IMG/VR virus record: IMGVR_UViG_3300048780_000186
Origin: an uncultured virus (IMG/VR IMGVR_UViG_3300048780_000186)
Taxonomy: Duplodnaviria; Heunggongvirae; Uroviricota; Caudoviricetes
Strand: one strand, 5' to 3'
Length of the DNA stretch: 64,000 bases
Both the position numbers and the translations under genes were made by a program. Under the pieces are notes generated by a model, which was not told the origin of the DNA, searched no databases, and was given only the letters and a program-made list of their open reading frames with translations. Shown here one piece after another: positions 1-64,000 of the stretch. Every line of letters begins with the position of its first letter. Positions within the stretch are counted from its first letter, which is position 1.

Positions 1-91
1 CGCCGTGCTGTAGGCAACGCCTGAGTACCTTCTTGCCTTCAAACAGACATCCGCATTTCTCAGCTCTCAGTGCGTCAGTTGCCATGATTCC

Positions 92-532
92 TCAGTATTG
101 TGCGAGTGTGATTGCCGTGACATTGAACCGGCGTTTGGCCTTGTCGTAGATGTCGTCCAGATCGAGATCGATGCGTTCGCCGGCGCTGTTGAAGGCCGTT
201 GCATGCCCGTTGAGGTAGCGCAGCTTTTCACTGCCTATTTGCTCAAAGACAACGATCTGATCGTCCTGAATCAGTTCTGCCAGCTCGGCTACAAGATCGA
301 CTTCATCATTGTCCTCGTCTGCACCGAGATCGACCGTCGGCCAACCGCCGCTGTCGTTGACAGCGTCATCCGGCGCAACTCCAAACAGCTTTCTGGGATC
401 TTTGCCGTCGGCCGGTTTCTCTTCCATTTCTTCCCAAACCTCCAGACCGCGCTTGGCTGCCCACGCGCGGAAAGCAGCCTCATCCTTTACCGCAAAGTAG
501 TTGCTGCGTGCACTGCCGTACCAGTTTGCCAT
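92..532 (-). CDS. hypothetical phage protein
   Basis: 146-aa ORF, GGAG RBS upstream of ATG, same strand as neighbours. Confidence 0.75.
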   Translation of the reverse strand: MANWYGSARSNYFAVKDEAAFRAWAAKRGLEVWEEMEEKPADGKDPRKLFGVAPDDAVNDSGGWPTVDLGADEDNDEVDLVAELAELIQDDQIVVFEQIGSEKLRYLNGHATAFNSAGERIDLDLDDIYDKAKRRFNVTAITLAQY

Positions 533-606
533 GTGGTTCTCTCCTAGTCGCGGTACCGTTTCATCCGGTCCACCACTTGTTCGCGCGTTTCACCTTTCGG
601 CTGTAT

Positions 607-1110
607 TCACGCCGCAGTTTGTTCCAGCGCCACCACTCCAGAAATGCCTTGATCATTGCGCTCCCAACTCTTGTTCGCCATCAGGTCAAGCCAGTAGATC
701 CGCTCGGCCATCAGAATCCGGCCCAGCCAGTTCGTGCCTTGGCCATTGCAGACACCGTAGAAGTAGTCGTGCCAGGTGTTGCCCTCAACAAGATCGTGAG
801 GGAAGGTATTCACCAGCTGAATGCGAATGTCCTTGTTCTGGGTGAACTTGGCATGAACCACCTCGGACATGACGATCAGACTGATCTCTTTCCAGTCCGG
901 CCGCGTGAGATGCTTCAGCTCCTTCGAAAGCTTCTTGGCGCCTTTGCCATCCGTGCTCTCGTACTTGAGCCTGTATTCCTCATCTTGCGGCAGCAGCTTG
1001 GCCGCCTGGTAGGCGCTTTCGCCGTTCTGGTACAGATGGCCGCTATGCCACAGCGGCGCCTCATGGAAGTTCGACAACCAACGATATTCGCCCATGAATG
1101 AATCGATCAT
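607..1110 (-). CDS. NADAR (YbiA-like) family protein
   Basis: Motifs F.GEYRWLSNF, ESAYQAAK, W...M..VVHAKFTQN, LVEGNTWHDYFYG, G.NWLGRILM; start taken at MIDSF. Confidence 0.92.
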   Translation of the reverse strand: MIDSFMGEYRWLSNFHEAPLWHSGHLYQNGESAYQAAKLLPQDEEYRLKYESTDGKGAKKLSKELKHLTRPDWKEISLIVMSEVVHAKFTQNKDIRIQLVNTFPHDLVEGNTWHDYFYGVCNGQGTNWLGRILMAERIYWLDLMANKSWERNDQGISGVVALEQTAA

Positions 1111-1238
1111 CTTCAACCTTTCCGTCCCTGTGTCCCGATAGGAGCATCGCCAAACGTTCCCGTCAGAAACACAGGGCACGGGCGGTGAGACCGGATCGTT
1201 GGCGCGACCGGTACATAGTCTCTTTCCGCAGCTTGAGG

Positions 1239-1481
1239 CTACCGAGGTTTAACCTCAGTGCCCGTCCAAACGTGTGTTGCGGGTTCAGCCTTCATGGTCT
1301 TGGGTAGCTGCCGGCCTTCCCAGTGAACTTCGCTGGGCTCAAAGGTTCGGCTGTATTCACACGCTGTTTCCGCGTCCTCGTCACCTTCGAGGGCTTTCTT
1401 GAAAGCCTCTTCGATGGTCTCGGCTTCCACTTCCTTGGTGGCCCAGTGAAGCTCGGGTACTTCGATCTCAAACCTTGCCAT
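1239..1481 (-). CDS. hypothetical protein
   Basis: 80-aa acidic ORF with GGAGG RBS. Confidence 0.7.
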   Translation of the reverse strand: MARFEIEVPELHWATKEVEAETIEEAFKKALEGDEDAETACEYSRTFEPSEVHWEGRQLPKTMKAEPATHVWTGTEVKPR

Positions 1482-1601
1482 CGGTTCCTCCGTTGCAGGG
1501 TACTTCGTAGGCTTCGTGAAGGTCGTCGGCCTTCATCAGGAAGCGGCGCGCGCCTTCGCGCAAGCAGGCTTCATCCAACAGGATGGGATTCCAAAGTCAT
1601 T

Positions 1602-1934
1602 TCACTTCACTCGCACCATCGTCGTTGTAGCGAGGGTGTCGTAGACGGTGTCCAGCATCTGTTTGGCTAAGGCTCGTCCATCCGGATCGGCCATCAGAGC
1701 CACAAACTCCGGACTCTCGTTCCACAGGCTGAAGACCAGCGCTTTGAGGCCGGCGATGTCGCCACGGTCGATGAACTCCGAGCACCGCTCGCAGGCAGCC
1801 CAGACACGCGTGTAGTTGTGAGCGGGGCCGACTTCCGGCCCGGACTCCACAAACATGCGCACCAAGATGTCCCGGCCCGCGTCATAATGTCGTGTGGCTA
1901 AGTGCTGGCTGCAGAAATCACAATTGTCTGGCAT
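1602..1934 (-). CDS. hypothetical protein with two CxxC pairs
   Basis: CDFC ... CERC; AAGGAG RBS. Confidence 0.7.
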   Translation of the reverse strand: MPDNCDFCSQHLATRHYDAGRDILVRMFVESGPEVGPAHNYTRVWAACERCSEFIDRGDIAGLKALVFSLWNESPEFVALMADPDGRALAKQMLDTVYDTLATTTMVRVK

Positions 1935-1949
1935 CGTGCTCCTTCAAAT

Positions 1950-2039
1950 TGGCAGGGGCGACAGGATTTGAACCTGCAGTGAACTTGCGTTCCGTGGCTT
2001 TGGAGACCACTGTGCCGAACCGGATTGCACATCACCCCT
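1950..2039 (-). tRNA. tRNA-Trp(CCA) with atypical long variable arm
   Basis: AGGGGTG/CGCCCCT acceptor, G73-CCA, D stem GTGC/GCAC, anticodon arm GTGGT-CTCCAAA-GCCAC, V arm GAAC-GCAA-GTTC, T arm GCAGG-TTCAAAT-CCTGT. Confidence 0.9.
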
Positions 2040-2388
2040 GTGCTGTCCACTCGTTGAGACAATGACGGCAGTTGTATTGTGCCGCGGTCTCGGTGGTCCG
2101 CACATCATTCTTGGTTGTCCGAATGGTTATCTCGACTGAATCTACATTCCAGCTGAGGCATTTCGGACACTCCACATGTGTTGGTAACGGTCGAAGCATC
2201 GAGCCGCCAGGAAACTCCTTGCGCGCCTCAATCTCTTCAACCACACTCTTGACTTCTGCTTCGGTGAAGGGACGGCCCTTCACCCGAGCAGCCAGAACAT
2301 CGGCCACTTTGAGCCAGAACGGAGCGTCCCATCGTCCATGGGAACTGAAGCTCACCCAGCTCATGGGAATCTCGCCTATTTGTGACAT
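2032..2388 (-). CDS. hypothetical protein with C-terminal Zn ribbon
   Basis: CPKC ... CRHC; stop overlaps the tRNA 5' end by 8 nt. Confidence 0.6.
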   Translation of the reverse strand: MSQIGEIPMSWVSFSSHGRWDAPFWLKVADVLAARVKGRPFTEAEVKSVVEEIEARKEFPGGSMLRPLPTHVECPKCLSWNVDSVEITIRTTKNDVRTTETAAQYNCRHCLNEWTAQG

Positions 2389-3305
2389 TTGGCCTTCGTG
2401 TCCACGGTCAGTTTCTTGAAGTCGTAGACCCAGATCTTCGACTCGACGGCATTCGGCGGCAATGGGAAAGTGATCCCAGCCTTGGCCTCGACGTTGGTCA
2501 GCATCGTGTGGACACTCTCCAGGTCATTGCCCAGATCGCCTGCCTGAGGAAACAGGAAGGCGACGTACTGGCCCGTCACGGTATCGACCACGATCTTGTA
2601 GAAACCCGTGGGCACATCCACTTGGTCGGCGCCGATCTTCTTGTCCGTGGCCACGTCATAGACTGGCCCGGCATAGATCAGATAGGTATGACCGCTCTCG
2701 TAGGCGCCGGCGCGAACCGCCGTCTCGAGCAGCTTCCACAACCCTCGGTTCAAACCCGGGCGCTGAGGCGTCATATTGGAGAGCATGAAGCTCTCCCGTT
2801 CCACATCCGGATCCCAGCGCATGTCGCCGTCCGGAGCAATGTGGCCCATATCGAATCCGTTGCCCACATAGTCAGCCGGCTTGGCGCGACCGCCCTCCGG
2901 GAGGGTATCGTCGGCAGCAAAGGCATTGCTGCGCACTTCGCAGCCAACCGCATGTTCAGGCGTCAGGGTGTAAGACACCCACTCCGGAAGCTTGGCCACC
3001 TCATCGCTGTATACCAGATAGGCTCGCCGGCAAATGTAGGCGTGCGTGCTGTCAGCCGGGAGCAATTCTCCCCTGATGGTCAGAGGTGTCCCATAGGGAA
3101 CGAACTGATGACAGGAGCTGAGGGGTTGCTCTACAGGAGCTGAGTAGACAGTGGGTGCGAAGATCAGGGCAACCATGGCAACGGCCACAGCAAAGCCAAG
3201 GCCGCGGCAGAGTCTCTTGACTTGGCTGAGGGCACATGGAAAAGCCTTCTCATGTCCACACTCAATGCACCGCAGCTTGGTGCGCTCGGGGGTAACGGGC
3301 TTCAT
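2376..3305 (-). CDS. DNA/RNA non-specific endonuclease (NucA/EndoG family), probably exported
   Basis: PEWVSYTL, DYVGNGFDMGHIAP, ESFMLSNMTPQ..GLNRGLWKLLE, VPTGFYKIV; hydrophobic signal-like segment FAVAVAMVALIFAPTVYS. Confidence 0.93.
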   Translation of the reverse strand: MKPVTPERTKLRCIECGHEKAFPCALSQVKRLCRGLGFAVAVAMVALIFAPTVYSAPVEQPLSSCHQFVPYGTPLTIRGELLPADSTHAYICRRAYLVYSDEVAKLPEWVSYTLTPEHAVGCEVRSNAFAADDTLPEGGRAKPADYVGNGFDMGHIAPDGDMRWDPDVERESFMLSNMTPQRPGLNRGLWKLLETAVRAGAYESGHTYLIYAGPVYDVATDKKIGADQVDVPTGFYKIVVDTVTGQYVAFLFPQAGDLGNDLESVHTMLTNVEAKAGITFPLPPNAVESKIWVYDFKKLTVDTKAKCHK

Positions 3306-3489
3306 GATGCCGCCACACACCCATGGGGTTGGGATAAACCCGAAGATCTTCACACGACAATCGCAAACGAATGCACTTCCAAGTTGCATTTGGCACTCAC
3401 TTTCTGGTTCAAATCTCCCGCCGGGAAACGGTTCACCGGGCTAACCCGGCGGGAGGGTGGCGTTGTCCTTGATCTTGGACGACCTGAGC

Positions 3490-3837
3490 TTACGCACCAG
3501 GACGGGATTCACAACCCGTATTCACGCCCGCTTGTGGCTCCGGCTGCACCGGAACAAATTTGCTTCCCGGCTCTCTCATCGCCGCGAGAATACGAGCAGC
3601 CCGTTCTGTATCAAAGCTCTCGGGACGGCCGTCGTAGCAGCCTGGAATTCTCCCAGTGCTTGTCCGATAGCAACGGCTTCTGATCTCGTCGGCCAATTTC
3701 CGATCCGCTTCAGTCGGCGTCACATCGCATTTAAGACAGCGGTCGTTGACAATCTGATTGCAGCCGCAGCGATCGCAGAACGCATAGCCATCAACTCGAT
3801 AGTTGATACCGTTCTTTAACGCATACTCGTCCTGCAT
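3490..3837 (-). CDS. hypothetical protein with CxxC pairs
   Basis: CDRC, CLKC; GGAG RBS before MQDEY. Confidence 0.6.
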   Translation of the reverse strand: MQDEYALKNGINYRVDGYAFCDRCGCNQIVNDRCLKCDVTPTEADRKLADEIRSRCYRTSTGRIPGCYDGRPESFDTERAARILAAMREPGSKFVPVQPEPQAGVNTGCESRPGA

Positions 3838-3851
3838 TGTTTCTCCATTCA

Positions 3852-3982
3852 TGGTGGGGCAAGGAGGACTTGAACCTCCATGCAACGCCGGTCATGCAGC
3901 CCGGTTGCGCCTATCCTGCAGGGTTGAGCACTGTTGCGCCGGATTATCGGTCCGGTGTGTCTACCAGTTTCACCATCGCCCC
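3852..3982 (-). tRNA. atypical 131-nt tRNA: Leu-type body, GAT anticodon, 59-nt variable region
   Basis: GGGGCGA/TTGCCCC acceptor, A73-CCA, D arm GTG-AAACTGGTAGA-CAC, anticodon arm CCGGA-CCGATAA-TCCGG, T arm GGAGG-TTCAAGT-CCTCC. Confidence 0.85.
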
Positions 3983-4046
3983 ATTTGAGGAGCCGAGCCC
4001 AGAAGGCTTATTAGGCCAGCCCGAGCCCGGCTCCGAAGGTTCCGAA

Positions 4047-4250
4047 ATTGGGTCACCTATCAAACCATCAGAGGGTTACGCTGCGTTCGCCACCCACAAT
4101 CGCCAGAATGCTGTGATTCACCGATTAGCTCCATGCGCGCTATGAATTGACAGCTCACTTCCTGGGCCGTCCGAAGACTTACCAGAGCGCGTACCACGGC
4201 TGGTTGGGGCATTCTCCCACCTCTGCTTCGTTGGTTCCGAAGAACCGATC
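4047..4250 (-). ncRNA. structured RNA of unknown family with a possible kissing loop
   Basis: Two C-UUCG-G hairpins, CAGAGG/CCTCTG long-range stem, CGCGCT/AGCGCG stem, loop AGAATGC complementary to downstream GCATTCT. Confidence 0.6.
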
Positions 4251-4252
4251 TC

Positions 4253-4339
4253 GTGCCAGGGGACGGATTTGTCACCGTCATCTCTCCGGCGGATTAACGC
4301 GTCTCCGCAGGCCGCTCTACTTCTTGAGCTACTCCCGAC
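4253..4339 (-). ncRNA. degenerate tRNA-like element
   Basis: D arm TA-GCTC-AAGAAGTA-GAGC, T-like arm GACGG-TGACAAAT-CCGTC, weak acceptor GTCGGGA/CCCTGGC, enlarged anticodon arm, no CCA. Confidence 0.55.
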
Positions 4340-4345
4340 TCAATA

Positions 4346-4611
4346 CTTCAACCGGTGTGCTGTTACGCTAAAGAGTCCATGTCTCGCCTTACCAGGCCAG
4401 CCGCAGTTTGCGTAGCAAGAAACGTGTGAACTGCGACCCGCGTGCCAATAGCGTTTGGCGTGAATGCAGCAATTCCCGGCGAGCAGCCGGCCTGCTTCAT
4501 CTCTGCACCCCGAACTGCCACGCATACCATTCCGATACGTCTCCGGCAGTCCCCGTGTCACGACTCACTCCTTGGAGGATGGCTGCTATCAAGCCAACCT
4601 TCCGGTTGAAG
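4346..4611 (-). ncRNA. 23S rRNA uL11-binding domain (H43/H44) mimic with a 198-nt insertion
   Basis: CCGGAAGGTTGGCTTGATAGCAGCCATCCTCCAAGGAGT-[198 nt]-GCGTAACAGCACACCGG aligns to E. coli 23S 1052-1107; closed by the 10-bp stem CTTCAACCGG/CCGGTTGAAG. Confidence 0.85.
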
Positions 4612-4617
4612 AACTTG

Positions 4618-4848
4618 TTAGGCCGCGGCGGTCAGCGTGACCGAGCTGATGGGGGTCGGCGCCGAAGCGGCGGGCTTGGCTGCCTTGGTTGCCTTGGCGG
4701 GCTTCGCTGCGGCCGCCGGCGCGTTGGCGGCGATCTTCTGGCTGGCGATCGCGGTAAAGAAGTTCAGCGCGGTCTGGGTTTGCTCGACGGTTGCGGTTGC
4801 AATGTATTCCACCAGGTACTGCTCAAAGCTCTTGGCTTTCTTTGCCAT
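4618..4848 (-). CDS. small Ala/Lys-rich protein
   Basis: 76 aa, GAGG RBS, histone-like AKPAKATKAAKPAA tail. Confidence 0.7.
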   Translation of the reverse strand: MAKKAKSFEQYLVEYIATATVEQTQTALNFFTAIASQKIAANAPAAAAKPAKATKAAKPAASAPTPISSVTLTAAA

Positions 4849-4871
4849 TCGAATTCCTCTTTCGGTTGGGT

Positions 4872-5185
4872 TAATGATTGAGCCACACAGGACTGTTGTT
4901 CCTGTCTCTTTCACCGTGTTCAGGATCGAGACTGACGGGATCCATCCTGTGTGGTCCAGTCATGAGCGTTTTGTTCCGCCGGACTCGCTCCCACCGGTCT
5001 TAATGCCCGATCCGAGTGCTAGGTGAAGCCGTACAGCATGGCTTCACTGGCACTGCGTCGTAGGCATCTTTTGGGGCATCACGGTTGAACTCGTGACATC
5101 CTCCACCACCTGATGTGTTTCATGGCATCAGGACCACTCCTTGGTTTTACTGGCCAAGAACAGGTTGCACCATCAGGGAAAACCC
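4872..5185 (-). ncRNA. hairpin-dense non-coding region (candidate ncRNA or leader)
   Basis: Consecutive stems, e.g. CCACACAGGA(4883)/TCCTGTGTGG(4945) and GTGAAGCC(5023)/GGCTTCAC(5040); no credible ORF; strand inferred from context. Confidence 0.5.
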
Positions 5186-5446
5186 TTATGGCGTTTGATC
5201 TGCCGTCAGTTTGACAAGATCAGTTGAACTACCAAAGCTCCCATCGGCGTTTCCTTGCCTGAATCGACGAACAGCAGATTGGCCAATTACACGCAGAAGG
5301 TTTGCTGATACTTGCAACTCCAGGATTTCTCCTTGGAGCCTGCGGATTTCGGTTCCTAATCGTGTCATCATCTGTTCGTGACAATCAGCGCAAACAGCCC
5401 GTCGCATTCGTCTCGACGAGCACTTTTGACATACGCACATGTTCAT
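5186..5446 (-). CDS. hypothetical protein (CxxC pairs plus coiled coil)
   Basis: CQKC, CADC, followed by a heptad-rich segment. Confidence 0.6.
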   Translation of the reverse strand: MNMCVCQKCSSRRMRRAVCADCHEQMMTRLGTEIRRLQGEILELQVSANLLRVIGQSAVRRFRQGNADGSFGSSTDLVKLTADQTP

Positions 5447-5551
5447 TGCCCTTGAATTGCGTTTCCTGTTTGGGACAGCTGGATGACCGAGATTGGTCCC
5501 GGCGAGCGAAGGTTCGGAACATGGTCCCCGACCAGTTCGCCGCCGCTGAAA

Positions 5552-5682
5552 GTTAAGACGGGCGGATGCCTGATCAGGCATGCTCGCTGCTACTGTTATT
5601 GTTGGCGGAGAGCCGTCTCACGCGACATTTGTCTGGAATCATGCTGCGCCGGATGGAGGCTTTGCCGCTGCCGGTCGGATAG
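5552..5682 (+). pseudogene. frameshifted C-terminal remnant of an IS1380-family transposase
   Basis: Reads VKTGGCLIRHARCY /shift/ LLAESRLTRHLSGIMLRRMEALPLPVG*, resembling the KTGGRL.KHARYYWLLLAESHLTRRLFG.M.RRI..LP.P end that I recall from IS1380 transposases. Confidence 0.65.
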
Positions 5683-5859
5683 ACGCGGCAGCCAGGCGAA
5701 ACCAATCTGGAAGACGGAAGGGAGTTGAGGAAGGGTACTTGATAAATAGCTTTGAAATGGGGCAAATAATGGCATTCTAGGGCCGGTAGCGGCTCAGCCG
5801 GGCACGCTGCGTGCTTTGAATATTGAATATGCTTTTTGCAGCCTTCTAATAAGTTTCGA

Positions 5860-6210
5860 CTATGCCGCCTTGTCCAGATGCCTGGCGAGCATCCGCTCCA
5901 CCGACGCCACAGACTGATAGCCCGTGACCGTCTCGGCACGGCTGCCGCTCTTGAACAGGATCAGGGTAGGAATACCCCTGACACCATAAGCAATGGTCTG
6001 GCCCTGTTCTGCATCCACGTCGTACTCGACAACCTTTAGGTTGGAGTGCTTTTCGGCAACGGTCTCAACTACAGCTTTCAGTTGCTTGCAAGGGCCGCAC
6101 CAGGCGGCGGCGAAGAACACCAGAACCGCACCTGGGTAGTTGGTTACGTCGGCGCACCAGTCCTTGTCCGACGTCGGCATAATCTTCGTGAGCGAAGTCT
6201 TCACTGACAT
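5860..6210 (-). CDS. trxA: thioredoxin
   Basis: F.AAWCGPCK active site, YGVRGIPTLILFKSG. Confidence 0.95.
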   Translation of the reverse strand: MSVKTSLTKIMPTSDKDWCADVTNYPGAVLVFFAAAWCGPCKQLKAVVETVAEKHSNLKVVEYDVDAEQGQTIAYGVRGIPTLILFKSGSRAETVTGYQSVASVERMLARHLDKAA

Positions 6211-6364
6211 TGCGGTTCTCCTGACTATGAGTTCAGAACAGTTCACCCGGTCCTGCGCACGCAGTCCTCGCTCTCGCCTCCCTCGAGGAGGATCGCGCGC
6301 GGACTGCGTGGGCCTTCCCGGCCAATAGGACGAATCTGTCTATAGGGTGAAACACCTAGCCGTT

Positions 6365-6790
6365 TCAGTCTTCGGCAGGATGAGCGACTTGGTTGCCGTC
6401 TTCTCCCACTGACTGCTGGGCGTCTTCGTCCTCGTCCTCGCCGTCTTCCGGCTCTCTGCCGGCGCCGGGGTCCATGTTGAAGTCACACGGTCGGCACTCG
6501 TGGCCAGTGAGTGCCTGGAAGCTCTCCTGGATGTTGTCCATGGTTGCGGCCAGGTTCTTTCCGTCGAGGTCGCTGATTCCCTGTTGGGTCAGCAGGCAGT
6601 CGTTGTAGACCGTTTCCATCGTGGTGAGCGCGTTGTCGACCAGTTTCAACTCAGGAACTGCTGCGAACAATGCCTCAGCCATGGAAGAACAGTCGGCGTG
6701 CATAAAGGATCCGATGAACTGCAGGATCTTCTCAGCCAGCTTGTCGGAAACGACAACCGGCTCCGGTGGGACGATTTCAAACATAGACAT
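6365..6790 (-). CDS. hypothetical acidic protein
   Basis: ORF with phage-like codon usage and acidic C-terminal tail. Confidence 0.65.
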   Translation of the reverse strand: MSMFEIVPPEPVVVSDKLAEKILQFIGSFMHADCSSMAEALFAAVPELKLVDNALTTMETVYNDCLLTQQGISDLDGKNLAATMDNIQESFQALTGHECRPCDFNMDPGAGREPEDGEDEDEDAQQSVGEDGNQVAHPAED

Positions 6791-7385
6791 CGACGTTCTC
6801 GCTTTCGGTGACACGGACTAAGCCGGCGCCGGGAATAAGGCCAAGATGGTTTACGGCCGTGAGCAGGGTCTGATTCATCAGGACTGCCTCAGCCCCTTTG
6901 TTGAACTGCATTACCGGAATGTTCAGAGCCTCGGCGATGCGAATCCCCTGTCCTGTTCCGCCGCCACCATCTGCATTCGGGAAAGCAATTACCAGATGTG
7001 CTGGTTGGATGACACCGAAGTTGCGTGCGTGGAGTGCCCTTGCGCCGTTGGTCAGCTTGTCAGGCGCCGGATGGTAGTTCTCAACAGACTCGAACCATTT
7101 AGCAGTCCGAAAACGGTCAGCAATGATAAGGCGCGCGCATTTGGGAATGATCTCCTTGTTGTAGGAGGCCCAAGGGAGACAGATGTCCAGCATATCGATC
7201 CGTGCGCCCAGCATGGCTGCCTGGTCAATCCCGTAAGCTCCGCCTGTCTTGATCCTGCAGCCGTAATGGTGGCTCAGGTGGTAGGCGAGGAACCGGGCCT
7301 TTCGCTCCTGACGCTGGTCAGGGTTTCGAGTTCCGATGATGGCAACTGCCAGCTCGTCCACGTCAGGCGGCCTTGCTGCGCTCAA
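6777..7385 (-). CDS. SLOG superfamily (DprA/Smf/YspA-like) protein
   Basis: AIIGTR, TGGAYGIDQAA, LHARN, GGGTGQGIRIAEALNIPV. Confidence 0.8.
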   Translation of the reverse strand: MSAARPPDVDELAVAIIGTRNPDQRQERKARFLAYHLSHHYGCRIKTGGAYGIDQAAMLGARIDMLDICLPWASYNKEIIPKCARLIIADRFRTAKWFESVENYHPAPDKLTNGARALHARNFGVIQPAHLVIAFPNADGGGGTGQGIRIAEALNIPVMQFNKGAEAVLMNQTLLTAVNHLGLIPGAGLVRVTESENVDVYV

Positions 7386-7743
7386 TATAAGGCAGCCATT
7401 CAGGAGGAAAGATCACATTGGGAGAAGCCCCGCGGAACATGGGAGCGATCTCGTGATCCTTGTAACCGGCCAGGCCGCAGCCAATCCGCGTCATGTTGAA
7501 GGTCAGCTCCGGATGAAGCTGGGAGAACTGGAGGAATTCGGTGATGTACTCTGCAATCACGTAAAGCGGCAGTGTCTTTGGCTTGGAGGGCCAGGGCGTC
7601 CGGTCCTTCGTTGGAATGGCATACGACTGACCCTGGATGCCTTCACCACAGCCGTAGATAGCGCCGTGATCCTTCAAGGCGGCCAGCGCCGCCCCAGCTC
7701 CATGCCTGCCGGCGAGATTCGATCCAAAGACAAAGATCTCCAT
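7363..7743 (-). CDS. A1S_2505-like phage protein (macro-domain-like)
   Basis: EIFVFGSNLAGRHGAGAA, G.GEG.QGQSYAIPT, F.MTRIGCGLAGY. Confidence 0.85.
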   Translation of the reverse strand: MEIFVFGSNLAGRHGAGAALAALKDHGAIYGCGEGIQGQSYAIPTKDRTPWPSKPKTLPLYVIAEYITEFLQFSQLHPELTFNMTRIGCGLAGYKDHEIAPMFRGASPNVIFPPEWLPYIERSKAA

Positions 7744-7979
7744 CAGAAGTCCTCTTCGTCGTCTTCCTCGTCGTCATCGAAGTCCGACTCTTCTTCGAGA
7801 TGGATGTTGTACTGCGAGACGGCTTCCAGCGCATCCTCGTAATCCAGGTCGTACTCGTCGCTGACTTCTTCAACCAGGTCGGAGTCGTCCAGGCCCGGAT
7901 CTACATCGAGCAGATCGTCGAAGAAGTCGAAGAGTTCCTTGGCGTCGATGCCAACGACTGAATCTCCTTCAATGAACAC
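7743..7979 (-). CDS. very acidic small protein
   Basis: 78 aa dominated by D/E; coupled to neighbours. Confidence 0.7.
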   Translation of the reverse strand: MFIEGDSVVGIDAKELFDFFDDLLDVDPGLDDSDLVEEVSDEYDLDYEDALEAVSQYNIHLEEESDFDDDEEDDEEDF

Positions 7980-7981
7980 GG

Positions 7982-8188
7982 CTACACCTCCCGGTGCGAT
8001 TTGATGTAAGAGTCTGCTTTCTCAAAAGTCACCAGGCACTCGTCCTGAAGAACGAAGACCAGCGCGCGGTGTGCGATGTTGGGTTCTCGGTCCAGAACCG
8101 TTTTCATTGTCGAGGCCAGATCCTGCTCGAGTTCCTCCTCTGCCATGCTGATGTACCCAGCAGCGATCGTGGCGTGCGATGCGGACAT
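7982..8188 (-). CDS. hypothetical protein
   Basis: 68-aa ORF in a tightly packed operon. Confidence 0.65.
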   Translation of the reverse strand: MSASHATIAAGYISMAEEELEQDLASTMKTVLDREPNIAHRALVFVLQDECLVTFEKADSYIKSHREV

Positions 8189-8189
8189 A

Positions 8190-8504
8190 TCAGTTCCCCC
8201 GGTAAAATGAGCGTAACCACTTCAGGTACAAGGACCAAAGGACCAGCGTGGCTAGCAGACCTACTGGAAAGAGAACCCAGACCAACAAGCACGTCAGAAA
8301 GATCATTCCGATGAATGTCGCCGGGCCAACAATCAACCCGGCAAGAAATGTCTGGATCGCCAGATTCTTCTGGTCGATCCGATTGATCTCTTCCTCTGTG
8401 AAGCCGGCCTGCCGGGCCAGTTGACGGCGTTGTTCTGCCTTAGCCAGACCTCGCACGATCCAGATAAAACCCAGGACCAGCACTATAAAGACGAAGGAAC
8501 CCAT
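8190..8504 (-). CDS. membrane protein
   Basis: Several hydrophobic segments; GGAGG RBS. Confidence 0.7.
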   Translation of the reverse strand: MGSFVFIVLVLGFIWIVRGLAKAEQRRQLARQAGFTEEEINRIDQKNLAIQTFLAGLIVGPATFIGMIFLTCLLVWVLFPVGLLATLVLWSLYLKWLRSFYRGN

Positions 8505-8605
8505 AGCGCCCTCCGATAGCATTCCGTGTGTGATGCACCGTGAGTTACCTCTTCCATCCTGCGGCCGCGATCAACGCGTACTTGGTCCGCATCATTTGTT
8601 CTTGG

Positions 8606-9340
8606 TCACGAAGCTCTTGCGAGCTGGCCTTTTTGAATCTGATGGTGAACCACACGCCTGGTCCAGCCGAGGAATTCGTCTACAGTCAAAGTGCTTTTAG
8701 CGATGTTGCACACAGAGCAAGCTGAAACACAGTTTCCTGACACATACCCGACGTCGCTGTTCAAGCGGTCGATACCGTTCATCGGATACATTTTCTTTGT
8801 CTTGTATTTCTTGCGCTTGAACGCCTGACCTTCCTCCGGCGTAGCCCCACAGTAGTAACAGTCTCCAAAGATGAGCTTCTTAACTTCATGCTCTGTGAGG
8901 CTGAATCCAAGGCCTCGGTGCGCTGCCGACGTTGGTAGCACTGACATGGCCCGGACCATGCACTTGCTTTCGACAGATACTCCGCGGCACTTACAGGACT
9001 TCATCTTGCCGGCAATGAGGTCGAAGGTCTGGGCTACGACCATCTTGCCGCATACGCATTCACACTTCCAGCGAACCTGCCGAGTATTGGTGACACGCAG
9101 GAACCGGCGAACTGCCAGAAAGCCGAAGACCTGGCCGATCTTGACCTGAGCGCTCTCGTTACAACCACATGAGGTCTTCTTGCCCGCTACCAACGAATCT
9201 GAACGAACGTCGATCCTGTTGCCGCAGTTGCAAACGCAGTGATAGTAGCCATGATCACCTTTCGTGCAGCGACTGAGGGCTTTGAGGAGCCCGAACTGCT
9301 GTCCGCTCAGATTCACCAAACTAGGAATTACCGCCTCCAA
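8606..9340 (-). CDS. HNH homing endonuclease with repeated Cys-rich N-terminal modules
   Basis: G..FG.L...C.C.CG...L..G...SC.C twice; CYYCG...NGIDRLNSDVGYVSGNCVSACSVCNIAK. Confidence 0.85.
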   Translation of the reverse strand: MEAVIPSLVNLSGQQFGLLKALSRCTKGDHGYYHCVCNCGNRIDVRSDSLVAGKKTSCGCNESAQVKIGQVFGFLAVRRFLRVTNTRQVRWKCECVCGKMVVAQTFDLIAGKMKSCKCRGVSVESKCMVRAMSVLPTSAAHRGLGFSLTEHEVKKLIFGDCYYCGATPEEGQAFKRKKYKTKKMYPMNGIDRLNSDVGYVSGNCVSACSVCNIAKSTLTVDEFLGWTRRVVHHQIQKGQLARAS

Positions 9341-10992
9341 CCAGCCGAACTGATGAGCTTGTACTTGATTCGCGTTGTCTCCTCCGGATCAGCTCCGGCC
9401 AAACTCTCCGCATACATGAGCAAGCCTGCTTCGGTTGGGCCTTTGCCTTCATGGAAATCCATGAAGACACCGGCACGCGGTGCTCCGCGGTCAGTTATCT
9501 CTTGCACTCGAATCTTGACGACAGCTCCGACCACGTTCTCTCGGTGAGTCCAGATCCATTCACGCCTCTCATCCGTGATTGCGAATGAACCGACCTCTCC
9601 GAGTGCCCCGTTTTCCGGATTCCGAACAACCAGTCGCCCGACCGAATCGCTGTACTTGCCCGTACCCGGCAGCACTTCAACCAATTCCAGGTCAGCGAAG
9701 TCAACCTGTTTGACCTTGAACCACGTTCCGCCAGCGGGATCTCCGGCTGCTTTGACGACAACACCTTCGCCAAAAGGTAGCGGAAGAGAAACAATCTCGT
9801 TGTAGAAAGCAATCGGATCCTCCCCGGGTTTGCAGGCGCGGACCATGTTCCAGTTGCTGTTGAAGAACCTGATCTCATCTATGACCTTCTCAGCCAGGTA
9901 CCGGCGCTGGACATACGGCAAACCACTTACGTCCTTGCCCTTGTACTTGACCAGGTCCCAGCAGTGAGCGGTTGCTGGGCCACGAAGCCGCTGGATCTCC
10001 TGCGCGCGCTCAGGAAGCGCGTTCAAGATGCCAGCCACGCGGCCGACGCCATCGGGATGGTAGAGTTCGACCTTACCGACGGTTCCTTCCAGGTCGGGAT
10101 AAGGCATCAGCTTGCGAGATGTGAAGAACCGGGAGTGGTTGTGCAGATCCTCGAGTTGAGGAATCCGGTCGTAATAGGTCTCGCCTGTTGGCCGGTGCGA
10201 ATGGAATACAGCACGGCCCTTGCCAATGGTGAAGTTGGCAAGCGAACCATCGAGCTTATGCTCGATGACCCACTGCTGTGAAGGTTGGGCGGGGACAATG
10301 ACGTCCTTGACGCGGCGCTCGGCAAAGCCAATAGCAGCCTTCGTGTTATCCCGCCCGACTTGTTCCAGGAACTCTTTGGGCCTGAGAGAGTAGGAGGGTT
10401 TTTCCAACGCCAGGCCGTCGTCGTTCATGGGAATTACGATCACGCCCTTCTCGGTCGTGATGAATGCGTACCGGCCTTTGTAATCGCCACGGGGAATGTT
10501 CAGTTCCCACTGCTCTGTGCCAGGAGGCACATCGGCGACAGCCAGGTCGAAATGAGGGCCGGCTTTGTCAGCCTCATGGAAGTGGTAGTTCATCCGGGAC
10601 AAGAACATCTTGGTCCCGATCTTCACGGCCACGGTCTCGTCGGCTAAGAGGGTCTTGGTTCCCTTGCCATAGCCGGACGCGATGACTCCGCTGAAACCAT
10701 CAACAGTATGCGGTTCGTTCTCGATGGCGAGAACGCGCGAGCTGACTTTTGGCAGCCCTTTTGGGAGAGTGTATTTAGCACCTGATTGAACAGGTGCCAA
10801 ACCCCCAAGGATAGCTCCATCAACCGTTCTGACATTCCAGAGGTTCCTCGTAATCCAGCGGCTCGGGGTACGCCCAAGCGCGCGTGTGACTGCACTGCTG
10901 GTGCTGGGGAGAACAACGGCACTCAGCACATCCAATGCGTTCTCCTGGCCCCAAAGAATGGCGGCACGGGCCAACGTTCTGATAAAGCCCAT
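9328..10992 (-). CDS. ATP-dependent DNA ligase with LigD phosphoesterase-like N-terminal region
   Basis: Motif I EHKLDG, WDLV, EGVVVK, WFKVK, OB domain G.GKY...VG.L; upstream H.ADKAGPHFDL. Confidence 0.88.
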   Translation of the reverse strand: MGFIRTLARAAILWGQENALDVLSAVVLPSTSSAVTRALGRTPSRWITRNLWNVRTVDGAILGGLAPVQSGAKYTLPKGLPKVSSRVLAIENEPHTVDGFSGVIASGYGKGTKTLLADETVAVKIGTKMFLSRMNYHFHEADKAGPHFDLAVADVPPGTEQWELNIPRGDYKGRYAFITTEKGVIVIPMNDDGLALEKPSYSLRPKEFLEQVGRDNTKAAIGFAERRVKDVIVPAQPSQQWVIEHKLDGSLANFTIGKGRAVFHSHRPTGETYYDRIPQLEDLHNHSRFFTSRKLMPYPDLEGTVGKVELYHPDGVGRVAGILNALPERAQEIQRLRGPATAHCWDLVKYKGKDVSGLPYVQRRYLAEKVIDEIRFFNSNWNMVRACKPGEDPIAFYNEIVSLPLPFGEGVVVKAAGDPAGGTWFKVKQVDFADLELVEVLPGTGKYSDSVGRLVVRNPENGALGEVGSFAITDERREWIWTHRENVVGAVVKIRVQEITDRGAPRAGVFMDFHEGKGPTEAGLLMYAESLAGADPEETTRIKYKLISSAGWRR

Positions 10993-11004
10993 ACGCCCTC
11001 CGGT

Positions 11005-11247
11005 TTAGTAATCGTGCGTTCCGATGTCCATCAGGCCAATGCAGGGATCGGTGTTGTGATGGAAGATTGAATCTGCTTCCGGCGGTTCGCCGAGTTCCTT
11101 GTGAAGCGCCTTGGCCGCGGCTATCGCAGCTTCCGTTACCTGTGTTGCGTTCGGCTTCGACTCAAATTCCAGCGATTCCAGCTCAAGCACATCGGACTTT
11201 AAGCCATCGGGGTGGACATCCAGAAGCTTGATGAAGAGGATGAACAT
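11005..11247 (-). CDS. hypothetical protein
   Basis: Short ORF between co-oriented genes. Confidence 0.6.
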   Translation of the reverse strand: MFILFIKLLDVHPDGLKSDVLELESLEFESKPNATQVTEAAIAAAKALHKELGEPPEADSIFHHNTDPCIGLMDIGTHDY

Positions 11248-11249
11248 GG

Positions 11250-11495
11250 TCAGTCCTGCTCGATCTTGGAACGATTCCTCCAACGTGGAGGCACTTTGTC
11301 CGAATCTGAGCGAGATCCATCGAGATCGAGGATATGGACATACCGTTTGGTGTCGATGAAGCGACGATTGCCTGCGCCAGGAACATCAAAAGTTCCCTCG
11401 ACTCGGATCGTTCCATCGTTCACATAGAGGACGCCCTTGACGAAAGCTCGGCACTCGGCGTCGGTGTTGAACTCGAAATACTTGTTTGCTGCCAT
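11250..11495 (-). CDS. hypothetical protein
   Basis: GGAG RBS before MAANKY. Confidence 0.6.
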   Translation of the reverse strand: MAANKYFEFNTDAECRAFVKGVLYVNDGTIRVEGTFDVPGAGNRRFIDTKRYVHILDLDGSRSDSDKVPPRWRNRSKIEQD

Positions 11496-11779
11496 AGGTC
11501 TCCGGCAGAACAGGCGGGTCTGCAGTCTACAGACCCGCCGTTCTGAAGATCTCTCATTACCTTGTTGGGGCGGCATTTTAACCCACAGCTCCGCCGGTGG
11601 GCGCTGACCAATCCTGGAGACTAGCGCGGCCCTTTGCCGTGAACGGCGTTGTGGCAATGCAGCACGGTCGTGCTACTGGTTGCCTGGTTGTTGGTTCGCT
11701 AACAGTTGCTGCCAACAAGACCAAAGCGAAGAACCGCAGCCAGAAGAGCATGTTCCTCCTGCAGGTTTCGCAAACGTGA

Positions 11780-12037
11780 TTAGTTCGTGCCGAGAGCGAT
11801 CGACACTTCGTACAAAGTGTCGCCTGCCCTGTTCAGCACCTGGCGGCCCACTTCATGCTGCTGTTCGTCAGTAGCATTAGGGTCAAAGGTTTCCCGCAGC
11901 TCAGCAACGATGAACTTGGCCAACGTATCGCCGGCGATGGGAGTTGTGGGCTCTCCGGTTTTGTCGTCGAAATACTCGGAGAGATAGTTGTCCGGGTAGG
12001 CCGAATTGGCCTTGTTAAGCAGTTCGACTAACTGCAT
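11780..12037 (-). CDS. hypothetical protein
   Basis: 85-aa ORF with GGAG RBS. Confidence 0.7.
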   Translation of the reverse strand: MQLVELLNKANSAYPDNYLSEYFDDKTGEPTTPIAGDTLAKFIVAELRETFDPNATDEQQHEVGRQVLNRAGDTLYEVSIALGTN

Positions 12038-12254
12038 GTTCCAGCTCCTTCAGTTCCCTGATTCTTTGGGGAGTAAACCAGTGGTCGAGATAGCGATCGC
12101 CGACAGAGTTCAGATGATTCAGCCGGTACTGTTCTTCTTGAGTCAGCTTGCCTGCAATGTTCTTGTCAATCAGCAGGCCGCGTTCGTGATTGAGAATCGG
12201 CCACTTCTCGGCTGAGACCACATGTGGTCTCTTCTGCCAGCTGCGGTATTTCAT
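12015..12254 (-). CDS. hypothetical protein
   Basis: 79-aa ORF with AAGGAG RBS. Confidence 0.65.
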   Translation of the reverse strand: MKYRSWQKRPHVVSAEKWPILNHERGLLIDKNIAGKLTQEEQYRLNHLNSVGDRYLDHWFTPQRIRELKELEHAVSRTA

Positions 12255-12301
12255 AAGCTCCTTCAGCTCAGGGCCGTCGTCTAACGGCCCTGGCTGGTGG
12301 G

Positions 12302-12691
12302 TTACAGCGTCTCGAGCAGCTTCTTCAGATCCTCTTCGGAAGCGCCTTCGAGCGCCTCGTCCTGTTTCTTGGCGAGAATCCCGAGAATCTTCTGCTTCTG
12401 GGCCTTCTTATTCGCGGCCTGCTCGGCCTCTTCGGCTTCGGTCTTCTTCACGGCGATAACGTGCTTGACGATCTCCAGTTTCAGCTGCAGGATCGTGTCG
12501 GCCTTGGTCGTGGTCAGCACGAAGCTCTCAGTCTCGGTTTCCCTGATCTGACGAGCAATGCCCTTGGCGATGTTGTCGAGGCTGGCGCCTCCGTTGCGAA
12601 CGGTCAGCGGCAGATCAAACAAGTCCTCGACGGTGACGAGGCCCTTGGACGTATCGAACCGCAGCTTCAAACGTGCTGCTTTCTCGAACAT
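12302..12691 (-). CDS. conserved phage coiled-coil protein
   Basis: MFEKAARLKLRF...G..TVEDLFDLPL start, which I recall from phage proteins that follow the neighbouring large gene. Confidence 0.8.
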   Translation of the reverse strand: MFEKAARLKLRFDTSKGLVTVEDLFDLPLTVRNGGASLDNIAKGIARQIRETETESFVLTTTKADTILQLKLEIVKHVIAVKKTEAEEAEQAANKKAQKQKILGILAKKQDEALEGASEEDLKKLLETL

Positions 12692-12716
12692 GGATTCTTT
12701 CTCCTGGGTGAATTGG

Positions 12717-14744
12717 TTAGAAGGTGATCTTGAGGGTACGGGTGAAGCTGCCCTTCACGCGGCACAATATATAGTTCCGCTGTGTGGATGAGAAGCCGAT
12801 GCCGCTCAGTTGGCGATCCGACTCCTCGGTCTTCATCTTCGAGCCAACAACCTCGAACACCTTGCGATGCACGTTGAGGCTGTCGGTCAGGAACTCGTTG
12901 AAGAACCCGCGGGCTTTGCCATCATTGAGGCAGCCGTCGAGCATGAAGAAGTAATGCTTGTTGCCGACGGTCTTCTCATCCCAGTAGTTGGGCGAGAGCA
13001 TGAGAACGGACACTTTGTGGAAGGTCTGGGTTGGAATACCCCAGAGATTCTTGGCCGCCTGCGATGAAGGAAGCGACTTGACGATCTCCAATCCGCCCTT
13101 GTGGGTGTAATTGAATTCCGCCACGACCGCAGCAGTGTTGGCAGGAACAGCCTTCGGATGAGCAAACGTGCGAACGACGCCATCGAATTCGATTTCAACT
13201 TCGAACCCAACGTCCACGGTCTCCCGCTTGTTGTAGTTGTAAACGAATAGCCTGTAAAGGCCCTCGCGCATAGTCCTACGATCGGGATATGTGATGTTCT
13301 CGACCGCGCTTCGGCTACCGCCAGATCCCACATTCATGTCCACATCGAGTTCACCACCCGCTCTTGACCGCCGGTTGCTGAAGCAGATCTCTTCGCCATT
13401 GATTGTCGTGCGAGATGCTCCAGGCTCGATGAGATGCAGATCGAGATCGTCATAGTTGAACCAGGACAGCGAACAGCGAAGGTCGCCGTCTACGGCGCCG
13501 CCGGCACGCTTGACACGTTCCTTGATGGAATCAGCAAGTTCTCCTGCATAAGACCAGCAGAAGTTGTTCGGCCATTTGAACATGGTCTTGGCCGTCGGGT
13601 CGACGGGAGAGATCAAGCTGAGCAGGTTGCCGGCGTGACGGTTCTCAAACATCACTTCCAACGACTCTGCCTTGGGCAGCACGTTGGCAAGGAAGTCCTC
13701 GATGGACACCGTCTCGATTTTGTCCAGGTTGGGTACCTTCTCGGGAACTGCGCTGGCCAGACCGTCGAAGACATTCATGGCCTTCTTGGCCTTGCGGTCC
13801 GCGAAGAGAATGTTGTTGATGGTGATGTCTTCGATGGTGGCGTAGCGACGATCCAGAGCAGAGGTGAACCCCAGCTCCTCGATCGTGGTACGCGCCTTCT
13901 CGATCATTCCCTTGGTGATCAGAGCAGTCGGCCGTTTGTAGTTGGTGGGTGCGACCTTCGACTCGTACGAAGCTACGGCGGCATCCATTTCCCGGCCTTC
14001 GGACAAGTCTGTGAGCAGCGATCCGATGACGTTGCCACGTATCCTTGTTACCGCAGCCGGAACAGCCTTGGCATGCAGCCAGGCGAACAGATCCTGCGCT
14101 TCCACGCTGCGCACCTTGGCGAACTCCACCTTCAGCTTGCGGAAGCTGGTCAGTTCGAAAGTGTGCTCCTCCCCGCGGTACAACGAGTTCTGGCTGATCA
14201 GCTCAAGAATAGTGTCGATCGATTCCAGTGTGATCTCCTTGAGACCACGGAGAAGCACATCCTTGGTACTGCGGAAGTCCGACAGTTGTGGACCGATGGC
14301 ATCGCCACGGACAACACAGGTTGTTGGAAGCGTGATGAAGAAGTGCTCCCAGGCCAGAACTTCCTTTGATTCAAGTTGCTGAAGGTTCCCATCCGTCCCT
14401 GCAGTGCGTTCGGTGTGCAGGAAGATGTTATCGATCGGAGACGACTTGACCAGGGCGGACAGCGTATCAACCACCGGCTGGTAGGGATTGCCGACACGAA
14501 CATCCCAGAGGCTCACGAGCTGTCCGTCAATGATGGCGACTATACCGCCTACTGCACGGATGAAGCTCTTGCAGCACTGGCAGTCATGCTCAGTCCGCTG
14601 TTTGTAGAGTGGGTTCGAGCCCGCCGGGAAGCTGCTGAGATAGACATCCCACAGCTGATCCTTGTCGACTTGCACCCGGTATAGTTGATGCCCCTTCATG
14701 ACATCGAACTGCAGGGCAACCGCCTTCTTTAAGACACTGAACAT
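12717..14744 (-). CDS. large conserved phage protein with YfaP/DUF2135-like domain
   Basis: HDCQCC near N-terminus; SLSWFNYDDLDLH..EP, GGELDVDMN, AVENITY. Confidence 0.8.
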   Translation of the reverse strand: MFSVLKKAVALQFDVMKGHQLYRVQVDKDQLWDVYLSSFPAGSNPLYKQRTEHDCQCCKSFIRAVGGIVAIIDGQLVSLWDVRVGNPYQPVVDTLSALVKSSPIDNIFLHTERTAGTDGNLQQLESKEVLAWEHFFITLPTTCVVRGDAIGPQLSDFRSTKDVLLRGLKEITLESIDTILELISQNSLYRGEEHTFELTSFRKLKVEFAKVRSVEAQDLFAWLHAKAVPAAVTRIRGNVIGSLLTDLSEGREMDAAVASYESKVAPTNYKRPTALITKGMIEKARTTIEELGFTSALDRRYATIEDITINNILFADRKAKKAMNVFDGLASAVPEKVPNLDKIETVSIEDFLANVLPKAESLEVMFENRHAGNLLSLISPVDPTAKTMFKWPNNFCWSYAGELADSIKERVKRAGGAVDGDLRCSLSWFNYDDLDLHLIEPGASRTTINGEEICFSNRRSRAGGELDVDMNVGSGGSRSAVENITYPDRRTMREGLYRLFVYNYNKRETVDVGFEVEIEFDGVVRTFAHPKAVPANTAAVVAEFNYTHKGGLEIVKSLPSSQAAKNLWGIPTQTFHKVSVLMLSPNYWDEKTVGNKHYFFMLDGCLNDGKARGFFNEFLTDSLNVHRKVFEVVGSKMKTEESDRQLSGIGFSSTQRNYILCRVKGSFTRTLKITF

Positions 14745-14747
14745 TGG

Positions 14748-15248
14748 CTAGGCTCTTTCCTCGAACATGCTGTCGATAATGCCGCTGTCACCGTACTCCA
14801 ATTCGGTGGTCAGCTTGGCAAGCTCGCTGGCTGTGAATGGACGGAACCGCGGCGTTGCCTCAGTTGCCGCGAACGATGCGTTCTGGATTCTGCGGCCCAT
14901 CAGACTTGCTTGTCCGACCAGAACACTGGGCACATTGACCACTCCGCCGCCGATCAGCTTGCCGTCGACGCGGAAGGTGACGTACTTGATGTAGCGATCG
15001 GCCGAGTCAGTGTGGACCCGCAGGCCCACCCGGCCGCCGGGAATCTGCTTGCAGTCGTAGTCCCGCTCCCAGCCGTTGGCAATGCCACGGCGGACACGAC
15101 GAACCCAGCTCTTGGCGTCTCGTAGCTGGTATATGAAATTGCGTTGATCTTCCTTTGCCGCGCTGCGAATCTTCTCAGCCACGTCTGGAGTGATCCAGTC
15201 GCGGATCGATTCGCGGACGGCGTCTGAAATGCCTTTACCCTGGCTCAT
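14748..15248 (-). CDS. hypothetical protein
   Basis: GGAG RBS before MSQGKG. Confidence 0.7.
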   Translation of the reverse strand: MSQGKGISDAVRESIRDWITPDVAEKIRSAAKEDQRNFIYQLRDAKSWVRRVRRGIANGWERDYDCKQIPGGRVGLRVHTDSADRYIKYVTFRVDGKLIGGGVVNVPSVLVGQASLMGRRIQNASFAATEATPRFRPFTASELAKLTTELEYGDSGIIDSMFEERA

Positions 15249-15365
15249 GAAGTCTCCATTTCGGCTATCTTCCGCCGATGTTGATTTTGATTGCGTCTGT
15301 GACAAATCCAAAGAAAAGGACAGCGGCCACAACGATGAAAGCTCCTAGAAATGCTTCGGGCCAGG

Positions 15366-15608
15366 TCATTGGGCTGGCCTCGTTTCCCGGTAGAGATACC
15401 CGTAAACACACGCGAAGGTGAGAACGATCAGCAACACCAGCGCCAGGAAGAACGGCATATTCGGGAAGATGAGCAGCACTCCGAAGTGCAGTGTGATGGC
15501 TGCCCCAATGCAGCCAATCAGGCACAGGAGGTGCTTGAATGCGGTCCCATGCCGTTTGAGGTTGATCCGCGAGGGCTTCGTCCTCGCTGTGTCAATATCG
15601 ATTCTCAT
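15366..15608 (-). CDS. small membrane protein
   Basis: Two hydrophobic segments; GAGGAG RBS. Confidence 0.65.
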   Translation of the reverse strand: MRIDIDTARTKPSRINLKRHGTAFKHLLCLIGCIGAAITLHFGVLLIFPNMPFFLALVLLIVLTFACVYGYLYRETRPAQ

Positions 15609-15932
15609 AGCCGAATGCTCCTCGCTCTCTCAGCGGGCGGCGCCTTCCAACGCCGCCCACTTTGATGTCCAGCAATTCTCTGGCAGTCGGTAAACTCAGG
15701 ACCACTTCAGGCAATCTGTGTGTCCTGAACCTGGCATACTCGCTGTAGGTCCCAGTCGTGCTGGATCTGCCGTTTTACGGGCGTCTTGTTAAAGCCGAGT
15801 CGAACACCGGACACCCTCGAGGACTGAGGCGTGGCGCTGGGATCATTGCCACTGCATGATGTGTTCGTTGGTGTGTCTCAAGCTGTGTCTACAGTAGGAT
15901 GGATGGACTGCAGGCTGAATAGAGGAAAGCTC

Positions 15933-16361
15933 CTATGCGGCCTGCGCTTCAGGCATCAGCATGGTTGAGTGGCGATCGGCATCTTCCTCGCGGGCACGCT
16001 TCCAGCAATGCAGGAAGCCGCCGTCGTGCGCGCCTGTCTTCAGATCGATGGCGAAGATGCCAAAGAAGATTAGCGCCTCCAGCGCGAAGCTGGAGAATAT
16101 CCCGAACACAACGCCACTGAGCACACCGACAATGGTGCGAACCCAGGGCGTCTTGATGGGCCGGGTGACCCAGACGACAAGCCACACGATCAGGAGCGCC
16201 GGCATGAGAGCTGCAACCAGAAACAGGATGAGCAGCTCGACCGCGGACTTCATGGCAACCCACAGGAATGCCTTCCGACGGTAGCGCCTTCGGTTGCGCC
16301 AGAACAAACAACTGCCGACAATCGCAATCGCGGCGGCCCATAACATGACGATTGGTTTCAT
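15933..16361 (-). CDS. membrane protein
   Basis: Three hydrophobic segments starting at MKPIVML; GGAGG RBS. Confidence 0.7.
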   Translation of the reverse strand: MKPIVMLWAAAIAIVGSCLFWRNRRRYRRKAFLWVAMKSAVELLILFLVAALMPALLIVWLVVWVTRPIKTPWVRTIVGVLSGVVFGIFSSFALEALIFFGIFAIDLKTGAHDGGFLHCWKRAREEDADRHSTMLMPEAQAA

Positions 16362-16504
16362 AGAGCCTCCGCTGGACGCATGGCAGCCAGCTCCGAAACT
16401 TGACGTTTCAGACGAGCGGAGCTGACCATGCACAGGCACACGGCTGCGCCGAGTGCAAGGATGAGCGTGAAAAGGAACGCGAATGCCTTCAACGAATACC
16501 TGAG

Positions 16505-17032
16505 TTAGCTCTGCTGGTTCCAGGCATCGAACGTCAGTTTGTCTATACCGGAGGACGGTTGAATGCACTGGATCATTGGACCTTCGTGATCGCAGGATGT
16601 GCAGCGAACAAACTGATAACCGTTGCGCGTGCTGATGCCCATTCCGACGACGCTGTGACAGACGGGGCACGGCACGTAGCGATTGCGACCGTCTGTAATG
16701 TCGAAGTGAATCTCCTGCCAGAGCTTGTCGAGCACATCGCCATGACAGCGATGCGCCGGCCGACAGAAGCAGCCGAGAATATCGTCGTCTTTGAACGTCC
16801 CATCTGTGGATAGAGCTTGCAGGATCTGAAGCCTGCGCTTGGGTTCGACATGGGCCCACTTCGGATCGCCACGCAGCCACTCCTCGAAAGAGTCGACTGC
16901 TTCGTCGATCGATTCAACCTGAACAGATGCCTTGGTGCTGCCAACGGGCAGGTGCGTGAACGGATTGCCGTAGATGCTGCCACGACCAATGTACTTGGTG
17001 GACGGTTCGCGCTTGCAGTGAACTACTCGCAT
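16505..17032 (-). CDS. DUF4326 protein fused to a Lar-like Zn finger
   Basis: VVHCK...YIGRGS.YGNPF, LGCFCRP..CHGDVL; C-terminal PCPVC...VRCTSC...AWN. Confidence 0.8.
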   Translation of the reverse strand: MRVVHCKREPSTKYIGRGSIYGNPFTHLPVGSTKASVQVESIDEAVDSFEEWLRGDPKWAHVEPKRRLQILQALSTDGTFKDDDILGCFCRPAHRCHGDVLDKLWQEIHFDITDGRNRYVPCPVCHSVVGMGISTRNGYQFVRCTSCDHEGPMIQCIQPSSGIDKLTFDAWNQQS

Positions 17033-17460
17033 GAGTTCCTCCGAGGCAAGAGCATCATTGGAGCCATTTGGACCACACCCTTGGCGGGGACAGTCCTTTC
17101 TGGTTCTGGAGTGATCCAGGCGAACTTGCGTCTGTTGCGGCGCAGTTCTCTGTCAGCCCCGCAGTGCTTGCACAGGTCGTGAAGCTTGGCGCATTCATCA
17201 CAGAGAGCGTCTGTGCAGGTGCTGCCATAGAGCACGTCTTTGTGACAGATGACGCAGGGCCGCGTAGTCATGGCAGCTCCGCCAATGCCCGATCCAAGAT
17301 AGTGGCAGAGAACACAGAGGAATGCCTTGAGACGAGCTGGACGATCAGAATCATGCTTGATCTTATTTGCGTTGTCCAGATAGTCTTCGACACGACTGTT
17401 GTTCATGCTGGTTTGCCATTGAACGGCGTACTGATCCAATTTCTTGGCAGGCTGATTCAC
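17023..17460 (-). CDS. Cys-rich hypothetical protein
   Basis: Four CxxC pairs. Confidence 0.7.
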   Translation of the reverse strand: MNQPAKKLDQYAVQWQTSMNNSRVEDYLDNANKIKHDSDRPARLKAFLCVLCHYLGSGIGGAAMTTRPCVICHKDVLYGSTCTDALCDECAKLHDLCKHCGADRELRRNRRKFAWITPEPERTVPAKGVVQMAPMMLLPRRNSCE

Positions 17461-17478
17461 TTCAACTCCAGGCCGTGG

Positions 17479-17715
17479 CTATGCCGCGGCAGTTACTCCG
17501 GCTGTCGGATGCTCGTTGTTGGCCTCTGGCTTGGAACAGAAGAGGCTGAACAGATAGTCACCGAGCGATTGCACGCGTCGGGCGATCTGGCTGGGTAGGG
17601 AGTACAGGCGCTGCAGGTCACACTTCTTGTCGTCTTCCTTGCGGATGATCAGGTAGAGCCCGCCTGTGATGGCGACGATGGCAACAAACAGCAGGAATCC
17701 AAAGATCAGCTTCAT
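17479..17715 (-). CDS. small membrane-anchored protein
   Basis: N-terminal TM segment; GGAGG RBS. Confidence 0.6.
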   Translation of the reverse strand: MKLIFGFLLFVAIVAITGGLYLIIRKEDDKKCDLQRLYSLPSQIARRVQSLGDYLFSLFCSKPEANNEHPTAGVTAAA

Positions 17716-17899
17716 GGTGCGTCCCTCCAGGACGGGTGCTACGCGGCTTACTGCCTTTTCGCCGGCTGTCTGAATGTACGGATGAGCTCGAACGTCGTGA
17801 ATCCGAAGAACACGATGACGAACAAGGACAAAACGAATTGAGCAAGACGGGTCACTCCGATGAAGGCGAGTGACAGGATTGCAAGAATTGAGAGCTTGG

Positions 17900-18523
17900 T
17901 CATGCTGCCTCTCTTTTGAGAACAGTTGAATGCAAATGGTGATGAACTCGAAGAACCCAGGCGATGAAATCGTCGCCTGATAGCGTGCTTTTGGCCTCAT
18001 TGCATTTGCCACAGCACGATACGACATTGTCGGGCTCATAGCCGAGGTCATTGTTCCAGCGATCGATGCCGTTATAAACGAAAGCACCCGTGAAGGAGTT
18101 GGAAACTCCTGTGGTGAACTTCTGAGCTGGAACACAGCCACAGTAGTAGCAATCGCCGGCAAAGAGTTCGAGGCATTGGTTTTGGGACAAATTCCACAGG
18201 TAACCTCGGCTTTTAGCTTGCCGTTTGTAATGTGCGATCAGCTTGTTACGAGCCGCAATTCCCTCGCCAAGGCTGGCGGAAGGACGAGGTTTACCTCTAA
18301 GTGGGTTTCCCGACCTGTTAAGACAACCGCAGCTCTTCTTTTGTCCATTTACCAGCTGGCTTGTTGAAGCTGTGGTTGCGTTTCCACAGGAACATTTGCA
18401 ATTCCAAAGCTGTTCGTTTCGCTTGTTCTTTCCGCCTTTGCAAATGACTTCCAGCTTGCCGATGAAATTGCCAACAAAGCCTTTTGTGGAAGAACGCGGT
18501 CGTCTTTTGGAGGGATAGGTCAC
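17900..18523 (-). CDS. HNH homing endonuclease (paralog of 8606-9340)
   Basis: W.CKCSCG...KKSCGC; CYYCG...NGIDRWNNDLGYEPDNVVSCCGKCNEAK; lower GC than flanks. Confidence 0.85.
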   Translation of the reverse strand: MTYPSKRRPRSSTKGFVGNFIGKLEVICKGGKNKRNEQLWNCKCSCGNATTASTSQLVNGQKKSCGCLNRSGNPLRGKPRPSASLGEGIAARNKLIAHYKRQAKSRGYLWNLSQNQCLELFAGDCYYCGCVPAQKFTTGVSNSFTGAFVYNGIDRWNNDLGYEPDNVVSCCGKCNEAKSTLSGDDFIAWVLRVHHHLHSTVLKREAA

Positions 18524-18885
18524 TATGCGGTTCCCTTCAATACGCTCTGAGTGTGTTCTTTGTTGAGCTTCATCCGCCGGAAAGGTAGGTAGACCCAAAG
18601 CATGAGCACATTCAGCAACGTATTGCCGAGCGCAAACATGACCGAATTGGCTTCGGTGATCCCGTGAATGCCGAAGTTGATGGTCTCCAGCCCGAGCAGG
18701 CTGATGCCCTTGTTCTTGTCGATCCACTTCAGGGTTGCGTCCTTGCGTTTGGTGGTCAGCAGCTTCTGAATCCAGGGAATCTTGTCTGCCTTCAGGAAGG
18801 CGCCCCAGGCGAAGATGCCGACACCGACACCGGCCGCGACGTTGCCGGTATTAGACGGGGTCAGAATCATCCGTGTTCTCCTCAC
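18523..18885 (-). CDS. hypothetical membrane protein
   Basis: Hydrophobic segments, operon position. Confidence 0.65.
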   Translation of the reverse strand: MRRTRMILTPSNTGNVAAGVGVGIFAWGAFLKADKIPWIQKLLTTKRKDATLKWIDKNKGISLLGLETINFGIHGITEANSVMFALGNTLLNVLMLWVYLPFRRMKLNKEHTQSVLKGTA

Positions 18886-18954
18886 AGTGGCGAGCTTTGT
18901 ACATGCAGAAGGCGTACATGGCTACGAAGGACAGCAGTAATGCGATCTTGAGGC

Positions 18955-19284
18955 CTACAGGCACAGCTTTACCTCCGTGCAAATGGTCTGGCCTTTTGGC
19001 CAGACCCGTTTCAGGCCGAGCAGAATTGCGTATTCCATGGCTCGGGTATTCGCAAGCCAACGCAAGCTGGTGGTAATCCATCGGGCCACGAGTGCCTGCG
19101 ACTTCGTCGGTGTTCCCGCAGCTTTGCGGAGCCGCTCATCAAGGATCGGCAGACACGTCCGTGCGGGACGTCCGTAGACAAGGAGCTCTCGGGTCTTGCC
19201 ACGGTCGCGGAGCTTGCCGGCAATGAGGGCGGACCAGAATCCTGCTTCATACGACGGCAGGAGCCACAATAGCCAGATTGGCAT
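18955..19284 (-). CDS. hypothetical protein
   Basis: Start MPIWLL after AGGAAGG. Confidence 0.55.
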   Translation of the reverse strand: MPIWLLWLLPSYEAGFWSALIAGKLRDRGKTRELLVYGRPARTCLPILDERLRKAAGTPTKSQALVARWITTSLRWLANTRAMEYAILLGLKRVWPKGQTICTEVKLCL

Positions 19285-19522
19285 GGGTTCCTTCCTGATG
19301 ATGCCGGTTGAGATACGCTTGAATCTCTTCCAGGACCGCATATTCCTCGGCCATGGTTGCAACTCGCATTTCATCGAAGTTGTAGAGACGCACGGTGCCG
19401 TGCTTCAGGCAGGTGGTTGTTGTCACCACCTGTCCATGAAAGTTCTCGTGGGCGCGAGTGGTTGGCCAACTCCAATGGTCTCCTGTGCATGAGCACTTGG
19501 GCCTGCGATGAAATCCGAACAC
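19247..19522 (-). CDS. hypothetical protein
   Basis: 91-aa ORF, AGGAG RBS. Confidence 0.6.
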   Translation of the reverse strand: MFGFHRRPKCSCTGDHWSWPTTRAHENFHGQVVTTTTCLKHGTVRLYNFDEMRVATMAEEYAVLEEIQAYLNRHHQEGTHANLAIVAPAVV

Positions 19523-19531
19523 GTTCAGCTC

Positions 19532-20008
19532 CTAGTGAATGACATGGGTGAAGAGATGCATCACCCAGTTATGGCCGACATTGACGAGGCCAGACGCCGC
19601 GCCAATCAGGACAAGGGAAAGAATCCCTCCCAGGAAGGCAGCCAGCAGTTTGAGACTTGCAGGTGCCTGCTTGTCCGGAATGGTCAGGGCATACATCTCC
19701 CTGAGTGCGGGTGCTTCCGCCTCGATAACAGTCCGATCAACATTCCACTTCTTGCAGAAGGTGTCGATCTTGGCCGTGGCTTTGTCCCGCAGGGCAAAGT
19801 ACGCAGGCGATCCTTTGGGTAGTCCCTTGGCCTGATGGCCATTGGCTGTCTCGATGATTCGGGCCAGAGCCTTTTCAAGAGCTTCCTGGTCCCGATGCTG
19901 GCGCCAGGCGTTGAACGTGCTCATGCCCGTTCCGTGCCAGGAGCGAATCTTGAGGCCCGCCTGTTGTAACCAGGGCGTAGAAACCTCTGCGGTGATGACT
20001 GCGGCCAT
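19532..20008 (-). CDS. hypothetical protein with C-terminal TM segment
   Basis: GAGGAG RBS before MAAVIT. Confidence 0.7.
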   Translation of the reverse strand: MAAVITAEVSTPWLQQAGLKIRSWHGTGMSTFNAWRQHRDQEALEKALARIIETANGHQAKGLPKGSPAYFALRDKATAKIDTFCKKWNVDRTVIEAEAPALREMYALTIPDKQAPASLKLLAAFLGGILSLVLIGAASGLVNVGHNWVMHLFTHVIH

Positions 20009-20120
20009 GCTGCTCCTCTTATGACTCCACAATAAGAGCCCCGACCATTGGCCGGGGCTCAGGGGAACTACCTAGTGCAATCGGTATTGGTCATCCGCTC
20101 GATCAGAGCGAATTCGGCCA

Positions 20121-20780
20121 TCAGGCTGCCTCTTTACCGAACTCCCCGTCGGGGAAAGGATCTGTGTTGACCTGTTCGGCGGGAGCTTCTTCGACGACTG
20201 GCGCTGCTTGGAACTCGGCCGGAACTTGCTCGGCAGGAAGCTGGTTGTTGAGCACCTGATCGGGGTCAATGCCTGCATCGATCATCTGTTGACGGCGCAT
20301 GGCTTGCTGTTCCTCCATCACGTACTTGCCGAGGCGTTCCGTGACATGGCGGTCGAATTCGACCTGACGAGCAGCTTCGTCCTCGATCTCGTGGCAGGGA
20401 CAGCCGGCCGTGTCGAGCTTGACGACATCGGTGACGGCCCGCTTCAGTGCGAAGGTAAGCAGTCTGGACTGCTCGTTGAGCCCGTTGATCTGGTTCAGGA
20501 TGGTGAGGCTGACCGTTTCTTCAGCCCGGGGCTTGACAACCACCTTGGCATCCTTGAACTGGTCGAGCGAGACAATGTCGGCGCGAATGGTCTCGGCAGC
20601 GGCGCGCGCCGAACCCAGGTTGCCGATGGTCAGAGCCGGTGGCTGGAAGGTCTTCGTGGTATCACCCACGGTGACTTCGACCACAAACGACCAGCGACGG
20701 ATCTTGCGCTGGGCTTCCTTGCTCTTGGGTGCGAGATTGTTTCTGTTCTTCTTGGGCGTTCTGGTTCTGGATACTGGCAC
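20121..20780 (-). CDS. hypothetical protein
   Basis: 219-aa ORF, AGGAG RBS, CTTTGGTAC motif upstream. Confidence 0.75.
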   Translation of the reverse strand: MPVSRTRTPKKNRNNLAPKSKEAQRKIRRWSFVVEVTVGDTTKTFQPPALTIGNLGSARAAAETIRADIVSLDQFKDAKVVVKPRAEETVSLTILNQINGLNEQSRLLTFALKRAVTDVVKLDTAGCPCHEIEDEAARQVEFDRHVTERLGKYVMEEQQAMRRQQMIDAGIDPDQVLNNQLPAEQVPAEFQAAPVVEEAPAEQVNTDPFPDGEFGKEAA

Positions 20781-21036
20781 TCATTTCTCCTGAAGTTGTA
20801 ACTTCAAGTCCAGTGTGCAGAAACTCATGAAAGTACCAAAGGCATGGCAGGCTGGCCTTACGACCAGCCTGTTCCGTCCATGCTGTAGTCTTTGGCTACA
20901 AGCGCATAATCCATCTCCTTCGGCAGGCTGCCTACACCGCACACCGGCACGCTGTGGCCGAACAGGCGGTGTTCAACATCGTGAAACGCACATGGTATTG
21001 CTTCAGAACATCCGTGATGCGTTAAGCGGGCGGTGC

Positions 21037-21296
21037 TCGGGACATCTTCGCTCCAATGAGATGTGCATTCAGCGCGAATCGGTCGAATCCAGCCGGTGAA
21101 TGGTTGAGTAGGCCATCAGCCGGTGGAATCCTGCCGCTTGTCGGGACATCAATCGCTCCATTTAGCGATTAACGGAATCGTGAATTAACCACTTGGGACA
21201 TATTTGCCTATACTAGAGCGGGAAATCCCAGACCAGAAAAAAGGCAAAGTGTGTCGAAAGTATCAAGACTCGATCGGAACTCTAGGGATGTCCCGA
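21037..21296. repeat. TCGGGACATC repeats in a long intergenic region
   Basis: Exact copies at 21037 and 21141 (+) and 21287 (-); variant TTGGGACATA at 21193. Confidence 0.65.
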
Positions 21297-21348
21297 CATC
21301 TCACATGCAAAAACCAGAACCTCGATGCGGAAGTGAATCCGCAGGAGA

Positions 21349-21834
21349 TTAGGCTGCCGCTGCCAACGCGTCGGCAGTGGCTTCGACGGCGACCGGGCCG
21401 GGCGTGGACGCCGGCGCCAGGACCGTAATGGTCTTGGCGCGCGCATGGAATCCGCGGCCACTGGAGTTGCGATGCCACTCGCTGGTCACATAGACCAGAT
21501 CGCCCTGCTTCAGCGCCAGAATCTGGGCATGCAGGGTGGGGTCGGCGGTCTGAACGAACCTGTCCTTGTCGGGATTGATCTGGATCACGAGGCCGATGTA
21601 CTGACGACCGAACTCGTCCTCGATGCCTTCGTCACGAACGGCGAGCACGGTGCCCTGCATCCGGATCTCGGTGTACACCTCGGTGCCCACGGACAGACCC
21701 TGGCCGTCCAGAATCTCACGGTTCTGCTTGGTCTGAAGTGCGAAGTTCTGCGCGGCACGAACGAACGGCTTGATCGCCACGGGCGGCGTGTTGCGCTGCT
21801 GATTGCGCTGGCGGCTAACGAAAGAACTGGCCAT
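21349..21834 (-). CDS. putative OB-fold nucleic-acid-binding protein
   Basis: Beta-strand pattern G.V.AV...LKQGDLVYV...AKTITVL; GGAGG RBS. Confidence 0.55.
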   Translation of the reverse strand: MASSFVSRQRNQQRNTPPVAIKPFVRAAQNFALQTKQNREILDGQGLSVGTEVYTEIRMQGTVLAVRDEGIEDEFGRQYIGLVIQINPDKDRFVQTADPTLHAQILALKQGDLVYVTSEWHRNSSGRGFHARAKTITVLAPASTPGPVAVEATADALAAAA

Positions 21835-21900
21835 TTGATTGCCCTCCTTTGGGCATTTGCGTTATTGGTTGAGGTTGTGCATCGGCGAAGACCGAGGCAG

Positions 21901-22245
21901 TTACTGGTGAGCTTGAGGTCTCCGAGGAGCCGGAGCGATGGTGCCAACGAACACCAAGTTGGAAGAGAACTGTCCAACCTGGCATTGGGCACAGGCATCG
22001 CCACGATATGGCTTGCCTTGGTTGTCCTCACCAGAACGGCAAACCACTTCGAGGTTGCCGAAAGATGGGCGGTAGCTGTGGCAGGCACGACGCAGGAAGT
22101 CCCTGGTCTTGGCCACAATCACCTGGCGGTTCGGTTCGTCAGGCCTCATGTCGCCGGCAAAGATGACCAGCTTGGTGAGGTCAGACTCCGGACTGGTCAA
22201 CTCCCTCGGGAGGACCGGACGGGGCAGACGGATTGTCCCTTGCAT
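21901..22245 (-). CDS. hypothetical protein
   Basis: GAGGAGG RBS before MQGTIR. Confidence 0.55.
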   Translation of the reverse strand: MQGTIRLPRPVLPRELTSPESDLTKLVIFAGDMRPDEPNRQVIVAKTRDFLRRACHSYRPSFGNLEVVCRSGEDNQGKPYRGDACAQCQVGQFSSNLVFVGTIAPAPRRPQAHQ

Positions 22246-22558
22246 ACAACGCCTCCTCAGGCATGGGTGGAAGATGCGGAAACTGAGTAGCCCACTGTGT
22301 AAGCCGCATCTGCAGCTCACAAAGATCAGTGGTCTTGCCGGTGAATACCAGCTCGGCTGTGTGCAGCACAGGCGTCGCTTCAAGGACGTTGACCCGTACA
22401 TCGATGGGCAGGCCGGACGCACACTCGATCCGGCCCAGAGCCAATGGAAATCCGGGATGGTAGGCAACGATCAGCTTGCAGGTGCCGGTCGAGCCGGGAT
22501 CAGCAAACAACAGCTTTTCGAAGTCATTGCACTCGGAGTCGTTGAAGTCGCTGGGCAT
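22181..22558 (-). CDS. hypothetical protein
   Basis: Coupled (TGATG) to upstream ORF. Confidence 0.55.
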   Translation of the reverse strand: MPSDFNDSECNDFEKLLFADPGSTGTCKLIVAYHPGFPLALGRIECASGLPIDVRVNVLEATPVLHTAELVFTGKTTDLCELQMRLTQWATQFPHLPPMPEEALYARDNPSAPSGPPEGVDQSGV

Positions 22559-23016
22559 CAGGCAGCCTCAAGGAGCTGGATGCTTTCAGTCAGTGTTGCT
22601 CCCAGGATGTCTGAGGTGCTTTCCGGATGAGCAGCGGAGTTCTCGGCGAACACCGTCCAGAGCAAGAGGAACTGTTCCCGATGCTCCCAGACGTATTTGG
22701 CGATACGGTCGAGGACCGAGAAGCTCAGCAGCGTGTCGATCTCCCTGCGCGCGATGCGCATGCAGACACCGAACTCACTGCTCGGATCGCTGATGAACAG
22801 TTGGTTGGCGTAGAGCTGGATCAGGTAGAAGGACAGCACTTGGCGTGCATCCTTGTTCAGGGTGACAGTGAAGACGACCTCACTGATGGCGACCAGCACT
22901 TGGTCATCCGAAGGGATTCCACCCTCGAACTTGGAAAAGGCAGCCTTGATCGCATCGGTGACAAGAATGCTGCCCTTAACCATGCTGGCAAAGGAATTGA
23001 GTAGACCAGTATTCAT
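22558..23016 (-). CDS. hypothetical protein
   Basis: GGAGG RBS before MNTGLL. Confidence 0.7.
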   Translation of the reverse strand: MNTGLLNSFASMVKGSILVTDAIKAAFSKFEGGIPSDDQVLVAISEVVFTVTLNKDARQVLSFYLIQLYANQLFISDPSSEFGVCMRIARREIDTLLSFSVLDRIAKYVWEHREQFLLLWTVFAENSAAHPESTSDILGATLTESIQLLEAA

Positions 23017-23293
23017 GGTGAGTCCTCCAGACCCAACGGGTTGTTGTTGCGTGAAAGATCGCCGGGCAGTCAAGGAGATGAACCTGCCCGGCGCCCTCTG
23101 CAGTGGAGTGCGAGGGAATCTCTGTGGATTGAGCGGAGCAAGCTCGACGCTCCAAAGAGCGGTCAGATAACGCTCCGACCCAGCGGGCCTGTTTCTAGCG
23201 CGGGAGGTCTCCGCTTTTCAGGATGCACGCACCCTGCCCCAATTGCATTGTGGATGGGGTCGAGCAGTGAAGCACTACGGCAAACACCGTAGG

Positions 23294-23593
23294 TTAGAAC
23301 TTCAGCTTGTCCAGTCCAATGCAGCGGACTGAGTTGTGGTTGACTTCCGGTGCAACCCGGCGAAACTTGGGCTTGGCCGGTCGACCCAGAACCGCTTGCA
23401 GTGTCTTCTCCATCGCAGCACCCGGCCGCATGAGGCGGACGTTGCGCTCCATCAGAGCAGTGAATCCCGGAAGGTTCTGGTGAGCCATACCGAGAGCAAC
23501 CTTGGCAGACTCCGAACCCAGGTTGTACTGGGCCAGCAGTCCATGGAGGACCTGCCGACGGCCGGTCCTGTCGAGAGCTTGAACATCGATCAT
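23294..23593 (-). CDS. hypothetical protein
   Basis: 99-aa ORF with GGAG RBS. Confidence 0.65.
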   Translation of the reverse strand: MIDVQALDRTGRRQVLHGLLAQYNLGSESAKVALGMAHQNLPGFTALMERNVRLMRPGAAMEKTLQAVLGRPAKPKFRRVAPEVNHNSVRCIGLDKLKF

Positions 23594-23639
23594 GGCGAAC
23601 TCCGCATTGCGGTTGACGATGTTGAGGTTGGGCTGAGGG

Positions 23640-23834
23640 CTAGAACTTCCGGCCGATCAAGCCGGTCGAATAGGCGAGCGTGTCACCGGTATCAGAACCG
23701 TTGAGCAGAGCTTCTCTCGATGCCTGGAAAGTCCGGGGCATGAGAGTGCGGATCATCCGGTCTTCGTGAATGGCGTGCAGGCGGTCCTGTCCTAACGTGG
23801 AACCGCGACGAGTGCGAGCATGAGGCATGGGCAT
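23640..23834 (-). CDS. hypothetical protein
   Basis: AAGGAG upstream of an internal Met; start uncertain. Confidence 0.5.
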   Translation of the reverse strand: MPMPHARTRRGSTLGQDRLHAIHEDRMIRTLMPRTFQASREALLNGSDTGDTLAYSTGLIGRKF

Positions 23835-23974
23835 AGACGAGGCTCTCCTTGAAGCCTGGTGGAAGTGGTTGAATTGTTGGGATTTGAAACAGAGGGAGTT
23901 GGGAACCGCGGCATCAGAGAACAACAAGGTTCAATCTGCCACCTGAAAGTGAATGATGATCCCGGCCACGATAA

Positions 23975-24226
23975 CTACCGTGGCCAAGGTATGGGCTCAG
24001 CAGAATACATCCGCTCCAACTCGCCGACCTGAAAGGCCTGCTTGTTCTTGCGACGCTCCCACCAGAAAAAACCGGCGAAGATCAGAACGGCCAGGGCAAC
24101 CTCGGCCATCAGTAAAGGAATCAAGTCACGGTGCTCCCAGACGAACAGGGAGAGAGACTGTGACGCATCGGAGAACCACGAAGGATCCTTCGGCGGATTG
24201 AGAATGATGACATCACCGTTGAGCAC
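23975..24226 (-). CDS. small membrane protein
   Basis: One TM segment; AGGAG RBS. Confidence 0.65.
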   Translation of the reverse strand: MLNGDVIILNPPKDPSWFSDASQSLSLFVWEHRDLIPLLMAEVALAVLIFAGFFWWERRKNKQAFQVGELERMYSAEPIPWPR

Positions 24227-24235
24227 GGCAGTCTC

Positions 24236-24376
24236 CTAGCAGATGGCAGCCGATGCACCGGCAGCCTGCATGGCCTTGTTGCACTGGGCGTTAAAAATGG
24301 CAGCGAGAATCAGGGCAGTGATTACCCCGGCAATGACACGAGCAGCGATGTAACCAAGCATCTCCAGCATGAGCAT
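24236..24376 (-). CDS. small membrane protein
   Basis: AAGGAG RBS, hydrophobic core. Confidence 0.55.
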   Translation of the reverse strand: MLMLEMLGYIAARVIAGVITALILAAIFNAQCNKAMQAAGASAAIC

Positions 24377-24379
24377 TCT

Positions 24380-25200
24380 CCTTGAACACACAGGTTGTAC
24401 CGAGTGGATGAGAGACAGGACGTAAAGTCCATAGAGGGAAGGCATTACAGCAAAGCGATGAGCCTGGTAGTGGAGTACCAGGCCCATGGGTGCCACAGAT
24501 GGCACAAAGCTTGATCGAGCAGGATATAGCGACTCTGGTGTATAACCGGCTTTCCGCTTTCAGCAAAGCCGATGATGGGGTTTACACTCACCCACCACTC
24601 CTGAACACAGCCAGAAGTGGATTTACACTAGGTCTCTCCGTCCTGCCTGACACCAACACATACACGCGCGCACGCGGGAGCTGGTTCTCAGGATTGCCCT
24701 TAAATAGCCAAACCACAATAGGCCGCGGTCAAGCTTCACCACCGTTCAATAGGCGGTAGTTTCAGCATGACTGGCTTTTATGGGCTTAAATGAATCCGGC
24801 GCTCCAAAGCTCTTTAACGTGATCTGAGCATCGGGGACGTGGTACATGTGGGCATAAGCCACTGTAAGCATCTGAATGACAGACACTTACCTGACTACCT
24901 CACCACTTCGCCTGACACGCCTCTACCCGAGGGCGAAGCCCCTCGGGACATAGCGGCTGTTCTGCGGCTGGTTGCCCAGCGGCGGGTATTGACTGTTGGC
25001 ATATCCATATATAGGTATTGACTGACCCTGGGCTGAGCCCAATGAGGCAATCGATCCCATGTGTGGTTCCAACTTGCCGATTCCCAGGACGAATCCTGGT
25101 CATCAGGATGGGCATGACCCATCAATGTCAGAATCGTTCCAGAGTGGAATGATCCTGACATTTCGGCCTTCAAGCAGGGCCGAACCGCCAAGTTGTTAAT
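24380..25200 (-). ncRNA. ~820-nt structured non-coding region downstream of the RNA polymerase gene
   Basis: No credible ORF; many perfect stems (24462/24476, 24490/24500, 24547/24565, 24926/24940, 25070/25189). Confidence 0.5.
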
Positions 25201-25203
25201 GGT

Positions 25204-28200
25204 TTAGAAGTCTGTGCTTTCGTCGAACTCGAAGTCCTCTGAAGCAATCTCTGCCACCAGGTTGGACTTGTAGTCCGAGTGCAGCTCAGGAGCTGAGTCA
25301 TAGACGTGGATCACGCCCTTGGGCGACATCATGTAGCTGCCGTCCGGGATGGTTGGATCGGCTGTGCGGGACAGGAGCTTGTCATTGCTGCGGTGGTAGA
25401 TATTGCCACCGAGAGCCTTGACTGCTACTGGCCTAACCAGCCGGCGCTTTGCATAGCCGTTGAGGTCGATGAATGCGACGCAACCGGTAAGGCCGAGATC
25501 CTCCTCGGCCGACAGGACGTCATCCAGGATGTAGTTTGGCACACCGTCACCGACGGATTGCGTGAACTTGTCCTCCCCAACGAGGGGGTCGGTGTTGCGG
25601 TTGTATACCGTGTTGAGCCAGTGGATCCCGAACTTGCGCCGAGTCTCCACAGACCATGGCCGTCCGGACACACTGAGAGTGGTGCCCGATACGGAGAACT
25701 GGTTGGTGTAGAAATCAACCAGGCCTGGAGTGTGAACTTCCTCCATGCTGGTGACCTTGCCGGTGGCGTCCTTGACCAGGATGGTCTCGGTGAAGCCATT
25801 GGCAATACGGTCATAGACGTTGTCAGGGAGCACGCCGCCGTTGTCGGCCTTGGCTTCCTGGAACTGACGGATCCACCAGCTGCGAAGGTCTCTGACCATC
25901 GAGAGAATAGCCTCATCCTCCGGATAGGCATTGAGCAGCTTGGCTGCCAGTGGCCGCTTGATCATGTGTTCCACCTGACGGCTCTCTTCGAGCAGCTGGT
26001 CACGACGTGTGTTCAGCAGATTGAGCGCCTTGCACAGCTTGGTTTCCACCAGGATGTAGTTGCCCATGTTCTTGCGATCACGGGGCATGCGGTTGGCGAA
26101 GGAGATCGGAAAGACCAGGGTCTTCAGAGCTTCCTTAGCCTCAGCGAAGAGCGACATCACTGTCAGCTTGTCGCCTTTACGCATCTGGGTGTAATCGATG
26201 ACCAGGTCCGAATTGGACATGGCACGAGCGCACATGAAGTCTGGCTTGGCGGCGTTGACAAGCGACGCCACATAGACAAACCAGTCCAGCGTAGGCTCAT
26301 ACTCGATCGGCACGATCTTCGCCAGTCCCTCAGGCAGCAGCTGAATCAGCTCATGCCGTAACGGTGCCGTGAAGTTGTCGGGCACGATGAACGTCTTGGC
26401 CTGCAAGCTCTCACCGATGGTGATCCGGTGTTCGCCAGACAACAGGGTGTCCAGCCAGCCGTTGTTGATGAAGGAACCCAGGGATTCCGAATACTCGGTG
26501 AACTCCCTGAGCTGCTGTGCGAAGCAGTTGAAGTTCCACTCATCGCCGATGCCCAGCCACTTCTCGCGGTTGGTCTTGGCGAATGCGGATACCTCACGGA
26601 CTTTGACGATGAGTTTGGGTTGAACTGGATAGTCCATCGTCTGCCACTTGGCGATGAAGGCAGAGTCCTGGATGGCGAACAAGTTGTCATCCATATCCCC
26701 GCCATTCAGCTTGCCGAGCAGATCGCCGGCGTTGGCGCCGAAGAAGCACCAGCCCTGTCCCTTGGACTCCAGGAGTTCAGGAACAAGGATGTTGCAGACA
26801 AGAACCATCTCAGTTGAGTTGGTGTTGGGATTACGCCCAACGAGCACCGGGCCTTCCAGGAGATCCGGAATGCACACGGTAGGCAGCCCATCCCGCTCGC
26901 CACCGAGAGTGTCGAGTGTGAAGTCGGGCATGCCGTTGGGCATCATGACCAGTGGATTGGGCCGAGCATAGACACGGATCGCACCCTTTAGTGGAATGCG
27001 GCCGCGGGTAATGTCCAGAGAATCCTGGAAGCCATGCTTGAAGATCCGCCGGTAGAGCACCGGCAGAGTCTTCGATTCATGCTGCAGCTTCATGGCACGC
27101 ACCAGCGCCCATTCGGGCTTGGGCATATCCATGTCGCGGCGAGCAGCGTCCGACACATTCACCAGAGTGGCGAAGTAGTCAGTGATGGCATCTTCGTCGT
27201 CGCCGAAGAGGATCTTGGCACGCTCGTCCATGACCTCAAGGCCATACCGTACGCAGAGGTCTTCTTCGAAGAACCCGGCATTGGTGATGGTCTGAAGATC
27301 GGTCATGAGTTCGTGCTTGCTGGTCTTCAACAGCAGCCCGATGTAGATGCGGTCGCCATGAAAGACGACCTCGTCCTTGGAGCCATAGAGATAGATGTCA
27401 TAATCTGCCATCCTCTCGTTTGCTGCGTAAATGCCTTTGCCGAGACCGAATGGTCCGACAAGGGTTGCAGCGCACCCGTCAAAGCCGGGTAAGTTGATGA
27501 CGCCAGAGCCGTCCAGAAAGGCCGTCTCCTGATCGTTGAGCAGCTTCATGTTGAAGTTGAGAATGGAGATGACTCTCCCATTCTTCAGCTTGGCCATGGT
27601 GACCTGGCCTGTCGGCACCGGATAGCTCGAGATGATCTCGGCTTCCAGCATGGACTGGTGAGCAGCCATGGTACGGCGCATCCGCTTGGGCGCCTTGGGA
27701 TCAGAGGAGATGAACACTCCCAGATCCTTGAGGCGCTTGACGTTGGCCGAAGCTGACACCAGGACCATGGTCCCGGTGCCATTGACATCGGCATAGACGA
27801 CGCGGAAGCGTTCGTCACCTTCAGTCCAGCCGTGACGGCAAAGGAACTTCGCCGTTTCAGCCATGTCCTTGCATCCATCCTTGCCGGACGCTTCGAATGT
27901 GACGATGCCATACCTGGCACCTTCGGGCATCAGTGCATCGAGAACCTGCCGGGTCTCATGCTGCATGAAGTGCTCGTCCTTCTGATAGAGAACAGGCTTG
28001 CCGGGATACGGCCGGCGCACACGAGTGATGATCTCTACGTCCGTTGCGTCATAGAGAATGTGGAAAGCCATTCGGCTGTCGTGGTTCCACAAGGGAACTT
28101 CGACATCAGTCGCTTCGCCGTCAGAGTAGATGAACTCCTCTGCCGTTTGCTCATCTTCGAGACGCAATGCCTTCACGTCTTCCTCCTTGAGATGATTGTG

Positions 28201-28257
28201 AATTGGGCTGTGGCTTAGAGCGATCAGTTCGCTCAACAGATTCTTGTCGTTAGACAT
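25204..28257 (-). CDS. single-subunit two-barrel RNA polymerase (YonO / cellular RdRP-like)
   Basis: Ordered motifs FLDGSGVI, GLGKG, VLVGRNP, LNGGDMDD, and LGSFIN downstream; AAGGAG RBS before MSNDKN. Confidence 0.8.
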   Translation of the reverse strand: MSNDKNLLSELIALSHSPIHNHLKEEDVKALRLEDEQTAEEFIYSDGEATDVEVPLWNHDSRMAFHILYDATDVEIITRVRRPYPGKPVLYQKDEHFMQHETRQVLDALMPEGARYGIVTFEASGKDGCKDMAETAKFLCRHGWTEGDERFRVVYADVNGTGTMVLVSASANVKRLKDLGVFISSDPKAPKRMRRTMAAHQSMLEAEIISSYPVPTGQVTMAKLKNGRVISILNFNMKLLNDQETAFLDGSGVINLPGFDGCAATLVGPFGLGKGIYAANERMADYDIYLYGSKDEVVFHGDRIYIGLLLKTSKHELMTDLQTITNAGFFEEDLCVRYGLEVMDERAKILFGDDEDAITDYFATLVNVSDAARRDMDMPKPEWALVRAMKLQHESKTLPVLYRRIFKHGFQDSLDITRGRIPLKGAIRVYARPNPLVMMPNGMPDFTLDTLGGERDGLPTVCIPDLLEGPVLVGRNPNTNSTEMVLVCNILVPELLESKGQGWCFFGANAGDLLGKLNGGDMDDNLFAIQDSAFIAKWQTMDYPVQPKLIVKVREVSAFAKTNREKWLGIGDEWNFNCFAQQLREFTEYSESLGSFINNGWLDTLLSGEHRITIGESLQAKTFIVPDNFTAPLRHELIQLLPEGLAKIVPIEYEPTLDWFVYVASLVNAAKPDFMCARAMSNSDLVIDYTQMRKGDKLTVMSLFAEAKEALKTLVFPISFANRMPRDRKNMGNYILVETKLCKALNLLNTRRDQLLEESRQVEHMIKRPLAAKLLNAYPEDEAILSMVRDLRSWWIRQFQEAKADNGGVLPDNVYDRIANGFTETILVKDATGKVTSMEEVHTPGLVDFYTNQFSVSGTTLSVSGRPWSVETRRKFGIHWLNTVYNRNTDPLVGEDKFTQSVGDGVPNYILDDVLSAEEDLGLTGCVAFIDLNGYAKRRLVRPVAVKALGGNIYHRSNDKLLSRTADPTIPDGSYMMSPKGVIHVYDSAPELHSDYKSNLVAEIASEDFEFDESTDF

Positions 28258-28391
28258 GGTGATTCTCCTTCCCCCTCCACGGGGTCGGTTGAGTACGAAT
28301 GAGTTTTGCTGGGTCTTGTGCGCAGAAGCCGCGGGCATGGGCTTCCTGTTGCCAGTCAGTTCCGATGCCCTGTTTGCGTCCTTGAGTAGTC

Positions 28392-28664
28392 TTAGAGGGA
28401 GGCAGGCGTTGCGGCCGTCTTCTTGGCGAAGAGGCCAGTGAACCCAGTCCATGCCTGCTTGGCTGCCGGGATCGCACAGACCTGAGCGGTGCCAGCCGCA
28501 CGGGCTGTCACATCGGTGGTGCGCTGCGTGGCATCGGCGGCATAGTGAATGCCTTTGGCAAGGTTGTCGCCGATGAAGTGAATGGCGATGGAGCTGAATG
28601 CTCCGTTGACGATTTCGTTCAACATGGCACGCTGTTCAGGTGTGAGCTGTTTCTTCGTGGTCAT
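28392..28664 (-). CDS. hypothetical protein
   Basis: AAGGAG RBS; first gene of the leftward block. Confidence 0.7.
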   Translation of the reverse strand: MTTKKQLTPEQRAMLNEIVNGAFSSIAIHFIGDNLAKGIHYAADATQRTTDVTARAAGTAQVCAIPAAKQAWTGFTGLFAKKTAATPASL

Positions 28665-29008
28665 TTCATTCTCCTTGAATGGCAGCAAGCGAATTAGGAC
28701 CGGGTGGGCTAAAACCCAAATAGGCCAGCCTCCCTGTACTACTTGTTACCTGGTGTCTTCATCCCCATCACTTGCGGCGCCTCGCACGAAGCCCCATGAA
28801 CGAGTCACCTGACCAGTTGCTGCGCTGTGTATGAGTCACTTAACGGGTACTTGATCAGTCAGGAGATTGTGGCAATCTTCTTACAGGCCGGCTGCGGAGA
28901 ATAGGAATCCCAATCTCCGCATGAATCTCAGAACCTGCTCAGAACACAAGCAAAAAGGCCTCACGTGTGGGCCTTTGGTACATCGAGAATCGGGACCACG
29001 CTGGGAAC

Positions 29009-29446
29009 ATGGTCAAACCCATCGATCCTTGGCCTGCACCAGGCCCGAACTCACATATCTTCTTCAAGGTCACGGCAGTGAACCCCAACCACTACGGGAC
29101 TCCTCCCACGACGTTCATCGTCGAGGCGCTCAATGAGGAGGCGGCCGTCGAGTGCATCAAGCGCGCAATCTGGGCTGGTATCCTCTTGCCACACAGCTAC
29201 AATGGCGCTCTCAATCCCTGGCCCACATATTTCCAGAGCAATGCCCTGAGGTATCTGCTCGATGGGATGTTCGTTGCCGAGGAACTGGAGACTCTGCCGA
29301 CGCTGCGGTTCTTTCCCGATCCGTGCGTTCGGGATGAGTGGCTGCGCTACCAGCTCTCCTGGATGGCTCGTCTTGTCGAGGACATCCAGAAGTGGTGGGA
29401 TGCTATGCTGGCACGGCCCTTCTTCACTTCCTGGTTTGGAAGATGA
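29009..29446 (+). CDS. hypothetical protein
   Basis: First rightward ORF, downstream of a CTTTGGTAC motif. Confidence 0.65.
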   Translation: MVKPIDPWPAPGPNSHIFFKVTAVNPNHYGTPPTTFIVEALNEEAAVECIKRAIWAGILLPHSYNGALNPWPTYFQSNALRYLLDGMFVAEELETLPTLRFFPDPCVRDEWLRYQLSWMARLVEDIQKWWDAMLARPFFTSWFGR

Positions 29447-29587
29447 AGTTCCTTGTCGTCATCCTTGTCGTTGCGGCAGTAGTTCTGCTCTCTACTGGCC
29501 ATGTCATCTCGGCCTGCGGGGCAATCATGCTTGCTGGCACCATGTCCCGGTTCATCGTCCGAACCCCAACCCTTTGAAGGAGTTTCA

Positions 29588-30235
29588 ATGAGTTCCAGCC
29601 TCAATCACTACACAGCGAACGTCCAGGTGACGGATGCCGTGATGCACAACAAGACCCCTCTCGCCACCTCGACCTTCGTCATTGCTGTCCTGGCTGCCAA
29701 TGTGACCGATGCCCAGGCCCTGATCCAGGAGTTCTATGGCCGCTCGGGGATGTCCTCCAAGATGATCAACGGAGTGCATACCCTGTTTCGTTCTGCCGCT
29801 CCGAATGTCCCAGGGGCGATCCGGACTGTTTCTGTCACCAACATCACCTTGGTCCCAGATACTGTTGCCGCTTCTACTTCGGCGCCGGCTGCTGTTGCTG
29901 AAGCTCCTGTGGACACCGCGGCTCCAGTTGTTGCCGCAACGGTTGCTGCCACGCCAGATCCTGCTACCAGCACCGCAACTGAGACCACGACAGCCGTTCC
30001 GTCCGTCATCAATGCGACTGCCTCACCTGCTGCCTCCACGGCCGTCACTGACACGACGACCACGACTCAGCAGGAAGTTTCCGCTCCGACACTGAAGCCC
30101 GGTGGACGTGGACGGAAGACCCTCACGGTAGATCCTTCCGCATCGACCCAGACCGCTGCTCCTGTTGTCGCCGAGACGACCTCTTCCACGACTAGTGCTC
30201 CGACTTCCTCAGCGACCGCTCCCGCAGCCAGCTAG
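29588..30235 (+). CDS. protein with Ala/Thr/Pro-rich low-complexity tail
   Basis: AAGGAG RBS; globular N-terminus followed by an extended tail. Confidence 0.75.
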   Translation: MSSSLNHYTANVQVTDAVMHNKTPLATSTFVIAVLAANVTDAQALIQEFYGRSGMSSKMINGVHTLFRSAAPNVPGAIRTVSVTNITLVPDTVAASTSAPAAVAEAPVDTAAPVVAATVAATPDPATSTATETTTAVPSVINATASPAASTAVTDTTTTTQQEVSAPTLKPGGRGRKTLTVDPSASTQTAAPVVAETTSSTTSAPTSSATAPAAS

Positions 30236-30359
30236 AACAGCACATTTTTGTGAAAGCCTTACAAGCCCGCCGCCCTGGCGGGCTTCGTAGCTTTGGTACA
30301 TTCCCTAGCCTCCACATACTCGCAATTGACGGCCCAGCCAGGGCTGTGAGGAATGAAGC

Positions 30360-30566
30360 ATGTCGAAGGAAGCAATTCTGTTTGCCGTCACCGAGACCAA
30401 GGTTCGTGACAAGGCAGCCGGCCGCGTAGGCACGGTCACCTTTGAGAGCGCGAACGCCAAGGGCACCAGCAAGGTTGTCCTGGTGGGTCAGGAAGAGGTC
30501 GTCGACGACTACCGGGTGGGTGAGTTCTATGAACTGACCCTCAACCAGGTTCAGGCGCCGAAATAG
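30360..30566 (+). CDS. hypothetical protein
   Basis: 68-aa ORF with GAGG RBS. Confidence 0.7.
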   Translation: MSKEAILFAVTETKVRDKAAGRVGTVTFESANAKGTSKVVLVGQEEVVDDYRVGEFYELTLNQVQAPK

Positions 30567-30622
30567 TCAGATGTCTGCTGACATTGTCCCAATCATCAAC
30601 CCGTTTTGAGAGGAATTCCGCA

Positions 30623-30874
30623 ATGGCATTTTGGGAAGTAACTGGCACCGTCGTGACCGAGGACAACAACGCAGTCACGTTTCGCACCTTTGTCCCCGCC
30701 GAGGAGCTGGTGGATACCGTCAACGAAGGTCTCGATGCGATCTTTGAGATCGAGAACCCCGAGGTCTACGACGAACCCGAGACCACGACCAACGGTTGCT
30801 TCGCCATGGCTCATGGCCTTGCGGCGATTGAACCGCCTCCGGCCGTGAATGTCCACGTCGAGGTGCATGTCTAG
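30623..30874 (+). CDS. hypothetical protein
   Basis: GAGG RBS before MAFWEV. Confidence 0.65.
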   Translation: MAFWEVTGTVVTEDNNAVTFRTFVPAEELVDTVNEGLDAIFEIENPEVYDEPETTTNGCFAMAHGLAAIEPPPAVNVHVEVHV

Positions 30875-30876
30875 TC

Positions 30877-31098
30877 ATGCAGGCTCGGGTCAAACTCACA
30901 CCGCGCATCATTGCCAGGTTGATTGTCGGCAAGCCCGTGACAGTCAACCTGCCGGCAGGCACATCGTCACTTTCCCTCGTAACGGAAGGCAAGTTCCACG
31001 AATTCCTCCGTGCGTTTCATGCACCGGAAGAGTTTGATCCGGAGACCTCGCATACGGAAGTGATCGGCCTGTTCGACCTGATTTTTGGAAAGCACTAA
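30877..31098 (+). CDS. hypothetical protein
   Basis: 73-aa ORF in operon. Confidence 0.6.
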   Translation: MQARVKLTPRIIARLIVGKPVTVNLPAGTSSLSLVTEGKFHEFLRAFHAPEEFDPETSHTEVIGLFDLIFGKH

Positions 31099-31142
31099 AC
31101 CACAACCGAGTCCCAGCAGTTGATCAGGAAAGGCATTCTGGA

Positions 31143-31481
31143 ATGAAGATCCAACCCATCAGCAACTACCTCATCATCAAGCTCGATCCGGCCGATGAGA
31201 ACATCGGCAACAGCAAGTTGATTGCACCGGGCCAGCTCAATGAGGCCTACAACGTCCCCAAGCGGATGGGCACCGTCCGTGCAGTTGGCCGCGGCCTCGT
31301 CACTGCAGGCGGCGAGATCATTCCTCCGCAGTTGAAGGCTGGCGATCGCGTCTACGTCCTGCAGACAAAGGTCGAGATCACTGTCGAGTACGATGGCGAA
31401 GACTGCCTCGTCCTGTCGGACGAGTCGCACGTCATCGGCATCATCACCGAGGAGTCTTCACTGATTCTGGGGGGCAAGTAA
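31143..31481 (+). CDS. groES: co-chaperonin GroES (Cpn10)
   Basis: MKIQPI.NYLII, GTVRAVGRG, G...PPQLKAGDRV, V.YDGE..LVL..E..VIGII. Confidence 0.92.
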   Translation: MKIQPISNYLIIKLDPADENIGNSKLIAPGQLNEAYNVPKRMGTVRAVGRGLVTAGGEIIPPQLKAGDRVYVLQTKVEITVEYDGEDCLVLSDESHVIGIITEESSLILGGK

Positions 31482-31732
31482 TGCCTCCCTTATGACCATG
31501 TCTGCCGCTCAGCAAGAAGCGATCAATGAACTCTCCGCGATGTGTGAAGCGCGCGGCTGGCTCACCCCTCGTGATCAGATGGTTCACCTGTTCTCCCACC
31601 ACCAGTGCGACATGATCTGTGAAGAGAATGGACTGCTGTGGAATAAGGCGTGTTCCTGCGGCGTCACTATCGATGTACGCCGTGGTGGCTACATCCAGCA
31701 TCTGATTGCAGTCCTGAACAAGGAGTCCGGAC

Positions 31733-31969
31733 ATGAAGCTGTTTCTTTTGACGTTCGAGGTCAAGTTCAAGCAGGACACAAATGTCCTGACTATCAAGGA
31801 TCAGATGATTGTCCCCGAGAAGACCGAAGCCTCTGCCAAGAAGCGTTTTCTCGCAACGATCGAGAAGGTGGGGACGATACTTTTGCGCTTCAACGACTCG
31901 ACCAGGATTCTTGCACCCATCCGCGATTTCGGCGGAGAGGTCTCTATTACAAGTTGCATAAAGCAGTAA
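31733..31969 (+). CDS. hypothetical protein
   Basis: AAGGAG RBS. Confidence 0.6.
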   Translation: MKLFLLTFEVKFKQDTNVLTIKDQMIVPEKTEASAKKRFLATIEKVGTILLRFNDSTRILAPIRDFGGEVSITSCIKQ

Positions 31970-32033
31970 CGGACTTCCTCTGCGGCCTGCTCTGTACCTT
32001 TGGTACTTCCTACTAGCCGTTCATTCTGGGCAC

Positions 32034-32318
32034 ATGGATGCCCAGAAAGAAGCATATAAGCTCCTCAAGGAACACGGCGAGCAGATCAGGCACAACAAGC
32101 ATGAAGCCTGGCGTGTCAACGGCCACCTCATCACCATCACCAAAACCAAGACCGACGATCGCGGCTGGCTGAACAAACTCTGCGAGATTCGCCGTTGTCT
32201 AAGGGCCCCGGCGGAGGAAGTCTACCGTCAGGGCCGGTGCAATGGGAAGGGCCGGTTCACCGATGCTCCGGTGTCACAGCACTCTGTCAGTTGTGCTGGC
32301 CCGGCCGCGACGAGGTAA
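32034..32318 (+). CDS. HicA-like small protein
   Basis: KLLKEHG..IR..KHE.W..NG..ITI..T..D.R...N....IRR pattern. Confidence 0.5.
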   Translation: MDAQKEAYKLLKEHGEQIRHNKHEAWRVNGHLITITKTKTDDRGWLNKLCEIRRCLRAPAEEVYRQGRCNGKGRFTDAPVSQHSVSCAGPAATR

Positions 32319-32423
32319 GCCAAATGCTGACTGGCATCTCTCTCAACAAGATCGATCTCTTCGATACCACCGAACTCGACGCCGAGTTCAATGCCCACAG
32401 GGCCAAGAAGGAGCAACAACCCA

Positions 32424-32837
32424 ATGCCACCTCTCAAGAACCAACCCAAGAAAGCCACGGCGAAGGCCAAGCCGGCGCCGGTCAAGCCGACGGCGAAAAC
32501 TGAGCCCGCGGCGGCACCGGCAGTCGTAGCACCGCAGGCACCGAAGTTTACTGCCGGCGATCTCGTACGGAAGGCCCTCCAACTGCGCCAGCAGCATACC
32601 CTGAACGCTCCTGCTCCCACAACTGAGGTGCCAAAAGGATCCAAGCCCACGATCGTCGAGTTCAAGGTCGTCCTCAGCGACGGCACGGTTCTCCACGCCA
32701 CAGGCAAGCATGCCGATGTCATGGTGCGCTTCAGCAACGAGTGCCAGGAGATCTGCCAAACCCAGGGCTTGGCTGCCTACAACGGACCCCCTATGACCCG
32801 GTACACCGCCCAGGAGTGGGCAGCCAAGAACGCATAA
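32424..32837 (+). CDS. hypothetical protein with Lys/Ala/Pro-rich N-terminus
   Basis: AAGGAG RBS. Confidence 0.65.
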   Translation: MPPLKNQPKKATAKAKPAPVKPTAKTEPAAAPAVVAPQAPKFTAGDLVRKALQLRQQHTLNAPAPTTEVPKGSKPTIVEFKVVLSDGTVLHATGKHADVMVRFSNECQEICQTQGLAAYNGPPMTRYTAQEWAAKNA

Positions 32838-33285
32838 ACTTCGCTCATGTCAAACTCCGGTAGTAGAGCAGTTTCCGGCGTGTCCTGCACTCGACCGCAA
32901 CTCGAGAATTGGAGTCTCTTCCACAACGCCCTCCTGCACCGCTCCCTGAGTGGGAAGGCGATTTCGCGCTAATTGAGAACCTCGAACGCTGATGTATGGG
33001 ATGTAACCCTCATGCCTTGTATGAGATAAAGGATACATATATAAAGGCACAAAGCATCGGACCCCTTTAGTCTACGGCTTGCGCCGACAGACTTCACAGA
33101 GGTGGAGCCCGATGTGCTCTAACCGTTCTTGGGGAGCAACGACCTCAATAAAATTAAGCGGCACCGGCGGCTTCAAGCAGACCTGGGGGTCAGAGGCCGT
33201 CGGTGCCGTTGGGCGGTCTTTTCGCAGAACCGCCCATCCCTTGAATACATTTTGGCTCCTCACATGCGGGCTTCACGCCCGCTGC

Positions 33286-34455
33286 CTACGCCGCCGGAGC
33301 AGCGGGCAGGGCCGTCGCCACCCGGTTCTGCCCCTCACGCTTTGCCTTGTATAAAGCCCTGTCGGCTGCCAGGAGCAGGTCTGGAGGTGTCGTGATCGTT
33401 CCATCCGGCTGGGGCATTGTAGTGGCAACACCGATGCTTGCGGTCACCGACACCCAATCACCGGAATTCTTATTCGAGCGAAAGCGTAAGGTCTGGATGG
33501 CAGAGCGCACTTTTTCAGCGGCCCTGAACGCACCGAGCCCCTCTGTAGCGGGAAGGATGATTGCCATCTCATCCCCACCCCAGCGGCAGACAATATCTGA
33601 AGCGCGCACGGAGTCGCTGATGGCGGAAGCAACCGTGCACAGACAAACATCCCCGACAGGATGCCCGTACCGGTCATTGAACGGCTTGAAATGATCTATA
33701 TCGAGTAGCAGCAGGGACAGTTGCGATTCCTCGCGGACCGTTCGTTTCCATTCCCTTCTAAGGCTTTGGTCGAAAGCGCGACGATTCCAGAGCCCGGTGA
33801 GAGCGTCCGTCATGGCCAGGGCGGACAGTTTCTCCTCCAGCACCTTGCGGCCGGTGATGTCCCGCATGGACAAAACGTAGACGCGGGGCTCGCCGTTCAC
33901 CGGATCGCGCACACACCGGGTATTGATGCTGGTCCAAACCGGGGTTTGGTCCTTCTTCAACAGCCGCACTCTCACGTGGGAATAGGCAGCGCCATCCTCG
34001 GCGCTGCCCGTGGCAATATCTTCGAGGACCGCAAGGTCCTCGGAAAATACGAACTCGTCGAAATCTTTGCCGATCATCTCGCCGGGGTCCCAGTTGAGAG
34101 TGTCGAGAGCAGAAGGGGACACGTAGCGAATCGCATGATCCGCGCCAACGCTGCACAGAATATCGGCGCAGTTCTCTGCCAGGAACTTGTAATCGATCTC
34201 GACCGCGCCGCTCGGCTCGTGTTGGTCTTCAGGAGGAATCAACTCAACTCCTCGAACGAGGCCAGGGAAAAACGTTTGCGGTGCGCCCCCGCAAACGGCC
34301 CTTAAACCCGTGGTCGGGGAGTTGGAAAGCCGATACGACACGGCTCCTGTGACCTTTAGCCGCGAAGCCTGGACATACGTCACAGGCTCCCCGACCCAAA
34401 GGCAAGGGAGATCACACGTCTTGCGACGTGCCTTTGTCGTATTCGGGGTTTCCAC
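33286..34455 (-). CDS. PAS-GGDEF diguanylate cyclase
   Basis: PAS (YVSPS...W.P.E.IG), TDALTGLWNRR, DIDHFKPFNDRYGH..GD, RASD I-site, RWGGDEM, ADRALYKAK..G.NRV; start uncertain. Confidence 0.93.
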   Translation of the reverse strand: METPNTTKARRKTCDLPCLWVGEPVTYVQASRLKVTGAVSYRLSNSPTTGLRAVCGGAPQTFFPGLVRGVELIPPEDQHEPSGAVEIDYKFLAENCADILCSVGADHAIRYVSPSALDTLNWDPGEMIGKDFDEFVFSEDLAVLEDIATGSAEDGAAYSHVRVRLLKKDQTPVWTSINTRCVRDPVNGEPRVYVLSMRDITGRKVLEEKLSALAMTDALTGLWNRRAFDQSLRREWKRTVREESQLSLLLLDIDHFKPFNDRYGHPVGDVCLCTVASAISDSVRASDIVCRWGGDEMAIILPATEGLGAFRAAEKVRSAIQTLRFRSNKNSGDWVSVTASIGVATTMPQPDGTITTPPDLLLAADRALYKAKREGQNRVATALPAAPAA

Positions 34456-34799
34456 ACCCCAGGGCGGCGCGTGACCGCCCCAAAGTCATCATAACTTTGT
34501 TTTGCAGTCTTTTGGTAGGGTAAGAATCTGTTTTTCTCCAACCTGCCCCGGAATAGCCGAGAGCTTTTTGCCCGGCGAGGTTGAGCCACGCTGCCATCAT
34601 TCGGGGCAGGTAGGCACGCAATAAAGCATCGGCTTTCTAAGCCGGGCCGACTTCTTGCCTCATTGGGTTCATGAACCCCATAATCTTCTCACTGGCACCA
34701 ACAGCTCGTAGCGCTCACTGAGAGATCTATCGATCTTCCGTTACAGGTTCCGGGCGTCTGGTCTGCACCTCGGAAGCAGACCCACTATCCAAACCCCTG

Positions 34800-34829
34800 G
34801 AACCCCGCCTTCGGACGGGGTTCTTTTTT
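34800..34829 (+). terminator. intrinsic terminator
   Basis: GAACCCCG/CGGGGTTC stem followed by a T6 tract. Confidence 0.8.
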
Positions 34830-34997
34830 GCCCGGGGAGGGAAGGGGGCCGGCGGAACTGGGGATGGGTGGGCGGATACTCAATGCTTGAGGTCTACTCA
34901 CAGATCTGTCCAGTAGGGTGAACCCCTTAGATTGGCATCTATTCTGACCCAAAAACCCTTTGAACCTTTGACACCTGCCGGTCGAGGTGCGATGCTT

Positions 34998-35110
34998 CTT
35001 AATAGTGAGTTTCACTCAATTGTTAATTGTAAGTAATACTTACTATTGAGTTTACACTTAAAAGAGAGTAGCTCTTATAGAGCTACTCTTATATTGAGTA
35101 TTACTCAAAG
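34998..35110. promoter_or_regulatory. AT-rich palindrome cluster (origin or operator candidate)
   Basis: GTAAGTA-A-TACTTAC (35029), AGAGTAGCTCT-TAT-AGAGCTACTCT (35065), TTGAGTA-T-TACTCAA (35094). Confidence 0.6.
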
Positions 35111-35210
35111 CAGCAGGGTCCAACCGAGAATAGCCTGCCCTCCCTTTGGTACATTGCCCTTGAATCGCATTCTCAACATGAGGCCGGGAACCGGCCACAG
35201 GAGAATTCAT

Positions 35211-35558
35211 TTGAGCGCCCACCCCACCACAGCCATCGACATCGCCAAGCTGCTTGCAGCCGACAATGTGTCCACAGCGGACCGCATCTGGGCAGTTGAC
35301 TTTGAAGCCAAAATGCCGGCTGAACTGATCACCGAAGAAGATTTGAAGTGCCCCGATTGTGGCGAGGTCCATGACCCCAGCCTGGAGAACGCCCGGGTGG
35401 TTGCCGACACCGTCACCGTTCTCGGCGGTCCTGATGCCCAGGTGTCAGTGGATCGAGTCCGTGAGTACATCCTCAACCGGGAACTCGAAGCTGGCTTGCG
35501 CATGACCGACTTCGTTCTCACTGGCGTCAAGCTGCTCGCTGCTGCGGAGGTGGTGTAG
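35211..35558 (+). CDS. hypothetical protein (CPDCG.VH)
   Basis: AGGAG RBS before TTG start. Confidence 0.65.
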   Translation: MSAHPTTAIDIAKLLAADNVSTADRIWAVDFEAKMPAELITEEDLKCPDCGEVHDPSLENARVVADTVTVLGGPDAQVSVDRVREYILNRELEAGLRMTDFVLTGVKLLAAAEVV

Positions 35559-36019
35559 TGCTCGAGAACTCAAACAATCCCGCCGTCACCCAGCAGGGTG
35601 TTCATGCTGTGGAGACGCCGGCAGACCTGTTCAGCGATCCGCCGTTCGGTCATCTTTTTGCAGAGCTGACCGATCTCGCTGCGGCAACGGCCGCCAGCTT
35701 CCGCACCGTCCTGGTGCCACCGGACACGCCGCTGTTCTGCTTCTACTGCCACGATACCGAGGCGCCGGAATACCGCCTGCGCCGCAAGGCCGGCAAGTAC
35801 GTCGCACTCTGCCACCGGCCTGGAACCATCGAAGGCTGCTGGGATCGTGATGTGGCTCCCATGTGCGAGTACAAGAACCACGAAGCTGTCCAGTGCGACC
35901 AGGTCGCCGAGTGGGTGGTTGCCTTCGGGAAGGATATGCTGATGCGGACCCACCGCTGTCTGATCCACGTTCCGCCGGCGCTTTCCGATGTTTCCGAGCA
36001 CCGGGTCTTTCCTATCTAG
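35558..36019 (+). CDS. Cys/His-rich hypothetical protein
   Basis: Coupled to upstream gene. Confidence 0.65.
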   Translation: MLENSNNPAVTQQGVHAVETPADLFSDPPFGHLFAELTDLAAATAASFRTVLVPPDTPLFCFYCHDTEAPEYRLRRKAGKYVALCHRPGTIEGCWDRDVAPMCEYKNHEAVQCDQVAEWVVAFGKDMLMRTHRCLIHVPPALSDVSEHRVFPI

Positions 36020-36157
36020 GGTTGCTCTCTGTACGCCAGAGGCCCTTTCTCAGTTGTATCTCTCCCGTCTTTGTTCCTCATTCCAAGCCTCAGTACAAGA
36101 CGGGAGGAATGGCGCGCAAGCGCAGACCTCCCGTTCCACAACCCTTAGGAAGAATCC

Positions 36158-36640
36158 GTGCCCCTCGATCAAACCGGCTATCGCAACACCTTCCCGCTCA
36201 CCAAAGTCCTTGACCGCCTTTTTCTGGGCGGCTTCAAGGACGCTGAGGACCTCAGGTCCGGCAACCCACACAACATCACCCACATCTGCAACTGCACCAC
36301 TGAACCGCTCACGATTCCGTCCAGATCCGTCACCAGCATCATCCAGATGGACCAGCTCGACGGCCACGACTGGGATGTCCAGAAGCTCTACTCGGCTGTC
36401 GATTGGATCCGTCGCGCGCTGCTCGGCGGAGGCACCGTCCTGGCCCATTGCCACGCTGGCATCAGCCGGTCTCCGGTGCTGGTTGCGACCTATCTCTACA
36501 CCTGCGGCTTCGACTTCGACCGCGCGCTCGACCGCATCAAGGCCCAGCGCCCGATCGTGCAGCCTGCACCTGTCGTCCTGGTCAGTGCCAAGCGGGCCTT
36601 TGGTATCTCCCCGCTTGCCATCCACACTATAGGCAGATGA
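36158..36640 (+). CDS. dual-specificity protein phosphatase
   Basis: LFLGG, VLAHCHAGISRS (HCx5R), IKAQRPIVQP. Confidence 0.93.
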   Translation: MPLDQTGYRNTFPLTKVLDRLFLGGFKDAEDLRSGNPHNITHICNCTTEPLTIPSRSVTSIIQMDQLDGHDWDVQKLYSAVDWIRRALLGGGTVLAHCHAGISRSPVLVATYLYTCGFDFDRALDRIKAQRPIVQPAPVVLVSAKRAFGISPLAIHTIGR

Positions 36641-36663
36641 ACCCGTCTCGAAGAAAGGCACCA

Positions 36664-37050
36664 ATGCGTAAAACACTGCTTTCAATTCTGTTCCTTCTGC
36701 TGCTGGCTGTTCCGGCGATCGCGCAGAAGCCTGCACCCGCGGCCTCCGCGCCGGCTCAACCTTCGACGGCGCCGGTCAAGCCCAGCGAGGTCGAGGATCT
36801 CAAGATCGAGAATCTCAAGCTCAAGCTGAGCCTTTACACCCAGCACAAGGTGGACCTCCAGCGCGAGGAAGACTCGGTCAATCAGGATGGCGAGAAGCTG
36901 GCTGAGCAGATCATCGCCGATCATCCTGGCCACCACCTGGATTTCAAGACTTTGACGATCGTTTCCGATGCTCCAGCCGAAGCTGTCAAGGCCGCCACCG
37001 ATCCTCCCGCTTCCCAAGCACCGCCGCCCGCCACTCTTTCAAAGAAGTAA
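36664..37050 (+). CDS. exported coiled-coil protein
   Basis: Signal peptide MRKTLLSILFLLLLAVPAIA. Confidence 0.75.
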   Translation: MRKTLLSILFLLLLAVPAIAQKPAPAASAPAQPSTAPVKPSEVEDLKIENLKLKLSLYTQHKVDLQREEDSVNQDGEKLAEQIIADHPGHHLDFKTLTIVSDAPAEAVKAATDPPASQAPPPATLSKK

Positions 37051-37063
37051 TCTGCACTGCCCC

Positions 37064-37096
37064 GACTCGCCGGTTCCCGCCGGCGAGTTCCTCTTT
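37064..37096 (+). terminator. probable intrinsic terminator
   Basis: GACTCGCCGG/CCGGCGAGTT stem and a pyrimidine tail. Confidence 0.55.
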
Positions 37097-37158
37097 ATAA
37101 GAGCCTTCCACTCAATGGACTAACTGCCCGCAATAATCCCTATACTAGGGAGGTATGT

Positions 37159-37878
37159 ATGGCAACTCCTGGTCTTATTCCGATTTCGGAAGACCTGGCC
37201 CTTTTCCCCGTCCCCACCGAGAATGTGAATGGCCTCCTCGCCACCAGCGAGGACCTCGGCCTCACTGTTGAGGAAAAGCAAGAACTCGACAACTACCAGA
37301 CTGCGCTGCGGATTCTTGGTCCAGCAGCCGGCGCTGTGCTCATGTGTCCCGGCAACCAGGAGAATGTAGCGGACGAGGACAAGTGTCCGTACTCGTCGAA
37401 GTGTCCCTTGCTCCGGATGCACAAGGCCCCGGCGGACAAGATGTGTCCCGTTGAACGCCTGATTGTCGAAGAGCGTTTCAACGCCTGGTGCAGAGAGCTT
37501 TCCACCGACCCGGTCCTGGCGAAGGAATCTGACCGGGTCGCTATTTCCGATCTCTGCTGGATCGATCTTCAGATGCAGCGTTCGCTGCACATCCTGAGCA
37601 AAGGAGATGAAGCTCGCCTCACGGTGACCAATCCCAAGGATGTTCACCCAGAGACATTCCTTCCTATCTCCTGGGAGAAAGTCATCCACCCGAACGTCGA
37701 GCTTTTGGTAACACTGCAGACCCAGCGCAGAATGATCTTGAAAGATTGGATGCTGACTCCTGAGCAGAAGTGGAAGAGGGAGAAGGCGGAAGGCAAGGGG
37801 TCTGGCAAGGACATCGCCAGCAAGCAATCAGCACGGGCCGACAAGCTCAGAGCGATCAAGTCAAGCAACGAGGATTAG
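37159..37878 (+). CDS. Cys-rich protein, possible terminase small subunit
   Basis: CP...CPY...CPL...CPVE, helical body ending ILKDWMLTPEQK; follows CCTATACTAG and a GGAGG RBS; function is inference. Confidence 0.5.
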   Translation: MATPGLIPISEDLALFPVPTENVNGLLATSEDLGLTVEEKQELDNYQTALRILGPAAGAVLMCPGNQENVADEDKCPYSSKCPLLRMHKAPADKMCPVERLIVEERFNAWCRELSTDPVLAKESDRVAISDLCWIDLQMQRSLHILSKGDEARLTVTNPKDVHPETFLPISWEKVIHPNVELLVTLQTQRRMILKDWMLTPEQKWKREKAEGKGSGKDIASKQSARADKLRAIKSSNED

Positions 37879-37968
37879 ACGGATCCCCACACGGAGATGG
37901 ACCCAAATCCACCCGTACTCGCCGGGCCAACTGAAAGGTTGGCCTGGTGAATCCCCCAAGAGGTAAGA

Positions 37969-39585
37969 ATGTCAGGACGCGGCAGACCAAGGGCAAGCAT
38001 CACCAGCGAGCAGGTTGCAGCCGAATTCAAGACTGGGTTGAACGTCAAACAGATCGCCAAGAAGTACAACTGCTCTCCTGACACAGTCGAGCGCAGGGCG
38101 AACCCTACAGGCAGGAAAGACAAGCGTGTAGGGCATCATGGTGCTTCCGCCGCAAAGCCTTCCCCTTCTCCTGTCGACATTGGAACCTTCAAGACCACCG
38201 CTGAGGCAGAAGCTGAGGATCTGTCGAAATCGGATGCGCAGCCCACTACTTCCGTCAATGGACGGCAGTGGCTGCTCTCCAAGGTGGTGGGCAACGACAT
38301 CCGCCAACGGTACTGGTACAACAAGGATCAGGATCGCTACATCACGGTGATCCGCGGCGTGGGCGAGCCGATCGTGACCTCCGGCGCCGAGCACCGCGCT
38401 ATCTGTGAAGCCTATTCCAACATGGTTGGGAAGAGCTCCACCCTGAATGAGATTGCGCGCGACTTCGGCATGCCCAGAGCCTGGCTGATCCAGTATCTGC
38501 ACATCCACGGCATCACCCACGACAAGGAACCCTTCTCAGCCGAAGAGCTGATCGAGCGGACCACCGACGACCTGGTTGAAGATCTCTACAACATGAAGCG
38601 CCGGGCGGTCTTCACCGCCATGAACGAGAAGTCCTGGAAGGAGATCAAGAAACGGGCTGCCTTGTGGGACAACTTTGAGCATTCGGTGTCACGGGTTGTC
38701 GACGACTGGGCCAACCGCTTCGTTCCAGACTACCGTCCGCAGTTGGTGAACATCATTCGTGCGTCGAGGCCCTTCTCGGCCGTGTTCCTGCCGATGGACT
38801 TCCATTATGGAAAGGGATCCTGGTTCGACGAAGCCGGCCACAGCTACACACGGCAGAGTTGTAAGGAGCTTCTGAAGTTCCACACCGAGAACATCCTGAA
38901 CAGTCTGGTGGCGCGTGGCCGCCCCACTCGCATCGTCGTTCCCTTCGGTTCCGACTGGTTCCATGTGGACAATCAGTTCGGCAGCACCACGCGCGGCACG
39001 CCTCAGGATCTGGACGGCACACCCGAGATGATCCTCAGTGAAGGCCTCGAGTTCAAGGTCGAGTTCTGCGATTGGCTTCGTCAGGTCGCACCAATCGTGC
39101 TTCTTCCTTGCCCCGGCAACCACGATCACCACTCCGACATTGCCTTGATGAAGTACCTGCAGGCTTGGTACCGCAAAGACGACGACGTGCAGATAGTCGA
39201 CAGCCTGATGAGCCGCAACTACTACGTCTGCGACAACACGCTGATCGGCGCCACCCACGGCAACGATGTCAACCTGTCTGACCTGCCCACCCTGATGGCC
39301 AATGAACGCCGCCAGGAATGGGCCCAGACCGACCATCAGATATTTGTCACCGGACACACCCATGGCGAAGTGCTTGAGGACGACGGTGGCATCATGCATT
39401 ACACCTGCCCGTCGCTGTCGGCGGCAGATCGGTGGCATGAAGGCCGCGGCTACAACCTCAACCGCCAGGCGATGGCTGCGATCATTCTCGACGAAGAGGA
39501 CGGCCCCACCAACTTCGTCGTCTCAGCACGCCAGAACCGGACCACCGTCGGCTTCAACATCAAGAACCGGTCGAGGGCGGCCTAA
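37969..39585 (+). CDS. HTH-containing calcineurin-like metallophosphoesterase
   Basis: DFHYG, GSDWFH.D, GNHD, THG, GHTH; N-terminal HTH (VKQIAKKYNCSPDTV). Confidence 0.88.
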   Translation: MSGRGRPRASITSEQVAAEFKTGLNVKQIAKKYNCSPDTVERRANPTGRKDKRVGHHGASAAKPSPSPVDIGTFKTTAEAEAEDLSKSDAQPTTSVNGRQWLLSKVVGNDIRQRYWYNKDQDRYITVIRGVGEPIVTSGAEHRAICEAYSNMVGKSSTLNEIARDFGMPRAWLIQYLHIHGITHDKEPFSAEELIERTTDDLVEDLYNMKRRAVFTAMNEKSWKEIKKRAALWDNFEHSVSRVVDDWANRFVPDYRPQLVNIIRASRPFSAVFLPMDFHYGKGSWFDEAGHSYTRQSCKELLKFHTENILNSLVARGRPTRIVVPFGSDWFHVDNQFGSTTRGTPQDLDGTPEMILSEGLEFKVEFCDWLRQVAPIVLLPCPGNHDHHSDIALMKYLQAWYRKDDDVQIVDSLMSRNYYVCDNTLIGATHGNDVNLSDLPTLMANERRQEWAQTDHQIFVTGHTHGEVLEDDGGIMHYTCPSLSAADRWHEGRGYNLNRQAMAAIILDEEDGPTNFVVSARQNRTTVGFNIKNRSRAA

Positions 39586-40003
39586 CCCACAACAGTTAGG
39601 AGCACCAACCGACAGCGCGCCTACCACCGGCGCGCTGTTGTCGCATTCGGTAGGACAGAACCATGAAACCCTTCTCCGCACAGATCAAGAAGCCCGTACG
39701 AAAGACCGGACTGGCCGCGATGCCCACCCGTGTCATCAAGACAGGCGCAAGCCGGTCCGTAGTCGGCGGAGTCGCGCGTTCAGCCAGGACCGCCGGCGCC
39801 CGCAGGCTCCGCGGAGTTTGATTCCTATACTGATGCTGTATGGCCTTGACATTTGACCCATGCAAGCCCTTGAAAACACGGGGCAGCGGTAGTGGGTCAA
39901 AACTTACCCTTTGCAGGACATTTTCGAGACAGATTTACGCGGCGAAAAAAGCCTGTCTTTTCAACGGGCAACTTCTGCCGCGAATCTCTTAAAGTTTGCA
40001 AAC

Positions 40004-40660
40004 CTAGTGCGTCACCGCAAGCGAAAGCAGATGAACCTCGACTGACATGAAGAGGTCAATGAAATCAGCAGCGCCCATAAAGTCAAACACTGCACCCTGA
40101 GTGGTTGGCGTGATTTCGAACATAGTTCCTACTGGTGATCTGACTGAAGCGGAAAAGTTGTTTGCGGGATGCCTAGCCAACTGGGCTGGGCGATCAATTC
40201 GGAATCCACCGTGAGCGACGCCATTCCGAAGATGTCTGACAAGTTCTAGGTGCGGAGCCCTATCAAAGTATTGATTTTTATCGAGAGCATCAGCAAGCGT
40301 TATTAATCCCCCGACTAGCCAAACACGATCTAAGTCATCTTTTGTTTTCAAGTTCTCGAAAGCTTCGCGGAGATAGTGGTCGAACGCGAAAACGTGCTTA
40401 GTGCCGTCCTTGCGCTCTACCTCGCGCGTATTAGTCCAATTAATAGGTTGGCTACGATCAACGCTCTCCGCAACATCAATGATCGAGGAATGGACATAAT
40501 ACCCGCCCGCAAGCCGATGAGCCAATCGCCCAGTGCGGAAAGCTTCAAGGCTCAAAAGGGGGCGCATGTTCCCCCCGCAATTGCAACGCGCTTCGGACAG
40601 CGTTGCATCGATCAGCTGAACAGTGTCGCATCCGAAGCAAATAGCGTCCTTGATTGCCAT
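40004..40660 (-). CDS. HEPN-like protein
   Basis: Helical protein with RHLRNGVAH (Rx4H); lower GC, opposite strand to flanks. Confidence 0.55.
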   Translation of the reverse strand: MAIKDAICFGCDTVQLIDATLSEARCNCGGNMRPLLSLEAFRTGRLAHRLAGGYYVHSSIIDVAESVDRSQPINWTNTREVERKDGTKHVFAFDHYLREAFENLKTKDDLDRVWLVGGLITLADALDKNQYFDRAPHLELVRHLRNGVAHGGFRIDRPAQLARHPANNFSASVRSPVGTMFEITPTTQGAVFDFMGAADFIDLFMSVEVHLLSLAVTH

Positions 40661-40854
40661 GTTGCGATGCTACAGGACAAAAAATCGGGAAGCCAGCATG
40701 GTTGTTGCCGCGTCCCGAAACCTACCCCTCGTGGCCCAGCCCGCCGCACAGGTGAAGCGAGGACAGAGAGCGCAAGCGCCACGCGCAGCCCCTAAACGGC
40801 CTTCGCTAGGTTAAGGCCAATTAAGCAGTTTCGAGGGGTTGGGAAAAATAGCGA

Positions 40855-42000
40855 TTATGGCTTCGCCTGATGCGCCTCAAACCACTTCCGCGCTCGTTCC
40901 TGTTCGCGGGATAGGTCCGCGGGAGTCATGTGTGACGCGACTTCATCTCGCCGCCCCGCAGCGAGTGGGATTGGCGACTCGCGCGCGGCCGCTAGATTAA
41001 GCCAAAAGTAGGCTTCAGCGTAATCTTGGGGTACACCCTGACCATCCTTGTACCAAACCCCAAGCTTGTATTGCGCGAAATCGTCTCCCTGTTCAGCCGC
41101 CTTGCGATACCAAAAAACCGCTTGTGCGTAGTCCTGGGGTACACCCTCGCCGTCGCTGTACAAATGCCCAAGTATTGACTGCGCGCTACGGTTTCCCTGC
41201 TCAGCGGCCTTGCGGTACCAGGTTACGGCTTGAGCGTCGTCCTCGGGCACACCCGTCCCGCTGCTGTACAAATCCCCAAGCATCTCCTGCGCGTATGCGT
41301 CTCCCTTTTCAGCAGCCTTGCGATACCAGGTTGCGGCTTGACGATACCAAGTTGTGGCTTGAGCGTGGTCCTGGGGCACACCCTCCCCGTCCCTGTACAA
41401 ATCCCCAAGGCTCTTCTGCGCGTGAGCGTTGCCCTGTTCAGCAGCCTTGCGAAACCAGAGCGCAGACTGAGCGTAGTCTTGGGGCACACCGTCGCCTATG
41501 TAGTACAAGTCCCCTAGGCTGGCCTGCGCATCCGCATCTCCCTGATCGGCAGCCTTGCGATACCAGAGCGCAGCCTGAGCGTAGTTTCGGGGCACGCCTT
41601 GGCCCTCATCATACAAAGCCCCGAGCATCCATTGCGCGTCAGCGTCGCCTTGCTCAGCCGCCTTGCGAAACCAAGCTGCCGCTTGAGCGTAGTCCTGTGA
41701 CACACCTTTGCCGTATTCATACAAAGACCCAAGTCTCTCTTGCGCCGAGGCATCGCCCTGCTCAGCCGCCTTGCGAAACCAAGTCGCGGCTTGAGCGCGG
41801 TCCTGGGGCACACCCGTCCCGCTGCTGTACATCGCCGCCAGGACGTATTGCGCCGTAGCGTCGCCATTGGCTGCTTGCTGTTTGATGACGGCGACCCTCT
41901 TTTGATCAGATGTTGGCGACGCGCTCTGCTGTGCCCATGCGCCGGGCGCTGGGATGATTAGGGACGAAATAATCAGCCAAAGAAAGAATCGAGATTTCAT
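40855..42000 (-). CDS. exported Sel1-like repeat protein
   Basis: Signal peptide and about eight AQ..LG.LY..G.GVPQD..QA..W.RKAAEQG repeats. Confidence 0.95.
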   Translation of the reverse strand: MKSRFFLWLIISSLIIPAPGAWAQQSASPTSDQKRVAVIKQQAANGDATAQYVLAAMYSSGTGVPQDRAQAATWFRKAAEQGDASAQERLGSLYEYGKGVSQDYAQAAAWFRKAAEQGDADAQWMLGALYDEGQGVPRNYAQAALWYRKAADQGDADAQASLGDLYYIGDGVPQDYAQSALWFRKAAEQGNAHAQKSLGDLYRDGEGVPQDHAQATTWYRQAATWYRKAAEKGDAYAQEMLGDLYSSGTGVPEDDAQAVTWYRKAAEQGNRSAQSILGHLYSDGEGVPQDYAQAVFWYRKAAEQGDDFAQYKLGVWYKDGQGVPQDYAEAYFWLNLAAARESPIPLAAGRRDEVASHMTPADLSREQERARKWFEAHQAKP

Positions 42001-42023
42001 AGTGTCCCTCTTTCCGCGCTCCC

Positions 42024-42150
42024 CTACCGCCTGAACTGCCGCCGGATCGCAAGCAGAAACAGCGCAAACAAGGATGAAGTCAGCAACGTCTCAACAATCG
42101 CAAGAACCCGCCCCAGCGGATATCCTTGCGCTGTTCTTTGAGGACTTCGA
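42024..42150 (-). pseudogene. C-terminal remnant of a membrane protein
   Basis: YPLGRVLAIVETLLTSSLFALFLLAIRRQFRR* without a credible start. Confidence 0.45.
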
Positions 42151-42189
42151 ACAAAGACTGGAAAAGCTGTAATTCCGGGGTCATAGGGC

Positions 42190-42594
42190 CTACTTTTGAG
42201 CATTGATGAATCGGCAGGCTGCTTCGGAAGCACTTTTGCCGTGATTCTTGTCGGTTGCGAACACCAATTTCCCTTGTTTGTCATAAACTGTGATGTAGTA
42301 ATGGAGTAAAAACCCACGCCACGGGTCGGATTCGCTTGCGAGAACGACGTACTCTGCCTCAGATTCATCACGAACGATAGAAACATTCGGGCATGAGTTG
42401 CCAAAACCTTTCACGATTAAAAGAGATTGCGCTTCCCCCGTAGATCGCGGGTCGATTGCGACCTTGACCTGGCGTGGAGATGGTTGATCTTTGCCTTTTC
42501 GGGCATCCGCCGTAGAGGTGGACTGTGCCGATGTTCCCACAGTCCCCGCCAGCAGCGCCAAGGATGCCCAGATGGGAATGAATTGTAGCCTCAT
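42190..42594 (-). CDS. exported hypothetical protein
   Basis: Signal peptide MRLQFIPIWASLALLAGTVGTSA. Confidence 0.7.
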   Translation of the reverse strand: MRLQFIPIWASLALLAGTVGTSAQSTSTADARKGKDQPSPRQVKVAIDPRSTGEAQSLLIVKGFGNSCPNVSIVRDESEAEYVVLASESDPWRGFLLHYYITVYDKQGKLVFATDKNHGKSASEAACRFINAQK

Positions 42595-43087
42595 GACCTT
42601 ACCCTTTCCTGTCACACATCAGCCCGACGAACTGCCAGCACGGGACCAGTCATCCTGAAAGTGGCTTGCGAAAATGATACACCTGCAAGCGCGCGGTATT
42701 GGGGTCCGGGAAGCAACGGAACAGCCCCCGTTACTGGCACTTCAGGCACGACCACAGCAAGGGGTTCTAAGCCCAAACCGTTTCACTAGAGACCCAAGCC
42801 AAAATCGAAGCTCTGCTCCTGCTTCTGTTCCAGCTTCATCTCCGGCACATGGGCGCTGCTGTGCGAGACATCATGCCCCAGCGCCGCTCCCAGCTTCTCG
42901 CGGTCGTTGGTGAAGATTTGCGCGTCGTATGCGCCGTGCAAAACAGCCCAAGTCACCCATTCAGGAACGTCTTGATCACGGTTGCTGCTTCGCAACGCCG
43001 GTAAAACGGCGTTTGTTTTGATTTGCAGAAGCCGCTTCGGGGATTCGCCAACAGAACCCTATACTAGACAGCTTCCAGGAGTCCGAA

Positions 43088-43336
43088 GTGAACAATCCCT
43101 TCAATCCGATCATGAGCACACTGAGGGCAACGAACTGGCGAGCTGCCGGGTTTGCCGCGGCTTCTGGAGGTGCTCAGTTTGCTGCCGGCTCCGCAGCGGT
43201 GGGCGCCATCGTCGGACGGAAGAACCACAAAGTCAGTGCCATGGGAAGAGGGGCACTGTACGGAGGTGCAGCCGGCGCTGTGGGTGCTGCTGGCTTCTCT
43301 ATATGGGCCCAACGCGCTCTCCGGGCTGCAGCGTAA
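43088..43336 (+). CDS. small Gly/Ala-rich hydrophobic protein
   Basis: GxxxG-rich; follows CCTATACTAG and an AGGAG RBS. Confidence 0.7.
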   Translation: MNNPFNPIMSTLRATNWRAAGFAAASGGAQFAAGSAAVGAIVGRKNHKVSAMGRGALYGGAAGAVGAAGFSIWAQRALRAAA

Positions 43337-43357
43337 CCAATAGATTCGGAAGGCTAC

Positions 43358-44032
43358 TTGCCCAGATTTGCTCCAGCAACACTCGCCGTCATGTCCGGCT
43401 CCGCAGTTCTTGGCGGAGCATTCGGCTTTTCGCGCGCCAGTGCCGCTGCTCAGGATGATCCTGCTCCTGAGCGGCTTGGATTCTCGATTGTTCAAGGCGG
43501 GGCTACGGCCGCCGTGGCCGCCGGCGTCGGAGCGTTCGCGTGGAAGAGCCGTGACATCCTGGCTCCCGCAGCCTGGGGAACGGCCAGAGGCATCGGCGAG
43601 AGTGCCACCCGGTCCATAAGCCGTGCCTTTCAGACCAAAGGGCTCACCGGGATGCTGAGTCACCCTCTCACCATGGCAGGCTTCGGCGCGGTCGCTGGGG
43701 GCCTGATCGGTTCCAAGTTGAGTGACGACCCCGTCAGAGGAGCCGCCGCCGGCGCGGCCATCGGGGGCGTAACGACTCTGGCTGCCCGCGGAGCAACGAA
43801 ACTCTGGGGCGGATCTCCCTGGTATGCGAAGGCTGCCCTTGTGGCGGCCGCTGCCATTGGAGCCGGTACTGCGACGCGCGCCTTTACGCACGAAGATTCC
43901 TATGCCGCCGAGGATCACGCCGTCAGTGACGGTTCCGGAGGATACGAGACTGAGCCCGGCGTGCGCCGGCGTATGAGTTCGATGAATGCCACAGGAGACG
44001 TGGTCTTTGGTCTCCATTCAAGGCGGCACTAA
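43358..44032 (+). CDS. Gly/Ala-rich (glycine-zipper) protein
   Basis: GAVAGGLIG, GAAAGAAIGG segments. Confidence 0.7.
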   Translation: MPRFAPATLAVMSGSAVLGGAFGFSRASAAAQDDPAPERLGFSIVQGGATAAVAAGVGAFAWKSRDILAPAAWGTARGIGESATRSISRAFQTKGLTGMLSHPLTMAGFGAVAGGLIGSKLSDDPVRGAAAGAAIGGVTTLAARGATKLWGGSPWYAKAALVAAAAIGAGTATRAFTHEDSYAAEDHAVSDGSGGYETEPGVRRRMSSMNATGDVVFGLHSRRH

Positions 44033-44565
44033 TGCTGGCGACGCTCACTCAGTCTGCGCAGAGCAACTTCACCAACACCGTCCAGTTCATTGGATCGATC
44101 CCAGCGCCCTATTGGAAAAGAGCCGCTCTTTCTGTAGGACTTCCTGGCTCTACCCTCGATGTCCAATCAATGGCGCAGGAAATGTCTTCTGCCCAGCGCG
44201 GCGAGATCGTTCCGACGACTTTGGGGATCGGAGCAGGTGTAGCAGTTGCTCCGGTCCTCCAAGGGGCAATGGCAATGGGGATTTCAACTGCGGCGGCTGC
44301 AATTGGCATTTCTATACCTGGGATTGGGACTCTCGCATGGCTGGCGTCCCTCTATCCGGATGCGGCAATCGGAGCGGGAGCCCGAAACACTGTGCGCGCC
44401 GTGACTGACCTTGGTCGGCAGATCCGCCATCTGGAGTTTGGTGGGCACTACACCGACACGGAGACGGCCCAGCGCCTGCGTATGCAGGCTTTCTATGAGA
44501 TGAGCGGCGCCACTTCGGCGGCCCGCCGTTACCTGGGCCAAGAGGCCTACTTCCTTCACCGGTAA
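44032..44565 (+). CDS. hypothetical virion-module protein
   Basis: Coupled ORF ending ARRYLGQEAYFLHR. Confidence 0.7.
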   Translation: MLATLTQSAQSNFTNTVQFIGSIPAPYWKRAALSVGLPGSTLDVQSMAQEMSSAQRGEIVPTTLGIGAGVAVAPVLQGAMAMGISTAAAAIGISIPGIGTLAWLASLYPDAAIGAGARNTVRAVTDLGRQIRHLEFGGHYTDTETAQRLRMQAFYEMSGATSAARRYLGQEAYFLHR

Positions 44566-44575
44566 TGGAGACAAA

Positions 44576-44851
44576 GTGAACAACCCACTCAATGCAATTT
44601 GGAGTTCTCTCAGCTCGGCAGCCAAATGGACGGCTGGCCGGGTGTCACAACCTGGAATTGCAAGGAATGCCGCGATTGGCACAGGTATCGTCGCCGGTGC
44701 CGGCATTGCCGGCGGGGTCGGCGGCGCCTACAAGAACTGGGCATACGGCGGAAACCAGGATAAGGCCCGGTCCGCCCGGATCGGCGCAACCCTCGGTGTC
44801 CTCGGAGCAGGTTCTGTGCTCGGAGCTCGTGCCCTTGCGAAGCGCGTCTAA
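44576..44851 (+). CDS. small Gly/Ala-rich protein (resembles 43088-43336)
   Basis: Shared MNNP.N.I.S.L..A.W.A start. Confidence 0.7.
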   Translation: MNNPLNAIWSSLSSAAKWTAGRVSQPGIARNAAIGTGIVAGAGIAGGVGGAYKNWAYGGNQDKARSARIGATLGVLGAGSVLGARALAKRV

Positions 44852-44884
44852 CCCAACCTTCAACCTTCGGAAAGTGAGTGCCTC

Positions 44885-45337
44885 ATGGGATCTCCCGTCA
44901 CCATTCCCAACCCGGCTCCCGGCTGTTCGTACCTGAACTACCCGCGTGCTGTGTTGAATACACCCCATCCTGTTTACGGCGGGAACCTTGCCGGCTTCGG
45001 CGTGGGTGATCTGCCCACCCAATTCGAGTCAGGCCTTCCCGTGTTCACGGCCATCACGGCAAATGCAACTTCGGGGCTGATCGACGTTGCCGCCAACGCA
45101 ATCGAGTTGGATGCGACCTTCAGCGATCTGCACACAAGCTGCACGATCACGGTCTTCCTCGCGGACGGCGAAACAGTCGTCGCCACCTGGAACAATGTGT
45201 CGACTCTCAACAGCGGCAACCTGTATGCCGGCTTTGCCGAGCAGCGCAAGCTCATCGGCGGTGGTTCCCTGGTCTTTCAGGTCTCGAACTACGACGGCGC
45301 CGGCTCCATCACCCTCTCGGTTCGCCGCACCGGCTAA
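44885..45337 (+). CDS. hypothetical beta-rich virion protein
   Basis: 150-aa ORF directly before the terminase. Confidence 0.65.
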   Translation: MGSPVTIPNPAPGCSYLNYPRAVLNTPHPVYGGNLAGFGVGDLPTQFESGLPVFTAITANATSGLIDVAANAIELDATFSDLHTSCTITVFLADGETVVATWNNVSTLNSGNLYAGFAEQRKLIGGGSLVFQVSNYDGAGSITLSVRRTG

Positions 45338-45428
45338 GAGTTGGTGTTTACCCAGAGTAGGCACCCTACAAAGGCTTCGTCCGCTGAGCCAGCCTGGCAA
45401 ATCAGCGGATCTCTCCAAGGAATTCCAC

Positions 45429-47537
45429 TTGAGTACCGGATTCGTTCCGTTGGCGGATCTGGTTGCCGGCCTCACGCCGGATGATCAGACCTTCTTTGCC
45501 AACACCATCAAACGAGATTTCGAAGCTGCAGGCACCGACCAGGAGGGAGTCCTGCGCCGGATCTTGGGCTGTAAGCAGTGCCAGGACTGTGTCGCAGGCT
45601 ACAAGCAGAAGCATCCTGGCAAAGCATTCGGAATCAAGTGCTTCGGCGTCTATGACATTCCCGATTACGAGGCGATGCAGGCTGACCTGCACACCCGTGG
45701 GGATGACATGGAGCTGGACGAGATCCGTGAGATCTACGATCCGGCGTTCTGGTCCACCAGGTATATGGTTCTGCGCGACGATCAGGGCAACATCGAGCCT
45801 TGCGCGCCGCGCGTATACCAGGAAGAGGCGCTCCGCTGCACTTCCCCGCGCAAGGTCGACAGGTGGGGCCGTGGCCTGGGCAAGACCCTCTGCGGCGTCA
45901 TCGAAGAACTCCACTTCATCAGCATCAACAAGAACACCGAAGTCATGGTGGTGGCGCCTTCCCAGGCGCAAGCCCAGCTGTGGTGGGATGAGATCGTCTT
46001 CCAGATCGAGAACTCGCCGGCGCTTGGCGGCAACGACTTCCTGATCTCGAAGAAGCAGCAACCTTATTACTACATGCGGTTCGGCAACGGATCGGTCATC
46101 AAGATCTTCACGGCCGGATCGAAGTCCGGCAAGGGCGCAGATTCCGTCCGTAGCCAATCCCCGCGGCGTATCCGGCTGGAGGAGCAGGACTACCTGGCGG
46201 ACAAGGATTACCAGGCCATCATGCCGCTGATGCGTCGGTTCAAGAACATCACCTTCCACGGCTCTTCGACCCCGACCGGCCTGCGCGGGATGTTCTGGCA
46301 GATGTGCAACAAGCTGCCGGACTACAAAGAGTTCTTCCACCCGATCATGGATCACCCGAACTGGGGGACCGATCAGCTGAACGAGGAAGTCTGTTTGGCC
46401 GAGGCCCAGACCCTCGAGAAGTATCGTCACGAGTGGCTGGCCGAGTTCGGCGATCCCACCGCCGGCGTGTTCAAGTCTGCCTTCGTTGACTGGGCCATGA
46501 AGCCCTACAGCCTCAAGACTCTCATCTATGACCCGAACAAGCGGCATGTGATGGGGATCGACTGGAACGGCAAGGGCACCGGCACCCGGATTGTGGTCAC
46601 CCAATACGACCCCACCACCCGCAAACGGCGCGTGGTTCACCACGAAGCGATCGACGACGACAAGGCAACGACCAAGAAGTCCTTCAACAGGATCGTGGAG
46701 CTGAACAAGCTCTGGCACTGCGACTATGTGTACGTCGATGCCGGCTTCGGCTTCGTTCAGGACGAACTCATCAAGGACATCGGCGTTCAGGCCGGCACAT
46801 TCGATTCGGACACCGCGAAGCTGAAGTACATCAACGTCGTCGACTTCGGCGCCAAGCTGGAGACCAACGCTCTGGTTCCCAACCGGGACCCTGACTCGAA
46901 GTACCTGCCCAACCCCAAGGACGACATTCTCAAACGGCGCACCAAGCCGTTCATGGTCGAGGGCGTGGTCATGGCCTTCGAGATGGAGTTGGTGGAGGTT
47001 TCGCGCGAGTATGCACTGCTCGAAGAACAGCTTCGTGGCTTCCGGGTCAAGACCTGGACCAAGGGCGGAGCTGCCGACACCTACTCGACTGATGCCGACT
47101 CCGGCGATCACGATCTCGATGCTTTCATGTTGTCGATGCTGGGAATCGAATTGAACTACGGTCTCTGGCACACCAAGGAAACCGTCAGGCGTTTGATACA
47201 AATCGCCCATGTGTCAGGCTGGGGATTGCCGTCCACTGTAATTAGCCAGCAGGCGGCGTCACCTGTCCAGGCACCAGGGCCGCCAGCCCCGGCTGCCACC
47301 GAGAGGATGCGTGAACTCAAACGCGAGACCTCCGGTGTTCCTGCGCGAACCAAACCAGAAAGCAACCTGCAGGAGCAGTACCGTTTGCTCCACATGGCGA
47401 GACAGAGCTACACCGTGGCACCTGTCAACTCACCTGGGTCCGCCGGCAATGGTCGCGTTCCTTCCCGCACCAGCTTCTTTCAGAATTCAACCCGGCCTGG
47501 ATTTGGCAGTGCCGGACGTCGTTTTGGTGGTGGTTAA
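45429..47537 (+). CDS. terL: terminase large subunit
   Basis: YQ..AL, Walker A GRGLGKT, Walker B IRLEEQD, SSTP.G, nuclease MGIDWN, VDAG.G, DHDLDA; TTG start after AAGGA. Confidence 0.93.
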   Translation: MSTGFVPLADLVAGLTPDDQTFFANTIKRDFEAAGTDQEGVLRRILGCKQCQDCVAGYKQKHPGKAFGIKCFGVYDIPDYEAMQADLHTRGDDMELDEIREIYDPAFWSTRYMVLRDDQGNIEPCAPRVYQEEALRCTSPRKVDRWGRGLGKTLCGVIEELHFISINKNTEVMVVAPSQAQAQLWWDEIVFQIENSPALGGNDFLISKKQQPYYYMRFGNGSVIKIFTAGSKSGKGADSVRSQSPRRIRLEEQDYLADKDYQAIMPLMRRFKNITFHGSSTPTGLRGMFWQMCNKLPDYKEFFHPIMDHPNWGTDQLNEEVCLAEAQTLEKYRHEWLAEFGDPTAGVFKSAFVDWAMKPYSLKTLIYDPNKRHVMGIDWNGKGTGTRIVVTQYDPTTRKRRVVHHEAIDDDKATTKKSFNRIVELNKLWHCDYVYVDAGFGFVQDELIKDIGVQAGTFDSDTAKLKYINVVDFGAKLETNALVPNRDPDSKYLPNPKDDILKRRTKPFMVEGVVMAFEMELVEVSREYALLEEQLRGFRVKTWTKGGAADTYSTDADSGDHDLDAFMLSMLGIELNYGLWHTKETVRRLIQIAHVSGWGLPSTVISQQAASPVQAPGPPAPAATERMRELKRETSGVPARTKPESNLQEQYRLLHMARQSYTVAPVNSPGSAGNGRVPSRTSFFQNSTRPGFGSAGRRFGGG

Positions 47538-47956
47538 TGGCCAACGGAGATCCCCAGGACAACATCGCGGCGAGTGTGGCAGCCAGTTACGACATGCCGA
47601 TCGCGGTCTCGGTCATTGAGAAGTTGTCCAAGTTCCCGTTCCTCCAGCAGTTGGGCTACAACGGCCAACTGAGCTGGTTGAAGGGAGGATTCCTCGGGTT
47701 GCAGGACTTCTTCGACGAGATGACGACCTATTCGAGCGCCGCCGACATCCTGCAGATTGCCTGGCAGCTCATCCAGCCCAGAGTGCCCCTCAACCTGGAT
47801 GTGCAGAAGAACCTCTATACGACGGATTCGATGGGAACGGTCGGCAATGCCTTCCAGCAACTGGTCGGTTTCCAGCAGACCTTCGCGGTCAATCCCGACG
47901 ACCTTTCCGATTCAACCGGCAGCGCAGTCGTTGCCAACAATCTTCCGAGTTCTTAA
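47537..47956 (+). CDS. hypothetical virion-module protein
   Basis: Coupled TAATG between terminase and next gene. Confidence 0.75.
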   Translation: MANGDPQDNIAASVAASYDMPIAVSVIEKLSKFPFLQQLGYNGQLSWLKGGFLGLQDFFDEMTTYSSAADILQIAWQLIQPRVPLNLDVQKNLYTTDSMGTVGNAFQQLVGFQQTFAVNPDDLSDSTGSAVVANNLPSS

Positions 47957-49596
47957 TGGCCTTCGAGTCGATCCAGTTCAAGTACACCCCTCCGCCCACC
48001 GTCTCGGCGGCGATTCCCGCCGCACAGGCTGCTGTGCCTGTGAGTCTGGCCACAGGTGGCAGCCTGGCGAATTCCGGGAATGCCACGGCGAGCGCGTCGG
48101 CCGCCGGAAAGCTGATCGCCAGACTGGCAGACCTGTTGGACACCAATCAGTACCTGCAGCAGGTGATCCTTGCAATGAGCACGGGGCTGGGCATCGAGTT
48201 CGATCCTTCCGTGGATCCGGAGACCGCGCGGGCACTGCAAACGATCTATTCAAACCTGCCGGTGCCGACCTCGCTTACCGTCAGTATGTACAACCGGATG
48301 CTCGATGCCAAGATGACGGCATTGCAGATCGAATCGGGCCTGGGAACCGGCACTGCCTACGAGACGAATCCGTTTCAGGCGTCGGCCGTCACTCAAATCA
48401 ACCAAGCCATCGAAAGCGGCCTGGTCAACAGCGGACAATCCCAATACCAGACCGCTCTGCTTCTGGGCCCATTGAAAGGGGACGCGGTCCTCTTCAACAA
48501 CATGACAGCCCAACTGTCACAGTATCCGGTCATTGCATCGCCGGGAACCCCTTCGATCGCCATCAACAATCCAAACCAGATCTCGATTCTGGGACAGGAC
48601 GTTTCGCCGGCGCTGGCGAGCACCATGAACAGCTCGCTCGACTCCTTCCAAAGTTCCTATGCGTCGGTCTACCAACTGACTGCGGGTGTAGGAGTTGTCG
48701 CTCAGGACGTCAATAATGTCCTGAACCAGTTCTTCCTGGAACCTCCCACCAATCTGGTGAGGATGATCCCGATGTTGCAGGCACTTCAAGGCTTCTCACA
48801 AGGGCCTCGCCTGGACTCGATCGTCAACGGGATGACTGGCACGGTGTTCGTTCAACTCATCGCTGAAGCGGCCGGGATGGTCATCATGGCCGACCGTTTC
48901 ATGCAGACCGCGGTGCAGCCCCTCAAAGGCAGCACATCCAATATTGGCCAGATGGTCTCGCAGATCCAGGCAGCCGCGGCCATGGCCAACGTGGTGGTCA
49001 ACGGGGCAAGACAGAGCTTCGTCAACACCACCGGCGGACTCAAGGGTTGTTCTCTGGCCTACAACAGCGGCCTGCCGACAGCGCCGGTCAGTTCGTCTGC
49101 GCTGGTGCCGGCGAGCACTTTCCAGGTTCCCGGGGCGGGTCCAATGACACCCGGCCTGATGACGTTGGCTACCCACCTCGATTGGGCAAACACGACAGTC
49201 AGCAACCGGGTCATGGTGCTTCAGGAATCGTTCCAGAAGCTGTTGAATCGCCGGACCGGCGACATGAACACCCAGATGGACATCATCGCCAGCACTCAGG
49301 CCCTGAACACACTGACCCAACTGGCCAAGGCCGTGATGACCTACAACAGCAGCCAACCTGCGGTAGGCGCCACAAACTCTGTCACTCAGACCGCGGCTGT
49401 GAGCCAGATCCTCAGCGGCATGAGTTCGACGACAGGCACTTCCTTCGTTGTCACCAACGGCCAGATGCAGGCAGTTTCTCCCACAGTCCCCGCACCGCCC
49501 AGCAACGTGCAAACGGTTCTGACCAAGGGCGGCGTGAACCTGATCGTCGCATCCTCGTCGACTGTACAAGCACCCACCATCGGAGCAGTGAGCTAA
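47956..49596 (+). CDS. large helical virion-module protein
   Basis: 546 aa, Ala/Gln/Ser/Thr-rich, coupled on both sides. Confidence 0.75.
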   Translation: MAFESIQFKYTPPPTVSAAIPAAQAAVPVSLATGGSLANSGNATASASAAGKLIARLADLLDTNQYLQQVILAMSTGLGIEFDPSVDPETARALQTIYSNLPVPTSLTVSMYNRMLDAKMTALQIESGLGTGTAYETNPFQASAVTQINQAIESGLVNSGQSQYQTALLLGPLKGDAVLFNNMTAQLSQYPVIASPGTPSIAINNPNQISILGQDVSPALASTMNSSLDSFQSSYASVYQLTAGVGVVAQDVNNVLNQFFLEPPTNLVRMIPMLQALQGFSQGPRLDSIVNGMTGTVFVQLIAEAAGMVIMADRFMQTAVQPLKGSTSNIGQMVSQIQAAAAMANVVVNGARQSFVNTTGGLKGCSLAYNSGLPTAPVSSSALVPASTFQVPGAGPMTPGLMTLATHLDWANTTVSNRVMVLQESFQKLLNRRTGDMNTQMDIIASTQALNTLTQLAKAVMTYNSSQPAVGATNSVTQTAAVSQILSGMSSTTGTSFVVTNGQMQAVSPTVPAPPSNVQTVLTKGGVNLIVASSSTVQAPTIGAVS

Positions 49597-51812
49597 TGCC
49601 ACGCACACCAGACACCACTCTTCAGGACAATGCGGCGGCCCGGCAGGAACGGCTTATGGCCTTTGTTGACGGCACGTCCACCAAGGCCAAGCCTGGCAAA
49701 GCCGCTGTGATCCGCCGGACGATCGCCGGCCAGGTCATCGAGCCCAACATCAAAGGGCTGGGGCGCAGGACCGCCTCGTATACCGATAGAGGATTTCAGC
49801 CTGTTGAACGGTCGACTGGAGAACGCAACATCAGCGACAAGCTGATGGAAGGCATGAAGATCGAGGACGCCGGCAAGATGCTGAACGGCGACCTGAACAA
49901 GATCAAGCTCGACAAGGCAGCCGATTACATCGGCACCTACTATATGTGGAACGGCATCCTGATGCCGGAGTATGACATGCGCGAACCGCACGCCATCTCT
50001 GACACCGAGGTCTACGTCAAGCAGGCCGTGGCTCGCAAGCTGGCGCTCGCCGCGCGCGCGGGCTACGAGATCATGAGCGACCGCGAGGAAGACGCCGATT
50101 ACATCCAGACTCGCATCAATGCGTTTGAATTCGTCACCGAACGCAGCTTCGAGAGCTTCATCAAGGGCGTTCTGCGCAACCTGTTCCTGTGTTCCAACTG
50201 CTTCCTCCTCAAGATCCGCAAGGAAGACGCTTCCCCGGTGAGCAAGAAGGAGGGCGGCAGAGTCCCAGTCGCTGCCTATGTGATCATCCCCGCCCACACG
50301 ATGCACCCTTATCTGGAGAAGGGGAAGATCAGCAAGTGGCGCCGCATCTTCGACCACGGCATTCCGTGGATCGATTACCCGGTTGAGGACATCATCCACC
50401 TGAAGTGGGACGTCAAGCCTGGTCACATCTTCGGAACGCCGCGCACCATCGCCGTCCGGGATGACATCTTCGCCTTGCGCCGGCTTGAAGAGAACATCGA
50501 ACTCCTGTTCATCAACCACCTGTTCCCGTTGTTTCACGTTCAGGTTGGCAACGAGAAGGCTCCTTGCACCTATGGTCCGGGCGGTGAGTCCGAGATCGAT
50601 ATGGTGCGCTTCCAGATCGAGAACATGCCCAAAGAGGGCGTGTTTGTCACGGATGAGCGCGTCACCGTCACCGCCGTTGGTGCCAACGGCAAGTCTCTTG
50701 ACTTCAAGGCCCTGGTGGAGCACTTCAAGTCCCGGGTCTACATCGGCCTGGGCATGAGCGCCATCGATATGGGCGAAGGCGCCGACGCCACCCGCGCCAC
50801 CGCCGACAACATCTCGCAGAACCTGAAGGATTCGATCAAGGCCGACCTCGACGAGCTGGCCGATCAGATCCGGATGTTCATCTTCAAGGAATGGTTCCAG
50901 GAAGCCAACTACTCGACATCCGTGCAGAAGGGCGTGGCGCGCACCAAGCTGGCATTCCACGAACTCGATCTCGACAATCGGATCAAGGAAGAGACGCATG
51001 TGATGGCTCTCTTCAATTCCCACCTGCTCACCGAGACGGAAGCCCGCAAGCGGATGAACCTCAAGCCGATGAGCAAGACGGAGCAGAACGATACTCACTT
51101 CGCTCTCCATGTGCTTCGCCTTGAACGCGAGATCCAGAAGTATAAGACCGCATCGGCCATTGAGATCGGCGAACAGGATGTGAAGAACCAGAAGGCGTTG
51201 GCCGGAACCCAGATGAAGCTGATGGAAGCCCAGGCCAAGCTGTCCGAGGTCAAGGCCAGCCACGAACAACAGAGTCTCGAAGCGCAGGCGAAACATCTGC
51301 CTGTCATTGCCAAGGCGAAGGTCGCCGTGGCCAATGCCAGCTCACGCCGGGCCAGCAAGGGTACCGGCGCCGGTCACCCGCGCGGAGGCACGGCCAAGAA
51401 GACAACTCAGACCGCCGCGGCAACCGCCAATAAGATGCGGCCGGCCAACCAGCATGGATCGAAGCTGGGCCCAGGCAAGAACAGTGACAGCCTCATGAGC
51501 GATATCTATGAAGGCTTGGTGCAAGGTCGGGACCGACTGATTGCCGATGGTCTCAATGTGGATAAGAACTGGCGCAAAGCAAGCGGTCAGATCATCGATG
51601 AGATCGTTGCGCGACTCAACCAGCGCGAAATCACCGATTCAGTTGGTGATTCCTATACTAGACAGGAACGAGCCGCCGGACTGAGTTCATTGAAGTCCGT
51701 GATTGCTGAAACTTCTGATCCTGAGCTTCTTTCCGTGCTTCTTCGAGCGGAATTGGAAGACGAGGTAGATGATGCCGAACTTGAATATGCCATTGCCGGT
51801 CGTGCAGCTTAA
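49596..51812 (+). CDS. portal protein
   Basis: Position between terL and protease; EDIIHLK...FG.P, RVYIGLGMS, LLTETEARKRMNLKP. Confidence 0.85.
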   Translation: MPRTPDTTLQDNAAARQERLMAFVDGTSTKAKPGKAAVIRRTIAGQVIEPNIKGLGRRTASYTDRGFQPVERSTGERNISDKLMEGMKIEDAGKMLNGDLNKIKLDKAADYIGTYYMWNGILMPEYDMREPHAISDTEVYVKQAVARKLALAARAGYEIMSDREEDADYIQTRINAFEFVTERSFESFIKGVLRNLFLCSNCFLLKIRKEDASPVSKKEGGRVPVAAYVIIPAHTMHPYLEKGKISKWRRIFDHGIPWIDYPVEDIIHLKWDVKPGHIFGTPRTIAVRDDIFALRRLEENIELLFINHLFPLFHVQVGNEKAPCTYGPGGESEIDMVRFQIENMPKEGVFVTDERVTVTAVGANGKSLDFKALVEHFKSRVYIGLGMSAIDMGEGADATRATADNISQNLKDSIKADLDELADQIRMFIFKEWFQEANYSTSVQKGVARTKLAFHELDLDNRIKEETHVMALFNSHLLTETEARKRMNLKPMSKTEQNDTHFALHVLRLEREIQKYKTASAIEIGEQDVKNQKALAGTQMKLMEAQAKLSEVKASHEQQSLEAQAKHLPVIAKAKVAVANASSRRASKGTGAGHPRGGTAKKTTQTAAATANKMRPANQHGSKLGPGKNSDSLMSDIYEGLVQGRDRLIADGLNVDKNWRKASGQIIDEIVARLNQREITDSVGDSYTRQERAAGLSSLKSVIAETSDPELLSVLLRAELEDEVDDAELEYAIAGRAA

Positions 51813-52027
51813 CGGTCCTGGGATGCAGAACTCCAGAGTGACTCCGCTGCAACAGGCACTTGCGCAGGATGCGTCCGCTCTGTTCCAGAGCAATGCATCG
51901 ATTCAGCCCATCCCGCAGGGAGGTCCCTTCCTGCTTGAGATCCCTCTCAATCGTTAGATAGTGGGGCGCCGGACAGTACCTGTTACCCGGGCGACTAACT
52001 AACAGTTGGTTTCATACAAGGTTGGAC

Positions 52028-54406
52028 ATGCTGAGCGAACGCCGTTGGCTCAAGATCCACGACTTTCTGACGTTTCGTCCGAGCGCGGTTCTTGAGAACA
52101 AGAGATTCCTGTTCGAGTGCAAGGACTCGAAGTCCGAGACAGGCCACAGCCTGCTCGTTCGCGTGGACGCGACTCACGCCGGCATCGTAACGGGCAATCG
52201 CAAGTTCTATCGTCCCGATTGCATGCAGGACGCGGTTCAGACCTGGATTCCCAAAGGGGTCGCACCGCTTCCCGTTCTTCGCGGGCACGACAAAGAAGGC
52301 GACGTGCTGGGCCGGATTCGTGAGGCCAAGTACATCGACGACTCCTGGAAGTACGCCAGGGACTTTCCGGTTCTGAAGGATTCAGTCTTCTATAACCGGG
52401 ATTCAAAGACCGGCGGCAAGTTCAACGTGTTCAAGACGGTGGACTGGATTCAGGACAACCTGGCCCGCGTGAAGGGCTACCAGGGCATCGGTCATATCGA
52501 ACTGGGTTTGACTCTGACCAACCCTGAAGCGATTCAGAAGATACTCCGTGACGAGTATCTGTGCGTTTCTGCCGGTGCGATTACTGACTCGGCCACCTGC
52601 TCCATCTGCCACACCGACTGGGCATCGGAGGACAAGTGCGAACACCGCCCCGGTGAGATCGTCGATGGGCGCATGGCCTTCCTGATCTCGGGAAGGTTCA
52701 AGTACAAGGAACTCAGCTTCGTCAACTTTGGAGCCGACCCGTTTGCTCAGGTGAAGTCCTACGAATTGAAGGATTCCCTCGAGAAGATGTTCTTCCTTGG
52801 TCTGCCTCTCGATGACCAGCAGTTTGCTATCGATAGGGGCCTCAAACTGACCGACAGCCTGTACGAGTCGGACATCGTGATTGAATACGAGGAACCAAAG
52901 ATGACGATTGATGTGGCCGTCGCACAACAGACTCTCAAGAGCCCCGATTTGACGGCAGCGCAAGCATTCGATCTGCAAGATCAACTCACGGCCTGGGCAC
53001 CTGAGTCAGACGAAGAGAAGACCTCCCGGCGCAGTCTGCAGTCCACACTCACCGCCAAGATCCGCAAGAACGGCTGGAAGAGGGAAGCGAGCAAGGCTGA
53101 TCCGGTTGCGATTGACGATGCCTGCATGAACGCCGATCTCGCTGCAGTTCCCGCAGTAGCCGATGGCGTGAACGATGCGGCTGCCATTACGACAGCGGTT
53201 GCCGAAGCAACCGAATGCGTGGACGGGGTTTGCGACTGGTCGGGATTCACATTGACCGACGAGGACCAAGCATTCTTCGCCGACGAGCAGAAGGTTTACG
53301 ACGAGCTTTGCACCGAGATGGATGCCGCGGGCACCGGCGGCGAGCTCAAGGACGAACAGATCAAGGACGCCAAGCTGGATGCGGAAGCCCGCAAGAAACT
53401 GGGTGGCAAGTCCTTCTGTGGCCCGAATCGCACCTTCCCCGTGGAAGACTGCGCGCATCACACCGCAGCCCTCCGGCTGCTGGGCCGGGCCAAGATCAGC
53501 GACGGCGCCAAGGAGAAGATCCGGGCCTGCGTTGAGAGAAAGGGCAAGACGTTGAAGTGTTCCGTGGCCTCCAAGACCGAAGACAAGATCAATACCACGG
53601 CCACCGAGGGCATCGAGATCAGTGACGAACTCACGGCTCTGGCCGCCGGGCTGAATCTCTTCGACGCCGAAGATGGCGACAAGGACACCCGGGCCGCAGT
53701 GGTCAAGGAGATTCTTGGCCATTACGAATGCCTGGACAAGCACCACAAGGTGGCTAGCTCAGACACTCACGGCCTGCAGTACAAGATCGAGGATCTTCAC
53801 AGTGCCATTGGCGAGCGGTGGAACAAGGACCGTTACGTCGACTGGGCCAAGAAGTACCTCGCCGAGAATGTGAAGGACTCCCTGCTCGTCACCAAGGACG
53901 AGCTTGCCGAAAAGGACGAGGCCGTCCTCGGCCTGACCGACGAGCTGGCCGTGATCAGGACATCGGTCGCCACCAAGGATCGTGTGCTCGCCGCCGTTCT
54001 CATGGACTCGAAGACCAGTCTGGCAACAACCCTGGTCATGCACAACTGCCTGCGGAAGAAGGATGGCTACACCGGCCTCAATCCCACGCAGATCCAGGAC
54101 AAGATTGCCGAGTTCGCCAAACGCCATATCCAGAGTCTGAAAGACGCTGTGACCGATCTTTTCGCCGAGCTGCAATGGAGCACCGCGGCCGAACCGGGGA
54201 AAGCTGGCACCGACCAGGGAACCACGGTAAACGACAACGCTCACGTAGATGAGGTGGATGGTACGGACCGCGATCCGGCCCTGATCCCTGCGCTCACGGT
54301 GCAAGACACCCAAAAGCTTCAGCGCATGCTCACCTACATTCACGACGCAACGGACCGCGAGCGGTACATCGCCGATGTTCGTTACGGCCGTGTGCAGCTC
54401 AGCTAA
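52028..54406 (+). CDS. prohead protease fused to scaffold
   Basis: PVLRGHD, YLCVSAG...CSIC...CEH, ELSFVNFGAD; acidic coiled-coil C-terminal half. Confidence 0.85.
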   Translation: MLSERRWLKIHDFLTFRPSAVLENKRFLFECKDSKSETGHSLLVRVDATHAGIVTGNRKFYRPDCMQDAVQTWIPKGVAPLPVLRGHDKEGDVLGRIREAKYIDDSWKYARDFPVLKDSVFYNRDSKTGGKFNVFKTVDWIQDNLARVKGYQGIGHIELGLTLTNPEAIQKILRDEYLCVSAGAITDSATCSICHTDWASEDKCEHRPGEIVDGRMAFLISGRFKYKELSFVNFGADPFAQVKSYELKDSLEKMFFLGLPLDDQQFAIDRGLKLTDSLYESDIVIEYEEPKMTIDVAVAQQTLKSPDLTAAQAFDLQDQLTAWAPESDEEKTSRRSLQSTLTAKIRKNGWKREASKADPVAIDDACMNADLAAVPAVADGVNDAAAITTAVAEATECVDGVCDWSGFTLTDEDQAFFADEQKVYDELCTEMDAAGTGGELKDEQIKDAKLDAEARKKLGGKSFCGPNRTFPVEDCAHHTAALRLLGRAKISDGAKEKIRACVERKGKTLKCSVASKTEDKINTTATEGIEISDELTALAAGLNLFDAEDGDKDTRAAVVKEILGHYECLDKHHKVASSDTHGLQYKIEDLHSAIGERWNKDRYVDWAKKYLAENVKDSLLVTKDELAEKDEAVLGLTDELAVIRTSVATKDRVLAAVLMDSKTSLATTLVMHNCLRKKDGYTGLNPTQIQDKIAEFAKRHIQSLKDAVTDLFAELQWSTAAEPGKAGTDQGTTVNDNAHVDEVDGTDRDPALIPALTVQDTQKLQRMLTYIHDATDRERYIADVRYGRVQLS

Positions 54407-54439
54407 GCAACCACGACTTAGGTTGCAGGAGAAACTATC

Positions 54440-56236
54440 ATGCCAGTCGATCTCAATAACCAGTACACCGGCAAACTGTTCGGGCAGGACCGTATCGGTC
54501 AGACGACCCCGGACCTGGAGCTCTCTGAGCCCCTGAAGCCCTGGCTGCCTGTTCCGTATCCGGCACCCTATCTGCCGGGTCTGCGTCAGGATCAAGGCCA
54601 TCCGAAGTTGGCGTCTGTCGTGCTCAGCTCGCAGCATCTGATTGGGCAAGACAAGAGTGGCGCGCTCGTTCCTTCCGGCCTGCAATGCGGAAAGACTCCC
54701 GCCGGTTCCAACGTGTGGTGCATCATTCAGTGGGGAGCGGGATCGATCGATCAGTTCACCATTGATCCTCGCACCGGCAACGCCGTGACTCCTGGCGACC
54801 ATTGCGTTCTGGCAGCTCCTGCCGACGCCGCGCCTGGCAACGTCACTCTGACCAATGGCACCGTGATTGCAGTCAGCTGGACTGACATCAACTGGGCCTG
54901 GAACTGCACCCTGTTCCCGAGCGTGACGACTGGCACGACGCTGTCCGGGTCTGCCACCAATGTTCCGCTGGTTCCGGTGCTCACCCCCTCCGCCGCTGCG
55001 ACCAAGTCGACATTGGTCTACACCCTGGCTGCGGCCGGCGACTCCTTCGTCGGTCAGCTGGTCTTCCAGGTTGGCGCGGCCGGCACGCCTGCCACGGTTG
55101 AGTTCAACGGGACGCTGGCCGCGGCTGCGACGGCTGTGACTGCAGCGATTACCGCCCTGGCTCCTGCCTCCGCTGTGACTGCTGCCAACGCGGCTCTCAC
55201 CGCCGCGAACACCGCGCTGACCACAGCCAACACCGCTGTGACGACTGCCAACACCGCTCTCACCGCCGCGAATGTGGTTGTGACCACGGCCGGCAACACA
55301 GTGACGGCGACGGACCTTGCCAACCAGTCTGCGGCTCTGGCGGCCTACAACACCGCTCTGGCCAACCTGGCGACTGCCCAGACCACCCAAGTTGCGGCAC
55401 AGGCTGCTTACACCGCAGTGTTCAACCTGAACGCTGTGACCATCGCGGCCACCACGACCACACTGACCCTCACGGGTGTGGTTGACGGCGCGCTCCTGGC
55501 CGGCACCAACTCCTTCGTCTTCACCAGCGACATCGACGACGTGGGCCATGTGGGCACGGCAGTCCCTTACTCGTACGGCACAGCCCGTCCGATCGGCGTT
55601 TGCACTCGGAACGTCTTCCAGTACATCGGCGGCGTGAAGATCATCGACACCTCGCTCGCCGGCGGCATCCTGTACCGCCTCGAAGGCCTGAACCCCATCG
55701 GATTCCAGGTCATGAATTACATGCACGAGATGGGCACGGCCATCCAGACCCAGTATGTGCTGAAGGTGCCGTGGATTGGCGCCACGCCGAACACGCTGCA
55801 GCAAGACGCAACGACCGACGGCATTCAGGGCTACGTGCAGGGCTATGGACGCACCTTTGCCCACTTCACAGGCCTTCCCACCACCGGCGCAGGCGTGACC
55901 TTTTCGCAGTTCCAGAACGACCAGGGCAACTACACGGTGTTCAACCCGGCAGTCAACTCTCCGGTTGATCTGGTCGGTCGCATCATCGGCGTCGTGAACA
56001 TGATCAACAAGATCGGGTTCTCGAACCGCATCAAGACCCTGTGGGATCCGTCTCGCATGGTTGGCCCGATGACCGATCCGAATCCGGCGGCCATCATGAT
56101 GGGCGGCTCGGCCACTGCCGGCCTGCCTTACGACCTGAATCTGACGACTGACGGCATCTACAAGGCCTCTCAGTTGCAGAAGACTCAGGCCCGGCCCGAG
56201 TACGGCACCTACGTCCTGGTCCGCGTGCTCCTGTAA
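54440..56236 (+). CDS. head decoration/structural protein with Ala/Thr coiled-coil insert
   Basis: Position between protease and capsid; ARPIGV motif; TAANTAL heptads. Confidence 0.7.
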   Translation: MPVDLNNQYTGKLFGQDRIGQTTPDLELSEPLKPWLPVPYPAPYLPGLRQDQGHPKLASVVLSSQHLIGQDKSGALVPSGLQCGKTPAGSNVWCIIQWGAGSIDQFTIDPRTGNAVTPGDHCVLAAPADAAPGNVTLTNGTVIAVSWTDINWAWNCTLFPSVTTGTTLSGSATNVPLVPVLTPSAAATKSTLVYTLAAAGDSFVGQLVFQVGAAGTPATVEFNGTLAAAATAVTAAITALAPASAVTAANAALTAANTALTTANTAVTTANTALTAANVVVTTAGNTVTATDLANQSAALAAYNTALANLATAQTTQVAAQAAYTAVFNLNAVTIAATTTTLTLTGVVDGALLAGTNSFVFTSDIDDVGHVGTAVPYSYGTARPIGVCTRNVFQYIGGVKIIDTSLAGGILYRLEGLNPIGFQVMNYMHEMGTAIQTQYVLKVPWIGATPNTLQQDATTDGIQGYVQGYGRTFAHFTGLPTTGAGVTFSQFQNDQGNYTVFNPAVNSPVDLVGRIIGVVNMINKIGFSNRIKTLWDPSRMVGPMTDPNPAAIMMGGSATAGLPYDLNLTTDGIYKASQLQKTQARPEYGTYVLVRVLL

Positions 56237-56277
56237 TCCAGGCACACTCACCTTACTAACAGTTGGTTGGAGACTCC

Positions 56278-56478
56278 ATGCCGCAGATCGTGATCACCCA
56301 TGGGCAAGCGTATGTCAAGGGCGACGGTCTGCGGTGCATGGCAAAACGCTCCGATGGCACAGGCCGCGTCTGCGACAAGCTTGTGGTCAAGAAGAACCCA
56401 GCAGGTGAGATCGCCGGGGCATTCCAATGCCCCGATCGCCGGTGTCGCCAGCATATCCAAGTCGAGACCAAACGATAA
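56278..56478 (+). CDS. Zn-ribbon protein (Mu Com-like)
   Basis: LRC...CDKLV...FQCPDRRC; GGAG RBS. Confidence 0.55.
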   Translation: MPQIVITHGQAYVKGDGLRCMAKRSDGTGRVCDKLVVKKNPAGEIAGAFQCPDRRCRQHIQVETKR

Positions 56479-56555
56479 CTGCGGTCTCTGACGCACACCT
56501 TTACAATCCGCCGGCCCACGTTGGACCAAACCGCCCTGAGGAGGGTATTTTTCAC

Positions 56556-57881
56556 ATGTCAAAGACCAAGGTCACTCCCGAACAATTCAAGGCAGAACTT
56601 GAACTGCAGGATCGGTTTGCGACAATCTTCCGCACGAACGGGTGGGACCCGGTCGCCGATAAGAATGTCGACATCAACGATGCCCTGGACATCCAGAACG
56701 CTGCCTTCATGATTCCGAAGGCGATGACGACCATCGTGCAGGAAGGGATCGAGCCGATGTTGATCGGCACCCACCTGCTTCAGAAGATCCAGTACAAGCC
56801 CGGCATGATGACCGTATTCCCGGCCGTCGAGCCTCTGCGTGCAGAGGAAACCGGCGACGGTATGGATCTGCCGATCTACAACATCAACATTGGTGGTGCG
56901 CAGTCCTTCGGGGTGACCGTCAAGCGTCACGGCCTTCGCCTGAAGATCGCCAAGCGGTTCGTCGAGGAATCGGCCTATCCCTGGATCAACTTCTGGCTGC
57001 GTCTGGCCGGCAATGCTCTCGCGCGTCACAAGGAAGAGTACATCTTCGACTTCATCACGAAGCTCGGCACGTTGGTCTTCGACAACGACCCGACCTCCCG
57101 CCTGTCCAGCTCCCCGCTGCAGCCGATCAAGGGTGTCACGACCGGCCGTAACTACAAGGGCGTGCTGAACGGCTCCATGACAGTGGACGACGTGTTCGAC
57201 ATGTACGCGGCTGTGTTGCTCAACGGCTTCGTGCCCGACACGCTCCTGGTCCACCCGATGGCGTGGCTGATGTGGGTCAAGGATCCTGTCCTCCGTGAGT
57301 TTGCCATCCAGGCAGGCGGCGGCAGCTTCTTCGCCAACTTCACCGGCAACCTCGCTGTGCTTGGCAACAAGTTCTACAACAACGGCGGACTCGGCATCGG
57401 CCAAGGCCAGACCGGGCAGTACACCAACGGTCACCTCACCGGCGGCGAAGTGTCGCAGGCGACTTCTGGCAACTACCAGAACATGACGTCGGCCCCGATC
57501 CTGCCGAACTACCTCGGCATTCCTTTCCGGATCCTGGTCAGCCCGTTCGTGAACTTCGATCCCGAGCAGCGCACGACCGACATCATGATGTTCAACAGCC
57601 GCAACCTCGGTGCCCTGATTGTGGCTGAAGAGCCTCATGTCAAGAGCTGGGAAGACGGCCAGTACAACATCCAGAACATGTCGATCGAAGAGACCTACGG
57701 CTTCGGCATCCTCAACGAGGGTCAGGCCATCGCGGTCGCCCGCAACGTGAAGATCCGCCCGAACGAGTTCGTGATGCCCGCCCGCACCGTGTACAACCTG
57801 TCGGATTCGGACAGCACCTACACCGATCTGGGCACGGCGCCGATCTTCGATCCGGCCAACCCGCTCAACGTCAACGCCTAA
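56556..57881 (+). CDS. major capsid protein (HK97 fold)
   Basis: 441 aa, strong codon bias, KRHGLRLKI, ALARHKEE, PDTLLVHPMAW, E.YGFGILNEG; terminator follows. Confidence 0.9.
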   Translation: MSKTKVTPEQFKAELELQDRFATIFRTNGWDPVADKNVDINDALDIQNAAFMIPKAMTTIVQEGIEPMLIGTHLLQKIQYKPGMMTVFPAVEPLRAEETGDGMDLPIYNINIGGAQSFGVTVKRHGLRLKIAKRFVEESAYPWINFWLRLAGNALARHKEEYIFDFITKLGTLVFDNDPTSRLSSSPLQPIKGVTTGRNYKGVLNGSMTVDDVFDMYAAVLLNGFVPDTLLVHPMAWLMWVKDPVLREFAIQAGGGSFFANFTGNLAVLGNKFYNNGGLGIGQGQTGQYTNGHLTGGEVSQATSGNYQNMTSAPILPNYLGIPFRILVSPFVNFDPEQRTTDIMMFNSRNLGALIVAEEPHVKSWEDGQYNIQNMSIEETYGFGILNEGQAIAVARNVKIRPNEFVMPARTVYNLSDSDSTYTDLGTAPIFDPANPLNVNA

Positions 57882-57907
57882 CCAACAGTCAGTTCTGTGC
57901 AACCATC

Positions 57908-57931
57908 GGGCGGCGGGCAACCGCCGCCCTT
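57908..57931 (+). terminator. hairpin/terminator after the capsid gene
   Basis: GGGCGGCGG-GCAA-CCGCCGCCC-TT. Confidence 0.7.
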
Positions 57932-58031
57932 CGTGTAGTGACCTGCAACCGTTTCTCAGCGAGGCCCGATGTATACGAAATTCAATCGGCCTAGACACAA
58001 ACACCCACCCTATGTAACCAAGGAGGTTTTC

Positions 58032-58268
58032 ATGGCAGCAATCGACGATCTTAACACAGCGGTCGCGGCGCTTCAGGCCGAGGATGTGCTGGTGCTGGCC
58101 GGACTTGCCAGTCTTCAAGCACAGGTCACCACGCTCAACACAACCATCGCCAACTCGCCGAACGTGGACCCCGCGATTGAGACCGCCGCGCAGGCGGTGC
58201 AGGCCGAGGTGACCAAGTTCCAGGCCGCGCTTGCACCCGCAGCTCCCGCCGTTCCCGCGGCCAGCTAA
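58032..58268 (+). CDS. small coiled-coil protein
   Basis: AAGGAGG RBS. Confidence 0.75.
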   Translation: MAAIDDLNTAVAALQAEDVLVLAGLASLQAQVTTLNTTIANSPNVDPAIETAAQAVQAEVTKFQAALAPAAPAVPAAS

Positions 58269-58366
58269 CCAAATCATGTCCAGGCGGAGGCCTTAAACTT
58301 CCGCCTGGCCAACCCTGAGTCTTTGGTAGATCTCCGCCTTTATCGACACTCGGAAGTGGAGATCCT

Positions 58367-58987
58367 ATGTCCAGTCTGATCGTGATGCCCGGCAGCGAAG
58401 AGTTCAAGAAAACGCTGGCCTCGATAGCAAAGGCGCCGAGCCGCCGGAAGCTTGTACAACCTGTCGACCTCGTAGGTCACACCTTGATGCTGAACACCGC
58501 CCTGGTGAAGACCTTCCAGTGTGGCGGCTTCGTCCTGGGCCCGAACCGGCCCATCGGTATTGTGGACGAACAGTCTCAGCAGATTCCGATCCGCAAGGCA
58601 TTGGAAGAGAAGAAGCTGATTGACGTCACCGGCAAGGACATGGCCACCAAAGGGTTCAAGGGAACCGGTGGCCAGACCTCGGCAATCACCGAAGAAGACA
58701 CCGGCAAGAAGGTATTCGTCGGCCGCGATCGCCGCGGCAACCTCTACATCGCAACTCCCAGATCCAAGACTGAAGCCAAGCGGTTCGAGCGCGAAATCCG
58801 GACGACTGGCACGCTCAAGAGCGTTGACTTCGAGACCGAGACCACAGGTCTCTGCGCCATTACCGAAGAGGTAGTGGAGTCCAGCGAACAGCCTGTCAAG
58901 AAGCCCGCGAAGAAGTCTGCGAAGAAGGCCAAGAAGAATGTCCGCACCCGTCGTACTTCAGGCAACGCCGTCCGATCAAGAAACTGA
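58367..58987 (+). CDS. hypothetical protein with basic tail
   Basis: GGAG RBS, CTTTGGTAG upstream. Confidence 0.75.
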   Translation: MSSLIVMPGSEEFKKTLASIAKAPSRRKLVQPVDLVGHTLMLNTALVKTFQCGGFVLGPNRPIGIVDEQSQQIPIRKALEEKKLIDVTGKDMATKGFKGTGGQTSAITEEDTGKKVFVGRDRRGNLYIATPRSKTEAKRFEREIRTTGTLKSVDFETETTGLCAITEEVVESSEQPVKKPAKKSAKKAKKNVRTRRTSGNAVRSRN

Positions 58988-59642
58988 TGTGGTTCTTGGC
59001 CAGGCGATCATCGTCGCTTTCGACCAGGCGCTCGACACCTCGACGCTGAACGATAGCACGTTCTCGTTGACGTTCCCCGCTCCAACTCAAGTTCTCACAT
59101 CGGGCCAGCTCGTTGCTGGCGAGGCCGCTCCTTCAACATTCAATGTTGAAGGAGCCTGGTCGTTCGCAGATGACTCAACAGGTCGCACGATTGCGACCTT
59201 CACACCCACAAGACACTTCCAGGAGAACACGCTCTACACGGCGATGCTGCTGGGCGCTGATGCGTCCCTTTCGACCGAAGACGTGATGAACCCCGCCGGC
59301 GAATCGATGAATGTCAGCTACCAGTGGACATTCACCACCGGCATTTTGAACCTGCTGACACCTCCACCTGTTTCTCCTCTTCTGGATGCATTTCCAGCCC
59401 TTCAGCTCGATCAGATCAAGGTCATTCCAAGACGGCGGATTGGCCAGGATTTGAGTCAGTCGTTCGACATTCTGTTTCCAGATGACATCGATCCGACCTC
59501 ATTTTCGGTCGAGGACCTTTACATGAGCATCGAGCCTCTCCTCGGGGATCCTACTGTATCTGTGCCGCAAGCTCTGCAGTATGCAGCCGTCATCACCGGT
59601 AACAAAATCCAGATCACGGTCACAGGTTGGCCGTCAAGTTAG
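58938..59642 (+). CDS. Ig-like (Big_5/SbsA-type) virion protein
   Basis: P.D.ETDV....I.V.FDQ.LD.STL, TFTP...ENT.Y, YQWTFTT. Confidence 0.75.
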   Translation: MSAPVVLQATPSDQETDVVLGQAIIVAFDQALDTSTLNDSTFSLTFPAPTQVLTSGQLVAGEAAPSTFNVEGAWSFADDSTGRTIATFTPTRHFQENTLYTAMLLGADASLSTEDVMNPAGESMNVSYQWTFTTGILNLLTPPPVSPLLDAFPALQLDQIKVIPRRRIGQDLSQSFDILFPDDIDPTSFSVEDLYMSIEPLLGDPTVSVPQALQYAAVITGNKIQITVTGWPSS

Positions 59643-59650
59643 GAAATGAC

Positions 59651-60103
59651 ATGTCACAACTTACACCGCACTTCGCAGACACTGAACCCGGACTGACTGT
59701 CCTGGCAGGTGCTGATTCCCACGTCATCGAGAATGTGACATTCCTCTGCGAGGAGGTTCTCGAACCCATCCATGACAAGTTCGGAGCTGTCCGCGTTCAT
59801 GACAGCTACCGCGATCCTGGCCACAACGCCCAGGTCGGCGGCAAGACAGCTTCCTTCCACCTTTGCATCGGCGGCCACGCCGCCGTCGATGTCGATGCGC
59901 CCGCAGTCTCGATGCAGGGTCTCTTCGACTGGCTGCGTCTCGAAAGCAAGCTTCCCTTCGACAAGGTCATCCTCGAGAAGAACAAGGCTGAAGTTCCGGC
60001 CTGCGTTCACATTCAGATCGACCGCCTCAATCCACCCAGGCGCCAGGCATTCATCGGCCACACCGGCGCCGCAACCGTGTACACCCCAGTGGAAGTCAAG
60101 TAG
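59651..60103 (+). CDS. peptidase M15A-type endolysin
   Basis: LTPHF, VLEPI, SYR...HN..VGG...SFH...AVD, VHI. Confidence 0.85.
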   Translation: MSQLTPHFADTEPGLTVLAGADSHVIENVTFLCEEVLEPIHDKFGAVRVHDSYRDPGHNAQVGGKTASFHLCIGGHAAVDVDAPAVSMQGLFDWLRLESKLPFDKVILEKNKAEVPACVHIQIDRLNPPRRQAFIGHTGAATVYTPVEVK

Positions 60104-60112
60104 GAGACCTTC

Positions 60113-60346
60113 ATGGCATACAGGATCGATCTGACAACCCGGAACGCTTCCATTGCGATCGTTCTCGGTTTGGACGTTCTCTTCTTCGCCGCCGCGATCG
60201 GTGCTTCCGTTCAACCTGCATTTGCAGACTTGAGCACGAAGCTCTGGGGCCTGTTTGCAGGCACCAACGGCGCGCTGATGCTCGCTCTGAACGCGAGCGG
60301 CGGCAACACCCCAACACCCCCAACACCAGCAGTGGCAGGCGCGTAA
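60113..60346 (+). CDS. putative holin
   Basis: 77 aa, two TM segments, directly after the endolysin. Confidence 0.55.
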   Translation: MAYRIDLTTRNASIAIVLGLDVLFFAAAIGASVQPAFADLSTKLWGLFAGTNGALMLALNASGGNTPTPPTPAVAGA

Positions 60347-61200
60347 TGAGACGCTTTCATCCTCGCTTTCAAGAACGAGCACTGAGATCCCGCCGGAAGT
60401 TCAAGCTTCCGGCGTGGTTCCTGCCTTTTGTGAAGGTTGCCGTCTTCGCGGTTCCGTTTGCGTTCCTTTGTGTTTGTCTCGGCCTGGCCGGCATCGAAGC
60501 TCGCAGGGCAACCGTTGGCCTGGAAGCCACTGACGAGGCGGCCAAGAACTTCATCGTTGACACCCAACAGCAGGTACATGTTGTGGGCAACAACACTAAC
60601 CACCTCATTGTTGAGGCAGGTCTCACCGCGAAGGAAGCGCGCCTGGCCGCTACTTCCCAGCGCCAGTTCTGGGATAACGAAGTTCCTGTCCTGGCGGCCC
60701 GCGCGAACGGAACCTTTGACCGCACCGACGCGCTGCTTGCCTCCTTCCGCAAGACCTCAGACGGTCTCGATGCCGATCTGACCACCATTACGAACGACAT
60801 TACTGACACGACGACCACGCTCAAACCAGCTCTGGTCGCCACCGCCGCCGCCGCCACATCCGCATCGATCATGGCCCAACAGGCCAGCAAGGATCTTGCC
60901 GATCCAAACATTCCGGCAACTCTGAAGAACATCAATGACGGTACTCATCAAATTGCTCTCACAGCTGGTTCCGTTGCTCACACTGCTGACAATCTGGATC
61001 GCAAGGTCGACAAGATGCTTCACCCAGGATTCTGGGGAGCCGTCAAGGCCTACACCGTGTTCGGGGCCCAGCTCGCCACCGACGCAATCGAGATGCACTA
61101 CTACCTGTCCTCAGTCGCCCCAGGTGCAACCGTCCAGACCGTCAAAGCAGCTGTCACGCACATCGCCAAACCCCTCACTCACCGGCCAGCAGCCAAGTAG
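60346..61200 (+). CDS. membrane-anchored coiled-coil protein (spanin-like)
   Basis: N-terminal TM segment, long helical body, lysis-cluster position. Confidence 0.5.
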   Translation: MRRFHPRFQERALRSRRKFKLPAWFLPFVKVAVFAVPFAFLCVCLGLAGIEARRATVGLEATDEAAKNFIVDTQQQVHVVGNNTNHLIVEAGLTAKEARLAATSQRQFWDNEVPVLAARANGTFDRTDALLASFRKTSDGLDADLTTITNDITDTTTTLKPALVATAAAATSASIMAQQASKDLADPNIPATLKNINDGTHQIALTAGSVAHTADNLDRKVDKMLHPGFWGAVKAYTVFGAQLATDAIEMHYYLSSVAPGATVQTVKAAVTHIAKPLTHRPAAK

Positions 61201-61252
61201 CTTTGGTAGTTCGGACCAACGCGCCACACTCACGATAGGAGATACACCCGTT

Positions 61253-61597
61253 ATGAGCATTTCATTCAAGTCCCTCGGACACGCCTTCGCCACTGCCTTC
61301 AAATGGGTGGCCAACAATGCGCCCGCCGACATTGCCAAGATCGAAGCCACCAAGACCGTTGTGGATGAGGTTCTTCCCGAAGTCCCGACATACGGTGGGG
61401 TTGCAACCTCTCTGGCCGATCTCGGCTATGCCGCGTTGGGCGAGATTGCTTCGGTCATCACCACAGGCACTGCTGCCCAGAAGCAGTCGCTCTCGGACGC
61501 AGGTCTGGACAACAGTGTGATCACCGCCATTGAAGCAGCCGTGAAGGGCTTCGGATCGATCGGCGGTTTCATCGCATCCCTCGTGTCCAAGAAGTAA
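61253..61597 (+). CDS. hypothetical protein
   Basis: AGGAG RBS, CTTTGGTAG upstream. Confidence 0.7.
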   Translation: MSISFKSLGHAFATAFKWVANNAPADIAKIEATKTVVDEVLPEVPTYGGVATSLADLGYAALGEIASVITTGTAAQKQSLSDAGLDNSVITAIEAAVKGFGSIGGFIASLVSKK

Positions 61598-61645
61598 CGA
61601 CCGGCCTAACAGTTAGGTAGATCGCGTGTAGTGATCTTCAACAAG

Positions 61646-61676
61646 CAGGAGGGCGGCTAATCCCGCCCTCTTGTTT
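61646..61676 (+). terminator. probable intrinsic terminator
   Basis: CAGGAGGGCGG/CCGCCCTCTTG stem then TTT. Confidence 0.6.
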
Positions 61677-61696
61677 CATGTCCAGCCGGAGCCTTC

Positions 61697-62344
61697 GTGA
61701 TCTATCCAGGTGATACGCACCAAATCGTATTCTCCCTTTCGCACGCAAACGGCACTACTCCTTCCGTGACCACGGCACCCCTCGTCACGGTGATCAACCT
61801 GACAACAGGTGCGGCTGTTGTGACCGCCGCGGCGATGACTCTGGTTGCCGGAACCTGCCTGGTCTACTCCTATGCGTGGAATACGGCCGGTATGCTGAAT
61901 GGTGACTACCTGGCAGTTGTTTCCTACGCCGCCGACGGCAACACCGTCAATGGCCAGTACCTTGATCAGATCAGGCTGGGCGACACCAACATCCCCGGGC
62001 CGGTAGCCCTCAACGCTACCGTGGCGCTCAATGCCACCGTGGCCAAGGATGCGACCGTAGCTCATCTCACGGATCTGGCGACGATCAATCCCAACACCTC
62101 GTCTGTCATTCTTGCCATCCAGGCCAAGACGGCCAACTTGCCGGCGATCCCCGCTGCCCAGTCCGACGTCACCGCGCTGGTTTCGTTTCTCACCGACATC
62201 CATGACACTGTTTTGGGAACCTGGATTGTCGACAAGACCCAGAATCCGAAAGTCCTGTCGTTTCTGCGTCTTAACGGAAGCACTCTTGCCACCTTCACGG
62301 TGACTGAGGACGACAATTCCGCGGCGCGCACGGTCAGCGCATAA
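61697..62344 (+). CDS. beta-rich virion protein
   Basis: Ig-like N-terminus (Y.Y.W.T...GDY) and a VALNAT repeat. Confidence 0.7.
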   Translation: MIYPGDTHQIVFSLSHANGTTPSVTTAPLVTVINLTTGAAVVTAAAMTLVAGTCLVYSYAWNTAGMLNGDYLAVVSYAADGNTVNGQYLDQIRLGDTNIPGPVALNATVALNATVAKDATVAHLTDLATINPNTSSVILAIQAKTANLPAIPAAQSDVTALVSFLTDIHDTVLGTWIVDKTQNPKVLSFLRLNGSTLATFTVTEDDNSAARTVSA

Positions 62345-62420
62345 AGAAGCCATCTTCCTATACTAGACACGACTGAGGGAGCGGTGTGCTCCCTCCATCC
62401 TCCCTCTAGGACGTCCACCC

Positions 62421-62738
62421 ATGGCCCTTTCTCAAGCAGCTGAAACCGAGCTTTTGACCAAAGTTCGAGAGATTCACGCAGTCTTCATTGGTATCGAAGG
62501 CCAGCCCGGCAGGTTTCAGGACCTGACAGCGACAGTACATGCACAAGGCAAGCGGCTTCGCGTGACCGAACGGTTTCAGTGGGTCTTGACCGGAGGTGGA
62601 ATCGTTCTGGGTTTCATCGCCTATCACTTCGAACACCTTCTGAATGCGGTGCTGGAGATCAAGAAACTGGTCCCTGCGGTTCCCGCGGGTCAGGTCACGA
62701 CAGGGTTCCTGCGTATTCCGGAGTTCTGGAGACTGTAA
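62421..62738 (+). CDS. small membrane protein
   Basis: Coiled coil plus TM segment; CCTATACTAG upstream. Confidence 0.65.
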   Translation: MALSQAAETELLTKVREIHAVFIGIEGQPGRFQDLTATVHAQGKRLRVTERFQWVLTGGGIVLGFIAYHFEHLLNAVLEIKKLVPAVPAGQVTTGFLRIPEFWRL

Positions 62739-63043
62739 TGAGCAGTGTTGGTAGCCCGCTTTCCTATACCGTTCCTGTCAGCCAGGATTACGGCGCGAGC
62801 GGGGCGCTCAGGCCCTCCTATCCCAACCTTCCAAGCTTCGTCCTCTACGCATTCCTCAGCTCAGACTGGTGTGTTGGCAACACCGACCCGGCCTATGCTC
62901 GAGGAGCCTACCAGCTGGATTCGACCGGAAACTGGCTTCTCAACCTGTTGCCGAATACCTACAATCTCGTGCTCATGAACGGGACCGGAACTGTGATTGT
63001 CTTCCAGTTCAACCTGGTGATCACGCTGCCTGCGAGCTCCTAA
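62738..63043 (+). CDS. hypothetical virion protein
   Basis: Coupled TAATG start. Confidence 0.65.
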   Translation: MSSVGSPLSYTVPVSQDYGASGALRPSYPNLPSFVLYAFLSSDWCVGNTDPAYARGAYQLDSTGNWLLNLLPNTYNLVLMNGTGTVIVFQFNLVITLPASS

Positions 63044-63045
63044 TC

Positions 63046-63777
63046 ATGCAGAATCTGATCTTCCACATCTCGTTGCCCAAGGGCATCAAGCTGGTGAATG
63101 GCGCGACCTTGATGAAGGACGTGACCTTCGACTTCATCAGCCAGATCACCCCGTACTACTCGACCATCGATATGGTCCGCCTGGCTGCCGGCCCGACCCT
63201 CAAGAAGCTCTCCGACATCACCATCGCCTGCCAGATCTACCGGTCCAGTAATGAAGCGGACCTGATCACTGCGGCGCGCGTCCCGCTTTCCGGGCTGCAG
63301 CACACTCGCCTGATAGGCAGCCGCTTGCAGTACGTGACGGCCCTGGCATCCCGCGATCTGATGTTGAACGTTGTCTCGCTGCTGGGCCCCGGCGCTCATG
63401 TGCTGGCAAACTTCTCCGTCGATCGCAAGGCGGACAATAAGCAGCGTCTGGCTGAGTTTGAGGATTCTCTCAAACTCTACGATGTGGTTCTCCGCAGCGG
63501 CGGCCGGGTGATGCCCGGCGGCCGCCCAGACTTCCACTTCGCTGCAAAAGGTGTTCTTGACTGGGCGGAGCGCACACCGGCGCGCACCTGGTTCGCCAAC
63601 GGCATGGGAGCCAATGCCAGTTCGATGGACCCCGGATCGCCGACAGGCGGCCGTGGCAAGCCCATCAAGTTCTTTGCATCCCCGACGTGCTCCCCGCCAA
63701 TGTCCTCCATGCGCATTGGTGTCTACCAGCCGGGCTTCCCCGTCTCCCAGTTCTATCCGTACGCGATGGGACAGTAA
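63046..63777 (+). CDS. putative neck/head-completion protein
   Basis: Position after the head module; PYYST.D.VR pattern; function is inference. Confidence 0.5.
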   Translation: MQNLIFHISLPKGIKLVNGATLMKDVTFDFISQITPYYSTIDMVRLAAGPTLKKLSDITIACQIYRSSNEADLITAARVPLSGLQHTRLIGSRLQYVTALASRDLMLNVVSLLGPGAHVLANFSVDRKADNKQRLAEFEDSLKLYDVVLRSGGRVMPGGRPDFHFAAKGVLDWAERTPARTWFANGMGANASSMDPGSPTGGRGKPIKFFASPTCSPPMSSMRIGVYQPGFPVSQFYPYAMGQ

Positions 63778-63795
63778 GAGGACTGGAGTTGAACT

Positions 63796-64000
63796 GTGGA
63801 CTTCTACCGGGACATCTCGGCGACCATCGACCTGCGCGAGGAGCTGCACTCCGTCATTCATGGCAGTGAAGAGATCGTCGGCCAGGGCCGCACTGTCATA
63901 TTGCGCCGGATGACCAACACAACCTGCCCCGGCTGCTGGGACCCAAAGACAGGCGGAAGCGTCCGGCCCAACTGTCGGTATTGCCAAGGCGAAGGCTGGC
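63796..64000 (+). CDS. partial Cys-rich neck-region protein (truncated by window end)
   Basis: GGAG RBS, GTG start, VILRR....CPGCW....CRYCQGEGW. Confidence 0.6.
   Translation, partial: MDFYRDISATIDLREELHSVIHGSEEIVGQGRTVILRRMTNTTCPGCWDPKTGGSVRPNCRYCQGEGW

What the first reader, a model, noticed from the sequence alone, without database searches (positions are those of the whole stretch)
3852..3982. 131-nt tRNA with a Leu-type body, Ile (GAU) anticodon, C33 and a 59-nt variable arm
Seen: intact acceptor, D, anticodon and T arms with encoded CCA and A73. The D arm (GTG-AAACTGGTAGA-CAC) is of the class II/Leu type. The anticodon loop is CC-GAU-AA, so the near-invariant U33 is C. The variable region is 59 nt (GCAAC/GTTGC base stem, inner TGCAG/CTGCA). 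Known: bacterial tRNA-Ile has a short variable loop, and bacterial LeuRS largely ignores the anticodon. Inference: it could put Leu at AUC/AUU codons, be a non-decoding decoy for anticodon nucleases or synthetases, or carry an excised intervening sequence.
Basis: partly seen in the sequence, partly recalled or inferred. Interest (0 to 1): 0.75.

Follow-up and report, generated by a model that had tools for sequence, protein, structure and literature searches.

The report
Phage tRNA with giant extra arm
A large virus of peat-soil bacteria carries an intact 131-base transfer RNA gene with a leucine-type body, an isoleucine-reading loop of a kind seen in many phages, and an extra arm about three times the usual size, so which amino acid it carries is an open, testable question.

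Summary
Window 3852-3982, minus strand, is a complete tRNA cloverleaf (Rfam tRNA 47.4 bits against a cut-off of 29). It has an encoded A73-CCA, a 3-bp D stem with an 11-nt D loop, the anticodon loop CCGAUAA (C33, GAU) and a 59-nt variable region.

It is not an assembly error. 10 further assemblies carry it, and contigs from four RNA libraries hold it with the insert in place.

- C33 with GAU is a recurrent phage trait. 46 of 80 fetched viral loci hold an ARAGORN tRNA-Ile(GAU) over a CCGAUAA loop, and 34 of 35 neighbouring non-Ile tRNAs keep U33.
- The gene is a mosaic. Its D arm matches a related phage's tRNA-Leu at 14 of 17 bases. Its anticodon arm matches a class I phage tRNA-Ile at 18 of 18.
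- The extra arm folds as a three-way junction and contains a 14-nt direct repeat, which hints at growth by duplication.

Best reading (confidence 0.45): a working AUC/AUU decoder shaped to escape attack on host tRNA-Ile. Published E. coli rules favour charging by LeuRS over IleRS.

Comparing codons between two strains argues against wholesale Ile-to-Leu reassignment. Splicing found no support. Function remains inferred.

The parts
3852..3982 (-). 131-nt tRNA gene: class II (Leu-type) body, anticodon GAU with C33, 59-nt variable region, A73 and encoded CCA
   Evidence: Rfam RF00005 at 47.4 bits, model positions 1-71 of 71. Sequence read. Identical or nearly identical in G001, G002 and 8 metagenome contigs.
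3957..3973 (-). D arm: 3-bp stem GUG/CAC and 11-nt loop AAACUGGUAGA, of Leu-type architecture
   Evidence: 14 of 17 bases identical, without gaps, to the D arm of the ARAGORN-called tRNA-Leu(GAG) of the related record G001.
3939..3955 (-). Anticodon arm CCGGA-CCGAUAA-UCCGG. C33 is at 3949 and the anticodon GAU at 3946-3948.
   Evidence: With the preceding base it is 18 of 18 identical to the arm of a class I tRNA that scores 63.1 bits in viral locus L008. The same loop occurs in 46 ARAGORN tRNA-Ile(gat) calls among 80 fetched viral loci.
3880..3938 (-). 59-nt variable region. Base stem at 3933-3937 / 3882-3886, hairpin A at 3907-3931, hairpin B at 3887-3905.
   Evidence: Constrained and free ViennaRNA folds give a three-way junction. 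The only two polymorphic sites of the gene lie here, at 3911 and 3905. One turns a U.G pair into U-A. The other turns an A.C mismatch into G-C.
3898..3940 (-). Two copies of a 14-nt direct repeat (3898-3911 and 3927-3940), starts 29 nt apart, spanning the 3' strand of the anticodon stem and the variable arm
   Evidence: the repeat finder reports 12 of 14 bases identical. Reading this as a trace of duplication is my inference.
3852..3879 (-). T arm (GGAGG-UUCAAGU-CCUCC), 3' acceptor strand, A73 and CCA
   Evidence: No segregating site among 11 sequences.
3989..4034 (-). 46-nt hairpin of about 15 bp, ending 6 nt upstream of the tRNA
   Evidence: RNA fold of 3975-4062. Role unknown. No U tract follows it, and the terminator scan did not call it.
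3490..3837 (-). Downstream ORF (115 aa, no family match). A GGAG Shine-Dalgarno motif lies between the tRNA's 3' end and the likely start ATG at 3835-3837; 14 nt separate the tRNA end from that ATG.
   Evidence: Sequence, ORF list, no PHROG or Pfam hit. Third-codon-position excess is weak: 9 of 18 segregating sites.

Best explanation
SHOWN. This is an intact tRNA-shaped gene of a large phage found in peat and permafrost. It is a mosaic of three parts:
- a class II, leucine-type acceptor/D/T framework
- the anticodon arm typical of a widespread group of phage tRNA-Ile(GAU) genes that carry C instead of the near-universal U at position 33
- a 59-nt branched variable arm
Contigs from RNA libraries carry the extra arm in place.

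INFERRED. It is a working elongator tRNA that reads AUC and AUU, which make up 4.7% of the phage codons counted. The phage supplies it as a replacement for host tRNA-Ile(GAU).

Two features would make it a poor substrate for enzymes that recognise the host tRNA. C33 alters the nucleotide beside known cleavage sites in tRNA-Ile(GAU), and in E. coli C33 blocks t6A37 formation on another tRNA. The class II body with its bulky arm changes the D-stem/anticodon-stem surface that such nucleases clamp.

The amino acid it carries is unresolved. By E. coli rules all LeuRS determinants readable from sequence are present. Only the anticodon-loop and A73 determinants of IleRS are present. I therefore put charging at about 55:45 in favour of Leu, with Ile second.

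The extra arm probably grew by an internal duplication. It is tolerated because this arm points away from the ribosome and synthetase contact surfaces.
For: - Real tRNA. Rfam 47.4 bits against a cut-off of 29, full model. All four stems are intact and A73-CCA is encoded.
- Not an artefact. The same gene is in G001, G002 and 8 of 80 fetched metagenome loci. 14 DNA runs from 10 studies hold at least 98% of the sampled words of 3400-4400, though each is marked as a possible source of the DNA.
- No decay. 0 of 74 core positions segregate among 11 sequences, against 35 of 700 flank positions. By my arithmetic, Poisson P(0 | 3.7) is about 0.025.
- Insert retained. Contigs from 4 of 4 RNA libraries cover the gene with its insert and no joints were reported. 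One contig (X16, 3757-4065) spans the whole gene.
- The C33-GAU loop is a selected phage trait. In a viral scan, 46 of 80 fetched loci carry an ARAGORN tRNA-Ile(gat) over the CCGAUAA pattern. Of the Ile(GAT) tRNAs placed, 45 of 46 have C33, while 34 of 35 other tRNAs in the same loci have U33. The trait occurs in cultured Aeromonas phages, where the gene is annotated tRNA-Ile.
- Arm identity. 18 of 18 bases match L008's class I tRNA.
- Leu framework. The D arm matches G001's tRNA-Leu(GAG) at 14 of 17 bases. The Leu identity rules come from PMC9976931 section 12.
- Precedents from papers. HepS cleaves tRNA-Ile(GAT) as a secondary target (PMC13043305, passages). CdiA-CT EC536 cuts tRNA-Ile(GAU) between C32 and U33 and clamps the D and anticodon stems (PMC11724271, passages). 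E. coli TsaBCDE cannot modify a U33C initiator tRNA (PMC8887486, passages). Phage tRNAs are proposed to escape anticodon nucleases through loop mutations (PMC10264068, part 1 of the text). tRNAs with hairpin aptamers at the tip of the variable arm remained active in E. coli reporter assays (PMC7590224, passages).
- Codon supply. AUC 302, AUU 107 and AUA 17 of 8756 codons counted.
Against: - No data show a mature 131-nt RNA, aminoacylation or ribosome use. Contigs from RNA libraries cannot show ends or levels, and they may come from DNA carried over into the library.
- U33 supports the U-turn needed for ribosome binding (PMC13276492, passages), so C33 may lower decoding.
- 'V-Spinach' tRNAs, which carry an aptamer inserted in the V-loop, showed only marginal activity (PMC7590224).
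- All relatives are 95-99.6% identical, so the constraint test is weak. The insert itself evolves at about the flank rate (2 of 57 against 5.0%).
- Fold energy is no better than that of shuffled sequence.
- Three minor IleRS stem determinants are not met. Here the pairs are G4-C69, G12-C23 and G29-C41, where E. coli tRNA-Ile has C4-G69, U12-G23 as printed in the review (U12-A23 by my recall) and C29-G41. C33 may also prevent t6A37, a strong IleRS determinant.
- If the tRNA is charged with Leu it would mistranslate 4.7% of codons. The strain comparison shows AUY and CUY are not interchangeable (4 changes against about 12.5 expected).
- The host and its nucleases are unknown.
Confidence: 0.45

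Rival explanations
1. It is a non-decoding tRNA-like element. The RNA folds like a tRNA but is not used on the ribosome. It could act as a sponge or decoy for a host factor such as a tRNA nuclease, a modification enzyme or a synthetase. Alternatively it could serve as an RNase P / 3'-processing 'punctuation' mark that sets the 5' end of the downstream mRNA.
For: - C33 removes the U-turn nucleotide (PMC13276492 passages).
- The arm is far larger than that of the two ordinary tRNAs of the related record G001 (74 and 87 nt). A review gives about 70-100 bases for tRNAs in general (PMC4033280 passages).
- The gene is packed into an operon. A GGAG motif and an ATG follow the CCA within 14 nt. The second odd tRNA at 1950-2039 has the same layout, with AAGGAG and an ATG 15 nt after its CCA.
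- A third, degenerate tRNA-like element in G001 and G002 is also followed by GGAG and an ATG.
- The insert is not demonstrably constrained in sequence.
Against: - Neither a processing mark nor a generic decoy needs a perfect 5-bp anticodon stem and a loop identical to that of working-looking phage tRNA-Ile genes, with U36-A37-A38 kept.
- Neither needs the full set of elbow and Leu-identity nucleotides.
- Class I C33 tRNA-Ile genes sit in ordinary phage tRNA clusters, which suggests the loop is compatible with use as a tRNA.
Confidence: 0.25
2. It is a recently disabled tRNA gene. A duplication of about 29 nt inflated the variable arm of a class II phage tRNA, and the gene persists only because too little time has passed for it to decay.
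For: - A 14-nt direct repeat (12 of 14 bases) with starts 29 nt apart lies inside the gene.
- All known carriers are 95-99.6% identical, so there has been little time for decay to show.
- The insert changes at the flank rate.
- ARAGORN misses the gene.
Against: - 0 of 74 core sites segregate against 5.0% in the flanks (P about 0.025, my arithmetic).
- Both insert polymorphisms keep or improve the predicted pairing, and the commoner haplotype is 3.7 kcal/mol more stable.
- All stems, the T and D loops and the CCA are intact.
- The C33 loop is the selected phage type and not a random lesion.
Confidence: 0.15
3. It is an intron-containing tRNA. The extra sequence would be removed after transcription. 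One version would leave a class II tRNA with a shorter arm. ARAGORN's alternative model is a tRNA-Cys(GCA) with a 51-nt intron between positions 32 and 33.
For: - ARAGORN with its intron option returns the Cys(GCA) model.
- Hairpin B has a loop containing CUGCAUG, which includes a U33-like U.
- Other phage Leu-type tRNA genes do carry 33-51-nt inserts, though these lie in the anticodon loop.
Against: - Contigs from 4 of 4 RNA libraries carry the insert and no joint was reported. Contigs can miss rare forms.
- No intron or ribozyme family matched at E up to 1.
- The Cys model needs an A.A mismatch in the anticodon stem and a pyrimidine at position 37. It also has A73, where CysRS uses U73 (PMC9976931 passages).
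- The model discards a perfect anticodon arm that is 18 of 18 identical to a phage tRNA-Ile arm.
- I know of no bacterial machinery that splices at these positions (my knowledge, not from a call).
Confidence: 0.05

Closest known systems
Phage class I tRNA-Ile(GAU) genes with C33 (for example the gene annotated tRNA-Ile in Aeromonas phage 25, DQ529280, and relatives)
   Same: The 7-nt anticodon loop CCGAUAA is identical. The whole arm is identical to that of viral locus L008. Both are encoded by phages.
   Different: Those genes are 74-77-nt class I tRNAs with a 4-bp D stem and a 4-5-nt variable loop. This one has a Leu-type class II framework and a 59-nt variable region. My two searches on C33 and on tRNA-Ile nucleases listed no paper on the C33 trait in phage tRNA-Ile.
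Bacterial and phage tRNA-Leu (class II)
   Same: D-arm architecture, A14, A15-U48, G18G19, A20a, the T loop and A73.
   Different: The anticodon is GAU, not a Leu anticodon. The variable region is 59 nt, against the short variable arm of the related phage's 87-nt tRNA-Leu(GAG). Position 33 is C.
Nematode nev-tRNAs (class II, Leu-type tRNAs with Gly or Ile anticodons that are leucylated in vitro; PMC3333845 and PMC4300185, listings and abstracts; review passages in PMC4033280)
   Same: A Leu-type long-arm body is combined with the anticodon of a class I amino acid, including Ile. The same question arises: does the tRNA put Leu at a non-Leu codon?
   Different: nev-tRNAs are eukaryotic, carry the anticodon UAU or CCC, mostly match rare codons and have arms of normal size. 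Here the gene is from a phage, reads the commonest Ile codons, has C33 and has an arm several times larger.
allo-tRNAs and (8/4) tRNAs of bacteria and phages (PMC5389517, passages)
   Same: They are long-arm tRNAs with anticodons that do not fit the body. They were found in soil metagenomes and phages, and are proposed to be missense suppressors.
   Different: They are defined by 8/4 or 9/3 acceptor/T branches and serine identity. This gene is 7/5 with A73. The neighbouring 90-nt tRNA(CCA) at 1950-2039 is drawn as 8/4 by ARAGORN and is the closer match to that group.
Engineered tRNAs with aptamers in the variable arm (PMC7590224, passages)
   Same: Extra hairpins are grafted onto the variable arm of a class II chassis. 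Variants with small hairpin aptamers stayed active in E. coli reporter assays.
   Different: They are artificial. 'V-Spinach' tRNAs, with a Baby Spinach aptamer in the V-loop, had only marginal activity.

Membership tests
tRNA (Rfam RF00005) | Covariance-model score above the curated gathering score, across the full model | tested here: met
   47.4 bits against 29, model positions 1-71 of 71.
tRNA (Rfam RF00005) | Near-invariant U33 | tested here: not met
   C at 3949 in all 11 sequences.
Bacterial tRNA-Leu | E. coli-type LeuRS determinants: A73, A14, A15-U48, G18G19, A20a and the T-loop partners U54, U55, C56, A58 | tested here: met
   Read from the sequence against PMC9976931 section 12. My position numbering follows the D-arm alignment to G001's tRNA-Leu.
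Bacterial tRNA-Leu | A Leu anticodon (NAG or NAA) | tested here: not met
   The anticodon is GAU.
Bacterial tRNA-Leu | Leucylation by LeuRS | not testable with these tools
   Needs an aminoacylation assay.
Bacterial tRNA-Ile(GAU) | Anticodon GAU, A37, A38 (36-UAA-38) and A73 | tested here: met
   Loop CCGAUAA and A73. Rules from PMC9976931 section 11 and PMC13276492.
Bacterial tRNA-Ile(GAU) | Class I body with the minor determinants C4-G69, the 12-23 pair (printed as U12-G23 in the review; U12-A23 by my recall), C29-G41 and G16 | tested here: not met
   G4-C69, G12-C23, G29-C41 and C16, on a class II body with a 59-nt variable region.
Phage C33-type tRNA-Ile(GAU) | Anticodon loop CCGAUAA on a 5-bp stem | tested here: met
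   18 of 18 bases identical to the L008 arm. The loop is shared with 45 placed Ile(GAT) tRNAs.
Phage C33-type tRNA-Ile(GAU) | Class I cloverleaf of about 74-77 nt | tested here: not met
   131 nt with a class II D arm.
allo-tRNA / (8/4) tRNA | 8/4 or 9/3 acceptor/T branch | tested here: not met
   7-bp acceptor stem and 5-bp T stem, with U8 unpaired.
Intron-containing tRNA | A spliced form exists, or a recognisable self-splicing or BHB element is present | tested here: not met
   No joints in contigs from 4 RNA libraries. No Rfam intron or ribozyme match at E up to 1. I saw no bulge-helix-bulge motif at the junctions by eye. Raw small-RNA reads were not available.
nev-tRNA | Class II Leu-type body with a non-Leu, non-Ser anticodon | tested here: met
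   This is a functional resemblance only; the family is defined as nematode-specific (PMC4033280).

The most novel reading that the evidence does not exclude
The phage uses an anticodon-blind synthetase to get round attacks on isoleucine decoding. In this reading the tRNA is charged with leucine by host LeuRS. It reads the phage's commonest Ile codons when host tRNA-Ile(GAU), or Ile-tRNA-Ile, is cleaved or blocked, so the phage accepts a near-isosteric Ile-to-Leu substitution in place of stalled ribosomes. C33 and the branched arm keep nucleases, the t6A machinery and IleRS away from it. The neighbouring 8/4 long-arm tRNA(CCA) could be a second member of the same 'armoured tRNA' strategy.
Probability: 0.15. 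Interest if true: 0.85.

Novelty: new variant of a known kind. Interest (0 to 1): 0.6.

Why it matters
Phage tRNAs are now seen as counter-measures to tRNA-cleaving defences. Published examples change a few loop bases. This gene suggests two further routes.

The first is a position-33 change that recurs in dozens of phage tRNA-Ile genes. The papers my searches listed do not discuss it.

The second is a wholesale change of scaffold, to a class II body with a very large extra arm.

If the RNA is charged by LeuRS, it would be a natural bacterial-virus counterpart of the nematode nev-tRNAs. It would also be a case of deliberate codon ambiguity during infection.

If it is charged by IleRS, it shows that IleRS and the ribosome tolerate both C33 and a 59-nt arm. 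That would be useful for tRNA engineering. Either outcome can be tested with ordinary aminoacylation and reporter assays.

Tried and rejected
- Default ARAGORN finds no gene here. With the intron option it gives tRNA-Cys(GCA) with a 51-nt intron. I rejected that model for the reasons given under the intron rival.
- The Rfam search at E up to 1 over 1800-4200 found only the two tRNAs. Nothing matched the insert.
- blastn of 3700-4200 against 50,697 phage records gave no match.
- Looking for more distant carriers:
  - The exact-arm scan gave 5 viral loci. One is the G002 copy, one is a class I tRNA (L008) and 3 are not tRNAs.
  - Leu D arm plus CCGAUAA gave 2 loci, 1 of them true.
  - A relaxed D arm gave 10 loci, 1 of them true.
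  - The neighbouring nuclease protein found only G002.
  - In the metagenome scan, 8 of the 80 fetched loci were true, all 95-99.6% identical to the window.
  - The genome-contig scan for a Leu D arm, a GAU loop and class II spacing gave 1 hit, a different element in a MAG.
- The insert is single-copy in G001 and G002, so it is not a repeated mobile element there.
- No class Ia synthetase (PF00133), CCA-adding enzyme (PF01743) or RtcB (PF01139) was found in G001 or G002. Both records are incomplete (58% and 83%).
- The host could not be identified. The window's own assembly and the 452-kb and 141-kb metagenome contigs are not held.
- Fold z-scores are not significant.
- The promoter and terminator scan gave nothing at the gene.
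- I looked in the extra arm for a copy of an Ile or Leu anticodon hairpin, a lead from earlier scan notes. There are only two CUGCA motifs and a GAUA. No convincing second anticodon arm is present.
- Parts of 1800-5300 have no RNA-library cover in some runs. That is uninformative.
Full report
OBSERVATION

The feature lies on the minus strand at 3852-3982. Rfam's tRNA model matches it end to end (positions 1-71 of 71) at 47.4 bits against a gathering score of 29, with E 5.1e-07 for the whole 64-kb window. A 57-nt insertion is placed in the variable region. Default ARAGORN misses the gene.

Read 5'->3', it has:
- a 7-bp acceptor stem
- U8 and G9
- a 3-bp D stem (GUG/CAC) with the 11-nt loop AAACUGGUAGA
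- a perfect 5-bp anticodon stem with the loop CCGAUAA (C32, C33, G34 A35 U36, A37, A38)
- 59 nt up to the T stem
- T stem GGAGG/CCUCC with the loop UUCAAGU
- A73 and an encoded CCA

The minimum-energy fold of the arm is instead a three-way junction. It has the base stem GCAAC/GUUGC, hairpin A (a 5-bp stem with a 15-nt loop) and hairpin B (a 4-5-bp stem with a 9-nt loop). Fold energies are no better than those of shuffled sequence (z -0.57 and +0.86).

CONTEXT

The window is part of a large phage.
- Only 10 of 96 greedy ORFs have a Pfam hit. These include a DNA/RNA non-specific endonuclease 463 nt downstream, thioredoxin, a DNA-ligase OB domain, Cpn10, a PAS-GGDEF protein and a Sel1-repeat protein.
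- PHROGs adds a DprA-like protein, an HNH endonuclease and an ATP-dependent DNA ligase.
- The nearest held records are IMG/VR 'provirus' records of 124 kb (G001, 58% complete) and 178 kb (G002, 83% complete).
- DNA runs that hold the region are peat metagenomes.
- The host is unknown. The window's assembly and the 452-kb and 141-kb metagenome contigs that carry the gene are not held.

IS IT REAL DNA AND IS THE INSERT KEPT?

The gene is identical in G001. In G002 it differs at two positions.

Of the other 72 loci, 71 are chance matches and 1 is a different element. IMG/VR records derive from JGI metagenomes, so some of these 11 sequences may not be independent.

Three haplotypes occur at two sites: G/A in 4 sequences, G/G in 4 and A/G in 3. 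One low-coverage contig of the A/G group also has a 1-nt deletion.

Contigs from four metatranscriptome libraries (four studies) cover the gene with the insert present, and no joints were reported. X16 record 12 spans 3757-4065. All four carry the G allele at 3905. Such contigs may derive from DNA carried over into the library, and they cannot show RNA ends. They argue against obligatory removal of the insert but do not prove expression.

SELECTION

All relatives are 95.4-99.6% identical over about 3 kb, so power is low. Among the 11 sequences:
- the 74 canonical tRNA positions have 0 segregating sites
- the 57-nt insert has 2
- 700 flanking positions have 35, or 5.0%

By my arithmetic, the Poisson probability of 0 when 3.7 are expected is about 0.025. 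The core therefore looks constrained, while the insert changes at about the flank rate.

Both insert changes fit the three-way-junction fold. One turns a U.G pair into U-A in hairpin A. The other turns an A.C mismatch into G-C at the base of hairpin B, which stabilises the arm by 3.7 kcal/mol.

C33 IS NOT A ONE-OFF DEFECT

A viral locus (L008) holds a strong class I tRNA (63.1 bits) with exactly the same 17-nt anticodon arm.

I scanned viral contigs for a common class I D-arm end followed by CCGAUAA. Of the 80 loci fetched, 47 contain at least one ARAGORN tRNA, and 46 have a tRNA-Ile(gat) over the pattern. Of the tRNAs I could place, 45 of 46 Ile(GAT) have C33. In the same loci, 34 of 35 tRNAs of other specificities have U33; the exception is one Asn(GUU) (2 of 83 calls could not be placed).

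The pattern itself selects for C33, so this shows recurrence and specificity. It does not give a frequency.

One such gene is 100% identical across cultured Aeromonas phages (phage 25, phiAS4 and others). It is annotated tRNA-Ile in those records that annotate it. Acceptor stems differ widely among these genes, so the loop is kept on many backbones.

My searches on C33 and U33 with bacteriophage and on tRNA-Ile anticodon nucleases listed no paper about this trait. The part of the eLife paper on phage tRNA loop mutations that I read (part 1 of 3) does not mention it, and a term search of that paper for 'U33' or 'position 33' found nothing.

WHAT C33 COULD DO (FROM PAPERS)

- U33 is conserved for the U-turn needed in ribosome binding. 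36-UAA-38 is the strict t6A determinant (PMC13276492, passages).
- E. coli TsaBCDE could not modify a U33C initiator tRNA, and the authors call C33 an anti-determinant (PMC8887486, passages).
- t6A37 is described as a strong determinant for bacterial-type IleRS (PMC9976931 section 11).
- tRNA-Ile(GAU) is a target of known nucleases. HepS cleaves it as a secondary target (PMC13043305, passages). CdiA-CT EC536 cuts between C32 and U33 while clamping the D and anticodon stems (PMC11724271, passages).

C33 therefore plausibly changes how such enzymes see the loop. This is inference.

THE BODY IS LEU-TYPE

The D arm is 14 of 17 identical, with the same spacing, to the tRNA-Leu(GAG) of G001. It is 11-12 of 17 identical to class I C33 tRNA-Ile genes, and those alignments need gaps.

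All E. coli LeuRS determinants that can be read from sequence are present: A73, A14, A15-U48, G18G19, A20a and the T-loop partners. The anticodon and the sequence or fold of the long arm are reported not to matter for leucylation (PMC9976931 section 12).

Of the IleRS set, the anticodon, A37, A38 and A73 are present. The three minor stem pairs and G16 are not. SerRS is a further, weaker candidate, because the tRNA has G2-C71 and a long arm but A73 (and my recollection).

Cellular genomes offer no source for this combination. A scan of 185,579 species genomes for a Leu D arm, C[C/U]GAUAA and class II spacing found one locus, and it is a different element. That scan's gap range would not have found a 59-nt arm.

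DOES THE PHAGE READ AUY AS LEU?

I compared window ORFs with G002. I kept ORFs of at least 100 aa and dropped 27 whose differences were not third-position-rich, which left 8756 codons. There were 530 synonymous and 198 non-synonymous single changes.

AUY<->CUY changes number 4 in 741 codons. The neutral A<->C rate at four-fold sites (41 of 2422) predicts about 12.5. The synonymous control AGR<->CGR gives 8 in 279. By my arithmetic, P(4 or fewer | 12.5) is about 0.005.

Ile and Leu codons are therefore not interchangeable in this phage. This argues against reassignment but not against partial or conditional misreading. AUC and AUU together are 4.7% of the codons counted, so the tRNA matches abundant codons.

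ORIGIN OF THE ARM

The insert is single-copy in G001 and G002. No Rfam family matches it.

A 14-nt direct repeat (12 of 14 identical) lies within the gene, with starts 29 nt apart. It begins in the 3' strand of the anticodon stem. Removing one 29-nt unit would leave a single long hairpin arm of about 30 nt. I take this as a hint of growth by duplication. I estimated by hand that such a repeat would arise by chance about 3% of the time.

OTHER tRNAs OF THE PHAGE

- Window 1950-2039 (minus strand) holds a 90-nt tRNA(CCA) at 41.7 bits. ARAGORN draws it with an 8-bp acceptor stem, a 4-bp T stem, a long variable arm with a GCAA loop, A1-U72 and G73.
- G001 and G002 also carry, outside the window, a sub-threshold tRNA-like element with a CUGCAAA loop and an extra arm (25.8 and 21 bits).
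- G001 has ordinary tRNA-Gln and tRNA-Leu genes.
- G002 has an RNA-ligase-family gene (PF09414, 67.9 bits).
- No class Ia synthetase, CCA-adding enzyme or RtcB was found in either record.

Long extra arms on tRNAs for class I amino acids thus seem to be a habit of this phage.

VERDICT

The anatomy is confirmed, and the gene is intact and retained.

I think it most likely (0.45) that this is a working AUC/AUU decoder. It combines the phage-typical C33 Ile loop with a Leu-type scaffold and an enlarged arm, and it helps translation continue when host tRNA-Ile(GAU) is attacked. The amino acid it carries is open: LeuRS is somewhat more likely than IleRS by the published rules.

The rivals are:
- a non-decoding tRNA-like element (0.25)
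- a recently disabled gene (0.15)
- a spliced precursor (0.05)

The closest known things are the C33 class I phage tRNA-Ile genes, ordinary tRNA-Leu, and, in function, the nematode nev-tRNAs. It is a member of none of these. I class it as a new variant of a known kind.

Earlier notes of this scan, on other genomes, report phage suppressor tRNAs with a second anticodon hairpin in the variable arm, and a giant-virus tRNA-like gene with a Leu-type body and C33. I checked for a second Ile or Leu anticodon hairpin here and did not find one.

Noticed in passing
window 1950-2039 (-): A 90-nt tRNA(CCA) at 41.7 bits. ARAGORN draws it as 8/4 (8-bp acceptor stem, 4-bp T stem) with a long variable arm (GCAA loop), A1-U72 and G73. 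In shape it resembles the (8/4) long-arm tRNAs described from phages and soil bacteria. The stop codon of the upstream ORF lies inside its 5' strand, and an AAGGAG motif with an ATG follows its CCA.
   Followed up: partly
viral loci L153-L232: Class I phage tRNA-Ile(GAU) genes with C33 (loop CCGAUAA) are common. 46 of 80 fetched loci have one, on many different acceptor stems, including cultured Aeromonas phages. 34 of 35 neighbouring tRNAs of other specificities keep U33. My two searches on the topic listed no paper about this.
   Followed up: partly
viral loci L016, L018, L021, L023, L024, L028, L030, L031, L034, L035: Phage genes with a Leu-type D arm and T arm carry inserts of about 33-50 nt in the anticodon-loop region. 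ARAGORN with its intron option calls L023 and L031 as tRNA-Leu(taa) with a 49-nt insert and L024 as tRNA-Leu(caa) with a 47-nt insert. Its calls for the others are inconsistent.
   Followed up: no
L056 and L152: A class II tRNA-like gene with a Leu-type D arm, the loop CUGAUAA (U33, GAU), G73 and no encoded CCA. A hairpin appears to be inserted in its T loop. It occurs on a 2.5-kb metagenome contig and in a MAG labelled 'uncultured archaeon'. Rfam's tRNA model does not reach E 0.1 on it.
   Followed up: no
L005 (G001:68713-68782) and L015 (G002:121126-121203): A sub-threshold tRNA-like element (25.8 and 21 bits) with the loop CUGCAAA, an extra arm and a weak acceptor stem. It is followed by GGAG and an ATG, and is conserved between the two records.
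   Followed up: partly
window 3989-4034 (-): A 46-nt hairpin of about 15 bp ends 6 nt upstream of the tRNA. Two linked polymorphisms lie in its stem. No U tract follows it.
   Followed up: partly
window about 4137-4580: This segment upstream of the tRNA is replaced by different sequence in metagenome contigs L086 and L113, so it is a variable cassette between conserved flanks.
   Followed up: no
window 33286-34455 (-), 40855-42000 (-), 31143-31481 (+): The phage encodes a PAS-GGDEF diguanylate cyclase, a protein with 8 Sel1 repeats and a Cpn10 co-chaperonin.
   Followed up: no
G002:2028-2555 (outside the window): An RNA_ligase family (PF09414) gene at 67.9 bits in the related record. This is possibly RNA-repair capacity.
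   Followed up: no

Follow-up and report, generated by a model that had tools for sequence, protein, structure and literature searches.

A putative single-chain two-barrel RNA polymerase with a re-spaced D-x-D-D metal-binding loop encoded by a prophage of Acidobacteriaceae

Analysis of a 64,000-nucleotide stretch of an uncultured caudoviricete genome (IMG/VR record IMGVR_UViG_3300048780_000186; hereafter, the window) identified a gene for a 1017-residue protein with the predicted architecture of a single-chain two-barrel RNA polymerase, in which the metal-binding loop reads D-x-D-D throughout the family. We consider it reasonably probable that this protein is a phage DNA-dependent RNA polymerase with a re-spaced loop, made early and transcribing phage genes from prophage-specific promoters. 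Its template would presumably be DNA, and the promoters that it reads and its timing are likewise predicted. The element carrying the gene is a temperate, integrated prophage of Acidobacteriaceae, roughly 180-214 kb in size. Its host phylum, the Acidobacteriota, inhabits peat and soil and is poorly studied.

The reading frame encoding the polymerase is open for 1082 residues (25204-28452, minus strand). Since an AAGGAG sequence lies 7 nt before the ATG at 28257, and the homologues begin at a methionine equivalent to it, this ATG is likely the true start, and the in-frame stretch that continues to 28452 probably stays untranslated. Within a leftward block the gene comes second, as noted in the first-pass annotation, and is preceded by a 90-residue ORF that adjoins the polymerase gene in six of nine related loci and is better conserved than the polymerase itself. 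Beyond the block, plus-strand genes begin at 28967. The polymerase family is present in single copy in each phage record. Contigs from four RNA libraries gave non-zero depth in all bins of 25148-28467 in all four runs, a signal that shows neither transcription nor strand nor start sites.

Features of the polymerase locus and promoter-like sites in the window (residues counted from the methionine at 28257)
Feature	Position	Strand	Basis or remarks
DxDD-family 1017-aa single-chain two-barrel RNA polymerase gene (predicted)	25204..28257	-	ORF, RBS, homologue starts, AF2 model, fold matches
90-aa ORF directly upstream of the polymerase gene, leading the leftward block	28392..28664	-	no family match
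DGSGVI, N-terminal barrel	27496..27513	-	residues 249-254; D249 acidic, G250 invariant
GKG, N-terminal (beta-like) barrel	27433..27441	-	residues 273-275; K274 invariant
VLVGRNP, strand and R-x-P loop	26827..26847	-	residues 471-477
GGDMDDN, metal-binding loop of the beta'-like barrel	26683..26703	-	residues 519-525
Class I site CTTTGGTA-N16-CACGCT at the divergent switch	28973..29003	+	points away from the polymerase operon
First class I site on the polymerase arm, CTTTGGTA-N16-CACACT	20811..20841	-	upstream of gene 20780-20121
Class II site CCTATACTAGA	21207..21217	+	motif match
Further class II copies	37139, 43058, 51652, 62357	+ (all)	motif match

The four motifs on which the polymerase assignment was initially based (DGSGVI, GKG, VLVGRNP and GGDMDDN) were all located in the translation, in the order originally reported. 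Conservation was counted on the 69 homologues of at least 800 residues, excluding 59 shorter fragments. The three aspartates of the metal-binding loop (D521, D523 and D524) are conserved in all 69 sequences, as are P477, K274, K191, R195, G250 and G275, while R475 is found in 68 and K294 in 67 of them. Position 249 is occupied by aspartate in 59 homologues and by glutamate in six more, and position 525 varies (S in 18, N in 14, A in 7, and others). Judged on sequence, the motif set exceeds chance.

The literal D-x-D-x-D signature is absent from the family even though three invariant aspartates are present: the loop reads D521-x-D523-D524 in 69/69 homologues, with the aspartates spaced 1-3-4 rather than the usual 1-3-5. 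HMMER places GGDmD.D on the GGDYDgD of QDE-1 with a one-residue gap at the glycine, and hhalign places the loop on the DNDGD of YonO with the same gap. The replacement of DxDGD by a D-x-D-D loop, first proposed from the D-M-D-D of a single sequence, holds across the family, and the pairing of GGDMD-D with GGDYDGD by the family profile indicates that the glycine of DxDGD has been deleted. Because D-x-D-D is invariant across the 69 homologues, and R-x-P and the barrel lysines are invariant or nearly so, DxDD can be taken to define a clade, which comprises at least 116 representative clusters.

R475 precedes D521 by 46 residues, as compared to 45 in QDE-1 (PMC9508822), in line with the R-x-P loop that two-barrel RNA polymerases have about 35-45 residues ahead of the Asp loop. 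In sequence terms, the R-x-P of VLVGRNP is the counterpart of R962-x-P964 in QDE-1, which is described as a 'Pro-gate' contacting the 2'-OH; in QDE-1 the arginine makes this contact (PMC9508822), and its conservation here favours ribonucleotide use. Within the N-terminal barrel, K294 lies 20 residues after K274, and their order, their spacing and a non-significant HMMER stretch suggest that they may correspond to K743 and K767 of QDE-1. On a non-significant alignment, D249 is a candidate counterpart of QDE-1 D709.

The AF2 model of the polymerase (pLDDT 89.5, pTM 0.84) aligns chain-wide to QDE-1 and RDR2 and contains the double-psi barrels of that architecture, in agreement with the initial assignment to the single-subunit two-barrel enzymes. 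Neither of the results named at the outset as refuting that assignment, a structure lacking such barrels or aspartates that vary among homologues, was obtained. Foldseek searches against the PDB returned RDR2 (7eu1_M, E 4.5e-14), QDE-1 (7y7q_B, E 2.5e-13) and phage P74 gp62 (8f5m, E 3.2e-7; 8f72, E 1.2e-6), and VIA-align matched RDR2 (7w82, Z 17.7, 604 aligned residues, rmsd 7.2), QDE-1 (7y7r_A, Z 14.5, 662 aligned, rmsd 5.5) and 8f72_B (Z 13.1, 503 aligned). Model residues 422-531 matched a DPBB domain taken by itself (7dg9, Z 8.2, rmsd 2.3), and residues about 411-749 matched the largest subunits of multisubunit RNAPs (Z about 7.3-8.0); the N-terminal barrel was recovered through whole-chain alignments only.

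Sequence searches are consistent with this placement. A profile built on 61 homologues matched QDE-1 chains in the PDB (E 1.7e-5; next matches, E 0.41), a search of the PDB with the single polymerase sequence yielding a chance match only. In the long ORF, residues 529-625 aligned to positions 379-485 of the Pfam RdRP profile (PF05183; 12.2 bits, E 0.07), below its 23.8-bit gathering threshold, and a six-frame search of records G001-G003 returned no PF05183 match. For a single YonO sequence, hhalign assigned the family profile a probability of 39.8% (E 3e-4, 111 columns). Hence, of the dual likeness to cellular RdRPs (QDE-1) and YonO put forward in the first-pass annotation, the former is substantiated and the latter is weak, and the DxDD family is nearer to QDE-1/RDR2 than to YonO by both sequence and fold. 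The polymerase has no PHROGs family and no tblastn match in 50,697 phage records, a family-profile search of a 5.8-billion-cluster database added only fragments, and in a neighbouring ESM Atlas cluster 39% of the members have PF05183. No description of the family was found in the literature searched, although the 23 RNAP-family alignments in Supplementary Data 3 of PMC10770324 might contain it.

Two classes of promoter-like motif accompany the polymerase: class I, CTTTGGTA-N16-CAnACT, and class II, CCTATACTAGAC. The window contains nine copies of CTTTGGTA against 0.54 expected, a count reached in none of 100 shuffles, and all copies share the orientation of the local genes. Besides the class I sites tabulated above, there is one at 58321-58351. 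In a 6.1 Mb host MAG, all nine composite class I matches and all seven class II matches fall inside the prophage. Both classes also occur in G003, the polymerase of which is only 41% identical. At one site in G002, a record of the same phage (92-97% nucleotide identity), the class II TATACT coincides precisely with the -10 element of a class I site. A sigma-70 consensus scan of 24500-29600 yielded no promoter-like sites. G005 was considered for a test of motif and polymerase co-variation and dropped: within 240 kb it has only 14 of the 182 proteins of G002, and it has neither motif, and is therefore a different element.

In its build the protein resembles QDE-1 and RDR2: the N-terminal beta-like double-psi barrel supplies the invariant lysine and arginine residues, and the beta'-like barrel, followed by helical modules, contributes the metal-binding aspartates together with the R-x-P loop. 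The family-wide loss of the glycine of D-x-D-G-D leaves the third carboxylate, D524, directly adjoining D523, with D521, D523 and D524 presumably still holding the catalytic Mg2+ pair and catalysis presumably proceeding through DxDD. Two aspartates side by side would be reminiscent of the GDD/YMDD of the unrelated right-hand polymerases. Under the DNA-dependent reading, the enzyme would be an early product of the operon next to the divergent switch and would then transcribe phage genes via class I and/or class II motifs, in a role like that of YonO in driving the SPbeta late genes. YonO has been reported (PMC5467207) to be a DNA-dependent RNAP of a temperate phage, whose late genes it transcribes.

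Some observations count against this proposal: the closest relatives of known structure (QDE-1 and RDR2) have RNA-dependent or dual-template activity; the class I layout is sigma-like; and a 1679-residue protein could be an alternative promoter reader. This beta'-like protein, encoded by the same phage outside the window, has a canonical DADGD loop and occurs, with an invariant DxDxD, in the structural arms of G002, G003 and G004; its coordinates in G002 are C1:35266-40305. Its profile aligned to the DxDD family profile with an hhalign probability of 0.2% and found no match among PDB sequences. It is a possible second RNAP, and the idea that the DxDD enzyme was the only RNAP of the phage, based on the lack of PF00623 and PF04542 matches, was dropped once it was found.

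The best-surviving alternative, which we nevertheless regard as unlikely, is that promoter reading falls to the host RNAP plus a phage sigma-like factor that has escaped recognition, or else to the giant beta'-like protein, leaving the DxDD enzyme a narrow role (one operon, priming, or post-induction only). The class I motif is bipartite, with an upstream 8-mer, a 16-nt spacer and a -10-like hexamer; since this -35/-10-like layout resembles sigma-type recognition, host RNAP and such a factor could read these promoters, as could the giant protein, with its conserved loop and its recurrence in three records. YonO itself, moreover, is described as driving a single late operon. Pfam, however, detected no sigma-70 region 2 (PF04542) in G001-G003, the DxDD gene leads the early arm, next to the switch region, and is conserved in both jumbo lineages, and the catalytic residues of the DxDD enzyme are strictly conserved.

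Less likely still is an RNA-templated or dual-template polymerase, akin to QDE-1 and RDR2, that copies transcripts of the phage or its host into dsRNA or antisense RNA, to be used in regulation or conflict, rather than serving as the phage transcriptase. Cellular RdRPs are the top matches by sequence and fold, the sub-threshold Pfam RdRP match falls on the catalytic region, the ESM Atlas neighbours point the same way, and QDE-1 is reported to have both RdRP and DdRP activities (PMC9508822). The characterised phage members (YonO, phi14:2 gp66, P23-45 gp64 and gp96), on the other hand, are described as DNA-dependent, and Pfam scans of the window and G002 revealed no RNAi-like partner genes. The many structured RNAs nearby that had been invoked in support of RNA templates did not materialise: Rfam gave only two tRNA matches, more than 21 kb away, with nothing at E<=0.1 in 19000-33000 and no RNA within 6 kb of the polymerase gene.

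That the re-spaced loop alters the chemistry, making the protein a PolD-kind DNA polymerase or primase or a non-catalytic nucleic-acid-binding protein, is very improbable: the DxDxD called invariant for two-barrel RNAPs (PMC2919709) is indeed missing and the two-barrel fold is reported to include archaeal PolD (PMC10770324), but the invariance or near-invariance of the three aspartates, R-x-P and lysines points to an active site, the 50 matches listed by Foldseek and the 50 listed by VIA-align include no PolD chain, and G002 encodes a split PolA, a DnaG-type primase, a beta clamp, a clamp loader, RecD2, SSB and RNR (Pfam scan), so that a replicative role for the DxDD enzyme is not needed.

Beyond the preferred reading of an early phage transcriptase, we tentatively raise a more speculative scenario, in which DxDD would be the first two-barrel lineage with a one-residue-shorter yet active DxDxD loop and would take part in a two-polymerase cascade, each enzyme reading one promoter class. 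In this cascade, the giant DADGD enzyme would act from the structural arm and the DxDD enzyme would head the early arm.

The DxDxD-spaced Asp triad has been taken as a defining feature that is the same in every two-barrel polymerase (PMC2919709, PMC7824862, PMC10770324), and the pattern '[RK]xPx{20,100}DxDxD' has been used as a search filter (Supplementary Data 4, PMC10770324). The DxDD clade would escape survey filters of this type. It represents a natural experiment on how much re-engineering of its catalytic loop the RNA polymerase fold of cellular type can bear. It also contributes a putative phage RNAP family from Acidobacteriota, which, together with its candidate cognate promoters, might be of use for orthogonal expression.

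Among known systems, the closest are the cellular single-chain two-barrel RdRPs (PF05183) QDE-1 of Neurospora, the only significant PDB sequence match, and RDR2 of plants, which share the overall architecture of the DxDD enzyme over about 600-660 residues (Z 14-17.7) and present the same order of motifs (DG.G,.KG, R-x-P, GGD.D..D) at nearly the same R-to-Asp distance. They differ from the DxDD enzyme in sequence (12-13% identity), in their D-x-D-G-D loop and in not being encoded by a bacteriophage. YonO, from the large temperate Bacillus prophage SPbeta, likewise has its two barrels in a single chain, and the yonO gene comes after the small yonP, next to a regulatory region that is divergent; its similarity, however, is marginal and lies around the beta'-like barrel, its loop is a canonical DNDGD and its host belongs to another phylum. 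The non-virion RNAPs of the Thermus phages P23-45 (gp64) and P74-26 (gp62) are likewise phage single-chain two-barrel enzymes (Z 13, about 470-500 residues), but P23-45 gp64 is about 590 residues long, as opposed to 1017, with a canonical DxDxD and no sequence similarity detected. P23-45 is reported to pair its non-virion RNAP with a second, virion RNAP, a pairing that may hold here too. The multisubunit RNAP beta'/beta core shares the beta'-like DPBB with its R-x-P and Asp loop, whereas the DxDD enzyme is one chain, in which the other conserved domains were undetected and the glycine of NADFDGD is absent. Finally, the virion RNAP gp66 of crAss-like phi14:2, a weak fold match (Foldseek E 5.8e-3, probability 0.33), is a phage two-barrel enzyme reported to have a non-glycine residue at the fourth position (DFDID), from which it follows that the metal-binding loop tolerates change, although gp66 retains the DxDxD spacing, spans 2180 residues and is packaged in the virion.

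The polymerase gene lies within an uninterrupted open frame of 1082 codons on the minus strand of the window (25204-28452). The ATG at 28257, the start given in the first-pass annotation, is better than that of the longer frame: it stands 7 nt downstream of AAGGAG and corresponds to the first residue in 13 polymerase homologues. All four elements attributed to the enzyme in the first-pass annotation (DGSGVI, GKG, VLVGRNP and GGDMDDN) were found in the claimed order, between residues 249 and 525. The gene was also correctly placed second in a leftward block, which starts at a divergent switch, since it is preceded by a 90-aa ORF and plus-strand genes begin at 28967. The 90-aa protein, which returned no family match, shows 78-96% identity at three loci (L037-L039), against about 49-53% for the polymerase at these loci, which suggests that the switch region has undergone mosaic recombination or that the protein is a small partner under strong constraint. 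Polymerase homologues at the MAG loci L034 (6001-9052) and L039 (6001-8895) match in two or three frames, and these frameshifts may be assembly errors or pseudogenes.

The Pfam RdRP match on the catalytic region is sub-threshold (12.2 bits, cut-off 23.8), and we obtained no match for the polymerase in PHROGs or by tblastn against 50,697 phage records, and no relevant match in a single-sequence PDB search. The polymerase is no orphan: its family comprises 16 clusters in a set of 5.8 billion proteins, and 116 relatives were found at E ≤ 1e-3 among 1.84 billion 50%-identity representatives (87 at ≤ 1e-10, 36 at ≤ 1e-30). To assess conservation, we aligned all 69 returned proteins of at least 800 aa, excluding 59 shorter fragments. 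The metal loop reads G-[GA]-D-x-D-D in 69/69 homologues, with D521, D523 and D524 each invariant, whereas the position after D524 varies (S in 18, N in 14, A in 7, M in 6, and others). The DxDD spacing is hence a clade-wide trait and not the lesion of a single gene. P477, K274, K191 and R195 are also invariant, R475 is present in 68 and K294 in 67 of the 69 sequences, and D249 in 59, with Glu in a further 6.

A profile built from 61 diverse family members matched three QDE-1 sequences in the PDB (E 1.7e-5 to 1.8e-5; next match, E 0.41). The alignment covers the VLVGRNP strand, continues across the Asp loop and sets GGDmD.D opposite GGDYDgD, with a one-residue gap at the QDE-1 glycine; relative to QDE-1, the loop has lost the glycine and kept the third Asp. 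Comparison with YonO from SPBc2 by hhalign was weak (probability 39.8%, E 3e-4, 111 columns), and again placed a one-residue gap, opposite DNDGD. An AlphaFold2 model on the same profile (pLDDT 89.5, pTM 0.84), disordered only at residues 1-51 and 1011-1017, had RDR2 and QDE-1 as best Foldseek matches in the PDB (E 4.5e-14 to 1e-11), followed by the Thermus-phage non-virion RNAPs 8f5m (3e-7) and 8f72 (1e-6), with crAss gp66 and bacterial beta' marginal. VIA-align gave Z 17.7 for RDR2 (604 residues), 14.5 for QDE-1 (662 residues), 13.1 for 8f72 (503 residues) and 7.3-8.0 for the largest subunits of multisubunit RNAPs. An isolated double-psi beta-barrel aligned with residues 422-531 (Z 8.2, rmsd 2.3). 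BFVD matches are uncultured-phage proteins, one labelled 'RNA dependent RNA polymerase', and ESM Atlas neighbours comprise Acidobacteriota clusters and one Uroviricota cluster in which 39% of members carry PF05183. Neither of the two outcomes that the first-pass annotation had named as refuting its reading, a predicted structure lacking double-psi barrels or aspartates that vary among homologues, was observed.

The two-barrel signature has been termed 'invariant DxDxD' (PMC2919709) and described as a 'triad of aspartates in a DXDXD signature' (PMC7824862). The loop variants DDDKD, DSDFD, DTDFD and DHDGD tabulated in PMC10770324 (Supplementary Data 4, part 2) all have 1-3-5 spacing; the filter for that table, '[RK]xPx{20,100}DxDxD', demands DxDxD and therefore excludes the DxDD family by construction. 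A full-text literature search found no description of a DxDD phage RNA polymerase, though the family may already be among the 23 family alignments of PMC10770324.

The many structured RNAs noted near the gene in the first-pass annotation were not borne out by Rfam, which gave two tRNA matches in the window and, for 19000-33000, no match with E ≤ 0.1. One is a 90-nt tRNA-Trp (1950-2039, minus strand; Rfam match at 1953-2039); the other (3855-3982, minus strand; 128 nt, 47.4 bits) was not called by ARAGORN and is possibly intron-containing or otherwise unusual. Contigs of four metatranscriptome libraries span the region including the polymerase gene, although such contigs are no proof of transcription.

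The window is phage DNA and encodes a nuclease, HNH endonucleases, a ligase, an SbcD-like exonuclease, a terminase, a portal and a major capsid protein. Near-identical or related records measure 124, 178 and 214 kb, the last 99% complete by CheckV. Homologous loci lie within Acidobacteriaceae MAG chromosomes, one of them, at 98% identity, on a contig of 3.26 Mb, and a tyrosine integrase lies at the end of G002, a record of the same phage collinear with the window (92-97% nucleotide identity), which together indicate an integrated jumbo prophage. G002 encodes a split PolA, DnaG-type primase, beta clamp, clamp loader, RecD2 and SSB, as well as Rad52, a RecA-like protein, RNR and ligases, so that replication is explained without the two-barrel enzyme. 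Each phage record carries one DxDD-family copy, and neither PF00623 (RNAP) nor sigma-70 region 2 was found in the phage records searched. Two stretches of the window, 32846-34803, with a PAS-GGDEF diguanylate cyclase (33286-34455), and 39831-43058, with an 8-repeat Sel1 protein (40855-42000), are not matched by blastn in G002, which is collinear elsewhere, and their genes look like variable cargo. The phage also carries Cpn10/GroES-like (31143-31481, plus strand) and thioredoxin (5860-6246, minus strand) genes, and G002 a peptide deformylase, a SpoU methylase, a LuxR-type response regulator and a prokaryotic E2-like protein.

Coordinates of genes, polymerase motifs and promoter-like sites (window positions unless stated; G003, related phage record; C1, contig 1)
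Feature	Location	Strand	Source or remark
Terminase	45087-47537		gene call
Portal	49047-51812		gene call
Major capsid	56427-57881		gene call
DGSGVI	residues 249-254 from Met at 28257	-	translation
GKG	residues 273-275 from Met at 28257	-	translation
VLVGRNP	residues 471-477 from Met at 28257	-	translation
GGDMDDN	residues 519-525 from Met at 28257	-	translation
90-aa ORF	28664-28392	-	precedes polymerase gene
1679-aa protein	G002:C1:35266-40305, locus L021	-	RxP...DxDxD scan
1679-aa protein, G003 counterpart	G003:C1:179654-184573		homologue of G002 protein
Class I	5237, 20841	-	motif scan
Class I	28973, 30291, 31998, 35144, 36598, 58321, 61201	+	motif scan
Class II	21207, 37139, 43058, 51652, 62357	+	motif scan

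Two promoter-like motifs were identified. The class I motif, CTTTGGTA-N16/17-CA(c/t)(a/t)CT, has a bipartite, sigma-like layout, and one G002 site carries TATACT at the -10 position. The window contains 9 copies of its 8-mer where 0.54 are expected (0/100 shuffles reach 9). They lie 20-45 nt upstream of start codons and always follow gene direction: minus left of 28.7 kb and plus to the right, with the switch at 28.7-28.97 kb. All 20 copies in G002 are likewise co-oriented with local genes. The class II motif, (T/C)CCTATACTAGAC, has 5 copies in the window, all on the plus strand, and 8/8 copies in G002 lie on the structural-arm strand. A hairpin (ATCACC...GGTGAT) directly 5' of the class II site at 51652 is kept in G003. 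Across a 6.1 Mb host MAG (G004), composite class I (9/9; reversed-pattern control, 2) and class II (7/7; control, 1) matches all fall inside the part of contig 4 that the prophage occupies. Both motifs reappear in G003, which has a polymerase of just 41% identity: class II gave 9 matches versus 3 for its control and keeps its extended form, and class I gave 4 versus 0. The motifs are thus signals specific to the phage, as opposed to promoters in general use by the host. The polymerase operon itself has neither a class I nor a class II site upstream, which fits an early, host-transcribed operon: the host would transcribe it early, and the polymerase might then read the phage-specific promoters.

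A 49%-identical polymerase homologue and the 90-aa gene also occur together at locus L038 (G005:C1, about 3433000-3461600), with an integrase homologue some 6 kb away. This element has only 14/182 G002 proteins in common and neither promoter motif, indicating that the DxDD family is also present on an integrated element distinct from this prophage and apparently smaller.

Scanning the 182 G002 gene calls with the published RxP...DxDxD filter flagged a 1679-aa structural-arm protein, roughly 12 kb past the window's right end and also present in G003 and G004, with a class I site 146 nt upstream of its gene. Its R-H-P...D-A-D-G-D is retained in 12 homologues (25-98% identity), across which P1162, D1196, D1198 and D1200 are invariant. 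The protein has no match in Pfam, PHROG or PDB sequences, and its profile no similarity to the DxDD profile. A moderate AlphaFold2 model of residues 640-1679 (pLDDT 61, core about 70-85) matches RNAP largest subunits only (Foldseek: vaccinia Rpo147, E 5e-4; AR9 nvRNAP 7s01_d, probability 1.00; VIA Z 9-10.9 over 320-390 residues; 50/50 among the matches listed). The protein is a candidate for a further RNA polymerase, possibly a virion enzyme, and the phage may have two RNAPs, which weakens any argument that the motifs are read by the DxDD enzyme alone.

The first-pass observation is real, and its reading as a divergent phage single-subunit two-barrel polymerase with a DxDD loop was right in its essentials. 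A temperate jumbo prophage of Acidobacteriaceae encodes this QDE-1/RDR2-like, single-chain two-barrel polymerase, which belongs to a sizeable uncharacterised family with a DxDD catalytic loop. As it lacks the literal DxDxD signature and falls below the Pfam RdRP threshold, we file it within the two-barrel superfamily as a variant, outside RdRP and YonO. Most probably, it would act as a DNA-dependent RNA polymerase that transcribes phage genes from promoters specific to the phage. QDE-1 and RDR2 are its closest relatives by profile and fold, the QDE-1 loop being GGDYDGD as opposed to GGDMDD here, whereas YonO, weakly similar by hhalign, has a canonical DNDGD. P23-45 is described as having two RNAPs, and the same is possible in this phage.
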